Source of the DNA: Lingula anatina
Lineage: Eukaryota; Animalia; Brachiopoda
DNA length: 64,000 nt
Assembly (NCBI GenBank): GCA_051362555.1
Contig: CM120640.1
Location: 31,515,967 to 31,579,966, forward strand
Direction: 5' to 3'
In this document: in pieces, positions 1 to 64,000 of the stretch
Layout of the letters: every line of letters starts with the position of its first letter
Numbering within the stretch: position 1 is the stretch's first letter
Notes under the pieces: model-generated
Databases searched by the model: none
What the model was told of the DNA's origin: nothing
The model's input: only the letters and a program-made list of their open reading frames with translations
Translations under genes and position numbers: made by a program

Positions 1-634
1 ATTTACAATACCATTGATGTAAAATAAACCATTTTTCACCATCTTTTATGGGAAAAGTTTTTCCATTTCTTTCAATTTTTGAGTTTTGACATAATGGTTG
101 TGATAGGATTTCATCTGGGGTTAAATTGGGATATTCCTGAATTTCACTCAAAGAACCAATAATTGCCTAAAGGGATTAGAAGTTGCTTTTAGAATTTTTA
201 ATCTACCTTTTGTTACTACCGATTCCTGACATTTCACCAAGAAAAACTACTGTTCTTTTCATCATAAAGAAGTCTTTTAAACCATGTAAATTTTAGGGCC
301 TTGGTAAAAATTTTATTTATGGTACCTTTTACCGTCCATTTTTGTAATCAGACGTCATCCTTGCTCATTGTATTTTGTATCTTTTCCCATTCCTGATAAA
401 GTTAAGTGTGATATGCATATTTTTAAGTATTGAGGGAGGGGGGCTGGCAGGAGAGTTTATATATGCACTAAGATGAGAAATACTAAAGGTTTAACCACTG
501 CTGACTTTCCTATTATTGAAAGGTTTCTCAGAGATCAGATTTCCAAGATAATTTTCATTTTTTTCAATATTTTCTAAAAAGCTTTTTCATATTATTTTTT
601 ATCAGTTTCTTTTCTCTACCAAGTAACTAAAATA

Positions 635-995
635 CACCTTCATGGTTCTATTTTAATTCTTTTTGTTAATTAATGAAGTTCAAAGGTTTCTGTTCACACC
701 CAAAGGCCGTTCTAGATGCCATATCTTACTTCCACCAAGGCTGCTCTACAACAATATAAAAGAAGAGTAATCTTGCGAGATGAACATATCTAAATCAGCA
801 CTACGGTGCCATGTCATCAGATATCATGTGCTCATTCTGGTTGGACTTGTACGGAACTGTGGACCCTTGTGGACACATTTGCCAGAAGCTATTGTTCTGC
901 CCAGAGTTGCTGCAATGTGCATGTAGGTGCAGATGTAGAGGCTGACAATGTGCAAGGGCAAAATGCACTGTGTATTGCAAATAGCTCCTGCTTTT
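635..995 (+). mobile_element. Degenerate DNA-transposon ORF C-terminus (Academ/AcademX-like, Cys-rich zinc-finger end)
   Basis: Frame-hopping translation gives INEVQRFLFTPKGRS...LTSTKAALQQYKRRV...PLWTHLPEA...CPELLQCACRCRCRG*QCARAKCTVYC. This resembles the PPTxAALxQHxKRA / PLWTxLPEA / CxCxxxC C-terminus of large invertebrate transposon proteins. Stops and frameshifts are present. Family assignment is from memory, not a search. Confidence 0.5.
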
Positions 996-1826
996 AAAAT
1001 TCTCAGAGAAAGCGCCTTTTGCCCAACAAGTAAAGTTAATAGGCTGCAAGTCCGAGTGGGATTGAACTGACCTGAACCTTAGTTCATGTTGTAGAATAAA
1101 CCCATTGTTAACTTTACTGTGGAGTTATCTTATTCTCTAGCAGGTAGCACAGCAGTACAAAACAGTTTGCGTGGGATATTTAGGATATTCCAAAGAGCAA
1201 ACATTGTTTCTTTGTTATAGCACCATTTATTTTAATTTCCGCGCGACGTTCACGCCTACACATGAGTTCTTCCCCTCTTTAATACAAAGCCGAATCTGCC
1301 AGTTTTAGTTTTATCTATCTATCTATATATATATTCACTGAGCACACTAAGAAAACCAGTCGGAGCAAAATGTATGGTTTAGGCTTCCTACCATGTCAGC
1401 AATTACGATTGAGCTTATAATGCTAATAAAAGGCGTGTCTAAAGAGCTGGTAAAAACAGTTTCAGTCTACTTTCAAAATATCATACCATTATTCTTAACT
1501 TCCTAAAGGTTCAAGATCTAATGAGCGCAAGGCGGTTTCAGAGGTAGCGTCGGATCGGGGTGTTGTTCATAGCCGGTTAGTAGGTCTGCAGACGAAAAAT
1601 AAACAGGTGTTTTCGTTTCCAGTAGGGGCCGTATCAAAATGGCAAATTCATATTGCGTTATGAATAGGTAATTAATAAGTATGCAGTGTTAATTAAAAGA
1701 ACGTCCACTGCAAGAACTGAAAAATCGGCTGTCTTTTGTTTTATTTTGATTAATAATTTCGTTAGTCAAACTGTAAAATAAACAACCATCTGATCCCTGA
1801 ATACAGTATATGGATATTGCTTCAAA

Positions 1827-4134
1827 ATGGCGGCATGGCTGTGGTGTTTCGTCTCCTGGAGTGCAGTTGCGGTAGTAGTAGTGCAAGGTGGAGAGTAAGT
1901 AGTTTTACTCTATAGTTCACTGATAGTTTGTTTTATGTGGCTCGATATAAACGCATGGAACGCAATGTCCGTGCAATGCAAGTCTGGAGTTGGCTTCAAA
2001 ATCTTTCACTTATTCACAAACCAAGCTACAGACTACAGTGTATATATACAATGAGAAGTTCAAATGCTTGAACGTTACTATGAGGTACCGAGTACATGTA
2101 GTGTGTTAAATGCCAATTGCCTTTTTGATAATTTCTCCACTTTTTGACAGGATAGGAATGAAATCTCTTTTCCAATAGCAGACTTGTAACGGCATCTTTC
2201 TCTTCCACCACCTAAGATTTCTCATATAACAGTAACTATTTTGTTTATTTGGCTCGTTTACTTCTCGGAAAATCGCACTTTCAAGGACATATACAGGTTT
2301 TATCATTTTTCCTTTCTTTTCAGTATACGTTCCCTTTATGCAGATTTATTTCGAAACTACTTCAAGGATGTCCGTCCCTCAAAAACTGCATCAGAGCCAG
2401 CTGAGGTTACAATGAGTCTGGGTCTCCGCAGCATCGATTTTGATCCTAAGAAGGGGGCACTTAAAATAAACGCGTTGTTAAAATTGGTATGTTTTTCTTT
2501 TAAACTAAAGCAATCCTTTTTATTATTTCCAAGACCAATCCAAGCAATCAATAAATTTATATATAGAACCAGTTGAATCTAGTGTATTGCTGGCTTTTCA
2601 AACAGATAAGGCTCATATAGCTCACACCAAAGTTTGACGAGTCTTGGGGCTAAAGTTTTACCTCATTATTTCATGAGGCTCACAAGTATGCAGTAACCTA
2701 TGTCCTTAGACTATACAGTGCATGGAATTCAAAATGCTTCTTTTATTTTTATTGACTGCATTTATTTATTTATTCAGACCTGGATTGACTACAGATTACG
2801 GTGGTATCCACCATCTTACAAAAATGCCGATACAATTTATGTGAATGCAGACAAGTTATGGTTACCAGACATCGTACTGTACAACGCGTGAGTGTTTGAT
2901 GCTACATCTATACTGTATATGTGAGACACATAGAACTTGCACAGGGTGCTTGCTACAGTAATTTATTTTCCTCCCAAGGATTTTCTCTGTAAGTTTATAG
3001 GAGTATTAAAAACGACAGGAGGTATCTTGGAGGATTCGTTTTGCCCTTTGAATAGTAAAAGATTATATATTTGAAGAGGTGTTTGACATTTGTAGGCTTT
3101 GTGAAAGAAAGTTATGGTACAATTTATGACATACTGTAGTAGCACGAAAGCACATCTCTTTTTATTTTCATTTATTATTATTTCGCGAGCATTCTTTTAT
3201 TTGAAATGTTAACAATAATTCAGACAAATGAAGACGTATATCAGCTTATACTTCATCTGACATGATGTTATCACTTTTTATATCCTCTCTTTTCATGGCC
3301 CACAAAAACTTCCAAATAGCTAGGTTTTTTATTCCGTGCCTCGGAATTTATAGCTTGAAAATAACATTTTCTATCTTCTGACGTTTGAATCATGGCAAGT
3401 TCTGTTTATTTTGTTTTTTATTTTTACTTGCAAAATAAATCTGCCATCGAATCTGTGATCCCCGATTTCTTTTATAGAATGGCTCCAACAAGAGATGTGG
3501 TGAATGCTCTTGCCACGGTTTCACATGATGGACACGTGGTTTACAAGTCCAGCAAAATATACAGGTATCGAGAATAGTAGTTCAGAACTGTAGCAAGTAG
3601 AATTGATTGTAGCAAGTAGAATAGATTGATTCTACCAATATATGTATAGGTCCAACAGTATAAATTTCAAAATTCATTTTGACAAAATTTCATGAAGTTA
3701 GTTTCTCATGATAAAATGTATGTTAGAGCAAAATAAAATTTTGTAGGATCATAATAATTGGTGCTTTATTGTGTTTTACATTCCAAGTCTATGGCTATTT
3801 TTTAGTTTGATAAGCTCGGGCAGATATTAAGCTAAACATTTCTTCTTCCAATTTAAGTGCCATCTGTGATGCTGCATCTTCCTCCACTGTCCACCAATGC
3901 AATCTAAAATTTGGGTCTTGGATATACAGTGGCTATGAGCTTGACCTTGTGCTGGACGACATGGACAAAAACCAAACCTTCCCTTACGTGGACACTACTG
4001 ACTACGTGGAAAGTCACTTCCTGGAACTGATCGGTACCAACGCAACGCGGGTAGTAATGTACTATGCCTGTTGCCCGGAACCTTATGTCGATGTCCAATA
4101 TAGGCTCAATCTTCGTGTCAAAGGCGAAAAATAA
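1827..4134 (+). CDS. Secreted acetylcholine-binding-protein-like (nAChR ligand-binding domain only, alpha-type), 234 aa
   Basis: Exons 1827-1894, 2324-2486, 2778-2887, 3478-3564, 3858-4134 are all GT-AG and total 705 nt in frame. Signal peptide MAAWLWCFVSWSAVAVVVVQG; motifs WLPDIVLYN (loop A), C-x10-C Cys-loop, KFGSWIY (loop B), YYACCPEPY (loop C). The stop follows the last beta strand (LRVKGEK*), with no TM helices. Confidence 0.9.
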
Positions 4135-4879
4135 TAACTTTTTTACCAAAACCAAAAAAGATAACTTGACTGACAAAACTAAAGAGTCTATTTCTTAAAT
4201 ACTTGAGGAAAATATTGACCGTACCTTAAGGAAAATTGCTGCTGTAATGCGCTTAGCAAAGATTTGTATTGTAAGGTGGGTCTCGCTCGTCTCGTCGTTT
4301 AGTGGCGTGTAGTCAACACTGCTATATATCTTCTCTTTAAGAAATAAATACTGCAGTGGCTTTTATGAAAGTCATTACTTGACGATACTAGACGGGTGGG
4401 TAATATGGCTGACGACAAGGTTTATACCCTGGCAGTTGGAATATAAAGGAAAGTCTAGTAATGATAATCGTCGTACATCTTACGCAGTAAAAAGTTCTTC
4501 TGTGAAGTGCATTCAGTTATCAACGTTAGGTCAATAAGCGACAGTTTATATGATTTTTTTTTTCATTATACTTCATATATCGAGTGCAATAGTTTGACGC
4601 TGCAGAGGGACTGATTTAATAAAAGGAATATTGCAAATGTAATGCTCAACCAAGGCCTGCTAAACCCTCTGAAATTGTTGGTCTACGTCTGTATTTTTCC
4701 TGATAAAATGAACTTATTTAATAATGTTTGGTTAAACAACAATTAGACTAACCAAATTACATTAGCAATTTGCAGAGACCAAACAAGCAGTATATTTCAT
4801 TTGGCCATGCGCAAACACGATGTATGTCATGTTAAATGTAAACCTAAGGTCCATTTTCTTATTTTGCATACATATATAC

Positions 4880-4915
4880 AGAGCGAGAGAGAGAGAAAGA
4901 GAGAGAGAGAGAGAA
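4880..4915. repeat. (GA)n microsatellite
   Basis: Direct reading. Confidence 0.85.
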
Positions 4916-5307
4916 ACGATAATGGGTGCTGATTGGTCTCTGCAGTGTTTTAAAAGCAAAGTATAATATACCTCTGTACATTTTCATTTCGTAAGAGTTG
5001 TGTTGGCAAAGTACAGAGAACATTTTACAGCCTGCGTAGTCGAGAATAAAAAGGTTACTTAGGTGATAAAAAATAACATCTTTTTTGCCCAATATATAAA
5101 ATAGTCTTACGGGTGTGGCTTATACTAGAAAACTGCCATAACCAGCAAGTGAAGGGTAAAGGTATTGTTTATTTTGAATAAAGGTTTAAGCATGATATAG
5201 ACCTTCTAAGATGCCTAAACAGCTTCTACAAGAGGCAACAGCAAAAATTTATTGACTTCTGTTTATAATAATAATAAAAAAAACAGCTGGACGAGTGTAA
5301 ATCAATC

Positions 5308-5345
<38 letters not shown>

Positions 5346-5582
5346 CGGAAACGGCGCATTTCACAAATACTCGGCCAGTATAGATAAACCTAGTTTAACG
5401 CATATTACAAAAACCCACTGCATTGAAAAGAATCTATTGACATTCAACTTGTAGCTGAACATCCTTTCCAAATGTGTTTCCAAATTCCACAACCAATATA
5501 TATATATACCGAACTCAACCCATAAATCGCATGCCATACGTATACCGCCCCTTTCTCATTAGAGTAGAATTGATCTCGCAAG

Positions 5583-5970
5583 ATGGCGACCTGGGGAACC
5601 ACTATGCTGCTAAATCTGCTCTTTATCCATTGCATGACAGTATGGGCGCTCGTCCTAGCTCAAGGAGCAGAGTGAGTATTTTTTCTTTCACACAGGAGCT
5701 GAAGCACCTTTTGAACATTCTTAAACAGCAACCCAGCAGACAAACGACATTGATTCACCGTTGAATCAACATTAATTTTGGTGGATCAACGTTGAATCAA
5801 CGTAGAATCAATGTCGTTTGGCTGCTGGGAAGGTTTTGCTGAAACAAAAGCATATTTTGTCCAGAAAGTAGATGATACGCCTTAATCTAATCGATCTCGG
5901 CAGATCGTGTGCAGTAACCTTTTCGAGCTCGTGTGTTATTCATTGGGTAATATCAGTCAGTGATCAGTTA

Positions 5971-6008
<38 letters not shown>

Positions 6009-6657
6009 GTAGTATCAGATATATTGCTTATATATGTTTTTAGATCTACTAAATATATATGCTCATACACGTATCGTAATGCATGGCTTAAGAAAAAATT
6101 CAAGGCTGGTCACCACCTGTAAATCAAAGTATTGTTGTTTTGCTTTTTCTGCTGGCATTTAATGCTTAAAAGTCGATGGAAAAACCACACGAAACGCTGA
6201 CCACCATGGGGAATAAAGTATAGGACCTACTATATTTTATATCCTCATTATTCTGTGTTTCAGTGAGGCAAGACTCCAAGACTCGCTGTTCCGGGATTAT
6301 TTTAAGGATGTCATTCCATCGGAAAACCCGGAGGCTCCACTTCAAGTTACACTGAGTTTAAAACTGATAAAGATCCTGGATTTCGACGTGAAAAGACAGT
6401 ACATTTCCTTTGTAGCATGGCAAACAATGGTAGTTGATTTTCCCGTTTCTTGTAAAAATCGATGTGTTCATAAGATAATAGGAGAACTCAGTAGACTGCA
6501 AATACTATTGCATGTACATAAAGAGAATTTCTCTACTTCTCACCATGCGAAAAATGAAAATATAGACAATTTGGGGCATTTTCAGCTATCGCAGGCCTCA
6601 GTTCAGGTGTGGTTTATAAAATCCGCCAAATTGACGCAAATTGCAAATTGCAAAAAA

Positions 6658-6713
<56 letters not shown>

Positions 6714-7792
6714 ATAAATAAATAAAATAAAATAAAATAAAGTAAAATAAATAAATAAATAAACTAGTTTTGTCAAGGCTTTGTATCAACTCCTTGGTTA
6801 TATCAAGAACTGAACAGTGCAATTTTAGCATCTACACAATTCATTACGTAATCTCAGTCAGCATACTCACATACCCCTAGCTGATATCTTATTTACCAAA
6901 TTGCTAATTGAGACTAAGTATTTTTTTTATTTCAGATGTGGAAAGCTGACAATCTTCAATGGACTCCAGCCTCTTTCAATGACGTGCGCAGCATTGTCGT
7001 GGCGGCCTCTAAAATATGGGTGCCGGATATTCAGCTGATGAACGCGTGAGTGAAACTTAACTTGGCACCGTTTCTCAACATAACAAGACGTATGTTAGCT
7101 TTCTGCCATTTAATCAAGAGAACATCCCGTTGCTGTAGATGTTTCCTGTAGTGTTTGGCGGCGATGAGTACTCTGTACCAGCATGGCAGCGTTGTTTGAT
7201 GTCTTTTCCCCACCTGGCAAGATTATCGTGATGTAATGATACACATAATTCACATTTATACTAAAAATGACGGCTTAAAATTGTTTTCTTTATTTCTTTT
7301 AAATCTCAGAGCTGCATCAACGGAAGATATCATGACTCATGCAAATGTTCGACTGTCCAACAATGGCAAAGCCTTTTATGTTCAGTCTAAGAAATACACG
7401 TAAGTGATTTTTTTTCGTTCGGTATCAGTACTCTTTAACCGAGGCCCCTCCAGCTGTTACAAAACAGATTTGTAGAGAGTACCATATCAGTGCTTGCTAC
7501 CCTACTGCTGGGGCGATAATTTACTGATCCAAGTGACCACTGTTGCAAGCCAGTGTCAGAAGAGTATGCGGGATTTTTATACAGATCTTATAAACGGATT
7601 TGGCGTTTCCAAACTCGAGTCTCAGGGACCATTCCCACCGATATTTGGATCTATCTAACTCCCTGGGGGGGGGGGGTCTCACTAAATTTAGGAGACCCCC
7701 AGGGAGTTAGACCGATCCAGATAGATTATCGTTTATTATTATTGTGTCTCGTCTACTTGCAGTTAATCACTGCATATCGTAGCACCTTTCTC

Positions 7793-7835
<43 letters not shown>

Positions 7836-9659
7836 TTTTAATGAAAATCATTATTTCTTTCGATTTTTTGTTTATTCTTTATCTGTTTATATATCTATTT
7901 ATCTGTTATTATTATTATTCTTATTATTATTATTATTATTATTATTATTTTTATGCAAATTTCAGAGCTAGCTGCGCCACAGATCTTAATGACGAGGTTC
8001 ACGAGTGTAAGCTGAAGTTCGCGTCCTGGGTTTATCCCGGCGACCAGCTGGACTTGGTCGGGGACGACCTCGACCTGACCGAATATAGCGCTGAGATGGA
8101 ATGGAAATTGCTGAACGCCACGACGGTGCGTAACGCTAATAAAACTATCCCTGACATAACCTACACACTCAGGCTAAGCAGGGATCGTTCAGCAGGTGAG
8201 GCAAGATACGAATTAAAGACATTTGTTAAGATGGGCTTTTCTCTGAACACCCAAACCCAGTATAGAGGTGCAAATGATGTCATAGGCATGCTCTTAAAAA
8301 TATATTCAGTGTACAGATTCCACACTATGTTTGATTATTTAAGGTCCCACAACTTGTATCAGAGTTTCACTCTCCTGGTACCATGAATAATAAAAAACAA
8401 TTCATCGTCTAGCCCCACAAAAGGAACATACGTTACTGTCTCAAATGCAGCTGTGAACGGTTTACTCACTTTGTCATCACTTTGTCATCACTGGCTTTGT
8501 TCTTTGATTTGTCTCCTACAAGTAAAACGTTGTAAAAATCATGATAATCTTCTGTATAGAGCAGTTGTTTTTGTTAATTGTTTTTGAGCGACTTGAGTTT
8601 TGCTTGTCACTGAATATTAAAAAAAAACGTGGAAAATACACCCTACCGACAGTAAAATAAACATTAAATAAACTACGTATTTTCCATTCGTGGTCCAAAT
8701 ATTGTATCAGAAATACCAAACTATCATGGAATCAATATAAATTTTCAGTCAGCAACAAAAATCCCCGTTTCCTATTCCACCAAGTACTTGGGTAAAATGG
8801 AACTTTCTGACAATTTGTCTGGGGAACATACGTCACATAGTATAAACCATGACGCAAAGCCCTTCGAGTTACAGTTAAAATATGTATAAAACATCCTTAC
8901 GTTATGTATAATTTACCTTGACTGAATCACTAAAACATATATCGGAAAGCGATATAAAAATTCAATCAAATGACCCGGAATAAAGACATGGTAAAAACTA
9001 AAAATTAAATTAAAATTATCAGTCGAGGATTTTTGTTCTATACACACATATGCTTTAAAATTGAATACAACTGTATTCATTCAATTTTACTGTTTGGACA
9101 CTTCAAGCATGTGAAATGCACCTGTGTATTAGGTTTGGGTGTGAAATGAAATATCTTATAATAGCAAAATTTATTTTAAAAGAATATATTACCATGTTTA
9201 CTACGGATATGTTACAACAAAACACTGTCTTCTTTACATTGTGCAGATACAAAAGGGAATTTACGAAATCTATTTTTTGCAATACGAGACAAAAACACGA
9301 GAAAGTTTTTGATTAATTATAAATTCTGAACAGAAACATTTGCATGAGATACGAAAAATTGGTTTTTGGATGTCATGCTTATTTTAAAAGCGTCATTTAG
9401 TGGGCTGCGAGTTGGACCTATTACAAAATACATTGTGACCTTTCTCTCTGTACATTTTTCTTCCTAAGTAAACCGACCACTTGCCATTTCAAGAACTTGA
9501 GATCGATAGCTATAGGACATATACAAAACATTGGCAGTCATAATGCAGAATATTTTTCTCTCAATTTCAGACGCTGGACCCGTAAGCTTAGGAGCGTCTC
9601 ACATCATCACGTGGCAGCTATGGATTCTAGTAGCACTAGCTTTAGCTTGGCAGCAATAG
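5583..9659 (+). CDS. AChBP-like protein 2 (non-alpha type, loop C truncated) with C-terminal hydrophobic, putative GPI-anchor tail, 257 aa
   Basis: Exons 5583-5671, 6264-6429, 6936-7045, 7310-7399, 7966-8195, 9571-9659 total 774 nt in frame. The first four intron positions and phases match gene 1. Signal peptide MATWGTTMLLNLLFIHCMTVWALVLA; WVPDIQLMN; C-x10-C; KFASWVY; no vicinal CC. The last exon encodes DAGPVSLGASHIITWQLWILVALALAWQQ* and is less certain than the rest. Confidence 0.82.
5732..5829. mobile_element. Short palindromic MITE-like element in intron 1 of AChBP-like 2
   Basis: CCCAGCAGACAAACGACATTGATTC ... GAATCAATGTCGTTTGGCTGCTGGG terminal inverted repeat with internal (CGTTGAATCAA) repeats. 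Confidence 0.65.
5973..6007. repeat. (CA)n microsatellite
   Basis: Direct reading. Confidence 0.9.
6653..6762. repeat. (AAAT)n/(AAT)n low-complexity repeat
   Basis: Direct reading. Confidence 0.9.
7625..7725. mobile_element. Truncated PIF/Harbinger-like MITE (same family as 10262-10625 and 23456-23913)
   Basis: Starts GGGACCATTCCCAC, the reverse complement of the right end at 23900-23913, followed by the shared GATCTATCTAACTCCCTGGGG...CTCACTAAAT core. Confidence 0.6.
7793..7950. repeat. (ATTT)n/(ATT)n microsatellite tract
   Basis: Direct reading; produces the spurious FIYL/poly-Y stretch in ORF 7553..8386. Confidence 0.9.
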
Positions 9660-10261
9660 CAACCATTATATTAAGGAATTCATTCGAAGTGCCTGTTACT
9701 TATATGTAAACCGATCTCAAGTGGTGCCAAAATGGAAATGCGTCAATACCATAGATCGCTGCCATGCAAGGGCAGTTGAGATAGCATCAATTGTTTAATA
9801 TGATATTAATATTAGTAAAGAGAAATATGTTAGATCTGTATTTTATGCTGAAGTCCAATCTCTCAGTGGCTTCATTTTGTTACCCCCTAAACAGTCATAC
9901 CAACCCCTTCACGTTTTTTATGTTGTAAGTTGATGCTGCTAGCCATCTGTTTAGCTATGATTCATCTCTTCCAAAACCAATCAATTTTCCATTCCTGTGC
10001 CCTACATTATGGTATTTTTGCTTTGTGACCCCCTACAACCTATACTATCAGAATCCTGGATCCGCAAACGATAACTAGTAGGAAATGAGTTTTCAAATTT
10101 TGAGTATATATGGTGGAATAAAAAATGTCATGTTTTGGAGAAATGTGTTATTGATTGGTGGAAGCTGCATTATTGTAATGTGGTGTATTAAACTGGCGCT
10201 TTTCCATTATCTTAGTTCACATGGAAAATCTATTTTCTAAAAATCTATTTTCGGAACCTTA

Positions 10262-10625
10262 GACCCCATTCCCACAGAATTTAGATCGATCTAACCCTTT
10301 GGGGAGTCTCACTAGATTACTGTCAGCTTAGCTGGCTTAAGCGTCTGCCCCGCCTACTAAAAGCTCTTAGACTGGTTTCCCATCCCTAGATCGATCTAAC
10401 AGGATCGGTCCATCTCCACGGGGTCCCTCGCTAAATTGCTTTCAGCCCAAGCAGCTTAGACGTCTGGGACGCCCACTAAAGCTGCTAAACGATAGTTAAT
10501 TACCCTCTAACAGCCACAGCAGGCGTGACAGACATCTAAACCTCCCAAGTTAATTGCAATTAAGCGAGAATCCCCTCGGGGGTAGTTCGAAGCAAATCAG
10601 TACGATAGTCTCTGGGAATAATCTC
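10262..10625. mobile_element. Two adjacent PIF/Harbinger-like MITE units (first truncated) separated by TTA
   Basis: TTA|GACCCCATTCCCA... then TTA(10367-10369)|GACTGGTTTCCCA...CTCTGGGAATAATCTC; the internal TAGATCGATCTA and GCTGTCAG/CTGACAG-type inverted motifs are shared with 23456-23913. Confidence 0.65.
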
Positions 10626-10822
10626 TCAGACAGTTGAATCTGAGGAAAAACCACTTGTACACAAAAAGAAGGACATAACTTCATTAAAACTGAACCGATC
10701 AAGTTTTTTTGACTTGATCCGAATAAAAGTCCTGTGAATCAGTGCTACAAGCTTTGATGTCAATTCTGTATATTTATTTATTTATCTTTTTTGCTCAGAC
10801 TGTTTAAGGGGATTTGAACTGC

Positions 10823-10954
10823 GCTCTGTTAGTATCATATTAACTTTTTTCTATTTTCATTTAAGTTTTATTTTATGGAATTTTCACCGCGGTGAAAATT
10901 ATTTCTACCGCGAACTATGAAAATAGAAAAAAGTTACTATGATACTAACAAAGC
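10823..10954. mobile_element. Foldback/MITE-like palindrome
   Basis: GCTCTGTTAGTATCATATTAACTTTTTTCTATTTTCAT ... ATGAAAATAGAAAAAAGTTACTATGATACTAACAAAGC with an internal palindrome AATTTTCACCGCGGTGAAAATT. Confidence 0.6.
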
Positions 10955-12653
10955 TCTGTAGATTTGTAATTAATTGTTTCCTCGTCCATCTTGCTTAGGG
11001 TCATTGTATCTGTCTATTTTGATGTCCGTGCCATGTTGATTGTGTGGCATTTTTATTCACCTTCACGTATCTTTGGGGAAAATTTTGACAATATTTAGCT
11101 TCGCTATTAGATATGGAGAAGCATGGGCTTCGGACGCCTGCACTATTAAATATTATGAAACGATCTGACTGAAGATAAAATCTAGTAACTCCAAAAAAAA
11201 AAACAAAAAAAAACAAAATTGTTTAACTGGATACAGAATAGTTGGTCAAACAGTTTGTTTTGTTCAACCACTTAATTAAAACCGCTGATAACTGATAAAA
11301 AACCACAAGCGTCCTAACTCCGAAATGAGTCATCCAGTACTATCAGATGTCTCTGAATAAGTCGAAGAAGAGGGTCTCCATGGGTATTTTTGTACCAGTG
11401 AAAGCCACTTTTCTGTCCAACTTTTTATTTCCCCGAGATGCACGACTCATGAATGCGGCTTTTTATTCTTGGCCCTTCGCGAACGAAGTCATTATACCCG
11501 GTGATAGTTCATTTTCAGGATTTTTGATCTGAATAAGGTTGATTTACGGTGCTTTGTGAGTTGATGATTTTATTTCCCCTTGAACCGTGATCACTACCCC
11601 CACTGAACCCTCGAAGAACCACCCATGTCGACAGTAATACGTTAGCGTAAAGCGTGCTTATCTGAGAATCAAATAAACAATCGGCCCGTAAAGATGTCCA
11701 CGGTCTCCTGATTGATGTTATGATAATGTGAAGGTTTGGCAAAAAATGCAAAATCCAGTGCAGTCAGGGATGGAAAAATCTTAGTGCAGGGCTAAAGTTG
11801 AAGAAGCAGGCCACGAAGTGGTAAAAAATAAAAAATGCCCAGTTATTTAGATTTTAAAAGTTTTTGTTCCTTTTGTTTAGTGTTAAAAGTGTCAATCTCA
11901 TTATTTTCGTTCATTTAGAGCGCTGTTTGTTCATCGTGTTTTCCTCTGTACCTCAATATAAACTTGTCAACAAAATTCTTTGTCGCCTTTTGCTATTACG
12001 AGCCCCAGTGAGCCTCCGTTCGCATATATATTTTATCTTATCAATAGAAAATTAAATACGTATACGCAGAATATTTTCTTGCATTCAGTGGCGCTTTTTT
12101 TCTGAATTTTCGTGTAAGAATATAGACAGTTTTTCGTAGAAGCGGTCAGGTGGGAAGAAAAGAAATATCTGACCAGAAACCATAACAAGGTGTGCTGTTC
12201 AGGAGTGACTATCTTCAAGTACGAACCTCAAGAAGATCAAGAAGATATAAGGCCCTGTGCTTATCAAAAAAAGTTCTCGTGTGAATTCAGTGCATTATAC
12301 TGCGATTTTCAATTTGATTATAGTTTGATTATAAAACACGCCCACGGACCACAGGCTACTCGATCACCTAACGATAAATCTAATCAGTAAGTTCTTATTG
12401 CGATGGCTGTTAGTTATGATCTCAGACACCAAAAGCCACGTCGTGTTCGGAAAGCGAGTAGTTTAATTTATACCAAATGTGTCGGACGTAATGAACACTT
12501 GCGAACACTGTGCCAAAGTTAGCAAAAAATCATACCTGTCAGATGTGCATTTTGACATTTTAACATATCTTCCATAACGCGTTATGTTGTTCATTTCACT
12601 GTTTTTGTTTGCACACATTCTTAATTAATATTCACGTCATGATGTCCCCTTGA

Positions 12654-12816
12654 CAGGGGCGGATTCAGGCTGTCTTCTGGGTCTTTCCAGAAGACGGTCA
12701 GATTTTCAAGTTTACATGAACGTAACTAATTTTTTCAGTCAGAAGACGGTCATTTATAGTGAATGGCTCAACAAAATATGGAAGACTGTCAGAAAATATT
12801 TCTGGATCCGCCCCTG
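12654..12816. mobile_element. Non-autonomous DNA transposon family A (CAGGGGCGGAT TIR, 5-bp TSD; hAT5-like), copy 1
   Basis: TIR CAGGGGCGGAT...ATCCGCCCCTG; TSD CTTGA on both sides; homologous copies at 24079-24247 and 42858-43025. Confidence 0.85.
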
Positions 12817-13356
12817 CTTGAATACAATTTATGATCTGGTAACGGTTAATGTGATTTATCTTACCTTTTTATTTTTCAAGCATTAAAAACGAAATTGCCC
12901 AAAGTGCAAACTGGCAGCCTGATCACAATTAACCCTAAACCAACGTAGTCACTTCCATAACGCTTCTGAAAATAACAATAGTAAAGTGAGAGGTAAATTC
13001 TGAAATGAATTATGACTCCATGGTGTAATTTCTTATTTCATTCTCTTCTCAGTTAGATTCTTTTAATTACTCAATTTTATCTGAAAATTTTAGAGACTTC
13101 GACAAGCGTAAAAAACAAATATTGCCTCCTCGGAGATAATGACATAACAGTTAACATGGTGAGTGCGCCCAATGCACGGCTGTTGTTCTGAGTTAATTTA
13201 CATGATAATAATTATATGCGTTGTTTTTATTGTCGGTGTCATTTTCTATCTAACATTTGTCATATATGCAGAAACTTGAATAGGGGTAGGGGTATGGACA
13301 CTGAAAATAATTGACTCCTGTCGTCTTGTATCCCATCCCTGAGGTTCTACCCTGAG

Positions 13357-13468
13357 TGTCAGAGCAACGTAAAAGCTAGCTTGTTAAATATATACCTTGT
13401 TATGGAGTCGCTTGTCAGAGCAACGTAAAAGCTAGCTTGTTAAATATATACCTTGTGATGGAGTCGCT
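13357..13468 (+). repeat. 56-bp tandem duplication
   Basis: TGTCAGAGCAACGTAAAAGCTAGCTTGTTAAATATATACCTTGT(T/G)ATGGAGTCGCT twice, starting at 13357 and 13413. Confidence 0.9.
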
Positions 13469-14650
13469 TTTACCCATTGTTGATATGGGTTATATATGAA
13501 ATCAAGATCGAGCTGGCAATACCGGAATCTAGAACCTAGGGTATGAGGTCCTGATATCAATAGGCATTGTGATGGAAATGAGCTATTGTCAAACTAAAAT
13601 AAAGCAATTTTTAACTAATGGTGTAGCACGAAAAAAAGTAAAATCCGGAAGGGCATTGTCTTATCAGAATAAGATAGCGTGCAAAGAGAATTGTAACTTT
13701 TCAGCTTTAGTTATTATTATTATTATTAAACCTGGAATCAATAGATGTATTTAAGATAAATACAATATTGGAATACCCAGCCACAGTTTTGGTGAGAAAT
13801 ACTCATTTCTGGACAATTTTAAAAAGCTTTTGATTACTCATACCCGCAATGGATAACTCTCAATATATCTCATGTATAGGGTTTGGTGCATCTTGAAAGT
13901 GACCAGAAAGCAGGTATTTTTTGTAATAATGGCCAGCAGGTATTTTTTGTAATTTGTAGTTTTCCTTTTCTTTTCGTAAGAATAGAAAATAATATTATAT
14001 GACATTTGCCTCCTTTTCGTTCTCTTGAATACACTTCGTTTAAAAAATGGCTGCTGTTTCCCCCTTAGTAAGTAACTATTTCCTGATGGCGAATAAATAA
14101 AAAAAGATATCTTGTACATGCATTTGGTTTAGCGGGAAAGTTTTCTCAACACACAGCAAATGATAATGGAACTTTTCATTTGTAAAGGTGCGGACGGTGT
14201 GACGTACCGGCTAGAGCAAGTGCTTGCTTTGCACTGGTAGGCTTTGCATGGAAATAACAATTATTTGTAGGACTTGCGTGTGTATGCTATCTTTCCAATC
14301 TCGTTGATGCACCTATCCGCTGAAAACAGCGCTTTAGATTAAATGATGAAGATAAAGCTTTCAAATTATGATAACATAATTGGATGCAAATAATATCTCA
14401 ACGAATTTAGACAAAGTCAACGAATGTAGACAAAATCAGGCGTTTTTAGAAAAAGCCAAATTATTCATATAAAACATTAATTGTCACGTTGGTCCGTATA
14501 GTGTTGAAATGGGGCCTAGTCACATTGTTGAGCTTTATGTTTGATGAGTAATGCGAGTCTGTAAAAGCTAGTTTATTCACTGTACTTTATGACCAGTTAT
14601 TAGTTGGTGTTATAGTGCATCACCGAGGGCTTTCGGTAAAAAGTATTTCG

Positions 14651-14654
<4 letters not shown>

Positions 14655-14690
<36 letters not shown>
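14655..14690. repeat. (GT)n microsatellite
   Basis: Direct reading. Confidence 0.9.
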
Positions 14691-14691
<1 letters not shown>

Positions 14692-15041
14692 ACGATATCC
14701 TCTACATCCTTATAAACACGCTTTCACATAAACGTTCATTCTCTTTCACTAGTGCTTTTCTTTATCTTTATTATGATAGTTCCAACAGCAGTTCAGCGGA
14801 ATTTTATCTTACACATTAAAAGAAGTCTAAACCTCAAAATAACGTTCACAGTTTCTTTGAGCTTAAAAATCATGTGTAGGACCTTGTTTACCTTTGTCAT
14901 TAAAATCTATTGGTTATTTTCCTCTCTCTGAACAAAGTCGTATTCGAACACCTAAGGTATTGGTATGAATGAAAATAAAATGATATGCATTGAACTGAGC
15001 TGAACATATAATATATAATTGGTAAACCAAGCAAAATAAGG

Positions 15042-15375
15042 TAATACGTCAAGTACGTTCTCTGTGAAGCCAAGTGTCCGGATTGATCAAACAATTTAAA
15101 TCAATCAGAGGATTCCAAGATCCAGAAAAAACCATTCCCTTGGCACGTTTAGTTCTACTGGGTAGGTAGAGTTTATTTCAAATGTCGTAATTCGAGTTCA
15201 AATTTAATTGTTAAATCATATAGAACCGCCAGATGCTGTTTTGTCTTTTGTAATACGTCCAGTACATTCTCTGTGAAGCCTGGCGTTCAGAGTGAGCAAA
15301 CAATTAGAGGATACCAAGATCCGAGAAAAAAAATAATGATAAATAATAATAATCATCACTACACCCCCTTGGCTT
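15042..15375 (+). repeat. Diverged ~210-bp-period direct duplication
   Basis: TAATACGTC.AGTAC.TTCTCTGTGAAGCC...CAAACAATT...AGAGGAT.CCAAGATCC...CCCTTGGC occurs at ~15042 and ~15251. Confidence 0.6.
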
Positions 15376-16115
15376 GTTTACCAGGACATCAGTGCCATGT
15401 TTCTTTGTTGACGCCAATAGCGTCAGTACAGGCAGCTCATTAGTTGATCGTTCCACTGCACGTTATCGGCAGACTTGTACATTATGCAGTAAACTAGATC
15501 TTCATCACTTTTAGCTGTTGATTATCTGGTAGTGATTCATGTTGTCCCAGAAAATGACCTTTAGCACATGTAAAGAAAACACTGCCACTGCATATGAGTA
15601 ATTATTCATTCTTATATGTCGAATTCCATTAAAATGTCAGTGCGTCGTACACATTAAAATGATAGAGTAGCAAATTTCTTATTTAATATATATATAATTA
15701 CTATCCTAGGTAAAAGCAGAGCCTAACATAACTAAGATTATAATTTAAAACGTTGGAAGATTAAAAACAAAAATACTTTGCTGTATCGTATTAAATAATT
15801 CGATTAAAATGTTAGTCATAGGAAGTTTGTTGATCAAGAATGCCAGATACCATTCAAGACACCTTAGGGGTTACCATGACCATTGTCCGAAAGAGAGTGG
15901 AACTCTATTATAATTTACCCACCCCTGTATATACTGTGTAGCATAGAAACTTAAGCTATGTGCATAGAAACATCATCTCCGTCAAAATTTTATTTTTGAT
16001 GATATTCAGATGCATTTTCCTTTTAAAAAATAACTGTAAACCACGCTTAATTCCTCGAAATAACACCCAAAGTGCATAGTGACGCTGCACAGTGATCCTT
16101 ATTAGTTATAACAAG

Positions 16116-16269
16116 CAGGCCTGTAGCCAGCAATTTCAAAAGGGGGGTTCTTTTTCTGAAAAAGTGGACCTTTTTCCATAAAAACTTCATGTTCCTAGAT
16201 CAAATTTTTTCCAGCAAAAGGGGCGGTTCTTTCGAACCCCCCCCCCCCCCCCCCCCGGGTACGGGCCTG
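16116..16269. mobile_element. Non-autonomous DNA transposon family B (CAGGCC[C/T]GTA TIR, 5-bp TSD), copy 1
   Basis: TIR CAGGCCTGTA...TACGGGCCTG; TSD ACAAG on both sides; inverted homolog at 49298-49464. Confidence 0.8.
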
Positions 16270-18069
16270 ACAAGGTAGTACTGGTACTTCCACAAAGGCC
16301 GCAATTTTTATTCTGTGGATATTTTTGCTGAGGCAGAGATTAGCCATCTATGCAACCAAAGACATATCTGTTAATATCTAGTGAAAAATCAATCTCTGAC
16401 CCTGGAAGCGGGTGACAAGGTCGAGTCATGAACATTGCGGTTAGTCTTGGGCCAAAAGTGCAAAAAAGAGACGGATTGGAGTCATGCAGTAATGGGTAAT
16501 TACACAATTAGGTATTCAGAAGGCTCGGGGATGATGAACGTTTTTAAATAAGCTCTTATCAGGTGATGGGGGATAGGACGGGGACGCGCGTCCATAGGCA
16601 TTCTTGACGCAAATCTTGTGTCTAGTTTAATTTATCTGTCTAGAATAAGAAATTTTGCTATTATAAGCCTGGAAGTACAAAGACCTCCATACTACGTACC
16701 ATTTCTTAATTGTAGAATTGTACCGCTGATATCACTTAAGTGAGAGATGTAGTGGTATCACCACCTAGCAACAGGCCTACATTATTCTTTAATTTTTCTT
16801 TATTCTTCATTCATTCATTATTCTTTAATTCTGTTTACTGATTTAGGAGCCCATGATATCAGAAGGTAGGTCCACAGCTATTCATCATGCCGACACGTAT
16901 TGCTTATAAGATGATTACTTACATGTACAAATAAAACAATATGGAAGTCTACAAAAGGATCAAACAGTGCTGACAATAAACCACGAAAGATGACTTCAAA
17001 CTCGATGGACGGGTCCCGGCAAAATGAGCATTAATAAGTGATGTATTTTCTCCAGGTTTTTTTTTTCATACATGCATGTACATGCATATGTAGACCATCC
17101 AGTCAAATATCACCCTCAGATTATCTGATAATGCACAGTTTCGTTTTCTATCTAATTTTCCATTCACTTCCCAAATTGCACCTTCTTTAATGGTTCTGAT
17201 GCAGAAATCGGACAAATATTCATAGAGGTAGTCACACGCGGCAAACCATAATAATAACAATAATAATGTTGTTTTATCGTGACCAAAATCAAACTCACTC
17301 CAACAGTAACGTCAGTGAAGGTTCATGGCAGTGGACGCAAACAATCGCATGGGCTGTTATTTTCTGCACCGCTGTAGCATGCAAGCCACGGTGACCACCC
17401 AGTCGTGGCGCCCCACGGAAGGCTAGCTCGCCTGTGTTCAAACGGGAATTAAAAAAGTTCAGAAGAGTTTGAACTAAGCAACAAGTTATCTTGGCGCTGT
17501 TTCTAGCAAATAAAAAAAGCATATACTATATAGTTCATGATTGAAGTTGGACTGACAGGCAGTATTGGTTAAAAGTTCACAGCTAAGGGGATATGATATG
17601 CAAGGATGCTTCTTTATCAATTTTGTCCAGTTTGAATAAACATCAAGTAAATTTCAAGAGAAAACAAGATTTTGCCAAACTTCTTATGACCTTTATGTTA
17701 CAATTACCAAATTTCCCGGACATTTTCTCAAGGTGTATCTTGATTTGAAGAAAAATTCCACTTCCCTAAACTGAAACATCCTGGGTTTAAGACCCGATGC
17801 ATAAAAAATTCAGCCATGAGTAGCCTTTATGAATTGGTCCATTAAAATTTTTAATATGGTACTAAAGAAATTGCCTCAGCGTAAAGCCGTACTCGGCCCT
17901 ACCCCTACCATGCAGGCCTCTATTGAAGCAAATCCGGGCACGGTATAATTTGATGGTGATAACGTTGACAGGTAAATGGTACATTGTGAGTGGCTGAGGC
18001 AGCGGTGCTCGACAATCTTGTCTTTTATCTAGACGTCACACCGCTTCATCTGTTGCATAACACGAACCA

Positions 18070-18221
18070 CATACGTCATTCTTATCAGATTATAAAGACA
18101 GTCACCAGGACATAAAAAGCCTCACCAAGAACCTGTGGCCACTAAAGGATACACAACTCAAAAGGAGAAAGAACAAAATCTCAAACTCGAACACAACGTC
18201 AGAAACTTCTGTATAGCAAAG
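18070..18221 (+). promoter_or_regulatory. Core promoter (TATA 18091-18096) and probable non-coding first exon of subtilase A
   Basis: TACGTCA, CTTATCA and TATAAA in series; donor AAAG|GTAACT at 18221/18222; near-identical block upstream of subtilase B. Confidence 0.55.
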
Positions 18222-18640
18222 GTAACTGTGCGGTGTTTACCTTCATCCGGTGTCCATTACTGACGGTAAGTAATCATTGCCACCTTGTGCTTTGATGATA
18301 TTTCTCTCAGATATAGTATATCAAACCATGGAAGCATAACTGTCAGTTATTCTTCAAAGTTAAACAGACGTTTTTCTTAAAACAAGTACATAATGAACGC
18401 TTGATATTACATTCTAACTTACTGAACAAACATAAATGTCCAAACAGGCACAGTTGGTTTTACTTTATGCATGGTACCAGTATTCTATCTGTAGATGGAA
18501 TTTGAGCTGTCACTGCCACTGATGCAGGCAAGTTATTTTTTTTACAAATCAAAAGAAAGAAAAAGTGAAGTGAAAAGAATGCTGAATCGTTTTTTGTATG
18601 TTTTTCAGGATATTTTTGCAAAATCACATCACAGAAAAAT

Positions 18641-21600
18641 ATGAGGACCACTTTCGCTATATTGGTAGCACTGACCGTGGTCGCTGTCGTTTACGGTGCA
18701 AAAAATAAAGCTGGAGATAAACCATCACCCGGAGTAGCACTCCCTGTACCAGAAAAAGATGAAAAAAAGATTCCTTTTAAAACCTCTGAAGAAGATGATG
18801 GACAAGAAAAAGATCCAAAGGAATCAGGGAAATTAGAAGGAGATGAAAAGAAACAAGGTGGTATCCAATTAGACAAAGGTCTGTCCGATGACGAGAGAGA
18901 CCACTTGATACGCAAGGAATTGTCTAAACAAGGCAAGCTAGTGGTGGATGAGCAAAGTGGAAAAGGTAATATACAGCTTTTTTCGCGTAGTTTAAAGTTG
19001 ACTTTACCGTATCACTAAGTAAAATTAAAAAACACTTATTGACTCGGTCGTAATGAACAGGAAAGTGATTTTAGTAAACTGTGTATATAGCTTTCACGAT
19101 AGTTTGTCTGTGCCATGACTAGTAGGTGATACTACTATTGGGTTAAGATTCATTTGAAGCCATCAAAAGCCATTTATGGAAAAGTAATATAGATGAAACC
19201 GTCTCTATGTCATGATTTCAGTGCGTCTTGTGAAAGCCGGAGCACAAGGGGAGGGAGTTCCAAAGTCATATATCGTCACGCTTCAGGAAAATGTTAGGAA
19301 TAAGAGAGGTAAGTTTCCAGTGCAGATTTAAACGAGAAGATAGGATTAGACAGTGACTTATATGCAAAATGTACGGGCTTTCCAATTCAAGGTCAATTTG
19401 TAAAATGGATAAAATAAATAATAAAAAAAAAAAAAATTAAGGGGGGGGGGGGTTCTTATCCATAGTCAACACCATATTATACTGTGTTATCTTTCTCTAA
19501 AATTATCAACAAATCACATCTTATCATTAATTTTGGCCATGACGTCATGCAGTTAATTTGCAGCCTAATGCGCAATTCTAAAAAACAAGATGTCATGTTT
19601 GCAGCATACGACTGTTCGAAAGCCAGAGAAAACTTAGCAGTTGAACGAAAATATCACTAAACCAGAATAAAACACCAGAGACGGTAACAAAATGGCTATA
19701 GCCTCAAATTTGGATTAGACGTTTAGACCAAAATAACTGTAGTCTACTCAAACGTAAGCAATGTCTCACCTGTTAAAAAAAGAATAATTTCTGTGGCCTG
19801 CTGGAAGCGTCACTTAGTTTTGAGTGCGACCAAAATCTCACGATAGTTACGAATTGGAGTTTTGAGAAAACTTCATTTGCTTTAAAGTACCTTGTCCTGC
19901 GCTTATTTTGCGTTCAACTGGCACGATGGTTAACATCAATCACCTCAGATACACTTTATTCTGGGACTGTCGATTAGGTTTGAAATGGCGGCTCAAAAAG
20001 AAGGACTTCTGGTAGATTTCAAATATATGTATTTGCATTAAATCAAAAACCTACAACCAACGGTGGAAAATTCTTACAAAACGTTCACCGGAAAATTCTT
20101 CGTTTAAAGGGGGTCCCAAAACAACCATATGAAGTGTAAATCACACTTTTCAGAGATAATGAATTTGAATGTATACGTTTGGTGACGACATTTTTTCATT
20201 GTGGAACCGACAAGCGCGTATTTTGAGAACATTAAAATCATTGTTACGCTAATACTTTTGAACAAACGTATTAACGTAAAGAGGTAAAATATAAGCAACT
20301 AATATTAAATATCCTAACTTCGGGTCTTTTTAATGCAGATATTTAAGTTTGCAATTATTTTGTATTTTTCAGTAAAACAAATGTTGAAAAGGAGTGGTTT
20401 GAAAGGCAAATCCAAACGGGTGAAACTCAGCTCCAAAACGGACTTTGTCCTAATTGATAACGTCGAAGAAGAGTAAGTGGCAGTGAATGATACGCGAGAT
20501 GAGATCACTTATATAATATCTTTTAAAAACAAAGATCATAATATCTATTATAGATTTTACTGAGGTGTGTGTGTGTGTGTGTGTGTGTGTTTGCGCGTGC
20601 GCGTGTTCATTGTTAGCTAATTTAATTGTTTGTATATATTAAAAAGAATTTGATTCCCTAAGAGAATAAGTCACAATGTATGTTGCACGGGTTTCTAAAC
20701 CTCTGATATCAGATCACATATTATTTTCTTTGAAAAACATACCATATCTACTATAGGTTTATATACTAAGAGAGATGTGTGTGTGTGTGTTCAATGCTGG
20801 CTAATTCTATTATTTGTGTACATTACAGGGAATTGGATTCCCTAAGAGGCTATACCGATTTAATCAAGGAAATTGAACAAAACAACGTAGTCCATGCTGA
20901 CGATTGCGTTACCAGTCAAGTTTCGAGCGCCTTATGGGTAAGTTGAATTTTGAGAAATATCCAAAATAAGAAATATTAGCAAATTACATACTGAGACTTA
21001 CTATGTAACGAATTTAGTTGTGAACTCAACCCAAGATCTTTCAAAAGGGTAGACATTATCTCATTAATTATATTGACAGGGGCTGGATCGACTGGACAAC
21101 GCGCCCAATGACGACCGAATGGTCGCTTGGGGAGATGGTACCTCTATCGACGTCTACATCATCGACACTGGAGTGTTAGCTGCTCATCAGGATTTTGGAG
21201 GCCGTGTAACACTCGGTCTTAATTCCATTACCGGAAACCTAGACTCTAATGATGACCACGGCCACGGGACCCACGTAGCAGGCACTGCGGCAGGTACCAC
21301 TTATGGCGTTGCCAAAAATGCCAACATTATCGCAGTGAAGGTGTTGTCTTCCTCGGGGTCTGGTTCCTCTGCAGGAGTCATTAGAGGTGTGGAATGGGTA
21401 AGAGACAGAGTTTTACAAAACAAGAAGGTGTCCATCGTCAACATGTCTCTCGGGGGTGGCTACTCCGCTGCTTCCAACAGAGCACAGAAGGAGCTGAGGG
21501 AGGCCGGGGTGTTCTCGGCTGTTGCAGCAGGGAATGCGAACACTGATGCTTGTGGAAAATCGCCTGCTTCCGCACCTGACGCCATCACGGTAGGCTCCAC

Positions 21601-21946
21601 CACTTCCTCCGACGCCAAGTCTAGCTTTTCCAACTGGGGAGGATGTGTGGACATACACGCTCCAGGATCCAGCATCTTATCGGCATATCACACAAGCAAC
21701 ACCGCGACCAGAACTCTCAGCGGTACTTCAATGGCTTCACCCCACGTTGCTGGCGTAGCTGCTGCGTTAGCTTCCACTTTCAACGCGAAGGGTTGGTTTC
21801 CAGAAACCTCCCCTACAGCGGTCGATTGGTTGGAGTCCTACATTAAATTGTACGCCCAGGAAGGTGTCATCAGTGGATTAGTTTCTGGAACCACAGAAAA
21901 AATGCTCCATATGGAGTGCCTGAATATGGAAGAATACAACAACTGA
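18641..21946 (+). CDS. Secreted subtilisin-like serine protease, S8A proteinase K/aqualysin type with I9 propeptide (subtilase A), 495 aa
   Basis: Exons 18641-18965, 19222-19308, 20373-20472, 20829-20937, 21080-21946 total 1488 nt. Signal peptide MRTTFAILVALTVVAVVYG; propeptide SYIVTL...IKEIEQN; WGLDRLD; triad IIDTG / HGTHVAG / GTSMASPH; oxyanion AAGN. Confidence 0.93.
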
Positions 21947-23214
21947 GTCAGCAGCTTCGGTCATATATTTGCCAATATAGATTTTAATGGGATACAGGTT
22001 GTTTAAAATGAGCTAGTTTTAAAGCAAAGCTTTGTTCTGTTATCTTGCTGAAACCAAAGCATTCCATTTATACTTGATTACTGACTTACTCCCAAAATTA
22101 AGTTTCATGAGTACAAAATAAAAATCGAACGAAGAAACATACATGAAAAAAGCTATTTAAAAACCAAAGATAGTTCAACAGAAATTTCATGTGCGAAATA
22201 ATTAACAGGTTTAAAAAAACGTCTGTGTTAAGTTGCAGCAACTGACAAGTTATGAGGTCAATTTTTTTTATCATTTGCAATATTCCATTGCGATACTATT
22301 TTAAAACATTTAATATCACAGTAAACAAAATTTTAGCGAAATGTCGAAAAATTGGTTTACCGAATTATTGGATGCATGAGGGTATGCCTGCAGAGAAATA
22401 AATATATATCAGCCTTGATGCGCTTTCGTCTTATTGAATAATTGAATAATCTCTTAATTATAGCTTTCCAAATAATTAGCAAGGCAATTTGACCAAATTA
22501 AGACTTGTGATTCAAATTTAGGGTCGGCCTCAAGCTGATGTAGATCTGTCGTATAGTCAGCACAATTGAAAACATCGAAGTTGAATCTTAAAATAAAAAT
22601 TTGAATTTCCATTTGGGATAGACATGCAAGGATATTCGTGCATATATGTGGATATTTAGTGAAAAATCACCGATATAATTTTGATTATCTATCACTTATA
22701 CGCGGAAATTTTACTCGATCCGACCGCAATCTTAAAACTGCTTCAAGTGACATTAATTTAACGGAATGGAAATCGCGAAGTTTAAAAAAAAATCAAAAAC
22801 GCCAAGGAAGTGACCTTATAATCTTATCGTCCATCTGTTCTTTAATTTATTCACTTATTATTTTTTGAAAGTGACAAATCTCCCTACAACATTTACCGCT
22901 GTTACTTAAATTTAGAGGGTGTGAGAATGGCCAGGCATGGTCCTCCAGATGACTTAATATGAAATAATAGAACACGAAAAGAAAAATACAAAATTAGAAC
23001 GCCATTTAAGAGAGAGTGATGCAAGTTTGCAGTGGCACTCACTCATTTATATATTAGCATCTGCCATTTTAAGCAATTTGCGCTAAATCAACTAGCTAAA
23101 GAATTCAATATAAAAGGTAAATAAACTACAACACTTTCATGTGCATGTAACTTATTACAGTTTACGAGAATGGCATTTTATCTTTTACATTAAGCAGTAA
23201 AAGATAAACATTCA

Positions 23215-23930
23215 AGCAGAAGATTAACATTCAACATGTAAAAAACGGTGGTTTGTCTAAGGTATGTTGGCGATGATATCTCTGTCAGCAAATAACATCA
23301 AATAACGTTTCACCAATCGTTCAAACGCAGGGGTAATTTCCTGAAAGTAACCCTCTGCAACGAACACCGATCCCAGTGCCGCAGCCGCCCCAGCGACTAA
23401 AGGAGACGCCATAGATGTGCCACTCTTTACTGCAGTGGAAGTGTCGGTTTTATTAGACCCCATTCCCAGAGATTAGATCGATCTACTTTAGATCGACCCA
23501 ACTCCCTGGGGTTTCACGCTAAATAGCTGTCAGCCGAGCGGGCACGAAATTTAATTACCCCCTTACAGCTTGTAGTAGGCGGGACGGACATTTAAGCCGG
23601 ATTATCTGACAGTAATCTAGTGAGACTCCCCGCGGGGATAGATCGATCTAAAAGCTCTGGGAATACGCCCTTAGACTGGGTTCCCATGCCTATAGGTCGA
23701 TCCATGTGGATCGATCAAACTCCCTGGGGAGTGTCACTAAATTGCTGTCAACTAACCGGCTTAAATGTTTGTCACGCCTACCGAATCAGCTAGGAGTAAA
23801 GATAATTACCCCCTAACATCTTTACTAGGCGTGACAGACGTTTAAGCCGGTTAAGTTGACAGCAATTTAGTGAAGATATATAGATAAATCCAAATATTTG
23901 TGGGAATGGTCCCTTAGTTGCTGAGAGAAT
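23215..23930 (-). pseudogene. 3' fragment of a subtilase C paralog, interrupted by MITEs, with stops
   Basis: KTDTSTAVKSGTSMASPLVAGAAAALGSVF... is nearly identical to 35715-35960. It has in-frame stops (IP*TNHRFLHVEC*), and homology ends ~14 bp after the MITE insertion because the upstream part is deleted. Confidence 0.88.
23456..23913. mobile_element. Two tandem PIF/Harbinger-like MITEs (23456-23670 and 23674-23913) inserted at a TTA target
   Basis: TTA at 23453, 23671 and 23914. Each unit has long imperfect inverted ends (..TTCCCA / TGGGAA..). The empty site TTTTATTAGTTGCTGAG is at 35936-35952 in the intact paralog. Confidence 0.85.
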
Positions 23931-24078
23931 CCATGTTAAAGGGGCATATTCAAAATTCGTCAAAAAGGTTGTCCCACCCCAAATTTCATGTGCTTTTATT
24001 TATAAATGATCACATCACAGGAGTTATATATAAGAGTAAGCCAAAATCAGGCTGAAAAACAAATCTACATATATAAAA

Positions 24079-24247
24079 CAGGGACGGATTTAGGCCGTCT
24101 TCTGGGTCTTCCGGAAGACGGTCAGATTTTCAAGTTTACATTGTCGGGCATCTAATGTTTTCTGTCAGAAGACGGTCAAAAATGGAGGATGGATCAACAA
24201 AGATAATTTGGAAGACTGTCAGAAAATATCTCCGGATCCCCCCCCTG
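24079..24247. mobile_element. Family A non-autonomous transposon, copy 2
   Basis: CAGGGACGGAT...CCCCCCTG, TSD TAAAA; absent from the paralogous position near 36785. Confidence 0.85.
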
Positions 24248-27200
24248 TAAAATTTGCAGTTATAATATTACATTGACATTATGTGTCTTCAAAAAATACT
24301 ATGGTCATTATTCTGATGATTTCATATCGGCGTCTTTGGGGTAAAGTACCATTTTCGGTTTCTTGATGTTCTTAAACTGTAACATTTTTAATGTACCTTT
24401 GTAAATAAAATTGACGGATGAAAAATGAAAAATGCTAACAAAATGTGGGACTTGATAGTTCTTCATGCCTTTGTCAAGATATACAACAATTTTGGTGATT
24501 TTATCTGCAACGGCTATGGGGTTATCCTCCGCAGTGATTGCTGAGTACACCCAATTAAAATTGGTAAGTTATGATCCCCCACAAAAAAGCCGGTACTTTA
24601 ATAGGTAAAATGTCACCTTAGCACGGTGGCAGCTCAACCTGTTATCGATATGTTGATCAGCAAAGCCCCTTTGTATATGTCAGATATAAAATATTGATTC
24701 AAGGATAAAAAATGATAGGAAAAAATCAAATAAGGTGATATAATGATATACAGTACTTCAAGGCATATAACCTTCACTTTTTCACATGTTCTTGTCGATT
24801 TCAGTTTGAGTGTGTGAGAAAAAATATTTGGTGATGAGCCAAATAACCTTTAAAGATATCTTATTCGAAATATCTTATTTTCTGGTCAAATGGCATACTC
24901 TTCCACCTTCCCCAAAATGTAATTTTCTCTTAATTATTACTCGACCAGTCCCTGCACTTGGATGAATTGTTTAACACCATTTCTAATTAAACATATTTAA
25001 TTTTTAAATAACTTGCCAGCCACTTAGACCGCCATGTCTTCCTGTACATTTCAGAAGACTATATGGACATCTGGTACTTTGGTTGAGGGGTTTTGCCGTT
25101 TTTTATGGTCTGGTAATGGAAGGATAAGCTTTGTATATGTAGACAGAAAACACGGATAGCATATTTTAAGATATAAACGCCCTATTTGAGGACATCGTCT
25201 TTCCTCTGTTACACTAGACGCTGATCCAGAAAAGAGGCTCATAAAGTAACTTTTATTTTCTCTGCTATCTATACTCGGTTTGACACTGTGTGATGATAGA
25301 CAAATGTATGGCAGCTTATTTCAGGGTGGTCGTCCTATAAAACCAATGGGCCGTGACAATATAAAAGGGATCTAAAATCGGTGAAAGGTGCTAAAAAAAG
25401 GACATTTTAGCCTAGTTGTCCATTTTAATTGACAAATACATGAATTCAAAAGCGATTTAAATCCCGAGAATCGGCGAATAAACAGACAACATTAGTCTTA
25501 ATAAAATCCCTAAATTTGCAAGCTTAGGGATTAATAATTATATTATATCCATAAGTGAAACACAGTCTACTTTTCTCTACTACTGTGTCAAGTTTATTTA
25601 ATAATGTTTATGTCGTTGATCTTATTTCTTTTCATAAGGCACCCAGATAAATATCATTCACCATGTTTATTGCAAAAATATGTATTCATTTTACACATGA
25701 AGTCACATGATTGTAAACATAATAAATGTGGAACTGCTGTATTCTGAAAATCTGTATTTGGTTCATTAAGATACATTATCTCTAATAGGAAAAAGTTTAA
25801 AATATGTTATTTCACACTTAAAGTCATCGATTTACATATTGAATGATAAAATGAATTTTTGTGAAAATAAAAAATCCCTTCTTGTAATATTTATCATGTG
25901 CGACACTCATCTATGAGTTAATTTGATATCAATTATAGATTAATTTACAATTGACATTTTGACTTTTTGGTAATTAAATGTCATTTATATCAATTCGTTT
26001 AGTCAATTATGTTAAAAGCTTAAAATAAACTCATGTTTTGAAAAATGGTTATATATTTCATTTATTTCACTGTTAAAGAAGCTGACAGTCCTCATGTGCA
26101 AGAATTTACAGAAACAGACGTTTGGTGAATTAGCACGAAGACACTGTAACAAATGAAACAAAAAAAAGTGAAGCATGTAAGCAAATAAAATAGCGAGGTA
26201 ATTTTGAAAAAAAAAAGGAAAAATTGCATCAGCTTTCACTCGTTTTCTCAATCGGAGAGAAGGTTCTATTTGATGACACCTAGAAAATAAATAGAACTTA
26301 TTTGTATCATACCTAAAATCGCCTTTAAAATTGAAAGACAACAGCTGTGTCATTTATCTTCCTTGTCTTCTGATGTAAAGAAAAAGACACTAAGAATAAA
26401 TACTTACATTTCAGACACACATAGGAAAAGAACAGAATTAAAATACTTCCACCACCCAAGTACTTTTATGGTCTCTAAAATCATTAGGGGCCTACTACAA
26501 GCAGCAATGCACAGTGAATTTTTGAGTTGGAAGTAATTTTCGTACATTGGAATCTGGCAGTTCCTCTTTCCTCAAAACTTTTCAAAATTTTAGTTATATT
26601 TTGATTATCATATCACTGTAAAATAATAGGGTCTGGTGCTCAACCAGAAGCGTATACCTGTAGTAATAATATGTAGTGTGGGGGCGTTGACCTACAGGGC
26701 CCTACGTACACGTATATTTTACACAGTACATATATATGTGAACATCGTACAGTACAATAATGGCACTGTCTGTTATTTTGGATCCAAGTACCGAGCGTGG
26801 ATTCGAGTAACACACATAAACCACAACCAGTAGATTCTTATACGACTCAAATGAAGTCGACATATCAAGGGATAAACCGTATTAATCACTCGATCAGCCA
26901 TAAAAGAGCTTCTAAACTGCACCTTCGTCAAGTTTTGATCATATATTGACCTAGTTATCTGACCAACTTATCTGCCCTGGTTATATACACCATAGAAAGT
27001 AAGATGAAAATATCCGTTCAAATATCGTTTTGGGGTAATATGAAGCGATATCCTAACCAATACTGTTTTAAACTACATGTACATGTTGGCATTTGGTTGG
27101 TTTTGTGGCAAAATTTTGACTTCAAGTGAACCATTAATGATACTTCTCTAGTACGCTTTGGTAAACTCTCCGTTGTATGCATATTACCAATATTTATATT

Positions 27201-27966
27201 ATAATCCTTTACCAGATCTTTCACTCTTTCCATTCTTGGTGATGGATTAGTTTAAGATGCTCTTCGGGTGAACAACCTTTTTTATGAAAAGTCACTGGTG
27301 TGATGTAGATTGCCTGACATTCCTTATCTCTGAGGACAATTTTGTTTGGTAAGAATCAGACCAAAACTATCAAACTGTAACTCCAGATTGTAGGCGTTTA
27401 AATGTCCAAAAATAAAAATATATATGCTGTGGACAATCGTTGAATGATAAAAAAGAGAAACATTATAAAGACAAAGGCTATCCACATTGAATTTAAGGTG
27501 ATTTAATAATTTAAACTCAGTTCATTTCAAGTAATAATAGGTTTTGGGAACTATTCCATTAACAGCAATGTTTTTAGCAAGCCGTACAAACTGGTCCAGT
27601 CCCACATGCATTGGGGGAATTCGAGCAGCAAAGGTCCTGAACACTTCATCGACGGGAAACAGTACATACATGTGTACCATGCATGTATATAAGATTTAGT
27701 CTGCCGTCACCAACAAACTCCATATAAACACTAGCCTGTGATATATCTACGAAACCTTCTCGGAACATACGGTACCTACTGTATGCTCAACAGCGCTTAG
27801 CCTTATTAACGGTCGCTTTCTGCTTGACAGATGCACTTTGTTCATTACTCGACGAAGTATGCCGATTTCAACGCGGCGAAAAATAAATCTGACGGTCTGG
27901 CTGTGTTAGGACTTCTTTCAGTGACTACGGATTACTTTCAGGATGCAGTGTTTCGCTAAAAATTAA

Positions 27967-28480
27967 AGAGGAATACAAGTCTCTGGGGACCTAATTTCAA
28001 TAAAATCCGACCCCCTCTTCTCTCTAGACGTACGTTTGCAAATAAACGCCGAAATAAGCCTTACAGTATTTTATTTTAATTTTTTAATACAGTTAGTTTT
28101 CCTGGTTTCAGCTCTGTCCAAGATACGCGTAGCCACTTTTAAATAATCGTTTAAAAATAGTCCAAGCGCTACTAGGAAGATATGTTTTACATAATCAGAA
28201 TGCACGAAAGTCCAGGAAAATGTGTTCCATTTTTTGTATCGTTAAGTGCTTTATTTGCGAGGTAAACATGTCGTACCCATGCAAAGGCATTACACGCCGC
28301 ATTGTAATACATAGGCCAATGTCAGAGAGTTCAGGCAATGACGTCACGACTGGATAATTACCCCCAAAAAATTAGGCTTACGCTTACCTTACAGTGGGTA
28401 AAACGTGATGGGCAGATCTAGAGAGAAGAGGGAGGTTGGATTTTATTGAATTTAGGTCCCCCAGAGACTACTATTCCCCT
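27967..28480. mobile_element. Non-autonomous DNA transposon with ~60-bp TIR and TTAA TSD (Kolobok-like)
   Basis: TTAA|AGAGGAATACAAGTCTCTGGGGACCTAATTTCAATAAAATCC... / ...GGATTTTATTGAATTTAGGTCCCCCAGAGACTACTATTCCCCT|TTAA. Purine-purine termini favour Kolobok over piggyBac. Empty site at ~45576. Confidence 0.8.
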
Positions 28481-28496
28481 TTAAGTCATTTGGTTA

Positions 28497-28718
28497 TACC
28501 CCCTTTACACTGGACGGCGTCCTTTCTGCGTCCTCTCTGCGACCATGAAATTTGGCATCGCTGTGGTCTTAATAAGGAAGCACGAGCACTGATTTTGTAT
28601 CAGAATGAATGCTCAATGATCGGCCAGTTGTCGGCACGTAAAATATTATAATTTTTAACTCTCAAATGGGGCCGTGCTGCTGGACGCAGATAGGACGCCG
28701 TCCAGTGTAAAGGGACCC
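28497..28718. mobile_element. PIF/Harbinger-like MITE with TTA TSD
   Basis: TTA|TACCCCCTTTACACTGGACGGCGTCC ... GGACGCCGTCCAGTGTAAAGGGACCC|TTA; empty site GGTTATTGAAATAAA at ~45587. Confidence 0.82.
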
Positions 28719-29474
28719 TTATTGAAATAAACGTGTGCATTAAACAAAAATCCAGTTGATATGTGAGACGTCTACTTTACCAAGGTTTTCATTCTCAACA
28801 GTACAAATACGATTGGCGCTGCAGCTTTTAAGGCGAACAAAAATGCAATGGATAAGTTTAAGTAATTACCAGTATAAGTTATGGAGTAGCCAGCTAAACT
28901 ATAGGTATTCATTTTTGCTACTATTGCAGTAGTTGAGATTGCAAGTGTGATTGCGCCAGTTATGATTGCAGGTGCAGTCTGAGGACAACACGAACCTAAA
29001 ACCTATTTTGGACATTCAAACATCACTGAATCAGGTGTGCAGAGTATTAATGTTTTTTATCGTAACTTACTTATTCAATTATGAACAAATGCAATTATAC
29101 AAAGATCGAGGCACATATATATTTACTTGCTCATATGCACCAGCATCTGGTGTCATTTGGACAACTGGGTAAAGGATGATAATAATAATAATAATAATGC
29201 TAGATGGCAAGTTATGCAAATACGTTATATGCAAAGCCGTTATATTAGAAAATGGCCGAGGTGGCAGTTACATCATCTGATCCTCAGCTCCACCCATGCA
29301 GGCCTGTATTGAGGTAAATCGGGAAAACGCTCTGGGCACGGTATACTGGTAATTTGATGGTGATAACATTGACAGGTAAGTGGCACATTGTGAGTGGCTG
29401 AGGCAGCGGTGCTCGACAACTTTTACTTTTGTCTATACGTCACACCGCTTCATCTGTTACATAACACGAACCAC

Positions 29475-29625
29475 ATACGTCATTCTTATCAGATTATAAA
29501 GACAGTCACCAGGACATAAAAAGTCTCACCAAGAACCTGTGGCCACTAGAGGATACACAGCTGAAAGGAGAACGAACAAAAATCTCAAGCTTGAACACAA
29601 CGTCAGAAACTTCTGCACAGCAAAG
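29475..29625 (+). promoter_or_regulatory. Core promoter (TATA 29495-29500) and probable non-coding first exon of subtilase B
   Basis: Paralog of 18070-18221; TATAAA and donor AAAG|GTAACA are conserved. Confidence 0.55.
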
Positions 29626-30060
29626 GTAACAGTGCGGTGTTTACCTTCATCCGGTGTCCATTACTGACGGTAAGTAATCATTGCCACCTTGTGTTTTGAT
29701 GATATTTCTTTCAGATATATCATATCAAACCATGGAAGCATAACTGTCAGTTATTTTTCCCTGCTCAAGTTAAAACAGATCTTCCTTTGTTAAAACAAGT
29801 GCAAAGTGAGCGACTGGTATTACATTCTAACTTCTTACTGAACAAACATAAATGTACATACGGGTACCGTTCTTTTTACTTTTTCTTTTTACTTTTTTAG
29901 AATTTGAGTAGTCACTGCCACTGATGCAGGCAAGTTTTGTTTTTCACAAAACAAAAGAAAGAGAAACTGAATTGATAAGAATGCTGAATCGTTTTTTGTA
30001 AAAGTGAAAATAAAGCTAAATTTCGTATGTTTTTTCAAGGTCTTCAAACCACAGAAAAAT

Positions 30061-32571
30061 ATGAAGACCTCTTTCGCTATATTGGCAGCACTGGCCGTGG
30101 TCGCTGTCGTTTACGGTGCAAAAAATAAAGCTGGAGATAAACCATCACCTGCAGTAGCACCCTCTGTACCAGAAAAAGATGAAAAAAAGATTCCTTTTAA
30201 AACTTCTGAAGAAGATGATGGACAAGAAAAAGATCCAAAAGAATCAGGGAAATTAGAGGGAGATGAAAAGAAACAAGGTGGTCTCCAATTAGACAAAGGT
30301 CTGTCCGATGACGAGAGAGACCACTTGATACGCAAGGAATTGTCTAAACAAGGCAAGCTAGTGGTGGATGAGCGAAGTGGAAAAGGTAACACACAGTATT
30401 TTCACGTTTTCAAAGATGACTTTACCGTATCATTAAGTGCAATTAAAACATACTTATTGACTTGGTCGTAATGAACAGTAAAGTGATTTCAGTAAATGTG
30501 TAATATAGCTTTCACGATATTATGTCTGCGCCATGACTTGTCGGTGATATTGCTACTTGGTTATGATTCAGTTAAAACCATTAAAAGCCATATATATACA
30601 AAAGCAATGGCGATAAACCCGTCACCTCGTCATGATTTCAGTCCGTCTTGTGAAAGCCGGAGCACAAGGGGAGGGAGTTCCAAAGTCATACATTGTCACG
30701 CTTAAGGAAAACGTTTCGAATAAGGGAGGTAAGTTTCCAGTTTAGATATAAAATCATTAATGGGTATAATACGTTGACTTATGTGCGAAGTGAATAGTCT
30801 TCCCAATTCAAGGTCAGTTTGTATAATGGATAAAATAAATAATATTAAGAAATTAAAGCGTGGTTTTCTTATTCATGGTCAACGCTTTAATTTTATACCG
30901 TGTGATCGTTCTCTAAAATTATCAACCAATCACATCTTATCACTAATTTTTGCCAAGACGTCACGCAGCTTTAATTTGCAGCCTTTTGCGCAATTTTATA
31001 AAAGTAAGATGGCGTTTTTTGCAGCGTACGACCAGAGGGTGGAAACGTATTGCCTTTATGACTAAACCGTCATTTCTCGATATTGGTTTGTGACCTTCAT
31101 GGTCAATTAGGGCTTGGCCTCTGCGCCACGCATGAACAGCAGTAAGTCGGTCCACCACACCTGGGTCTTTTTGTCTTTGACAAATGTTAAGTCGTCAAGG
31201 AAGATATTATTCAAGACCTCGGACTAACATCTACTAAGACTCCCTGTGGCTTCTTCAGTAACGTTCCTACAATTCACGATTTTTCTTTCTGTGCGTACAT
31301 ACCCTGAAAATGGTTAGCCGATCTTATGAGAACTATGTCACTTTCTCACCCTTCTCTAAGATAACCCCTGGTACGGCTGCAATTCCACGAACATTTCTTA
31401 AAAGTCACTAATTAGCACATGCAAGTCGTGTCGATTCTGTTGATAAGCATACCGGCAGGTATGATTATATGAACGGTAGCTAGTAATTAGACATGCGCTA
31501 GAACTTGCTTGTCAGTTTAACACAAAGCAGCTTATATAATTACCAGCTGAGATGACCAGGCAAGCCCCTACCCATCGGGGGCACAGACTGATTTCTCACC
31601 AGATATTCACAGATATGTCTCTGGCAAAGGTCACAGTTATTCTCTCTACGCCTCAGCGCAAATGTCCACATAATGATAACTGCAGCCCTGGTAGAGGTTG
31701 CAAGCCCCAATCATCGTATACGTGAGAAAGTTTATGGCACATCCTCCCTGTATTTTTCTCAAGAAAGAATTATCGATGCGCTTTTTCTTCCTGGGCAATG
31801 ATTTCATTCGTTTTTTCTAAAACTTTTTTTTGGCATTGGGGGCTTGAGAAAAATTTATTTGCATCGAAATGCCTATCTTGCGCTTATTCGTATAACTGGC
31901 ATGATGGCTAACTTCAGTCGCCTGAGATACCCTTCATTCTGGGATTGAATAGGTTTAAAATGGCGGCTCAAAATGGAAGGACTTCCGGTAGATTTTAATG
32001 ATATGTATTTGAATAAAAACAAATAATGTGCTACCATGTCGTTTTTTATTGATGCACAGCGGAAGGAAATAATCACAACATGTTCACCGTACGTATGGAT
32101 GTAAAATATTGCAAATATTTTAATATAGTAACTTCAGGTCTTCTTAATACATTATTTAACTTTGCAATTACTTCGTATTTTCCAGTAAAACAGATGTTAA
32201 AAAGGAGTGGTTTGAGAGGCAAATCCAAGCGGGTGAAATTCAGCTCCAAAACGAACTTTGTTCTAATTGATGATGTCGAAGAAGAGTAAGTGGCAGTAAA
32301 TGATACGCGGGTAGCTAAACCTCTGACATGAGATGAGATAACTTATATTATATCTTTTAAAAACAGAGTAGCCTACATTGTATCTATTATAGATTTTACT
32401 GAGGTGTGTGTGTGTGTGTGTGTGTGCCGCGCGTGTGTTCAATGTAAGCTAATTTGATTATTTGTATACATTACAGACCATTGGATTCCCTAAGAGACAA
32501 AGTGGCAATGATGTTACACGGGTAGCCAAACCTCTGACATGAGATCACTTATAGTATATTCTTTGAAAAAC

Positions 32572-32616
<45 letters not shown>

Positions 32617-34033
32617 TTAATGTTAACTATTTTGATTATTTGTGTACATTACAGAGAATTGGATTCCCTAAGAGACTATACCGATTTAATCAAGGAAATC
32701 GAACAAAACAACGTAGTCCATGCTGTTGATGATTGCGTTACCAGTCAAGTTAAAAGCGCCTTATGGGTAAGTTGAATTTTTAGAAAGATCCAAATAAGAA
32801 ATATAAGCAAATTAGATATTGTGAGTTACTGTGTAACGAATTTAGTTGTGAATTCAACCCAAGGTCTTTCAAAAATATCGATCTTGACGAGCTGGTCACT
32901 TGAACCACACGCCTTGGAATCGTCCCCAGTGCCTCACTTGACCAGCGCATGGGAATCGGTTTCTTGTGAAAGATTTCAGAGACATTGGTACATAACATTA
33001 TAAGTTTCAGAATTTGATTAATTTATATTTATACCTTGAGGACTACTAATGGATGACGGAGAACATTTAATCAGTCATAGAACATACTTTGGACTATATC
33101 TTTACTTAGATCATCTTCATAACAGAAGTCAAATATAGACATTATCTCGTAAAATTATTTTGATAGGGGCTGGATCGACTGGACAGCGCGCCAAATGACG
33201 ACCAAATGGTCGCTTGGGGAGATGGTGCCTCTATCGACGTCTACATCATCGACACTGGAGTGTTAGCTGCTCATCAGGATTTTGGAGGCCGTGTAACACT
33301 CGGTCTTAATTCCATTACCGGAAATCTAGACTCTAATGATGACCACGGCCACGGAACCCACGTAGCAGGCACTGCGGCAGGTACCACTTATGGCGTTGCC
33401 AAAAATGCCAACATTATCGCAGTGAAGGTGTTGTCTTCCTCGGGGTCTGGTTCCTCTGCAGGAGTCATTAGAGGTGTGGAATGGGTAAGAGACAGAGTTT
33501 TACAAAACAAGAAGGTGTCCATCGTCAACATGTCTCTCGGGGGTGGCTACTCCGCTGCTTCCAACAGGGCACAGAAAGAGCTGAGGGAGGCCGGGGTGTT
33601 CTCGGCTGTTGCAGCAGGGAATGATAACTCTGATGCTTGTGGATCATCGCCTGCTTCCGCACCTGACGCCATCACGGTAGGCTCCACCACTTCCTCCGAC
33701 GCCAAGTCTGGCTTTTCCAACTGGGGAAGTTGTGTGGACATACACGCTCCAGGATCCGGCATCTTATCGGCATATCACACAAGCAACAACGCGACCAGAA
33801 CTCTCAGCGGTACTTCAATGGCTTCTCCCCACGTTGCTGGCGTAGCTGCGGCGTTAGCTTCCACTTTCAACGCGAAGGGCTGGTTTCAAGAGACCTCCCC
33901 TACAGCGGTCGATTGGTTGGAGTCCTACATAAAATTGTACGCCCAGGAAGGTGTCATCAGTGGATTAGTTTCTGGAACCACAGAAAAAATGCTCCATATG
34001 GAGTGCCTGAATATGGAGCAATACAACAACTGA
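30061..34033 (+). CDS. Secreted S8A proteinase K-type subtilase B, 496 aa (close paralog of A)
   Basis: Exons 30061-30385, 30642-30728, 32186-32285, 32655-32766, 33167-34033 total 1491 nt in frame; intact D/H/S triad motifs. Confidence 0.93.
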
Positions 34034-35225
34034 GTCAGCAGCTACAGTCATATATTTGTCAATATAGATTTTAATGGTATACAGGTTGTTTAAAATGAAC
34101 TAGCTTTAAAGCAAAGTTTTCTTCTGTTATCTTGATAAAACCAAAGCATTCCGCCTAAACTTGAATACTAACTTATTCAGATAATTAAGTTTTATAAGGA
34201 CAGAATGAAAATTGAACGAAAAAACATACATGGAAACAAAACTGTTTAAAAACCAAGGATAATAAGAATATATTTAAGCATTTGTGACGGAAAAATGGTC
34301 TAGGTTTTCATGTGAGAACTAGTCAACGTTTTTTTTAAATGTCTGTATAAAGTTGCGACAACTGAAAACTTATCAGAGGTAAAATTTTTTATCATTTGCA
34401 ATATTGCGATCTTATTTTAAAACTTTAAATATCACAGTAAACAAAATTTTAGCGAAATGTTGAAAATTGGGTACCGATATATTGGATGCATGAGAGGATG
34501 CCAGCAGAGAAATATTCCTTGATGCAATTTTGTCTTATTGAATAATAGAATAATCTCTTAATTATAGCTTTCTGAATAATAAGCAAGGGAATCCTATCAA
34601 ATTAAGACTCGTGATTCAAATTTTCGGGTTGGCCTGGGGTTGATCTGTCGTATTATCAGCACAATTTAAGGCAAAATAAAGTTTAATCTGAAATCAAAAT
34701 CGTATTTTCCATTTTGGATATTCATGCAAATATGTGAATATCTAGTGAAAAATCAGTATATGGCCCTGGTAGAGGGTAGTTCGTCATCGAAATACTTTGG
34801 AGTATCTATCACTAATACCCGAATATTTTACTCGATCCGACTGCAATCTTATAACTGCTTCAAGTGACATTAATTTAACGGAATGGAAATCGAAAAGTTG
34901 TGAAAAAATAGAAAACGCCAAGGAAGTATCCTTATAATTATATCGTTTATCTGTTTTTTAATTTATTCACTTATTATTCTTTTGAAAGTGACAAATCTGC
35001 CTACAACATTCACCACTGTTACTTAAATTCAAAGGGTGCAAGGAGAAATAAGAAAATGTGATATGATACATTACAAAAAGATTTTTAAAAAATACAAAGT
35101 TAGAACACCAACAAAGAGAAAGTGACGCAAGTCTGCAGCGGTACACACTCATTTATATAATAGCATCTGCCATTTCAAACAATTTGTACTAAATCAGCTA
35201 GCTATAGAGTTCAAAATAAGAGGTA

Positions 35226-35631
35226 AACTAGAGGATCAGAGATGCGATACCGCTTTCGGGTATTGTACCAACAACTGCAGTAAGCGCATTCGTATGGAAA
35301 ACAAAACAAAACAAAACAAAAAGATACACTGCCGCGCCTCCAGTGCTGTGCTGGACAAGCTCTACAAAATGCACTAAAAAGTTTTCAGTTTTTTTTTTGT
35401 TGAAAATTACACTATATATCAAAATCATGGGGAAAAGTAAAAGTTCAAATCCAAATTTTGGACAAGGGTGCATTGCGACGAGCGCCACACCTAAACCCGT
35501 GCACCAACACGCAGGTTCTAGTAGTCTAGGAGAAGACGCAGTAACGGTGACATGGCAGCGGATACGGCGGACGAGACGGGTCGGGACTCAAACCATGTGT
35601 ACCGCCAGCGCCTACGCTGATGGTACAATAA
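35226..35631 (-). mobile_element. Helentron-associated (HINE/DINE-like) non-autonomous element
   Basis: Absent from the paralogous site near 23120. Subterminal inverted repeat TATTGTACCA/TGGTACAATA at 35261 and 35621, hairpins at both ends, minus-strand 3' end ...CTCTAGTT, inserted in an A/T run with no clear TSD. Confidence 0.55.
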
Positions 35632-35714
35632 ACTACAGCACTTAACATTTAAATGAAACTAATTACAGGTTACGAGAGTGGAATTTTATCTAGCAGTCGA
35701 AGATTAATTAACAT

Positions 35715-38700
35715 TCAAGAAGAAGATAAACATTCAACATGTAGCAAGCGGTGGTTTTCCCCAGGTGTGGTAACGGCAAAATACATCAAATAATGATTCA
35801 CCAATCGTTCAAACGCAGGGGTATTTTCCTGGAAGTAACCCTCTGCAACGAACACCGATCCCAGTGCCGCAACCGCCCCAGCGACTAAAGGAGACGCCAT
35901 AGATGTGCCACTCTTTACTGCAGTGGAAGTGTCGGTTTTATTAGTTGCTGAGAGAATACGGTCTCCGGGGGCATATATATCTACACAACGGCCATAGTTG
36001 GAAAAATCCGCCCTGGAATCAGACGAGGTGGTTGCACCTACTGTAATTGCTTTGGGGGCACTGGATGGGGAACTGAGACAGGCGTCTTCATTATCGTTTC
36101 CTGCAGCGACGACGACAGGGATACCTTCATCAACCAAGGCTGCAACGGCGTCGTTCGACGCAGTGCTGTAGCCTCCGCCTAAGGACATATTCACCACAGA
36201 TGTGCGCTTTCTAGCACGCACCTGCTCAAGCACCCAGTACATTCCATTTAGAACGCCCTGGGAAGTACCGCTTCCGTTGCCATCTAATACCTTCACAGCG
36301 ATCAGGTGAACTCCTTTAGCAATTCCGTACTTTGAACAACCAACTGTTCCCGCGACATGAGTGCCGTGACCATGGTCGTCAATGGCGGCCGTTTCTGACG
36401 TGTCGGGAAAGCCAAGTGTCACTCTCCCTCCTGCAAAACACTCATGACTGGGTCTTATTCCAGTGTCAATAATATAGACATCTATTCCACTGCCGTTACC
36501 CCAGCTTAGCAGGCGATTGTCATCTCGGATTTTGTCAACTCTGTCCAAGCCCTGAAAAAAAAAGTAACGAAATATTATATATTACATAAATTCGAAATAA
36601 GCCGAATTTTTGCCGACAAAAGGTCCGGGAAAAGGTCTTTTAGGATATATATGTATATCCTAAAAGTGCGTATGCGTGGTCCACCAAGATTGTGACCTAT
36701 TTCACCGTTCACGTGTAGTTATTGCTTAGAAGAGGCAGAGCTTTATACCATGTAAGCCAAAATCAGGCTGAAAAACGACTCTACATAAAATCGGTGGTTA
36801 TAATATTATCATTTGTCCATTAATATTATTTGTCTTCAAAAATACTATGGTCATTATTCTGATGATTTCATACCGGTGGCTTTGGGGTGAAAGTACTATT
36901 TTCGGTTTCTTAATGTTCTTTACTACTTGAGCTTGTATTTAAAAAATCCAACGGAAAATAGATGTGCACGAGTACTATATTTATCACTTATGACTATAAA
37001 TTACACCCATTTCATCGATTTACATATTGAATGATAAATTGAATTTTTGTGAAAAAAAAAACCCTTTATGTAATATTTATCATGTGCGACACGCATCTAT
37101 TAGTTAATTTGATATCAATTATAGATTAATTTACAGTTGACATTTTGACTTTTTGGTAATTAAATGTCATTTATATCAATCGGTATGACGTTCATCATTC
37201 CCTATATGGAAAGTGAAAGGTCAATACGGGGATCCAGAAGGCGAAAAAAGTTACCATGTAGTCAATCGTGCCTCTGCATGAGCTGTGAATACGTGTATGT
37301 GAACAGTGGATGCATCCCAGATAGTGATGAGAATGAAAATGATGATGTTTTGTAAATGTTGTAATGATTTAAAATAAAATATTTGATCATATTTTGCACG
37401 GTGTCATTGAATATTTACTACTTGTATACACGACATGAATAAAAGTGATATGAATATCTCAAACATTTTGAAACTGAAAGAGGCTACAAAACTCACCAGT
37501 ATTTAAGACTGCTTCCGTGCTAAGGATGGTTAAAATCCTTTCTGAGCCTTTTAAGTTTTGAAGGAGGCATGATGCAGGTGTGTAAATCGAGGGGAAAGCG
37601 CCCAACTTGTAAGAATACGAGAGGTATATTCTGCTTTAAACTAAATAAATAAAGTAAAAAGCAAGCTACAAATTTTTAAACAAAACACACCATCTTTCTT
37701 AGTTGTACTCACCCACAGTCCATATAAGTCAAGTACGTTGTATTCATGACAGCTACTAAAATCGTCATTAACTTTCACTATAACATCTTGCTCGATTTCT
37801 TCAATAATATCTGTGTTCTTTCTTACTTCTTCCACCTCGCTACAAAAGATGGAAAGTGCATTACAAAAATGAAATTTAACACATTCGTCGTCTTTTTATT
37901 TTGGACCTTAGCTGCACTGTCTTTACGGTATAACTCCTGTTAGTATAACTCCTTGTACAGGATAACTCCTGTTAGGGTGAAAAGAAGCCCTAGCTTGTTC
38001 ATGTGATTATACTCCCTAGATTTAGAAGAATTCGCACCACAAACGTTGTATGGGTTTTGCACGTAGACTTACCTCTCTGTAAGCTTCACCATTACTATGT
38101 CTGTTTCACTGTTAAATTTAATGTGGTCGCCTTTGTACCGCGGAATCGTCTCCAGAAACCGTGCAACTAAGGAGATAAAAATAGTAAAGCTAGCTGGTAA
38201 GCAAATAAAATACCGAGGTAATTTTGAAAAAAAATTGCAAAATTGCATCAGCGCCCACTCGTACTCTCAATGGGAGCGAGGGTTCTATTTGATGACACGA
38301 AGAAAATAAATGGAACTTATTTGTATCGTTACAAAAATCGTTTTAAAAGTTGAAAGACAACGATTGTGTCATTTATCTTCCTTGTCTTCTGTTTAAAAAA
38401 AGACAATAATTATAAATACTCACATAGGAAGAGAACAGAGTTAAAATACTTCTTCTGTTCCAAGTCACTCTTCATATCGAGATATTATTATTATTATTAT
38501 TAGCGTACATAGAAATAGGCCCCAATCGACCCCACTGTTAAAATAAAAAATCATACCTTGTTTATCGGTTAGTCCTTCCTTCAATCGAATAACGTACTGG
38601 TCGCGTACCCCATACCCCTTATTTGCCTTTATAAGGCGCGCTAGAATGTAAAATGTACACAGAATCACAGTAATCTTCGTGCAGTCTTGCCTTAACTTGC

Positions 38701-39209
38701 CTTGGCATTGGGGCTCTTTCCCAATGAAATTATCGTTCTATGCAGATCGATCCAACTCTGCGGGGACTCACGTTGAATGCAATCAGTTTAACAGGCGTGT
38801 TAATCTGCTATTCTGAGTGCCTTAAGCGATAGTCCTCGCGGAGTTGGATCGGACTAGGTAGAACGCTGGTTTCATTGGGGTTTCGAGTATACTAATATAT
38901 ACAAAAAATGTGACAACGACGCATGCAACTGAACCATATAAGATAAGTCAGGTGACTTTGTTTAAAGTCACCCATATCTAATTATAAACGAATGATTCAG
39001 TAGAAGGCCCTACCTTTTCCGGTTTCCTTCAACACTTTGATACGTCCTGCTTGTTGCAGTAGACTGCGAGTGTTAGCCACAGTTCGTTCTTTAAATGCTC
39101 TTTCACCGTCTTCATGGATTTGCATATGTTCTTCCTTCAATTGCTTACTGTGAATTCCATTCAAACAGAGAACTGCAAGCAATGCCACTACACCGTACAG
39201 CTGTTTCAT
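35715..39209 (-). CDS. Secreted S8A proteinase K-type subtilase C, 445 aa (more divergent paralog, convergent with B)
   Basis: Minus-strand exons 39209-39014, 38640-38557, 38166-38073, 37839-37713, 36551-35715 total 1338 nt. Signal peptide MKQLYGVVALLAVLCLNGIHS; QYVIRL propeptide; WGLDRVD; IIDTG, HGTHVAG, AAGN, GTSMASP. Intron phases match A and B. Confidence 0.92.
38705..38885. mobile_element. Palindromic MITE-like element in subtilase C intron 1
   Basis: CCCAATGAAA..CGTTCTA..GATCCAACTC.GCG.GGACT ... AGTCCTCGCGGAGTTGGATC..TAGAACG..TTTCATTGGG inverted arms. Confidence 0.6.
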
Positions 39210-40373
39210 TCTTGATGAGGAGACACACAGACGAAGTTAAATCTAAAAATAACACAAAAACAATCAACAATTTGGAAGGGGGTTTTCAGGCACTTAGGTG
39301 TTACCCATAAAGTGCAGTATCAAGTGTGCAGTTACATGTAGTATATACCGGGGATACATGTATTGCGTGATACCATACGTGCGCATGTTAAAAGATACAA
39401 GCAAGAGCTAGGTTAGGAGAATGGATGGATGAAGTAGAAGATGATCCATCGATATATATATACACCCCGTTACCCCTATTTCTATTGCTGGCATAGACAC
39501 GCAACCATCTTTTCTAGAAGCGTATACCTCTGTTATCCTCTGTTCTTCACGAAAGAAATCGAGAGAAGCACAAGCCCCCTCTTCGTTGGTTGTCTATGCA
39601 TGTGACATCTGCAAAAAGGGCATTGCTTGACCACTGTTCACCTTGACCACTTACTTCTATTCGAGCCAGTGCTTTGGATCAGTCCACTGTCCAGGAAAGC
39701 TAGGAAAGTTGACATGGCAAGGTTTTCAGTTTATTTTCAGGTTCAAGTCAGTGAATTGATATTCCTACTTAAAAACACAAGTCACTATCCAATGAATCAC
39801 TAGCTCGTCGTTATTTTTATTAAATAAATACACCCTTTTTACTTATATTTTTCATCGGCGTTTCAGTGGAAGGTCATTATACGTAAACCGCAGTCCTCGC
39901 GCTCTTATGTCCCACCTACATGTGCAACAGATCACCGCCAGGCAGGACCGGTAGGGTAGGGTAAAAAAGTTTCAAGTTGCCCCTTGCACTGACCATTTCA
40001 TTACCTTAGGTTGAAAGGCCAATTACAAAAATGAGAGACTTGCTTTATAAAAAGAGAGAACACGTATTTTTAACCTGTCCACTACTCAAAGCAACAGGTT
40101 CAATGTTCAGGGCATTTTAGGCAATACCCCATCAAGAGAGATATGAAATCAATTAATCTTTAAGCACTTTTTTGGCAGACTTAAAAATGATATACTAATA
40201 TTTGACCGAGCCTCTTCAGAATGTTACTTGAGTGGCAAACGTAGGCCCTACCAAAAGTTTAAATTGTTGATCTCCAAGATCACATGATTTGTGGTTTTCG
40301 TAAATGAATGTTTATATTTCGAGATGGTGTCAGTGTCAGGGTTAATTCTGTAACCCCCCCCCCTCTCTCTCTC

Positions 40374-40404
<31 letters not shown>

Positions 40405-40624
40405 ACACAATCCACAATGGGCCCTATTTATAATTACTACTGATACATTACAGAAATAGCTACTGATCCCGTGATGGGTTGAGCTAACAGCTAAGGTAGA
40501 TATGACTGTGTAAAATTTGATAAGCCACGAGATAACACCCCAACGGAGAGTCCTATCAATTTCAGTTCGAACACATGTACAATAATAAAGCTGCGATATG
40601 CAACATCGTCAGAGTGAAATTAAA

Positions 40625-43600
40625 ATGGAAACCGTTGTACAGGTTTTGATTTTTGCTGCTCTGCTGTGCAGTGTTCGTGGAAAGGGAGCAGGTAAGAATC
40701 CCAGAGACAAGTGTCTATAATGTTATTTTGTATATATTGGTAGACACGCATGTAATAGCGATAGGCCTATTTATTGAGAAAAGGCTGCGCTACGTAGTAA
40801 AAAGCTGCTCTACTGGCTGGTGTAACCGAGACGATCAGTTTTGAACAAGAGCTCAGTTATGTGTAAAAATCTAGTTGAGCCAGGATGACATCAAGTATCG
40901 CGTAATATTTAGTACTTTCACAGAAATTCTTGTCCAGTAACTACTGAACACAACGTTGAGAGAAATACGACTGGGCTTGATAAAGATGAAAACAGTATCT
41001 ATTTGACGAAAGTGATTGGAATTCGCTTTGTGTAATGTCCAATCGCCACGGGAGGTCAAGGTTGATTTCTGTCCCCTTCTTGTGCAATGACGTTATGCAG
41101 GCATTGATCAGTCCACGTTCATTATACATGCAACCATCTGTGTATAAAATGGTGTGAGGTTCTACCTGACAATGGTGGTGGTCTTTATCAGCACTTGACT
41201 TATTTTTAAAACGCCACAATTGGTATAGATTACGACAGCAACATATGTCTGAAAAAGATTACACAATATGTCTCGTCTGTATACAAGCTGGCTAGATATT
41301 TCAGGTATGTGTGGCAACCGCACCAAAATCGCCCTTTTCTAATCGTTCTAGGCAGTTCTACATGTCGCACACCATATCAATGATTGGTACTGGAATGAAT
41401 AAATGAATGAATTAATAAATGCATGAATGAATTAATGAATGAATAAATGAATTAATGGATGACTGGAATGATATATGTGAATGATGCAATGTAGTGAGCA
41501 TAAAAAAGCGAAATATCTGTCCTTACACCTCCGTAGGCTGCTTTGTGAATGCATTTATTTATTCAATTATTTTTTTTAATGATTTATAATACTGATAATT
41601 ATTCCCTTTTTTCAGGCCTATGATAGAGGACTGCATTGGGCGGAAAACCCAAGAAATGAATTACATGTTCATTTTGATTTGACACATTTGTCCTGTCTGT
41701 ATAGGAGGCTAAGTTTATACAGATTTGCTTATCTAAATCGTTACCAAACTGATCCATAAAAAGCGTCCTGTGCTACTTTCTCCCCTGACACTAGTCTAAG
41801 CAATGCAGAATGTCTCTATTCTACAGGTAGTACCGTCTTGCATGCCTTTCAATAACCGTTGCAGGTCAAGACATAATAATAATAATGATAATAATTATAA
41901 TTATTATTATTATAAATAATAAAATAATATTTTTACAGGAGATCTCTGAAATATCTCAGAGGAAATAGTAACCATTTTCGTTACTAAATATGTATGCGTA
42001 TATCCCCCAACAAGTCCTTGAAAAACTTTCTTTTTTCAGTAACGAATAACACACACTACGACTAGGCTGATAATAGTGGTTATAATGGAGAAAAATTTTA
42101 GTTTTATGTTAATCTGCTATGCCTACGGCTTAAAACGGATATGTGAACAAAACTTGGAAATATAGGATGATCCATGCTTAAAAATTAAATCAAAGATGTC
42201 TAGCACGTGTTTTGTTTTCATTCAAACCTAACATAAGTATCGGTTGGATTTGGTATGCGTTAGTTTTTGAAACGGTGTAGTAAGGTGTGCTCTTACCTAA
42301 TATTGTCGGACTATATTGAAGGAATGAAACGGGGGAGGAGTAGAACAAGCCCTTTTGCACCTAGAAAATATTTAGAAAGTAGCAATGCTATTAGGTTCAA
42401 GGTATCGGTATATACATTATACGTTTATTGAGTACAGTTTTGTCAGACTTATCCCCGTTCTGACTTCAGCAGGCCGAGAGAGAAGAAGAAATGTAAAAGG
42501 TCGTTGAACACTTCACCTACACTGATTTCAGTCAGAGGATAAAAGCGAAACAGATTAATGCTATTTGCCAGGATGATATTGGCTTTTCCCATAATAATTC
42601 AGTCTTCATACAATATGTGGGGTGTTGTGATTACTTATCATCTTGACCAGGAAGTTAAAGACACTGCTCTGTGGTTTTGCTGTCGTCGAGTTGGAGGCGA
42701 TATGGAACGTTTATTATATGAATTATAGTGTTTGTTTAGCTTCCAACCTTTATATATATAATTTTTTCTTCTCTGTTTCTGATATATATGTATAAAGAAC
42801 GGTGACTTGTAGGCCCATTAGGCCTGGTGATGTACTCATATCATATGTCACGTTAATCAGGGGCGGATTTAGGCCGTCTTCTGGGTCTTCCAGAAGACGG
42901 TCAGATTTTCAAGTTCACATTGACGGGTATCCAATTTTTAATGTTGGAAGACGGTCAAAATTGGAGGATGAATCAACAAAGATAATTTGGAAGACTGTCA
43001 GTATATAGCTCTGGATCCGCCCCTGTTAATAAATAAATAAATACTATTGCTGGACTGGCGAAACGCAGCAGAAATGCCTGCCGTGCCATATTCTAACAAT
43101 CTCTCCCTCTCTCAATAGTAAGACAGCTTCTCTCTAAGTTTTGATTTTAACCAACAATTTGAATTTTTTTTCTTTTCGATTACAGAATGGAACTATGGAA
43201 GTGGACCTCATGGTTGGTAATAACTTTGGCACATTTAAATCTCTATTTGTTTGATAAGTTTGATGTTACTATCCAAATATCAGGAACATAATATTTTGGG
43301 TAATTCCACAAAAAATGAACATTCGAGTGGATTGAAGGAAAGAAACGTCAGTGACGCACACATTTTGTATAATTTTTAACTTGTCCTATTGTTTTGCAGT
43401 TAACACTCTAATAACCTCGAATACCGAAATCAAACAGTAAATCAACAGTGAATAAAACGTTATATAAAACAATTGATTTTTGACAAAATGTGTGCGCTAC
43501 TGACACAATTCAAATGTTTACTTTTTCACGGAAGGACCCTCAACTGTGCCTCTCAACAAATTTTATCAAAGATTAATCGTTCGGTTGTCTCTCTTCAGAA

Positions 43601-46600
43601 TTTCCACTTGTTAAAATTATGTTGCTGTTGTGCATTTTAAAGAATTAAAATGCGAACACTATTACAGTAAACACTGAAACCACACCTTTATAACAATTTT
43701 CGACTGCAAAACGCCGTGCTGTAGCACAACCGTGTTGATACTTATTAAAGTTTCTTTTGATGCTAACCATAAGGTCCCGCACACTGGAAGGACCAATCAG
43801 GATATGCGGCCTGCGGAGGGAGCCACCAGTCTCCAATTCACATCAAAACAGAAGACGTGAAAGAAGACAAGGATTTAGATAACATAGCTTTTTCGGGATA
43901 CGATCAAACTAACGGGCTATGGACGCTTAAAAACAACGGGCACTCAGGTAACAAAGATCACTTTGTTTGTAAACAGTTATCACGCACAGTTAAAAAATAT
44001 CAAATTATAAATAAAATTTAATTGTCCCTAGTTGTATGCTACTTTTTGAATGTTAGTTCACTTGAATTCTGTAGCTTTTACAAATAAGTAAAGGATTGGT
44101 TAAACGAATAAATACATGGGTAGAAATACCCCCCCCCCCGTACTTCCATAGACTCTAAAATCATTACTCCATGTAGCAACGCACACTGTATTATGGAGTT
44201 GGAAGTAATTTGCATACATTGGAATATTGCAGTTCCTCTTTTCCCTAAACGTTTCAAAATTTTAGTACAGTGATATTTTGATTATCATATCACTGCAAAA
44301 CATAGGGTCTGGTGCTCAACCAGTAGTGTATACCCGTTTCGGTGATATAATAATAATTTGTAGTGTGGGGGCGTTGACCTACAGGCCTACGTACACGTAT
44401 ACATGTATTTTACGCGGTACATGTACAACATTGGTCAAAAAGGTTGTCCCACCCCCATTTCCATGTATTTGTATTTACAAATGATCACCTTACAGGTGTA
44501 TATTGTTATAAACGGTGCTTTTTATTCTAGATACCATGTCTAATATGATTAATGGTTAAAAAAATACAAAATAGTGGTGTGAATATGCACATTTTATACC
44601 ATTTAGTCAAATTTATAACAAATTTGAAACGATATCATTTGATATTGCTCTAAGTAACACTGTCTGAAACTATATGTTAGCATTTGGTTGGCTATTGTGA
44701 CACAAATTGACTTCAAATGAATCTTTAATACAGCGTGTCTAGTGCGCTTTGGTACTCCACGCTGTATGCTTATTACCAATAAACTCTCACTGTTTCCATT
44801 CTTGGTGGTGGGTTATTTATGTGCTATGGGCAACAAAAACCTTTTTATGAGTAGTAGCTGGTGTGATGCACTTAGCCTGACATCCCTTAGTTCTGTAAAC
44901 TATTTTATTTGGTACAATTCAGACCAAAATTATCAAAGTGTAACTCCAGATTGTAGGCGTTTAAATGCCCAAAATACAAAATATGCTGTGGAAAATAATG
45001 CTGTTGAATAAATGTGAAACGTTATAGGGCCTAAAGATAAAGGCTATTCACACTGAATTTAATATAAAGGTGATGTACATGTTATGTTTGAAATTCATTT
45101 CAGTTCAAGTGGAAATAGGCCCCGGAAACTATTCCATTAGCAGCAAGGCTTTTAGCAAGCCGTACAAACTGGTGCAGTTCCACATGCATTGGGGGAATTC
45201 GAGTAGCAAAGGTTCTGAACACTTCATCGACGGGGAACAGTATCCACTAGAGGTGTGTACATACCATACATATATATAAGATTTAGTCTGCCCTCACCAA
45301 CAATCTCCATAATTGTTTATGGTGTACACCATATAAACACTACCCTGTGATATATCTACGAAACCTTCTCGGAGTATACGGTACCTACTGTATGCTCAAT
45401 AGTGCTTAGCCTTTTTTAATGTTCGCTTTCTGCTTGACAGATGCACTTTGTTCATTACTCGACGAAGTATGCCGACTTCAACACGGCGCAAAATAAATCT
45501 GACGGCCTGGCTGTTTTAGGACTACTTTTTTCAGTAAGTATGGGTTACTTTCACTATGCAGTGTTTAGCGAAAAATTAAGGCATTTGGTTATTGAAATAA
45601 ACATGTGTATAAAAAAAATTCAGTTGATATGTAAGACGTCTATTTTACCACGGTTTTCATTCTCAACAGTAAAAATACGATTGGCGCCGCAGCTTTTAAG
45701 GCGAAAAAAAAAACTGCGATGCATGAGTTTAGGTAATTACCAGTTGTCCGGAACCGCGCAAAATTTAGCTATGAAACAAATTTAGAAATAGGCTCGAAAT
45801 ACGGACACCGTTAAATACTTTTAGTTCGGATAACGCGTTAATATTACCTTCCAAGTTCGTGGTCAAAATAGTTACGTGTAAATCGCTATGAGGAAATCCA
45901 ACTCTGACAACAATAACCAGTTTCAACCATTTAATGTTCACTCGTCGCTTGCTTTGGTACATTCTGAAGATATGTTGAAAATTACACCCTTTAGTATCTA
46001 ACCAAGACAATGGCTCCATGAACTTCCTTATCAATGGCTTCTAAATCAGAATAGTCAACAAGCCTACTCTGCCTCTTTAGATTTTACATAACGTATTATA
46101 AAGGGTTACAGACTACAGCAAAAAGTTATTACGTGAAGTTACCGAAATTGTCTGTGAATTATTTGATGTCTCCGGCACAGTATAAATTGTTCGACAACCA
46201 CATGATGTAGCCAGCTAAACTATAGGAATTCATTATTGCTACAATTGCAGTAGGTGAGATTGCAAGTGTAATTGCGCCAGTTCTGATTGCAGGTGCAGTC
46301 TGAAGACAACGCGAATCTAAAACCTATTTTGGATCTTCTTCCAAACATCACTGAATCAGGTGTGTAGAGTATTACTTTGTAATCGCAGGTTACTAAATCA
46401 GTTATGAACAAATGCAATTATACAAAGATCGAGGTGTATATTTTTTACTTGCTCATATACAGGCCTACCAACATCTGGTATCATTTACCGGTAGACAGGG
46501 TAATAATAATAATATTTATTTAAAGTCTTAAATTCGGACTTTAGAACGTAAATATATAATATATAGGCCTATATAAGGCTCGATAAAGAAAAGGAGGTTT

Positions 46601-47299
46601 TGATTACAAAAAATTGATTTAAATAATGTAGAGTTAAAATTGTTAGTTCACCAAGTCTTTAAAAATTCCTAATAATTCCGGAATCAACATTAAATCCAGT
46701 TTGCTTATAAATATATATATTTTTAATTTGGCAACAGGTACCAGTGTTAGTTGTCCAGTTGTCCCGTTATCGAACCTGTTACCCAGTAATAAAACATACT
46801 ACCGCTACAGTGGCAGCTTGACCACCCCGGCCTGCTACGAGTCCATTTTATGGTCTGTGTTTCCAGAAACGGTGGGAATTTCAGAATCGCAGGTAAATTA
46901 GTACATTAGGTGTGATTGGTACAACTAACAAGTTTAAAATGCGTTTTATCATATAGATCAGTTCTTAACCCCATTGCAGTAAATGGTACTGATAAGGATA
47001 CCCTTTGTTTATACATGTACCTTCACTGACTGAAAAGTAATATTTTAATTGTATCATAGATAGCCATCCATGCCCTGCATTTTTCTAAACAATTTCAGCT
47101 CGATCAGCTGCGTAAAAATCCGTACTTCGAAGGAACGTCCAAAGAGCGCATGGTGGATAATTTTCGTCCTCTCCAAAAACTTAACGAGCGCGTTGTGTCC
47201 AAGATGGTTGTAAGCGTAAACGATGGGCAGTCCATCTATTCTGTGACCAGTTATGTTCTTCTTATGTCTCTTGCTGGACTCACACTTCTGCTGGAATAA
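40625..47299 (+). CDS. Secreted alpha-carbonic anhydrase with C-terminal hydrophobic (GPI-type) tail, 310 aa
   Basis: Exons 40625-40691, 43186-43212, 43774-43947, 45104-45252, 45441-45533, 46293-46359, 46738-46892, 47099-47299 total 933 nt. Motifs: WNY, GPAHW, CGGSHQSPI, NNGHS, QFHMHWG, GSEH, EMHFVH (three Zn-binding His), YRYSGSLTTPAC, DNFRPLQ. Tail ...NDGQSIYSVTSYVLLMSLAGLTLLLE*. Confidence 0.92.
41394..41470. repeat. Degenerate (GAAT/AAAT)n microsatellite
   Basis: Direct reading. Confidence 0.75.
42858..43025. mobile_element. Family A non-autonomous transposon, copy 3
   Basis: CAGGGGCGGAT...ATCCGCCCCTG, TSD TTAAT. Confidence 0.85.
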
Positions 47300-49297
47300 T
47301 GTGCGTCACAGCACTTTTTTGTTGAGGCTAGGTGACTAGTTATGCAAACACGACGTAAGCCGTTATATTATAAAATGGCCGAGGTGGCAAGCGCATCTGC
47401 TTATCAACTGAGAGTGTTATTTACACATCGATACCTGCAAAATGAGGACTATTAATTTGCTGTTGAAAATGCTCTCCTGAATTGACTAATTTTATATTTA
47501 ACAACTTGATGATACAATTGGAAAGGGTAAGAAAAGGATAATGTGCTGAAAACAAAAATAAATATCGAAAAGATTTTTGTTGGACTCAGTCTTATGACTC
47601 TAATTCTTTTTCTTTTTCACACAAACACGACCTTTCTTTTATGATAATGTATACGGATATGTTGGACTAAGAATAAATACGAAGTAATATTGCGCTGGGT
47701 GTTTCTCTACATAAAGACATACACCCTGTATTACGATGTGAGATCTTCAAGTTACACTAGAAATTCGTATTGTAACTATAAATAACATAACAGTTCTTGA
47801 TTTACTACGTTCTGTCTTGTAAGTGCTTGGGTAATTCCAAAATGTTTAGATGAAATCAATGGAATGTGACCCTTCTGTATATTAACTGACACAATTCCCT
47901 ACTACATTGAATGTGTTTGCTACTACTTTGTATGAGTGGGTTAAAAACCAGCGTCTTCTGCATATATTTCTTTTGTGAGCCAATTTGCATTGGAAGTCCA
48001 TTCCATGTGAAATGTATGCATTAAATGACTGTTAGCATGCACACAGGTAACCTTCATGCCCCGTTATTTAGGACTGATATGTTTTCATGTAAAATGGAAG
48101 CCATGGAACGAAATACAGATGACTTAAAGCGTCCAAATTAAGATTACTTGTTGAAGCGGTCGTCACTGCAGGATAAATAGTAGTTCAACAACAGTAAGTA
48201 GGTATGCTGATGTTATTGGAAATAACACGTTCTTACATTGTTGCAACATGACTCTCTAAAACTGTAAAGACTCATGACTCTCTAAAGACTCTCATAAACT
48301 CTCTAATACTTGTTTATAACGTTTTAGCTGCGGGAATTGAAATATATTAATTGACATTGGACGTAAGATCGTCAATGTAAAATGTGCGTGAATTTTAATT
48401 TAAAAAAAATGAGCCACTGCATTTTAAAATTCCACAAAAATCCACATACCTGAGGCAAGAGTTAAGATAATAAGCTTGTTTTACTGACTTAAGCATTTTT
48501 AAGACTACCTATTTGGATTTTTCAATATTAGCAACGTGTATATTTGATATAATTTTCAGTGTATTCTTCAATCAATCAATCAATCAGTCAATGATATCGA
48601 CCGCAGTTAATCATCAACATCATCATGATGAGATTGATTTCTTGGCTGATTTACCCCACGAGCGCCAATCTCTCGTGAAGTGTTAGTGGACGGCCGTTGG
48701 CTCTATCTAACGAGCTCATCCGCCCGAAGAGAGATGGATTTTATTTTTCGTTTCATTAGAGTGTCCAGCCTACCTCCAAACCTTCCTCCTTCCATCTTCC
48801 TTTCTTAGAATATATAAACAAGTCATAAAAACTGGAAACAAAGTGCTACTTCACCCTGCTTGTTGCTGCAGATAAAACAGTAGAAAATGGTTTACTATGT
48901 GACCTATGATAACTGAATGATTATAATGTTCTTATTCATCCACTTAGTACCACCCTTAACGCAGGTCAATGTAACTAGAACTCTTATATATTGGAAACCC
49001 ATCCACTTTTTCACTTATTCTAAAGCAAATGATGATTAAATCGCACACGAATTTATTGCAAAAGTGTTTGTGCTTATTACTAAATAAATTGTGAGGCATA
49101 TCTCCCTAAGTCCAGCAATGTCGTAACCTGTGATGTGATTATTGTCTTATTGGCGGGATTTTCATTTTATCGAATCTTTCTATTTTATTTTGTCCGACCA
49201 ACGATTCACTGCGTCAAATTGGGGACAAAAGAAATGCTTCAAACATTCACTCACCTAAGCCAACTGAACAGGAAGAGAGTGACCTTGAGAATAAATT

Positions 49298-49464
49298 CAG
49301 GCCCGTAGCCAGGGGGGTTCGGGGGGTTCGAAAGAACCGCCCCTTTTGTCAGGAAAAGGTCCATTTTGGGTAAAATTTGATCTAGGTACACATAAGTTGC
49401 ATTGTAAAAGGTCCACTTTTTCAGAAAAAGAACCCCCCTTTTGAATTTGCTGGCTGCGGGCCTG
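49298..49464. mobile_element. Family B non-autonomous transposon, copy 2 (inverted relative to 16116-16269)
   Basis: CAGGCCCGTAGCCAG ... CTGGCTGCGGGCCTG; internal sequence is the reverse complement of copy 1; TSD not clean. Confidence 0.75.
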
Positions 49465-50490
49465 ATACTCATAAGGCATTTTGAGTCGGAAATCAAAAGC
49501 ATCTCTTATGTGACTCCTTTAAATGATAAAAAATAAAATTTGCGAAATGATTGCATAATAAATAACATCAAAAATGCTTCTGTGGCGTAACGGAATTATG
49601 TATAATATCAAATGCACATAAAATTCATAGGAAACACACTGGTGCTCAAAAATTGCATCATTAATGTTTCTTCATTTAAAGATTTTTTCTTTTGCACATC
49701 TTTTATTATTCAAAGTAACAATTCTTATCGTTAACTGAAATCTTTAAGTGGCGGGTTTAATAAAATATACAATTACTGCCCTGAAAAGCAATATTATCCT
49801 GTAATGTTGAAATTTCACTAAGCTGCGATACTGAAATATAACAAACCTCTCTTGCCTCTGCGGAAAAAAATTGCTTGTATCTCTTAAATGAGACCAACAA
49901 TTAGTAGCTGTTTTCCATTTGGAGTTGAATGATCAATCAAGTCGAATTGATTTCTTATGCTAGTAACAAACGCGACATGGCAACTTACTCAGGAAAGGTT
50001 AACTTTTATAGGCGCAGTTATCAGGGGCATAAAATTCGACACGCAACAAAAGTTTTCGAATTAAACAGCCATAAATATCTCTCATCACCTTTAACTGCCA
50101 ACGGTTTATAGGACACATGCTATTCTAATTAGACATTTTAAAGTCGAATCTATTATAAAGAAAAGAATGATAATGAAACAGATATATTAAAAGAATATTA
50201 TTCAGTTACCTTACTTCTTGACGTTTACTATATATGTATGTCGCAGGCCAAATTGAAATCTAAGCAGATTAAAAATCAGGTTAAAATCCACAGTCACAGA
50301 CAATTTAAAATTATAAATAGATTAATCACATTCCCAGTAAAGCCATTTTTGCTATTACAATTTATGTTAATCAAAGATAGAATATTAGAAAGAATTTGTT
50401 TTTGTTGGTGTTTGAAAAGTGATTTTCACTCACTTTATAAAAGTTAACATCAAGTATTTGAGTGCTTTTACTTAACAGACGGAATTCAGC

Positions 50491-53400
50491 ATGAGAACAA
50501 ACGTCTTCAAAATTATCATTCTATGCGGCTCTTTGATGCTCATCAAAGAAGCCTTGGGGATTGCTACAGAGGCTTGTGACACCACCTTTACGACAGCCGC
50601 CATTGGGATACAAAACGCCAGCGTCATTCTCACCGGCATGATGGCCTTGTACAAACCTGGAGAAGGAGGTTACGGTTGCAGCGCAGTACCTGACGGTAAA
50701 TAGAGAATTGACCATTTCACGAAAGACATGGAACAAATTATAAATTTTGATTTCGCCTTCGCTGCCTTTTCTTTGTCAAATTAATCTTATTCTATAAGTC
50801 CGCGCTTTTTGATCAATTGCCATCTCTATCAGTGTCTCACCAGTCACACTGCGTGATATCCAACTTCAACGGGTTTTATAAAGACCATGGTCAATCCATA
50901 AATACTATAAAATTTACCAAAAGCATTATAAAATCCTTACAGAAGAGTCGAGAGAAAACCGTGGTTTTAGTCTTGGGGTGGGGAGGGTGGGAGTAGTCGG
51001 TGTCCTATTCAGCCAAATAGGGCTTTGGTCAAGCTTTTGGTAAATCGTCTCATATCTATATTGCAGCTTAATGTTGGAATATACATGTAGATATGAAACG
51101 ATTAACCAAAATCTTAAGCACAACTGTAACCATAATGCCTTAAATGTTGTTATTCGACCAGTCCGATGGACGAAGGCCATTGAAGCAATGCGATGGTCCA
51201 TTGAACTTCTAAACAGAGACAGCGGCGTGTTAAATGGAAGAAGACTCACCGATACTTATATACCTGGCGTGAAATTTGGTAGGGAAACATGGCATTCGCC
51301 AAACCAAAAATCTATGCTTATGAAAAAAATAAAAAATATTAAATCTTATTGTCCCTTTGTGAATTTCTATAAATCCACTGTCTTTTTCAATTAAAAATAA
51401 TTTAATAATTTAACTTTTAACTGTATACATGTATTTAAGGTTTCCTACCAAACATCAATCACCATGCCACAGGTACTTTCTATTCAAATTGTAAATATTA
51501 TTATAGAAACAATATGTAGGGTTGTACTTTGAATATCCAGGTCTGCAGATCACAGCCACGTGTGGCCACCCAGAGACTGCTTTCACTGCCCTGAAGCAGA
51601 CATTCCCTGCCCTGGTGACCACGGAGACCCAGTGTGCGCCTAACGGGACCAGTGTGCTGCCAGGTAGATATGGAGTATACCTCAGAGAAAAGCACAAGTT
51701 GCATGACCTATTATTATTGAACGTTTTAAGCTCACGGATTCTGGTACCTTTTCCTGACCAAAGCTGGTTTCGACCCTTTTACGTAACGTTCTTCCTTTTT
51801 TGCAGGGGGGGGGGGGGGGGGGCGAAAAATCCTGTTACACTTAAATGTGCATAGGGATTATCTTTGACAGGTATATTAGGGTTCACAGAGCGGCGAAATT
51901 ATGATAATGAACTCTATCATAACGAGGTTCCAGTTGTGAACATCGGAATGGGGCCATTGTTAACAACGCCAGGCGAATCTGTACTACATGTGGCAGCGTC
52001 TTACGAGACCCGGAGTAAGGTACGTATTTTGAGGATGGCCAAGCTACCATTTTTTTAAAAAGTAATTTGTTTAAATAATCGGTATAGTATGTACCTGTTG
52101 TGCTGACTTGAACAAAATGCTGATAACAGCTTCAAACTGTCCCGAAAATTTAGAAAACAATTACTATTGACAAAAATATCGGGCTCTCATGGAATAAGTC
52201 CTTCATCTTTGATCGACAATAACTGGATATGCAAGAGTAAAAACTTCAATTAAAACATTAATTTTGTTTCTCATTTAGGTAGTATCAGAAGTGTTAAAGC
52301 AACTCAACTGGAAATACATTGCAGTACTGTACTCCAATGATGCTACTGGGAGAACCAGGGTGGATATCATGAGAGACATGCTAAGAAGGTATGATCTGTG
52401 CGCCACTCTCACAGAAACTGTAGATCTCGGTCTATCAGATCAAGATGGTGATGTTGTCATCAAAAAACTTATCTCCTTCGGAATTACTGGTGTCCTTTAC
52501 GTTGGATCACAAGACCCTCTTTCCGTTTTATTCAATGCAGCAAATCGGGCAGCCAGAGAGAATGCTAAATTCAATTTTCAGTGGATTCTGGACGATATTA
52601 TTGATGAAATATCTGCTCTAAGTAATATGCCTTACACCAGGGGCGTTTTGTATATCCGCGATGCTGTTCAGGACATTTATGAGTTTAAAGACCACTGGGC
52701 AGAGCTTGATCCCACACGACCACCAGCTGAAAACCCTTTCTTTGCTGAACAATACATGACAGAGGAAACTTGCAGACTGCCTTCAGCATTTCATCAGCCA
52801 TATGTTTCTTATGTCAGCTGTCCAACCGTGACCAAAGAGGAAAGGCTAAGGCGGTATGCTAAGGATCTTATGCGAGGTTTTGTTAACTTGGCTGTGGATA
52901 CCGTGTATACTTATGCAAAGGCATTAAAAGAAGCACAATCAACAAAGTGCCAGACAAGGGGCATGTGCCAAGACTTTATGCGAATGACCCACAAAGAATT
53001 TGCCAATCGGTTCTTAAAGACTGTAAATTTTACATACACGATGAACGAAAGAATACAGTCTCTAGAAAACAGAAAAGTGGCTTTTGATAAAGGATATCTA
53101 TCGAATCCAGAAGTCGATGTTATAAATATTCAAGTTGATAAGCACGTCAAGGTAATGGTATAGACAACGTACAATTTTTTATGACATAAGATTTATAACA
53201 TTATTTTTATTACAAACAAAATTCATTTTTTTAATTGAACGGTACAAGTAGAGGCATCCGACAGAGAAATATTTAATGGTTTACGCAAAGTACCTTACAA
53301 ATGCAGACAGTAATATTCAACATAATGCTGCACTTGACATCTTTTAATATCCGTTTCAAAGATTAGCGTAACTGTCTGTATTTTAATTCTTTTTTCTCTT

Positions 53401-56400
53401 CCTTGTACACATCTAGGTCGGAGACTACAGAGCGGGTTTACTGTCTTTGAATACATCTCTAATTCGTATGTATGACGCAAGACGCACTGGGAGACTTGCT
53501 GAAGTTCCAAAATCACTTTGTCAAGTCTCACACTGCAATTGCATGTCGAATTTTAAATCAAGTGATAATGTTTATAGTCAACAGGGAGATTTAATTATTG
53601 GCGGAGTTTTCTCAACTCGACAAAAAGGTTCTACACTGCATACATGCAGAAGCATTGATTCAGTCCAAATGCAGTTAGTTGAAGCATTCAAATATGCCGT
53701 GTTGAAGGTAAACAGAGGAGAAGCATCCGTAAGATTGCCACCAGGTATAAGACTCGGTACCACTATATATGACGATTGCGAGGATCCTTATATTGCAAAG
53801 GCGTCACAGTCGGCGTCTAAATCTTTGGACGCAATTGTGGCCGTCTCACCTGATTTGCCTCATATGACGGTACACGACACACTAGATGGGTTTAACATTC
53901 CATTAGTTTCGGCAGATCCCTCTTTGTCACTGCCAAGAGAAGTTGAAATCCAGATACTTCTTCACATCCTTATGCACAATGATTGGAGATTCGTTCAGGT
54001 GGTGTACTCCGATGACTCCTATGGCAATGCAAGCAGTCGAGAATTTAAAGCAGAAGCGTTAAAGAATGGGATTTGTGTTGTACAGTTGGTGCGTTTTAAG
54101 AACGCAAATGTTGCTGAAGCAGCTAGCCTGTTAGACAAATATCCGAACACTAAAGTTGTAATTATACTTCTTTCACGACCTAACATTGTTCGTATGTTCT
54201 TATACAGCATGCGGCTCCGTCGTGGTGAATACATATTGATAGGCAACAGTGTGCTTGGCAACTCCAATACCGCCGTCGGGGGTGAAGATATAGTATCGAC
54301 AGGGACGCTGGCAGTCAACGTCCAATACCCGAACAACACCGATTTCTTTTCACATTTAAACCAATTGACTGCAAAAAGTGGTTCCACCCTGTTGTTCCAA
54401 AAATGGTACGAGGCACTCTTCAACTGTACGTTAGACACCAAAGTTAATGTTGCATTTCAAAAGTGTATCCAACCTTACTCGACGCCTATCACATCTGCCA
54501 GAGGATTCAAACTGGTCCCCCAACATCAGCTTGTTATTGAAACAGTATATTCTGTCGCTGAAGGGTTGGAAAGAACATTGCGGCGTTATTGTCCTGGGAA
54601 CATTGACAGAATATGTCCTGCATTTAGAAACGCCCCTGACAAAAACCTTGTGGTTGAACGAGAAATAAAAGAAGTATTCCAGAGAAAAGCCATTCATGCA
54701 ACTTTTAAAATCATTCAATTTAAGGGCGAGAATGAAGGATATCAAGAGGTAGGAAATTTTTTGACAAATACAACAAATAACTGAATCATAGCCCTAGAGA
54801 AAACACATTAATAAAGGTTAACATGTTTTCTCAACCAAAAACAAATTAGGCCTACATAAAAAGCGGAATGTTTACTTTAAATACAGTGAACGAGTTGCAG
54901 TGATTGTGTGTTGCTAGTTACATTAATTTATGGTGTTTTAAAGTGTCGCCATTACAATGTTTTTATCCCTTCAGGTCGGGCAATTTAACGAAGCTACAAA
55001 GAAATTACACTTAGATGATGTCAGATTGTCTGGAATATCCTTGTCTAGTTGTCCTGGTGCCTGCTACGTGTGCAACTATGTGTACCAACACCAAGACATA
55101 GTCATAGTTCCAGGAGACATCTTGATCGCCGGGATATTTAATATTCACGACAAGGGGTCTTCTCCATTCACTTGTGGAGATATTCGCAACGGTCCAGCTA
55201 ACATACAGGGCGCCAAAGCTGTCCAATATGCAATAGAGACCATAGCAAACGGCACGGCTCCTGTGAGTTTAAAGGGCGTGAAACTTGGGGCTGTGATATT
55301 GGATGGATGTTCTAGTGCAGCGAGAGCAGGAAACCTTATGTCAAGTGCATATACGGGGTTGCTAGGATTGAAGCAATTCAGAGACATTAAAGTTTGGATG
55401 GTTGAAGGTGCAGATATGCTGGAAGAAGCTTTGCCCACTTTGAAGGTAATGGGGTTACCTGTTATAACAACAACGACGACGGACAGTCAACTGAACCAGG
55501 AGCTTCAATTCTATCCTAAGATTTATCGTTCAGTGCCCACGTCTGGCCATCTTGTTTCTGGTATTTTGCAGTTTCTCAAAGAAATGGGCTGGAACCGCGT
55601 GCAGGTGATCCATTCAACGGACACCTATGGGAAAAATATGGCTGATATATTTGGAAGGTTGGCGGAAAGTGCAGGCGTTTGTGTTCAGCAAACCCATTTT
55701 ATTAGCAACAAAGAAGAATCTGAAAAACTTTTATCGGTCTTATTATCTTCGTATGATGCTTCGGTTGTTGTCCTCTTTACTAGTATTGAAGATATCTCGG
55801 AAGGCATTCTGACGGCTAAGCAAAAATTGACTAATGACCCTCTTCGGCTGCTTATCTTTCTTGATGACTTCTCTGCCACTTCACGAATTTCACCAAGCTT
55901 ACTTGAAGGGACGGTATTGTTTCAGATAAAAGAACTCGATCTTGACAATTTCTCAGCTTACCTCAAAACACAGAAATTTAATGGTACCCCCAAAAATCCA
56001 TGGTGGGACGAATATTATGCGAGACTTTTCAAATGCAATCTCCCTGGACAGCACAAATACAATATGTCCTGTCAAAACGATTCTTCCTTGAGAGTGACAG
56101 ATGCTCCTGATTATGTACATCAGCCATTCACATGGGGTACCATTCAGGCAGTGTACGCATTTGCACAGGCACTGGATTCTTTGCTAAATGAACGTTGTGG
56201 AGCAGATAACGACGGACTTTGTGGCGCTTTCACTACTGATCACAATATCACAGCGGCGCTTGCTGCCAAATTAAATGGTGTTTCAATGGATGACGGGTTT
56301 GGTAAAGTCTTCAAATTTACCTCAGAAAATGGAACGGTAAATTACATGGTGCAGCGATATAGCAATGATGTTATTGAACAGGTACTTTTACCGAAACTCT

Positions 56401-59400
56401 TATTTATTTTGATATAGTATAAATTTTAATTACATAATGTGAAATGTATATCTGCTCTTGATTCATGCCATCAACCCCATAATAGACAAATTTATATCTT
56501 TTTTTCCAGATTGGTACATATCGAATATTCCAGCGCTCCCTTACTCTTACCAACCCGACCCTTAAGGACTATTATGGTTCAGTTAGTGCTAGGTGTGATG
56601 GACTGTGCTCACAAACTTGTTTCGCAAAAATGAAAACCGCTGCAAAAATAACTAAAGATAAACAAGGGTTCGTTGACGGCGATGTAATTTTTGCTGGTGT
56701 GTTGTAGTTTTATTCTTATCTTCATGATTAAGTTATATAAGCAATGGTTATAAGCAGTATTTTGATTCATTTATAAATAATTTGCTGCATATGACTTCTT
56801 GCGAACACTGAAACCAAAGGTTGGCCTAAGTGCGTAAGTCACTGTATTATCGTGCTTTTTTATATAGCGCTAACTGATTCATATGCCGTTATTGTTTCCT
56901 ACACAACTTAAATACACCAATTAAAAGGTTTATCTCGATTTTTAAGGTATCTTTGACGTACACCAAAAGAGCTTACAACCCTTAGCCTGCGGCCCTTTGA
57001 GAGATCAAAATGGGTTCCAGCTAACAGAAGCATTTCTTTATGCTCTGAACCTTGTAAACACTCACAGGGGACAATTTCAAGATATATTGCGTGGGGTCAA
57101 ACTGGGTGGCATTTTATTAGATTCCTGCGAAAGTCCTGCACGGGCCGCGACGCTCGTCGATAATATCCAAAGCGGAAGAGTGAGTTTAAGCAATTCTACT
57201 GTTTCAAAATTCATTGCCGCTTACATTGCCGGCCCAACCAGTGCAAGCAGTCGAACAGTGGCAGAGGTTTTGAAACCGTATGGTGTACCTCTTCTGAGCT
57301 ACGCGGCAACCAGCACCGATCTGAAGAATCAGTTGAAATACCCCACCTTTCTCCGCACTGTTCCCAGTGATGGCAAACAGGCAAGGGCAATTCTGGCAGT
57401 GTTGAAAAGGTTCAACATAGAGTACGTGCAACTGGTAACTTCATCAGGACCCTACGGTGATCCAATGGCGAAGGACTTGCTGGAGCTTGCAGGAGAAAGC
57501 GGCGTCTGCATCGCCCAACATCTTGTTCTCCGGGTAACTAAAACAGTGTCGGTTAAAGTTGCTGCCAATAGCACTTTACATGCTCTCTTGAAGAAACCTC
57601 CACGAGTTGCAGTACTGGCGTTAGAACGGGAACATGTGCGTGAATTATTACTCGCCTTCAATAGTAGTACCAATGCTAAAAAACAAAAAATTCTGTTTAT
57701 TGGGACTGATACATGGCAGAGGGATCTTTCCGTTGTTGCCGGTCTTGAAGATATAGCAGAGGGAGCGCTTACTCTTGGCCTTGAAACTATAGACGTTCAG
57801 GATTACGACACTTCATTCTTCTTAAAACATCCAAATAACTACTTCTCTAACCCCTGGTTCGAGGAATATTACCAATGGCTTCACCAATGTTCATTGCAAG
57901 GAGATGGGGTGTTTAACAAACTGTGTCCATTGCAAACATCACAAATACCGCCAACCAAGTACAAACAGGACAAACTTGTCTTTTACACCATTGCAGCCGT
58001 CCATGCCATGGCACATGGTCTTCATTCGGTCCTGTTGGATACCTGTGGAGCACAGTACTATGGGCTTTGCAGCAACTTCACAAGATCGGGGAATAAATAT
58101 CAACAGCTTCTGAAGTCTACAAAACTTGCCAACTTCACGGATATCACCGGACGTCCCTTCGAGTTCAAAGATGGAGAAAGCGTCTGTGGGTATAACTTGT
58201 TCAGATTTGGTCGAGAAGCGCTTGGAGGATATCTTTACAGCACGGTAGGAATTTGATTTTGTTGTTGTATTTAAATTATGAAAATAACAAGTTTATTTTA
58301 AATCATAACAACCTTGAGGTAGAAGTTGTGCAGATATATACTTTCAAATAAATAAAAAACTATTTATATGAAGATCAAATTAAGCTAAAAAAAAAAATAC
58401 AGACTTGAAAGAGTTGTATTATTAAATGGGTTTAAATTTTGGTTTTTGGCACATTGAAGTTGGATTGGTTGTTATATGTTTACCTTCCGTAAGATCTGGT
58501 GGGTAACATAATTCAGCTTATCCCTGTCGTTCCTAATTTTTGAAAAAGGACTTGCATAGTTGTATGCGCCGGTTTTCTAAAGTGACAAGGTTTGCTTTTA
58601 CCCGGGCATCAACCTAAGGTGAATCAGAAAATATAATTTATATTGCCTTAGATTGGATATATTATATTATATTATATTATATTATATTATATTATATTAT
58701 ATTGCACTGACCACTGGTTAACCCAGGGTGCCACAAAAGACAAGCAAATTCAACAACAGAGCGAATTAACCTTGATACAACTGCGCAAGAACTGATGAGG
58801 ACGGTTTAGCACTTTTTTTTTAAAGTTTGCAAAGATAATGGAACCGTGTACATATGTAGTCAACATGTTCATACCTTTAAAGGTTGTTAGTAACCAGTAA
58901 GCCCAAATATTTGAAATTATATTCATGTACTTTGCAGGCACGCAACAACCGTATAAAATATAATGAAACGCTACCAAGTCCATACAGGGATTTTGAGAAG
59001 TCATCGTTTCTTTTTTTTTCTTTTTTTAAATAAGCGATGATAACTTTGATACACATACCATTACGAGCCCAGACGATATTTTCTGTGTGCCTTTCAAACT
59101 GTTGACAGAAACACGCGACAACATCATAAAATGTCCTGAAACACTGCTTAGTTCACACAGGTATTTTGAGAAGTCATCGTTTCATTTTTTTCTTTTTTTT
59201 TCAGATAGGGGATTATAACTATGAAACACTAACCATTACCAGCCCAGACGACAATTTCTATGTGCCTTCTTCAAACTGTTCACACAAACACTCTTGTAGA
59301 GAGTGCCCAACCCTGGGGCCCAAGAAAACAAGAATAATGATATCGGACAAACAGACAATAAAGGAGATTTCAAAAATGTATGTGGTTGCCGTTATGGACG

Positions 59401-62400
59401 TGCACCAACGTGGTCGAAACCAATTTGAATGCGGACCTCTCAATGTGCAAAGTTATTACCAGCTGTATGCTTTACAGATTGCGCTAAGGAAGGAAAATCC
59501 CGACAGCCTTGGATTGTTGGTAATAGATGCTTGCTCGCATAGCATTCGTGCAGTAAACGATATTTATAGTTTTCAGGGTGGCTGCGGCATCATCGGTGAG
59601 ACAGCTCCGATCGATCTGAAAGTCAGGCCCGAGATGACTATGGCCTACGTCATCATGGGACCAGACAACGTTGATGCTGCCAGGGCTTTTTTAACTTCGC
59701 AAGAAATCCCTATAGTTATACCCTCGGTTGCTCCTGCTGCCCCTAATAAATATGTGTTCAGCACCATGCCTTCTGATTTTAACAAAGCACAATTGCTTAT
59801 TTCCATTTTACAATCATTAGAATGGACCCACGTTATGGTGGTCAGTTCTAGCAGTGATGGCAGTCAGGCGGCAACCACTGCCTTTTTCAACGCAGTCAAA
59901 AATAAGACCAATATTTGTATTGGGAAACAGATCATTATGGGAGAAAATGCCACTGAGGACGACGCGCGAGATTTTGTTAATAATCTTAACAGTACAAGTG
60001 ATGCTCGGGTCGTGGTATATTTTACTGACGTTAAGCATACAGAGCTCCTTTGGTCTGGATCAGACTTATCTCAATTAGTGTGGATTGGCTTTTCCCATGG
60101 TGAAAACGAGGCAAAGGAAAACAGCGATCGCGTTTCAGGATCCATTACAATTTCACCACAAACATTAGACATGCGAGATATCTCAAATACCCTAGTGGGA
60201 TCACGTCCAGATATCACAAATGATATACCCCCAGACTGGTTTGAAGAGTTTTGGCAATTAATAAATGGCTGCAAAAATTCAAGTAGCAAGTTTGTACAAA
60301 AACAATTCACTCGCGAATGTGGAGACAGTGAGCAGATTTCATCAAATGAAATACGCATGGACCCCTCTGTAAGCCACACCTTTTTAGCAGGCAGTATCTT
60401 GCGAGAGGCGGCTTTGACATCTGAATGTATTCCTGGAGACCGCAATTGCTTTACAAAGGCTCTTCATACAACTGTCGTGCAAGTACCTGATGCGACAACG
60501 AAGTTTTCCTTTAATAATACTTTAGGATTCGAAATCCGAAATTTCCAAAGCAAGTCCAAAGTGCATGTGAAGGTAGGTACATATTGGAAGGAATAAATCG
60601 CAAAATCGGTATGTTAGCCTACATTTAAAAATCGATGATAGTATATTATGAAGAGACCAACCCATAAAACAGCAGAGTTGACAACTTTGAAACTGAGTTA
60701 TAAGGTACTGAAAAGATTGGAAAATACGTGAAAAGATAGATCAACAGTAAGAGCTATGCCACTCAAAAAAACTGTCATGACAGTTAAGTAACTGATTAGT
60801 TTATTAATGGGCATGCCTTGGCGGAGATCTGCGCTCTCTGAAAGCTTTTTTAGTTTTTTTTTTTGTTTTAGATTGGGTCATGGGATACAGGCGCGATGCA
60901 CCTTAGCATTGATGTACGTAAATACCAAGGGCCAATTGCCAAAGGCGGATCGAACTGTACTTCGGAGAACTGCCCTTGTTTAAAGAACCCAGTGGTCACT
61001 TTTAATCAGTCCGTTACCGTTGCAACTCCTTCACAAAATGAATACATTACAACCTTACCGGCGGTAGATTCCCGCTTCGTCAGTGCTTTAGGAATCATTG
61101 TTTCAATGTTCATAGGAATCGGTGTCCTCCTGACATTGGTGCTCTTCGTGGTCTTCTGTGTTGCTTATCCGAACTACAAAAACATCGGGACCACGTTACT
61201 TGGGTACTACGGACTGTTTGGAGTATTAGTCATATTTCTTCACACATTGGCCTTCATATATTATCCATCATCTATCGTGTGTGGCTTCAGGCGATTCTTA
61301 CTGGGTTATTCTTATGCCATTTGTTTCTCAGCATTTCTTGTCAAAGTTTTAGATATATGGAGAATCGGAAAGTATGGCGACGCAAAATACAAACGAGTGA
61401 CAAGTCCTTGCAGCTTATTCTTTGTTGCAATTGGTTTGACACTTGTCCAAGGCATCATCGTGACCATGTGGCTGGTTCAAGATCCTCCGAAATCGGGAGA
61501 GATAATATATGACGGCGGTAGGTGGCACTGGTGTACCAGTACTGACTCTCACAACGTTGACCTAGTGATGTCGTGCATCTACGTCATGGCTCTAATACTC
61601 ATGACCGCCATTTTTGGGGTTGCCACGTGGAAGCTTGAAGTAAACAACAGAGAATCGCGCTGGATTTGCATAGCAGCCTTTCTCACCATCGGATGTTGGG
61701 TAATATGGACCGTCGTTTCCACTCTGGCCGAGCGCAAGTACAGAGACGGTGCGATCGCTATCTGCAACCTTGTGAATGGATATGTCATTCTGGCCACTGT
61801 CTACTTTAGAAAGCTGTGGTTGCTGGCCATGCACAAGAAGGAAAAGAGAGAACTGGCTGAAGAACACAGATCCGTGAGTATGAACGGAAGCGCCGAAGGT
61901 GAGATGTCAAAATGCCATGTATTTTATTTACATTTAAATAAAGTATACTATAAATAGATACCATAGAAATATATTCCATCTGCAATTGCATGGAGTCTAA
62001 GGATGATCTAAAATATCAGTAGCATGGTATAATAACACTGTCATTGTTTGGGAATTATTTAATATTGATCTGATTTAGAATTCATTGTATTGTAATGATA
62101 AAACTGCCTCCAGAGGAGTGACCATGCTGTGGCCTGTCTCTATCGTATTCTAGTTCTTTCATACAGATGGGTTAGTTTTTTTAACAAGACCTCCTCTCTC
62201 ATTCTGTTGAAACTAGTTTACTTTTTCACTGAAGAAAAGGTAAGCCAACACATCCTGTAAAAATTTGAGAATATTTCATGTGATTATCTAGGTGAGCCAA
62301 TAGAAATGTATTCCACCTATCCAACGACGACGCGAACAGGTGAAGTGTTCGCGCCGGGATCCACCACTCGCTCGTTGGATGACCCTGCGTATGTGTATGC

Positions 62401-62425
62401 TGTCAAACCTGCCAGACGTATGTAA
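50491..62425 (+). CDS. Class C (mGluR-like) GPCR with five tandem Venus-flytrap (ANF-receptor) domains and 7TM, ~2739 aa
   Basis: Exons 50491-50695, 51162-51278, 51541-51663, 51871-52019, 52279-53151, 53417-54748, 54975-56381, 56510-56696, 56947-58244, 59205-60572, 60872-61898, 62292-62425 total 8220 nt, in frame, all GT-AG. There is one signal peptide. VFT motifs recur five times (GD-I/L-IxGxF..H/R, LGxxIxDxC, WxxVxVxxS, NPWF-like..C). The 7TM has CGFRRFLLG...LVKVLDIWRI, WLVQDPP and NNRESRWI. Confidence 0.88.
58657..58703. repeat. (ATATT)n microsatellite
   Basis: Direct reading. Confidence 0.9.
58989..59115 (+). repeat. Decayed tandem duplicate of the acceptor and first ~85 nt of the VFT5 exon
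   Basis: ATTTTGAGAAGTCATCGTTTC(T)n...AGCCCAGACGA...TGTGCCTT..CAAACTGTT.ACA.AAACAC repeats at 59163-59291; the upstream copy has TAAA in place of the CAG acceptor. Confidence 0.75.
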
Positions 62426-64000
62426 TGTACAATCCAGTAAAGTTAAAAAACTTGAATCTTAGTATTCATACGTCTTTCATGGGGGTTTTATAAGCAAGGA
62501 AGACAAATAGGTGGAAAATTAGAAGGACTAGAGGGACCTTCAGGCATCTTAATTATTTTAGATGAGAAAACAATATTTATAAAGAGCGCTTATCTTTGTT
62601 TCACTTCTAGACTAGTTGCTCGCCACTTAATTTCTCTTTATAATTGCATATTATGGAAAACACACATGCACTGAAGTATACTATTTAATTCTCGTGCTTT
62701 TAATTATGGCGAAAAAAACACGACAGAATCAATGAACAACAACAACGATTGAATGAAGACGTTCTTTTCATTTATAAAATGATGTAAATACATTTATAAT
62801 GATTAACATGGTAAATAAGTAAATATATGTGTAACAATGTTGATATTTAATGGAAATATACAACTTTTTCTTTCTACTGGCAGTACTATGGCTGGTTTAC
62901 ACTTCATGCTCTTGGGGCACTCTTGTTTACAACTTCAACCAATAAAGGATTAAATGTTTAATTAACGTGGATTACAACTCATTCTATTATATGTATACTA
63001 CATACTATACTTATGACTATGGAAATAACCACTTTTGGCAATTTAAGGATTCAAAATTGCTTACTATAGACCGTTCGGAGGAATATCATCATTAGTGCAG
63101 CACTCTAAAAACTTTTTCCCTCGTACTAAAAGTTCTTGAAATGCTTTCATATAACCTTTTGCTTGGCTTGTAATGTCTTTTCTAACAAAATTGCACAAAG
63201 CGGCCTGTAAGACGAATCTCGCAAAGATGATTTTAAATTACAACTACATGAGGTTGCAGTCATGAGTTTTTAAACTTCGTTGTGAACTCCAGGAATTCCG
63301 TCGTTCTTTTGCAGCAATTCCTACTCCTTAAGCACTCCTTAAGTTTTACACGCCATAACAATTGAATACATAACTTTGTTAGCTTTTTAAATGAAAAAAA
63401 GATTAGTTGGGATTCCACTTAGACTAAAGACCCTAACTTACATACTTTCCACTGTACATTTTCTTTATACAACGTGAATAAATAAGTTAAATATTTACGA
63501 TATGAAGTAACCCATCAGGTTATTTACCTAGTTCACAATATGTTGTGTAATTTGACTCAAGACACTTAAATGTTAACTTTAAATATAAAATATATAAGTA
63601 CTTGTTAAATTATAATCTTCAAGTAAGAATGTTGAAATAACATTAAAGAAACAGAATTTTAAAGCTGTTTTGACAATAGTGTACTGAAGCGTGAGAAACT
63701 TGATACTAAGTAAGTCAACCTGGAATTGCATTAAACTGAAAGAAAAGATTTCGAAAAGAGTCTTTTAGGTGAAACCTTACCCATATCATTTCTAAGATAA
63801 ACTTATGTGTGACTTGAAACGTAAAGGTGTTTTTTACGTTTGAAAGGTTCTTCTGCAATTTCTGAGCGGTGGTAAAACGTGACTGTCACATTCCTTTGGA
63901 AAAGTTCTTAACGTAAACTTTCTTTCGGAGCCTCCCTTATATTTTCTTAATTTAAAATAAAACACGAGGAATACTGTCAGATCTAGGTATGGCACTTGTT

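Follow-up and report, generated by a model that had tools for sequence, protein, structure and literature searches.

The window of 64,000 nucleotides analyzed here, from Lingula anatina, contains one gene whose product carries five Venus-flytrap domains (VFTs) atop a single class C seven-transmembrane domain (7TM), as supported by the gene model, domain searches and colinear homologues. Judged from its sequence, the gene is a member of an old, unnamed bilaterian family of multi-VFT class C receptors and belongs to the five-VFT lophotrochozoan branch, with which it shares five position-specific VFTs, three-Cys linkers and the 7TM clade. We give a probability of roughly 0.45 to the reading that the product acts as a single five-VFT class C receptor, which would likely form a disulfide-linked dimer, would bind a ligand predicted to resemble an L-amino acid but not to be glutamate, and would signal via G proteins.

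The gene model comprises 12 exons with 8,220 nt coding for 2,739 aa and the stop, contains no internal stop codons, and all 11 introns (128-960 bp) follow the GT-AG rule (Table 1). The initial annotation had proposed twelve exons in one frame (~2739 aa), short inter-module introns and a single signal peptide, and had argued that these are not separate genes; this was borne out, with a signal-peptide-like N-terminus. Hydropathy analysis revealed a hydrophobic stretch at the N-terminus, a single weak peak further inside the protein (residues 1185-1204, 1.66) and seven C-terminal helices, and no new signal peptides were apparent in the in-frame stretches (0-39 codons) upstream of internal exons. 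RNA reads confirmed the joint of exons 10 and 11, i.e., between VFT5 and 7TM (three reads in X7 and two in X8, one letter differing), and that of exons 11 and 12 (two reads in X7, four in X9 and four in X8). The remaining nine of the 11 joints had no reads in the eight RNA runs, in which the depth over exons 1-9 was mostly <2x; because no Lingula reads span these upstream joints, the evidence for the splices between VFTs comes from the reading frame, splice signals and colinear homologues. Apparent RNA joints of the opposite strand were set aside, as they arise from poly-T/poly-G runs in introns. The fact that no Lingula read connects two VFT modules would also be compatible with a model that fuses neighboring genes or exons never present on one transcript, as would the RefSeq copy of this gene, a partial model that comes from a contig of 3,256 bases and holds exons 10-11 only (98% identity), and the occurrence of fused models of tandem NCD3G-type genes among the matches (e.g., P0021 and P0207). 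However, the short introns in one frame without new signal peptides, the 31 colinear proteins, several of them on intron-poor Logan contigs, and the finding that domain identity follows position make such a fusion very improbable.

In the Pfam analysis, all five module exons exceeded the curated cut-off for ANF_receptor (E 5e-14 to 3.5e-45), as did exon 11 that for 7tm_3 (127 bits, cut-off 33.5, E 1e-36), which is the combination of five VFTs and one 7TM anticipated in the initial annotation; none of the six exons scanned matched NCD3G at E<=0.1, again as anticipated, and exon 11 had no match to GBR2_CC. The modules share 19-29% pairwise identity (7/10 pairs aligning at E<1e-3). The four three-Cys linkers described beforehand (CQVSHCNC, CPGACYVC, CDGLCSQTC, and CSHKHSCREC) are present, and a fifth motif additionally follows VFT5. 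Class C membership is evident from 7tm_3, the five N-terminal ANF_receptor domains, the TM3-ECL2 cysteines and the K3.50/E6.35 lock, the latter two being motifs with known roles in class C GPCRs.

Table 1. Exons, domains and cysteine motifs of the five-VFT gene, with positions in the window.
Feature	Position	Strand	Remarks
Exon 1	50491-50695	+	start, signal-peptide-like N-terminus, VFT1 beginning
Start codon and signal-peptide-like N-terminus, aa 1-23	50491..50559	+	hydropathy peak aa 4-26
VFT1, aa 24 to about 500	50560..53151	+	exons 1-5; amino-acid core 1/5; VFT1 clade 32/32
Exon 2	51162-51278	+	part of VFT1
Exon 3	51541-51663	+	part of VFT1; contains C139 codon
C139, loop cysteine at place of mGluR inter-subunit cysteine	51633..51635	+	in 32/32 VFT1; role presumed from position
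Exon 4	51871-52019	+	part of VFT1
Exon 5	52279-53151	+	VFT1; ANF_receptor E 3e-18 (Pfam)
Exon 6	53417-54748	+	VFT1 tail, linker 1, VFT2; ANF_receptor E 6e-17 (Pfam)
Linker 1, C524/C529/C531	53519..53542	+	three Cys in 31/31 proteins
VFT2	exon 6, tail in exon 7	+	lobe 1 shortened; core 1/5
Exon 7	54975-56381	+	VFT2 tail, linker 2, VFT3; ANF_receptor E 3e-30 (Pfam)
Linker 2, C959/C963/C966	55050-55073	+	exon 7
VFT3	exon 7, tail in exon 8	+	core 3/5
Exon 8	56510-56696	+	VFT3 tail, linker 3, VFT4 start
Linker 3, C1431/C1435/C1439	56594-56620	+	exon 8
VFT4	exons 8-10, mainly 56947..58244	+	whole amino-acid core
Exon 9	56947-58244	+	VFT4; ANF_receptor E 3.5e-45 (Pfam)
Exon 10	59205-60572	+	VFT4 tail, linker 4, VFT5; ANF_receptor E 5e-14 (Pfam)
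Linker 4, C1922/C1928/C1931	59277-59306	+	exon 10
VFT5	exon 10	+	tail in exon 11; core 1/5; confident VFT fold in AlphaFold2
C2024, VFT5 loop cysteine	59583-59585	+	loop Cys in 32/32 VFT5
Exon 11	60872-61898	+	VFT5 tail, three-Cys motif 5, low-confidence stalk, 7TM; 7tm_3 E 1e-36
Three-Cys motif 5 after VFT5, C2382/C2387/C2389	60956-60979	+	exon 11
Class C 7TM	about 61070-61822	+	7tm_3; best PDB match mGlu3 E 2.6e-21
Exon 12	62292-62425	+	cytoplasmic tail and stop

Besides this model, 31 five-VFT proteins were found in a brachiopod, nemerteans and molluscs. The full-length Lingula paralogue LOC106163963 aligns colinearly (32% over 2,830 columns), as do 30 further proteins of 2,730-3,045 aa, seven of which come from Logan contigs 8.6-11.1 kb in length; several of these leave almost no room for introns and are, by inference, spliced transcripts. 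Five ANF_receptor domains with 7tm_3 and without NCD3G occur in nemerteans, bivalves, gastropods, cephalopods and the second Lingula copy. In the per-domain phylogeny suggested in the initial annotation, the VFTs group by position (32/32 for each of VFT1-5, support 0.81-1.0). Relatives with 2-5 VFTs are present in arthropods, enoplean nematodes and invertebrate deuterostomes; examples from the wider family are Tubulanus LOC141898800, Octopus LOC106868777, Saccoglossus LOC100374272, Centruroides LOC111630827 and Branchiostoma LOC118426443. The earlier surmise that similar unannotated models may exist in other invertebrates was thus right and understated. Full-length members are labeled "uncharacterized" or carry automatic mGluR-type names, and no description of a multi-VFT class C family was found in the openly searchable literature, in accordance with the earlier statement that no functional characterization was known. 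The ESM Atlas returned generic class C clusters only, and word-index searches with exon 9 and the 7TM, restricted by length windows, returned conventional receptors or the Lingula partial model only. Seven proteins with NCD3G or internal 7TM pieces (P0021, P0024, P0027, P0031, P0042, P0046, and P0207) were interpreted as models that merge tandem ordinary genes and were excluded from the family counts. A related two-VFT single-pass family has no 7TM. Drosophila CG32447, a possible lead, is named in the literature only as an orphan.

A new feature of the family is that every VFT carries the cysteine that in mGluRs connects the VFT to the cysteine-rich domain (mGlu3-C240-type; 160/160 modules of 32 proteins) and is then followed by a three-Cys mini-linker (exactly three Cys in 154/155 linkers). 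The loop cysteine, which links the subunits of mGluRs, is present in 32/32 VFT1 and 32/32 VFT5 but in 0/96 VFT2-4, and in 12/13 conventional mGluR/CaSR-like reference domains. Moreover, VFT1 and VFT5 exceed VFT2-4 in the hydrophobicity of helix-B surface positions. These patterns suggest that the receptors of this family likely pair, with ties at the first and last trap. A chain in which VFT1 folds back to pair with VFT5, within the chain or across the dimer, forming a loop instead of a tip-and-base ladder, would likewise account for a spare cysteine in exactly these two domains and for the loose inter-domain orientation in the structure model (pTM 0.56). We consider this improbable, because four-VFT arthropod and deuterostome forms possess the loop cysteine in the first domain only, and VFT1-VFT1 pairing therefore appears to be the older state.

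From the observed architecture, its conservation and the cysteine and pocket-residue patterns, we infer the following mechanism for a paired receptor. Each repeat would consist of a VFT and a three-Cys remnant of the mGluR cysteine-rich domain, and since this remnant is pinned to lobe 2 by the C240-type cysteine, closure of one trap may pull on the next. Loop cysteines would tie the two chains at the tip (VFT1) and base (VFT5), with VFT2-4 as unpaired arms between these ties. In this copy, the ligand would close VFT4 and the change would travel via linker 4 to the VFT5 pair, which, its pocket lost, would act as a lever on the two 7TMs, while in most relatives several competent traps on one chain could enable ligands to be summed or their coincidence to be detected. 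A bolder and rather doubtful generalization is that strings of traps coupled by disulfide-pinned mini-linkers, in a dimer clasped at both ends, combine up to five (ten per dimer) amino-acid-type signals and pass these from trap to trap to the membrane, single pockets being switched on or off per species. To our knowledge, a serial trap-to-trap allosteric mechanism is not known for any GPCR.

The amino-acid-binding core comprises five positions, of which 1, 1, 3, 5 and 1 are kept in VFT1-5 of this copy, although in divergent modules the assignment of pocket residues is alignment-dependent. VFT4 is thus the sole trap with the full core (S1563, T1586, D1606, Y1634, and D1719), and its L1490 and L1808 stand where the glutamate-selective Arg and Lys (mGlu3 R68 and K389) are located; R68-type and K389-type residues were each found in only 2/160 modules across the family. 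Its best PDB match is mGlu3 (2e4u, E 3.6e-49), with weaker matches to T1R (E 3e-21) and CaSR (E 1e-15) as compared to E 4e-49 for mGlu3. At least four of the five core positions are present in VFT4 of 29/32 proteins, 29/32 retain the core in at least two traps, and Tubulanus P0014 possesses all 25 core positions. This conservation suggests that the family likely senses amino-acid-like molecules. The integration of multiple ligands proposed in the initial annotation fits the lophotrochozoan family, in which several pockets are kept, but not this copy with VFT4 only. The counts in LOC106163963 (2, 4, 5, 4 and 5 of 5), i.e., a core in four traps versus 1, 1, 3, 5 and 1 here, raise the possibility of an obligate heterodimer analogous to GABA-B1/B2 or T1R pairs, in which the paralogue might provide most ligand sites and this copy structure, one extra site or the G-protein contact. 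The loop cysteines of VFT1 and VFT5 are present in both Lingula copies, nemerteans also have two copies, and molluscs have two old clades, all of which would be in line with such pairing. Contrarily, the quick 7TM tree places the two Lingula copies as sisters (93 SH-aLRT), apart from the mollusc pairs, so that the pairs arose separately and not as one ancient heterodimer. We regard the heterodimer as a minority reading, roughly half as plausible as the single receptor.

Conservation is highest in the 7TM (46% mean identity). In 31/31 proteins, the TM3 and ECL2 cysteines, K3.50 and E/D6.35 are each present, the phenylalanine in ICL3 on which G-protein coupling of mGlu1 depends is missing in 31/31 (H14, N8, Y4, C3, S2), and the place of the proline of the mGluR TM7 motif is taken by Arg in 30/31. 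AlphaFold2 models of VFT4 and VFT5 of the paralogue and of VFT5-7TM reached mean pLDDT of 88 and 79, respectively, the latter with seven helices, and their top Foldseek matches were mGlu2/5/3; with pTM of 0.56 and 0.58 for these two-domain models, no rigid lever is apparent in the predictions. The stretch between VFT5 and TM1 varies in length, spanning 48-76 aa in sampled proteins, and was modeled with low confidence (residues 496-515 of P0033 had pLDDT <50). The motif differences in ICL3 and TM7, the degeneration of 4/5 pockets here and nearly all in arthropods, 28 N-glycosylation sequons and the related single-pass family could also indicate that the ectodomain serves chiefly as a spacer, for adhesion or to bear force, in contact with another cell or matrix, with vestigial or modulatory pockets and a 7TM that may not couple to G proteins, for which BOSS-like class C proteins are a precedent. 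The core amounts to 0-3 of 5 positions in 35/35 domains counted in nine arthropod four-VFT members, which implies that the ectodomain can persist without it. Nevertheless, two or more pockets are retained in 29/32 lophotrochozoan proteins, spanning >500 Myr, the ionic-lock pair and ECL2 disulfide are invariant, and no adhesion domains were detected by the Pfam scan; we find this reading, which covers the adhesion and mechanical sensing suggested in the initial annotation, unlikely, slightly more so than the heterodimer.

The family bears on the question of class C allostery, namely how a trap off the membrane domain drives that domain, and its cysteine and pocket patterns offer direct mutational tests. 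Members are found in snail vectors (Biomphalaria, Bulinus), farmed bivalves and Trichinella.

Among known receptors, mGluRs (mGlu3, mGlu2, and mGlu7; PDB 2e4u, 8tqb, and 7mts) are the top structural and sequence matches for VFT4 and the 7TM (59 PDB matches for the latter). Common to both are the VFT cysteines, the VFT-to-CRD cysteine, the loop cysteine, the alpha-amino-acid core, the TM3-ECL2 cysteines and K3.50/E6.35. Unlike mGluRs, with one VFT and a nine-cysteine NCD3G, this gene has five VFTs per chain and three-Cys remnants, NCD3G having no match here or in the five-VFT homologues scanned; the distal-carboxylate Arg/Lys of mGluR classes I-III are both Leu in VFT4, the pre-TM1 stalk is variable, and the ICL3 Phe and TM7 Pro are missing. 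In a quick, unrooted 7TM tree, built without GABA-B, GPRC5 or GPR158 as outgroup and omitting Romanomermis and one Amphiura row (short matches), a branch with 99 SH-aLRT separates 13/13 mGluR/CaSR-like rows from all 59 multi-VFT rows. CaSR, GPRC6A, T1R, V2R and class IV mGluR (mXR) likewise contact the amino-acid backbone but are not selective for glutamate, as described for the latter in PMC6307864. Each of these has one VFT and a full NCD3G, unlike this gene. GABA-B, in which a VFT that binds no ligand works alongside one that does, is without the mGluR cysteine set; the PDB matches listed are mGluR, T1R, CaSR and GPRC5D, with no GABA-B chains among the 60 of 97 listed for VFT4 or the 59 for the 7TM. 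As here, the GABA-B VFT connects to the 7TM without NCD3G, according to PMC12716839. The unnamed multi-VFT proteins share tandem ANF_receptor domains and 7tm_3 without NCD3G, with 2 to 5 VFTs by lineage, the pockets of this copy being more degenerate than those of most. Venus kinase receptors are invertebrate receptors that reuse the class C-type VFT (PMC4026697, PMC3703292); they differ in combining a single VFT with one transmembrane helix and a tyrosine kinase. A survey of GPCR evolution from 2025 distinguishes three ectodomain layouts among the glutamate-family receptors of animals and takes these to indicate architectural constraint (PMC12716839), to which the multi-VFT family adds a further layout, kept in molluscs, brachiopods, nemerteans, arthropods, enoplean nematodes and invertebrate deuterostomes.

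Twelve exons, joined by coordinate in the 49.5-64 kb part of the window that was read, encode one frame of 8,220 nt and 2,739 aa with a single terminal stop, and all 11 introns (128-960 bp) are bounded by GT-AG. In the six exons scanned, Pfam recognized ANF_receptor in each of the five Venus-flytrap (VFT) modules, 7tm_3 in exon 11 and NCD3G in none, which is in accordance with the expectation of the initial annotation (weak or no NCD3G); the coordinates, the count of five VFTs and the four three-cysteine linkers it had proposed proved correct, and a fifth three-cysteine motif was found after VFT5. Every VFT is interrupted close to its end, at an equivalent position, by a phase-0 intron (after residues 489, 933, 1402, 1897 and 2353), which fits repeated duplication of one unit. 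As judged by eye, intron 9 additionally contains a degenerate duplicate of the start of exon 10 (its acceptor and the initial ~80 bases of the exon) shortly before the genuine one, which is a trace of local duplication.

The proof that five VFTs and one 7TM share a transcript is indirect, coming from homologous sequences, and strong. When the five modules were searched as a profile against 1.84 billion representatives, the top eight matches were proteins of 2,730-2,872 aa with five matching stretches each, in all of which Pfam recovered five ANF_receptor domains and one 7tm_3 without NCD3G. Seven homologues lie on Logan contigs that are 8,573-11,087 bases long; in one, P0013, 8,406 coding bases occupy a 9,030-base contig with almost no room for introns, and we infer that such homologues are spliced transcripts. 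Direct proof in Lingula is partial: the eight RNA runs aligned to the window showed low, 3'-biased expression with scattered reads in all five module regions, and joint reads were limited to the VFT5-to-7TM joint (3 in run X7, 2 in X8) and the last exon joint (2 in X7, 4 in X9, 4 in X8), with none of the nine upstream joints among those listed from these low-depth runs and zero reads in run X6. The earlier claim of a single gene is thus borne out by the five-VFT homologues, and a fused gene model, for which the silent upstream joints might speak, is highly improbable. Two flanking stretches, heavily covered by loose-ended reads that are 90-99% alike, are dispersed repeats and were rejected as parts of the gene.

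Elsewhere in the window, the first two of three subtilase exons have near-identical upstream signal-peptide exons and are a recent tandem duplication.

Features located in the window
Feature	Position	Strand	Basis
Five-VFT receptor gene	50491-62425	+	exon joining, Pfam
Decayed exon-10 copy (intron 9)	58990-59115		by eye
Dispersed repeat	49297-49467		RNA reads
Dispersed repeat	62550-63500		RNA reads
Subtilase (Peptidase_S8) catalytic exon	21077-21946	+	E about 1e-39
Subtilase (Peptidase_S8) catalytic exon	33167-34033	+	E about 1e-39
Subtilase (Peptidase_S8) catalytic exon	35715-36581	-	E about 1e-39
Signal-peptide exon, first subtilase copy	18569-19018
Signal-peptide exon, second subtilase copy	29971-30471
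Fragments presumably of at least two Cys-loop genes of the ligand-binding type (acetylcholine-receptor or AChBP-like)	2190-8386	+	by eye
Exon presumably resembling alpha-carbonic anhydrase	45438-45785	+	by eye

Exons 10-11 were 97.9% identical to XP_023931719.1, a partial L. anatina model whose contig spans 3,256 bases, and this assigns the window to Lingula; no full-length model of this copy was among the search matches. A second Lingula gene, LOC106163963 (2,826 aa), aligned end to end at 32%. The 7TMs of the two copies were sisters in a quick IQ-TREE run on 72 rows, with two rows dropped; the tree contained no GABA-B or GPRC5 rows and is hence unrooted. Named five-VFT members belong to nemerteans, bivalves, gastropods and cephalopods, and five VFTs were also found in Trichinella and Romanomermis; four-VFT forms occur in Saccoglossus, a crinoid, scorpions, a mite, crayfish and a cricket, three-VFT forms in sea urchins and amphioxus, and two-VFT forms in amphioxus. 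In a FastTree of 248 VFT domains, those of the 32 proteins with five VFTs (this receptor, its paralogue and 30 homologues) sorted by position, 32/32 per module (support for VFT1-5: 0.81, 1.0, 1.0, 1.0 and 0.94), and the five-domain layout therefore predates the brachiopod/nemertean/mollusc split. In arthropod and nematode forms the first domain fell with VFT1, the last domains, except that of the cricket, formed the sister group of VFT5 (0.998), and the middle domains clustered separately; the outermost two traps therefore predate those between them. The five-VFT receptor is real and conserved.

The alignment of VFT4 with rat mGlu3 (2e4u) served as the anchor for residue positions, which carry mGlu3 numbers. 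The C240-type lobe-2 cysteine, by which mGluRs tether the VFT to their cysteine-rich domain, was present in 160/160 modules, and 154 of 155 linkers held exactly three cysteines, an odd count that would fit one bond to this cysteine and one internal bond. The loop that follows helix B, where mGluRs and CaSR have their inter-subunit bond, carried a cysteine in 32/32 VFT1, 32/32 VFT5 and 0/96 VFT2-4, and helix-B surface positions were more hydrophobic in VFT1 and VFT5. The cysteine was also found in 12/13 reference domains of conventional mGluR/CaSR-like receptors. Among other multi-VFT 7TM proteins, 11 of the 14 first domains that span the helix-B loop had it, as did one inner domain. A closed ectodomain in which VFT1 pairs with VFT5, the two traps carrying this cysteine, is improbable.

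The alpha-amino-acid core (five positions per trap) scored 1, 1, 3, 5 and 1 in VFT1-5 of this copy and 2, 4, 5, 4 and 5 in the paralogue; a heterodimer of these two differently equipped chains is conceivable and unlikely. A VFT4 core of at least 4/5 was kept in 29/32 five-VFT proteins, two or more traps reached at least 4/5 in 29/32, and Tubulanus P0014 had all 25 positions. Of the two residues selective for glutamate, Arg and Lys were each found in 2/160 modules. In arthropod members the core was mostly gone; a spacer, adhesion or force role of the ectodomain, for which such loss speaks and against which the cores kept in two or more traps of most five-VFT proteins speak, is slightly less likely still than the heterodimer. 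A related two-VFT family, namely P0059 (Lingula LOC106158345), P0066, P0068 (Solemya), P0069, P0073, P0091, P0092, P0114 and P0147, lacks a 7TM and combines a small cysteine linker with a single transmembrane helix and a long tail in which Pfam finds no domain; the full core was present in 7/8 domains counted, in the domain tree the first VFT groups next to VFT1 and the second next to VFT2-4, and these proteins are possibly undescribed single-pass amino-acid receptors or co-receptors.

We propose, at a probability of about 0.45, that two disulfide-linked chains would be clasped at VFT1 and VFT5, that a predicted amino-acid-like ligand would close VFT4 in this copy, and that the change would be passed on by the pinned linker to the two paired VFT5 domains and then to the 7TMs, with putative output via a G protein. 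The arthropod pocket loss and the variable stalk count against this clasped-dimer relay. AlphaFold2 of P0033, the RefSeq model of exons 10-11, gave a confident VFT and seven helices (pTM 0.58) with low confidence in the stalk (residues 496-515), and the paralogue's VFT4-VFT5 segment was modelled as two complete traps (mean pLDDT 88, pTM 0.56); the latter pTM leaves their relative orientation unfixed, which may reflect flexibility or the shallow alignment of 33 rows.

Multi-VFT class C receptors were not found described, also under six family locus numbers, in the openly searchable full-text literature; as far as searched, the family is undescribed, and GPCR surveys of, e.g., hemichordates or sea urchins may already mention it. 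Database names of members are all "uncharacterized", "hypothetical" or automatic mGluR-type. The comparison covered PMC9138782, PMC12716839, PMC11682238, PMC6307864, PMC6267866, PMC2246102, PMC8177520 and PMC1192796; the animal layouts listed in PMC12716839 are ANF+NCD3G, ANF alone and Cache+EGF. This window adds a brachiopod member known to RefSeq only in part, and patterns of cysteines and pocket residues that depend on trap position and open the mechanism to testing. Foldseek matched the P0033 model best to mGlu2, mGlu5 and mGlu3, and the TM3 and ECL2 cysteines, K3.50 and E/D6.35 were kept in 31/31 7TMs. By contrast, the ICL3 Phe of mGluRs was absent in 31/31 and their TM7 Pro replaced by Arg in 30/31, which also counts against the proposed relay, and the 13 mGluR/CaSR-like rows formed one side of a 99-supported branch in the unrooted 7TM tree; the five-VFT receptor is not an mGluR.
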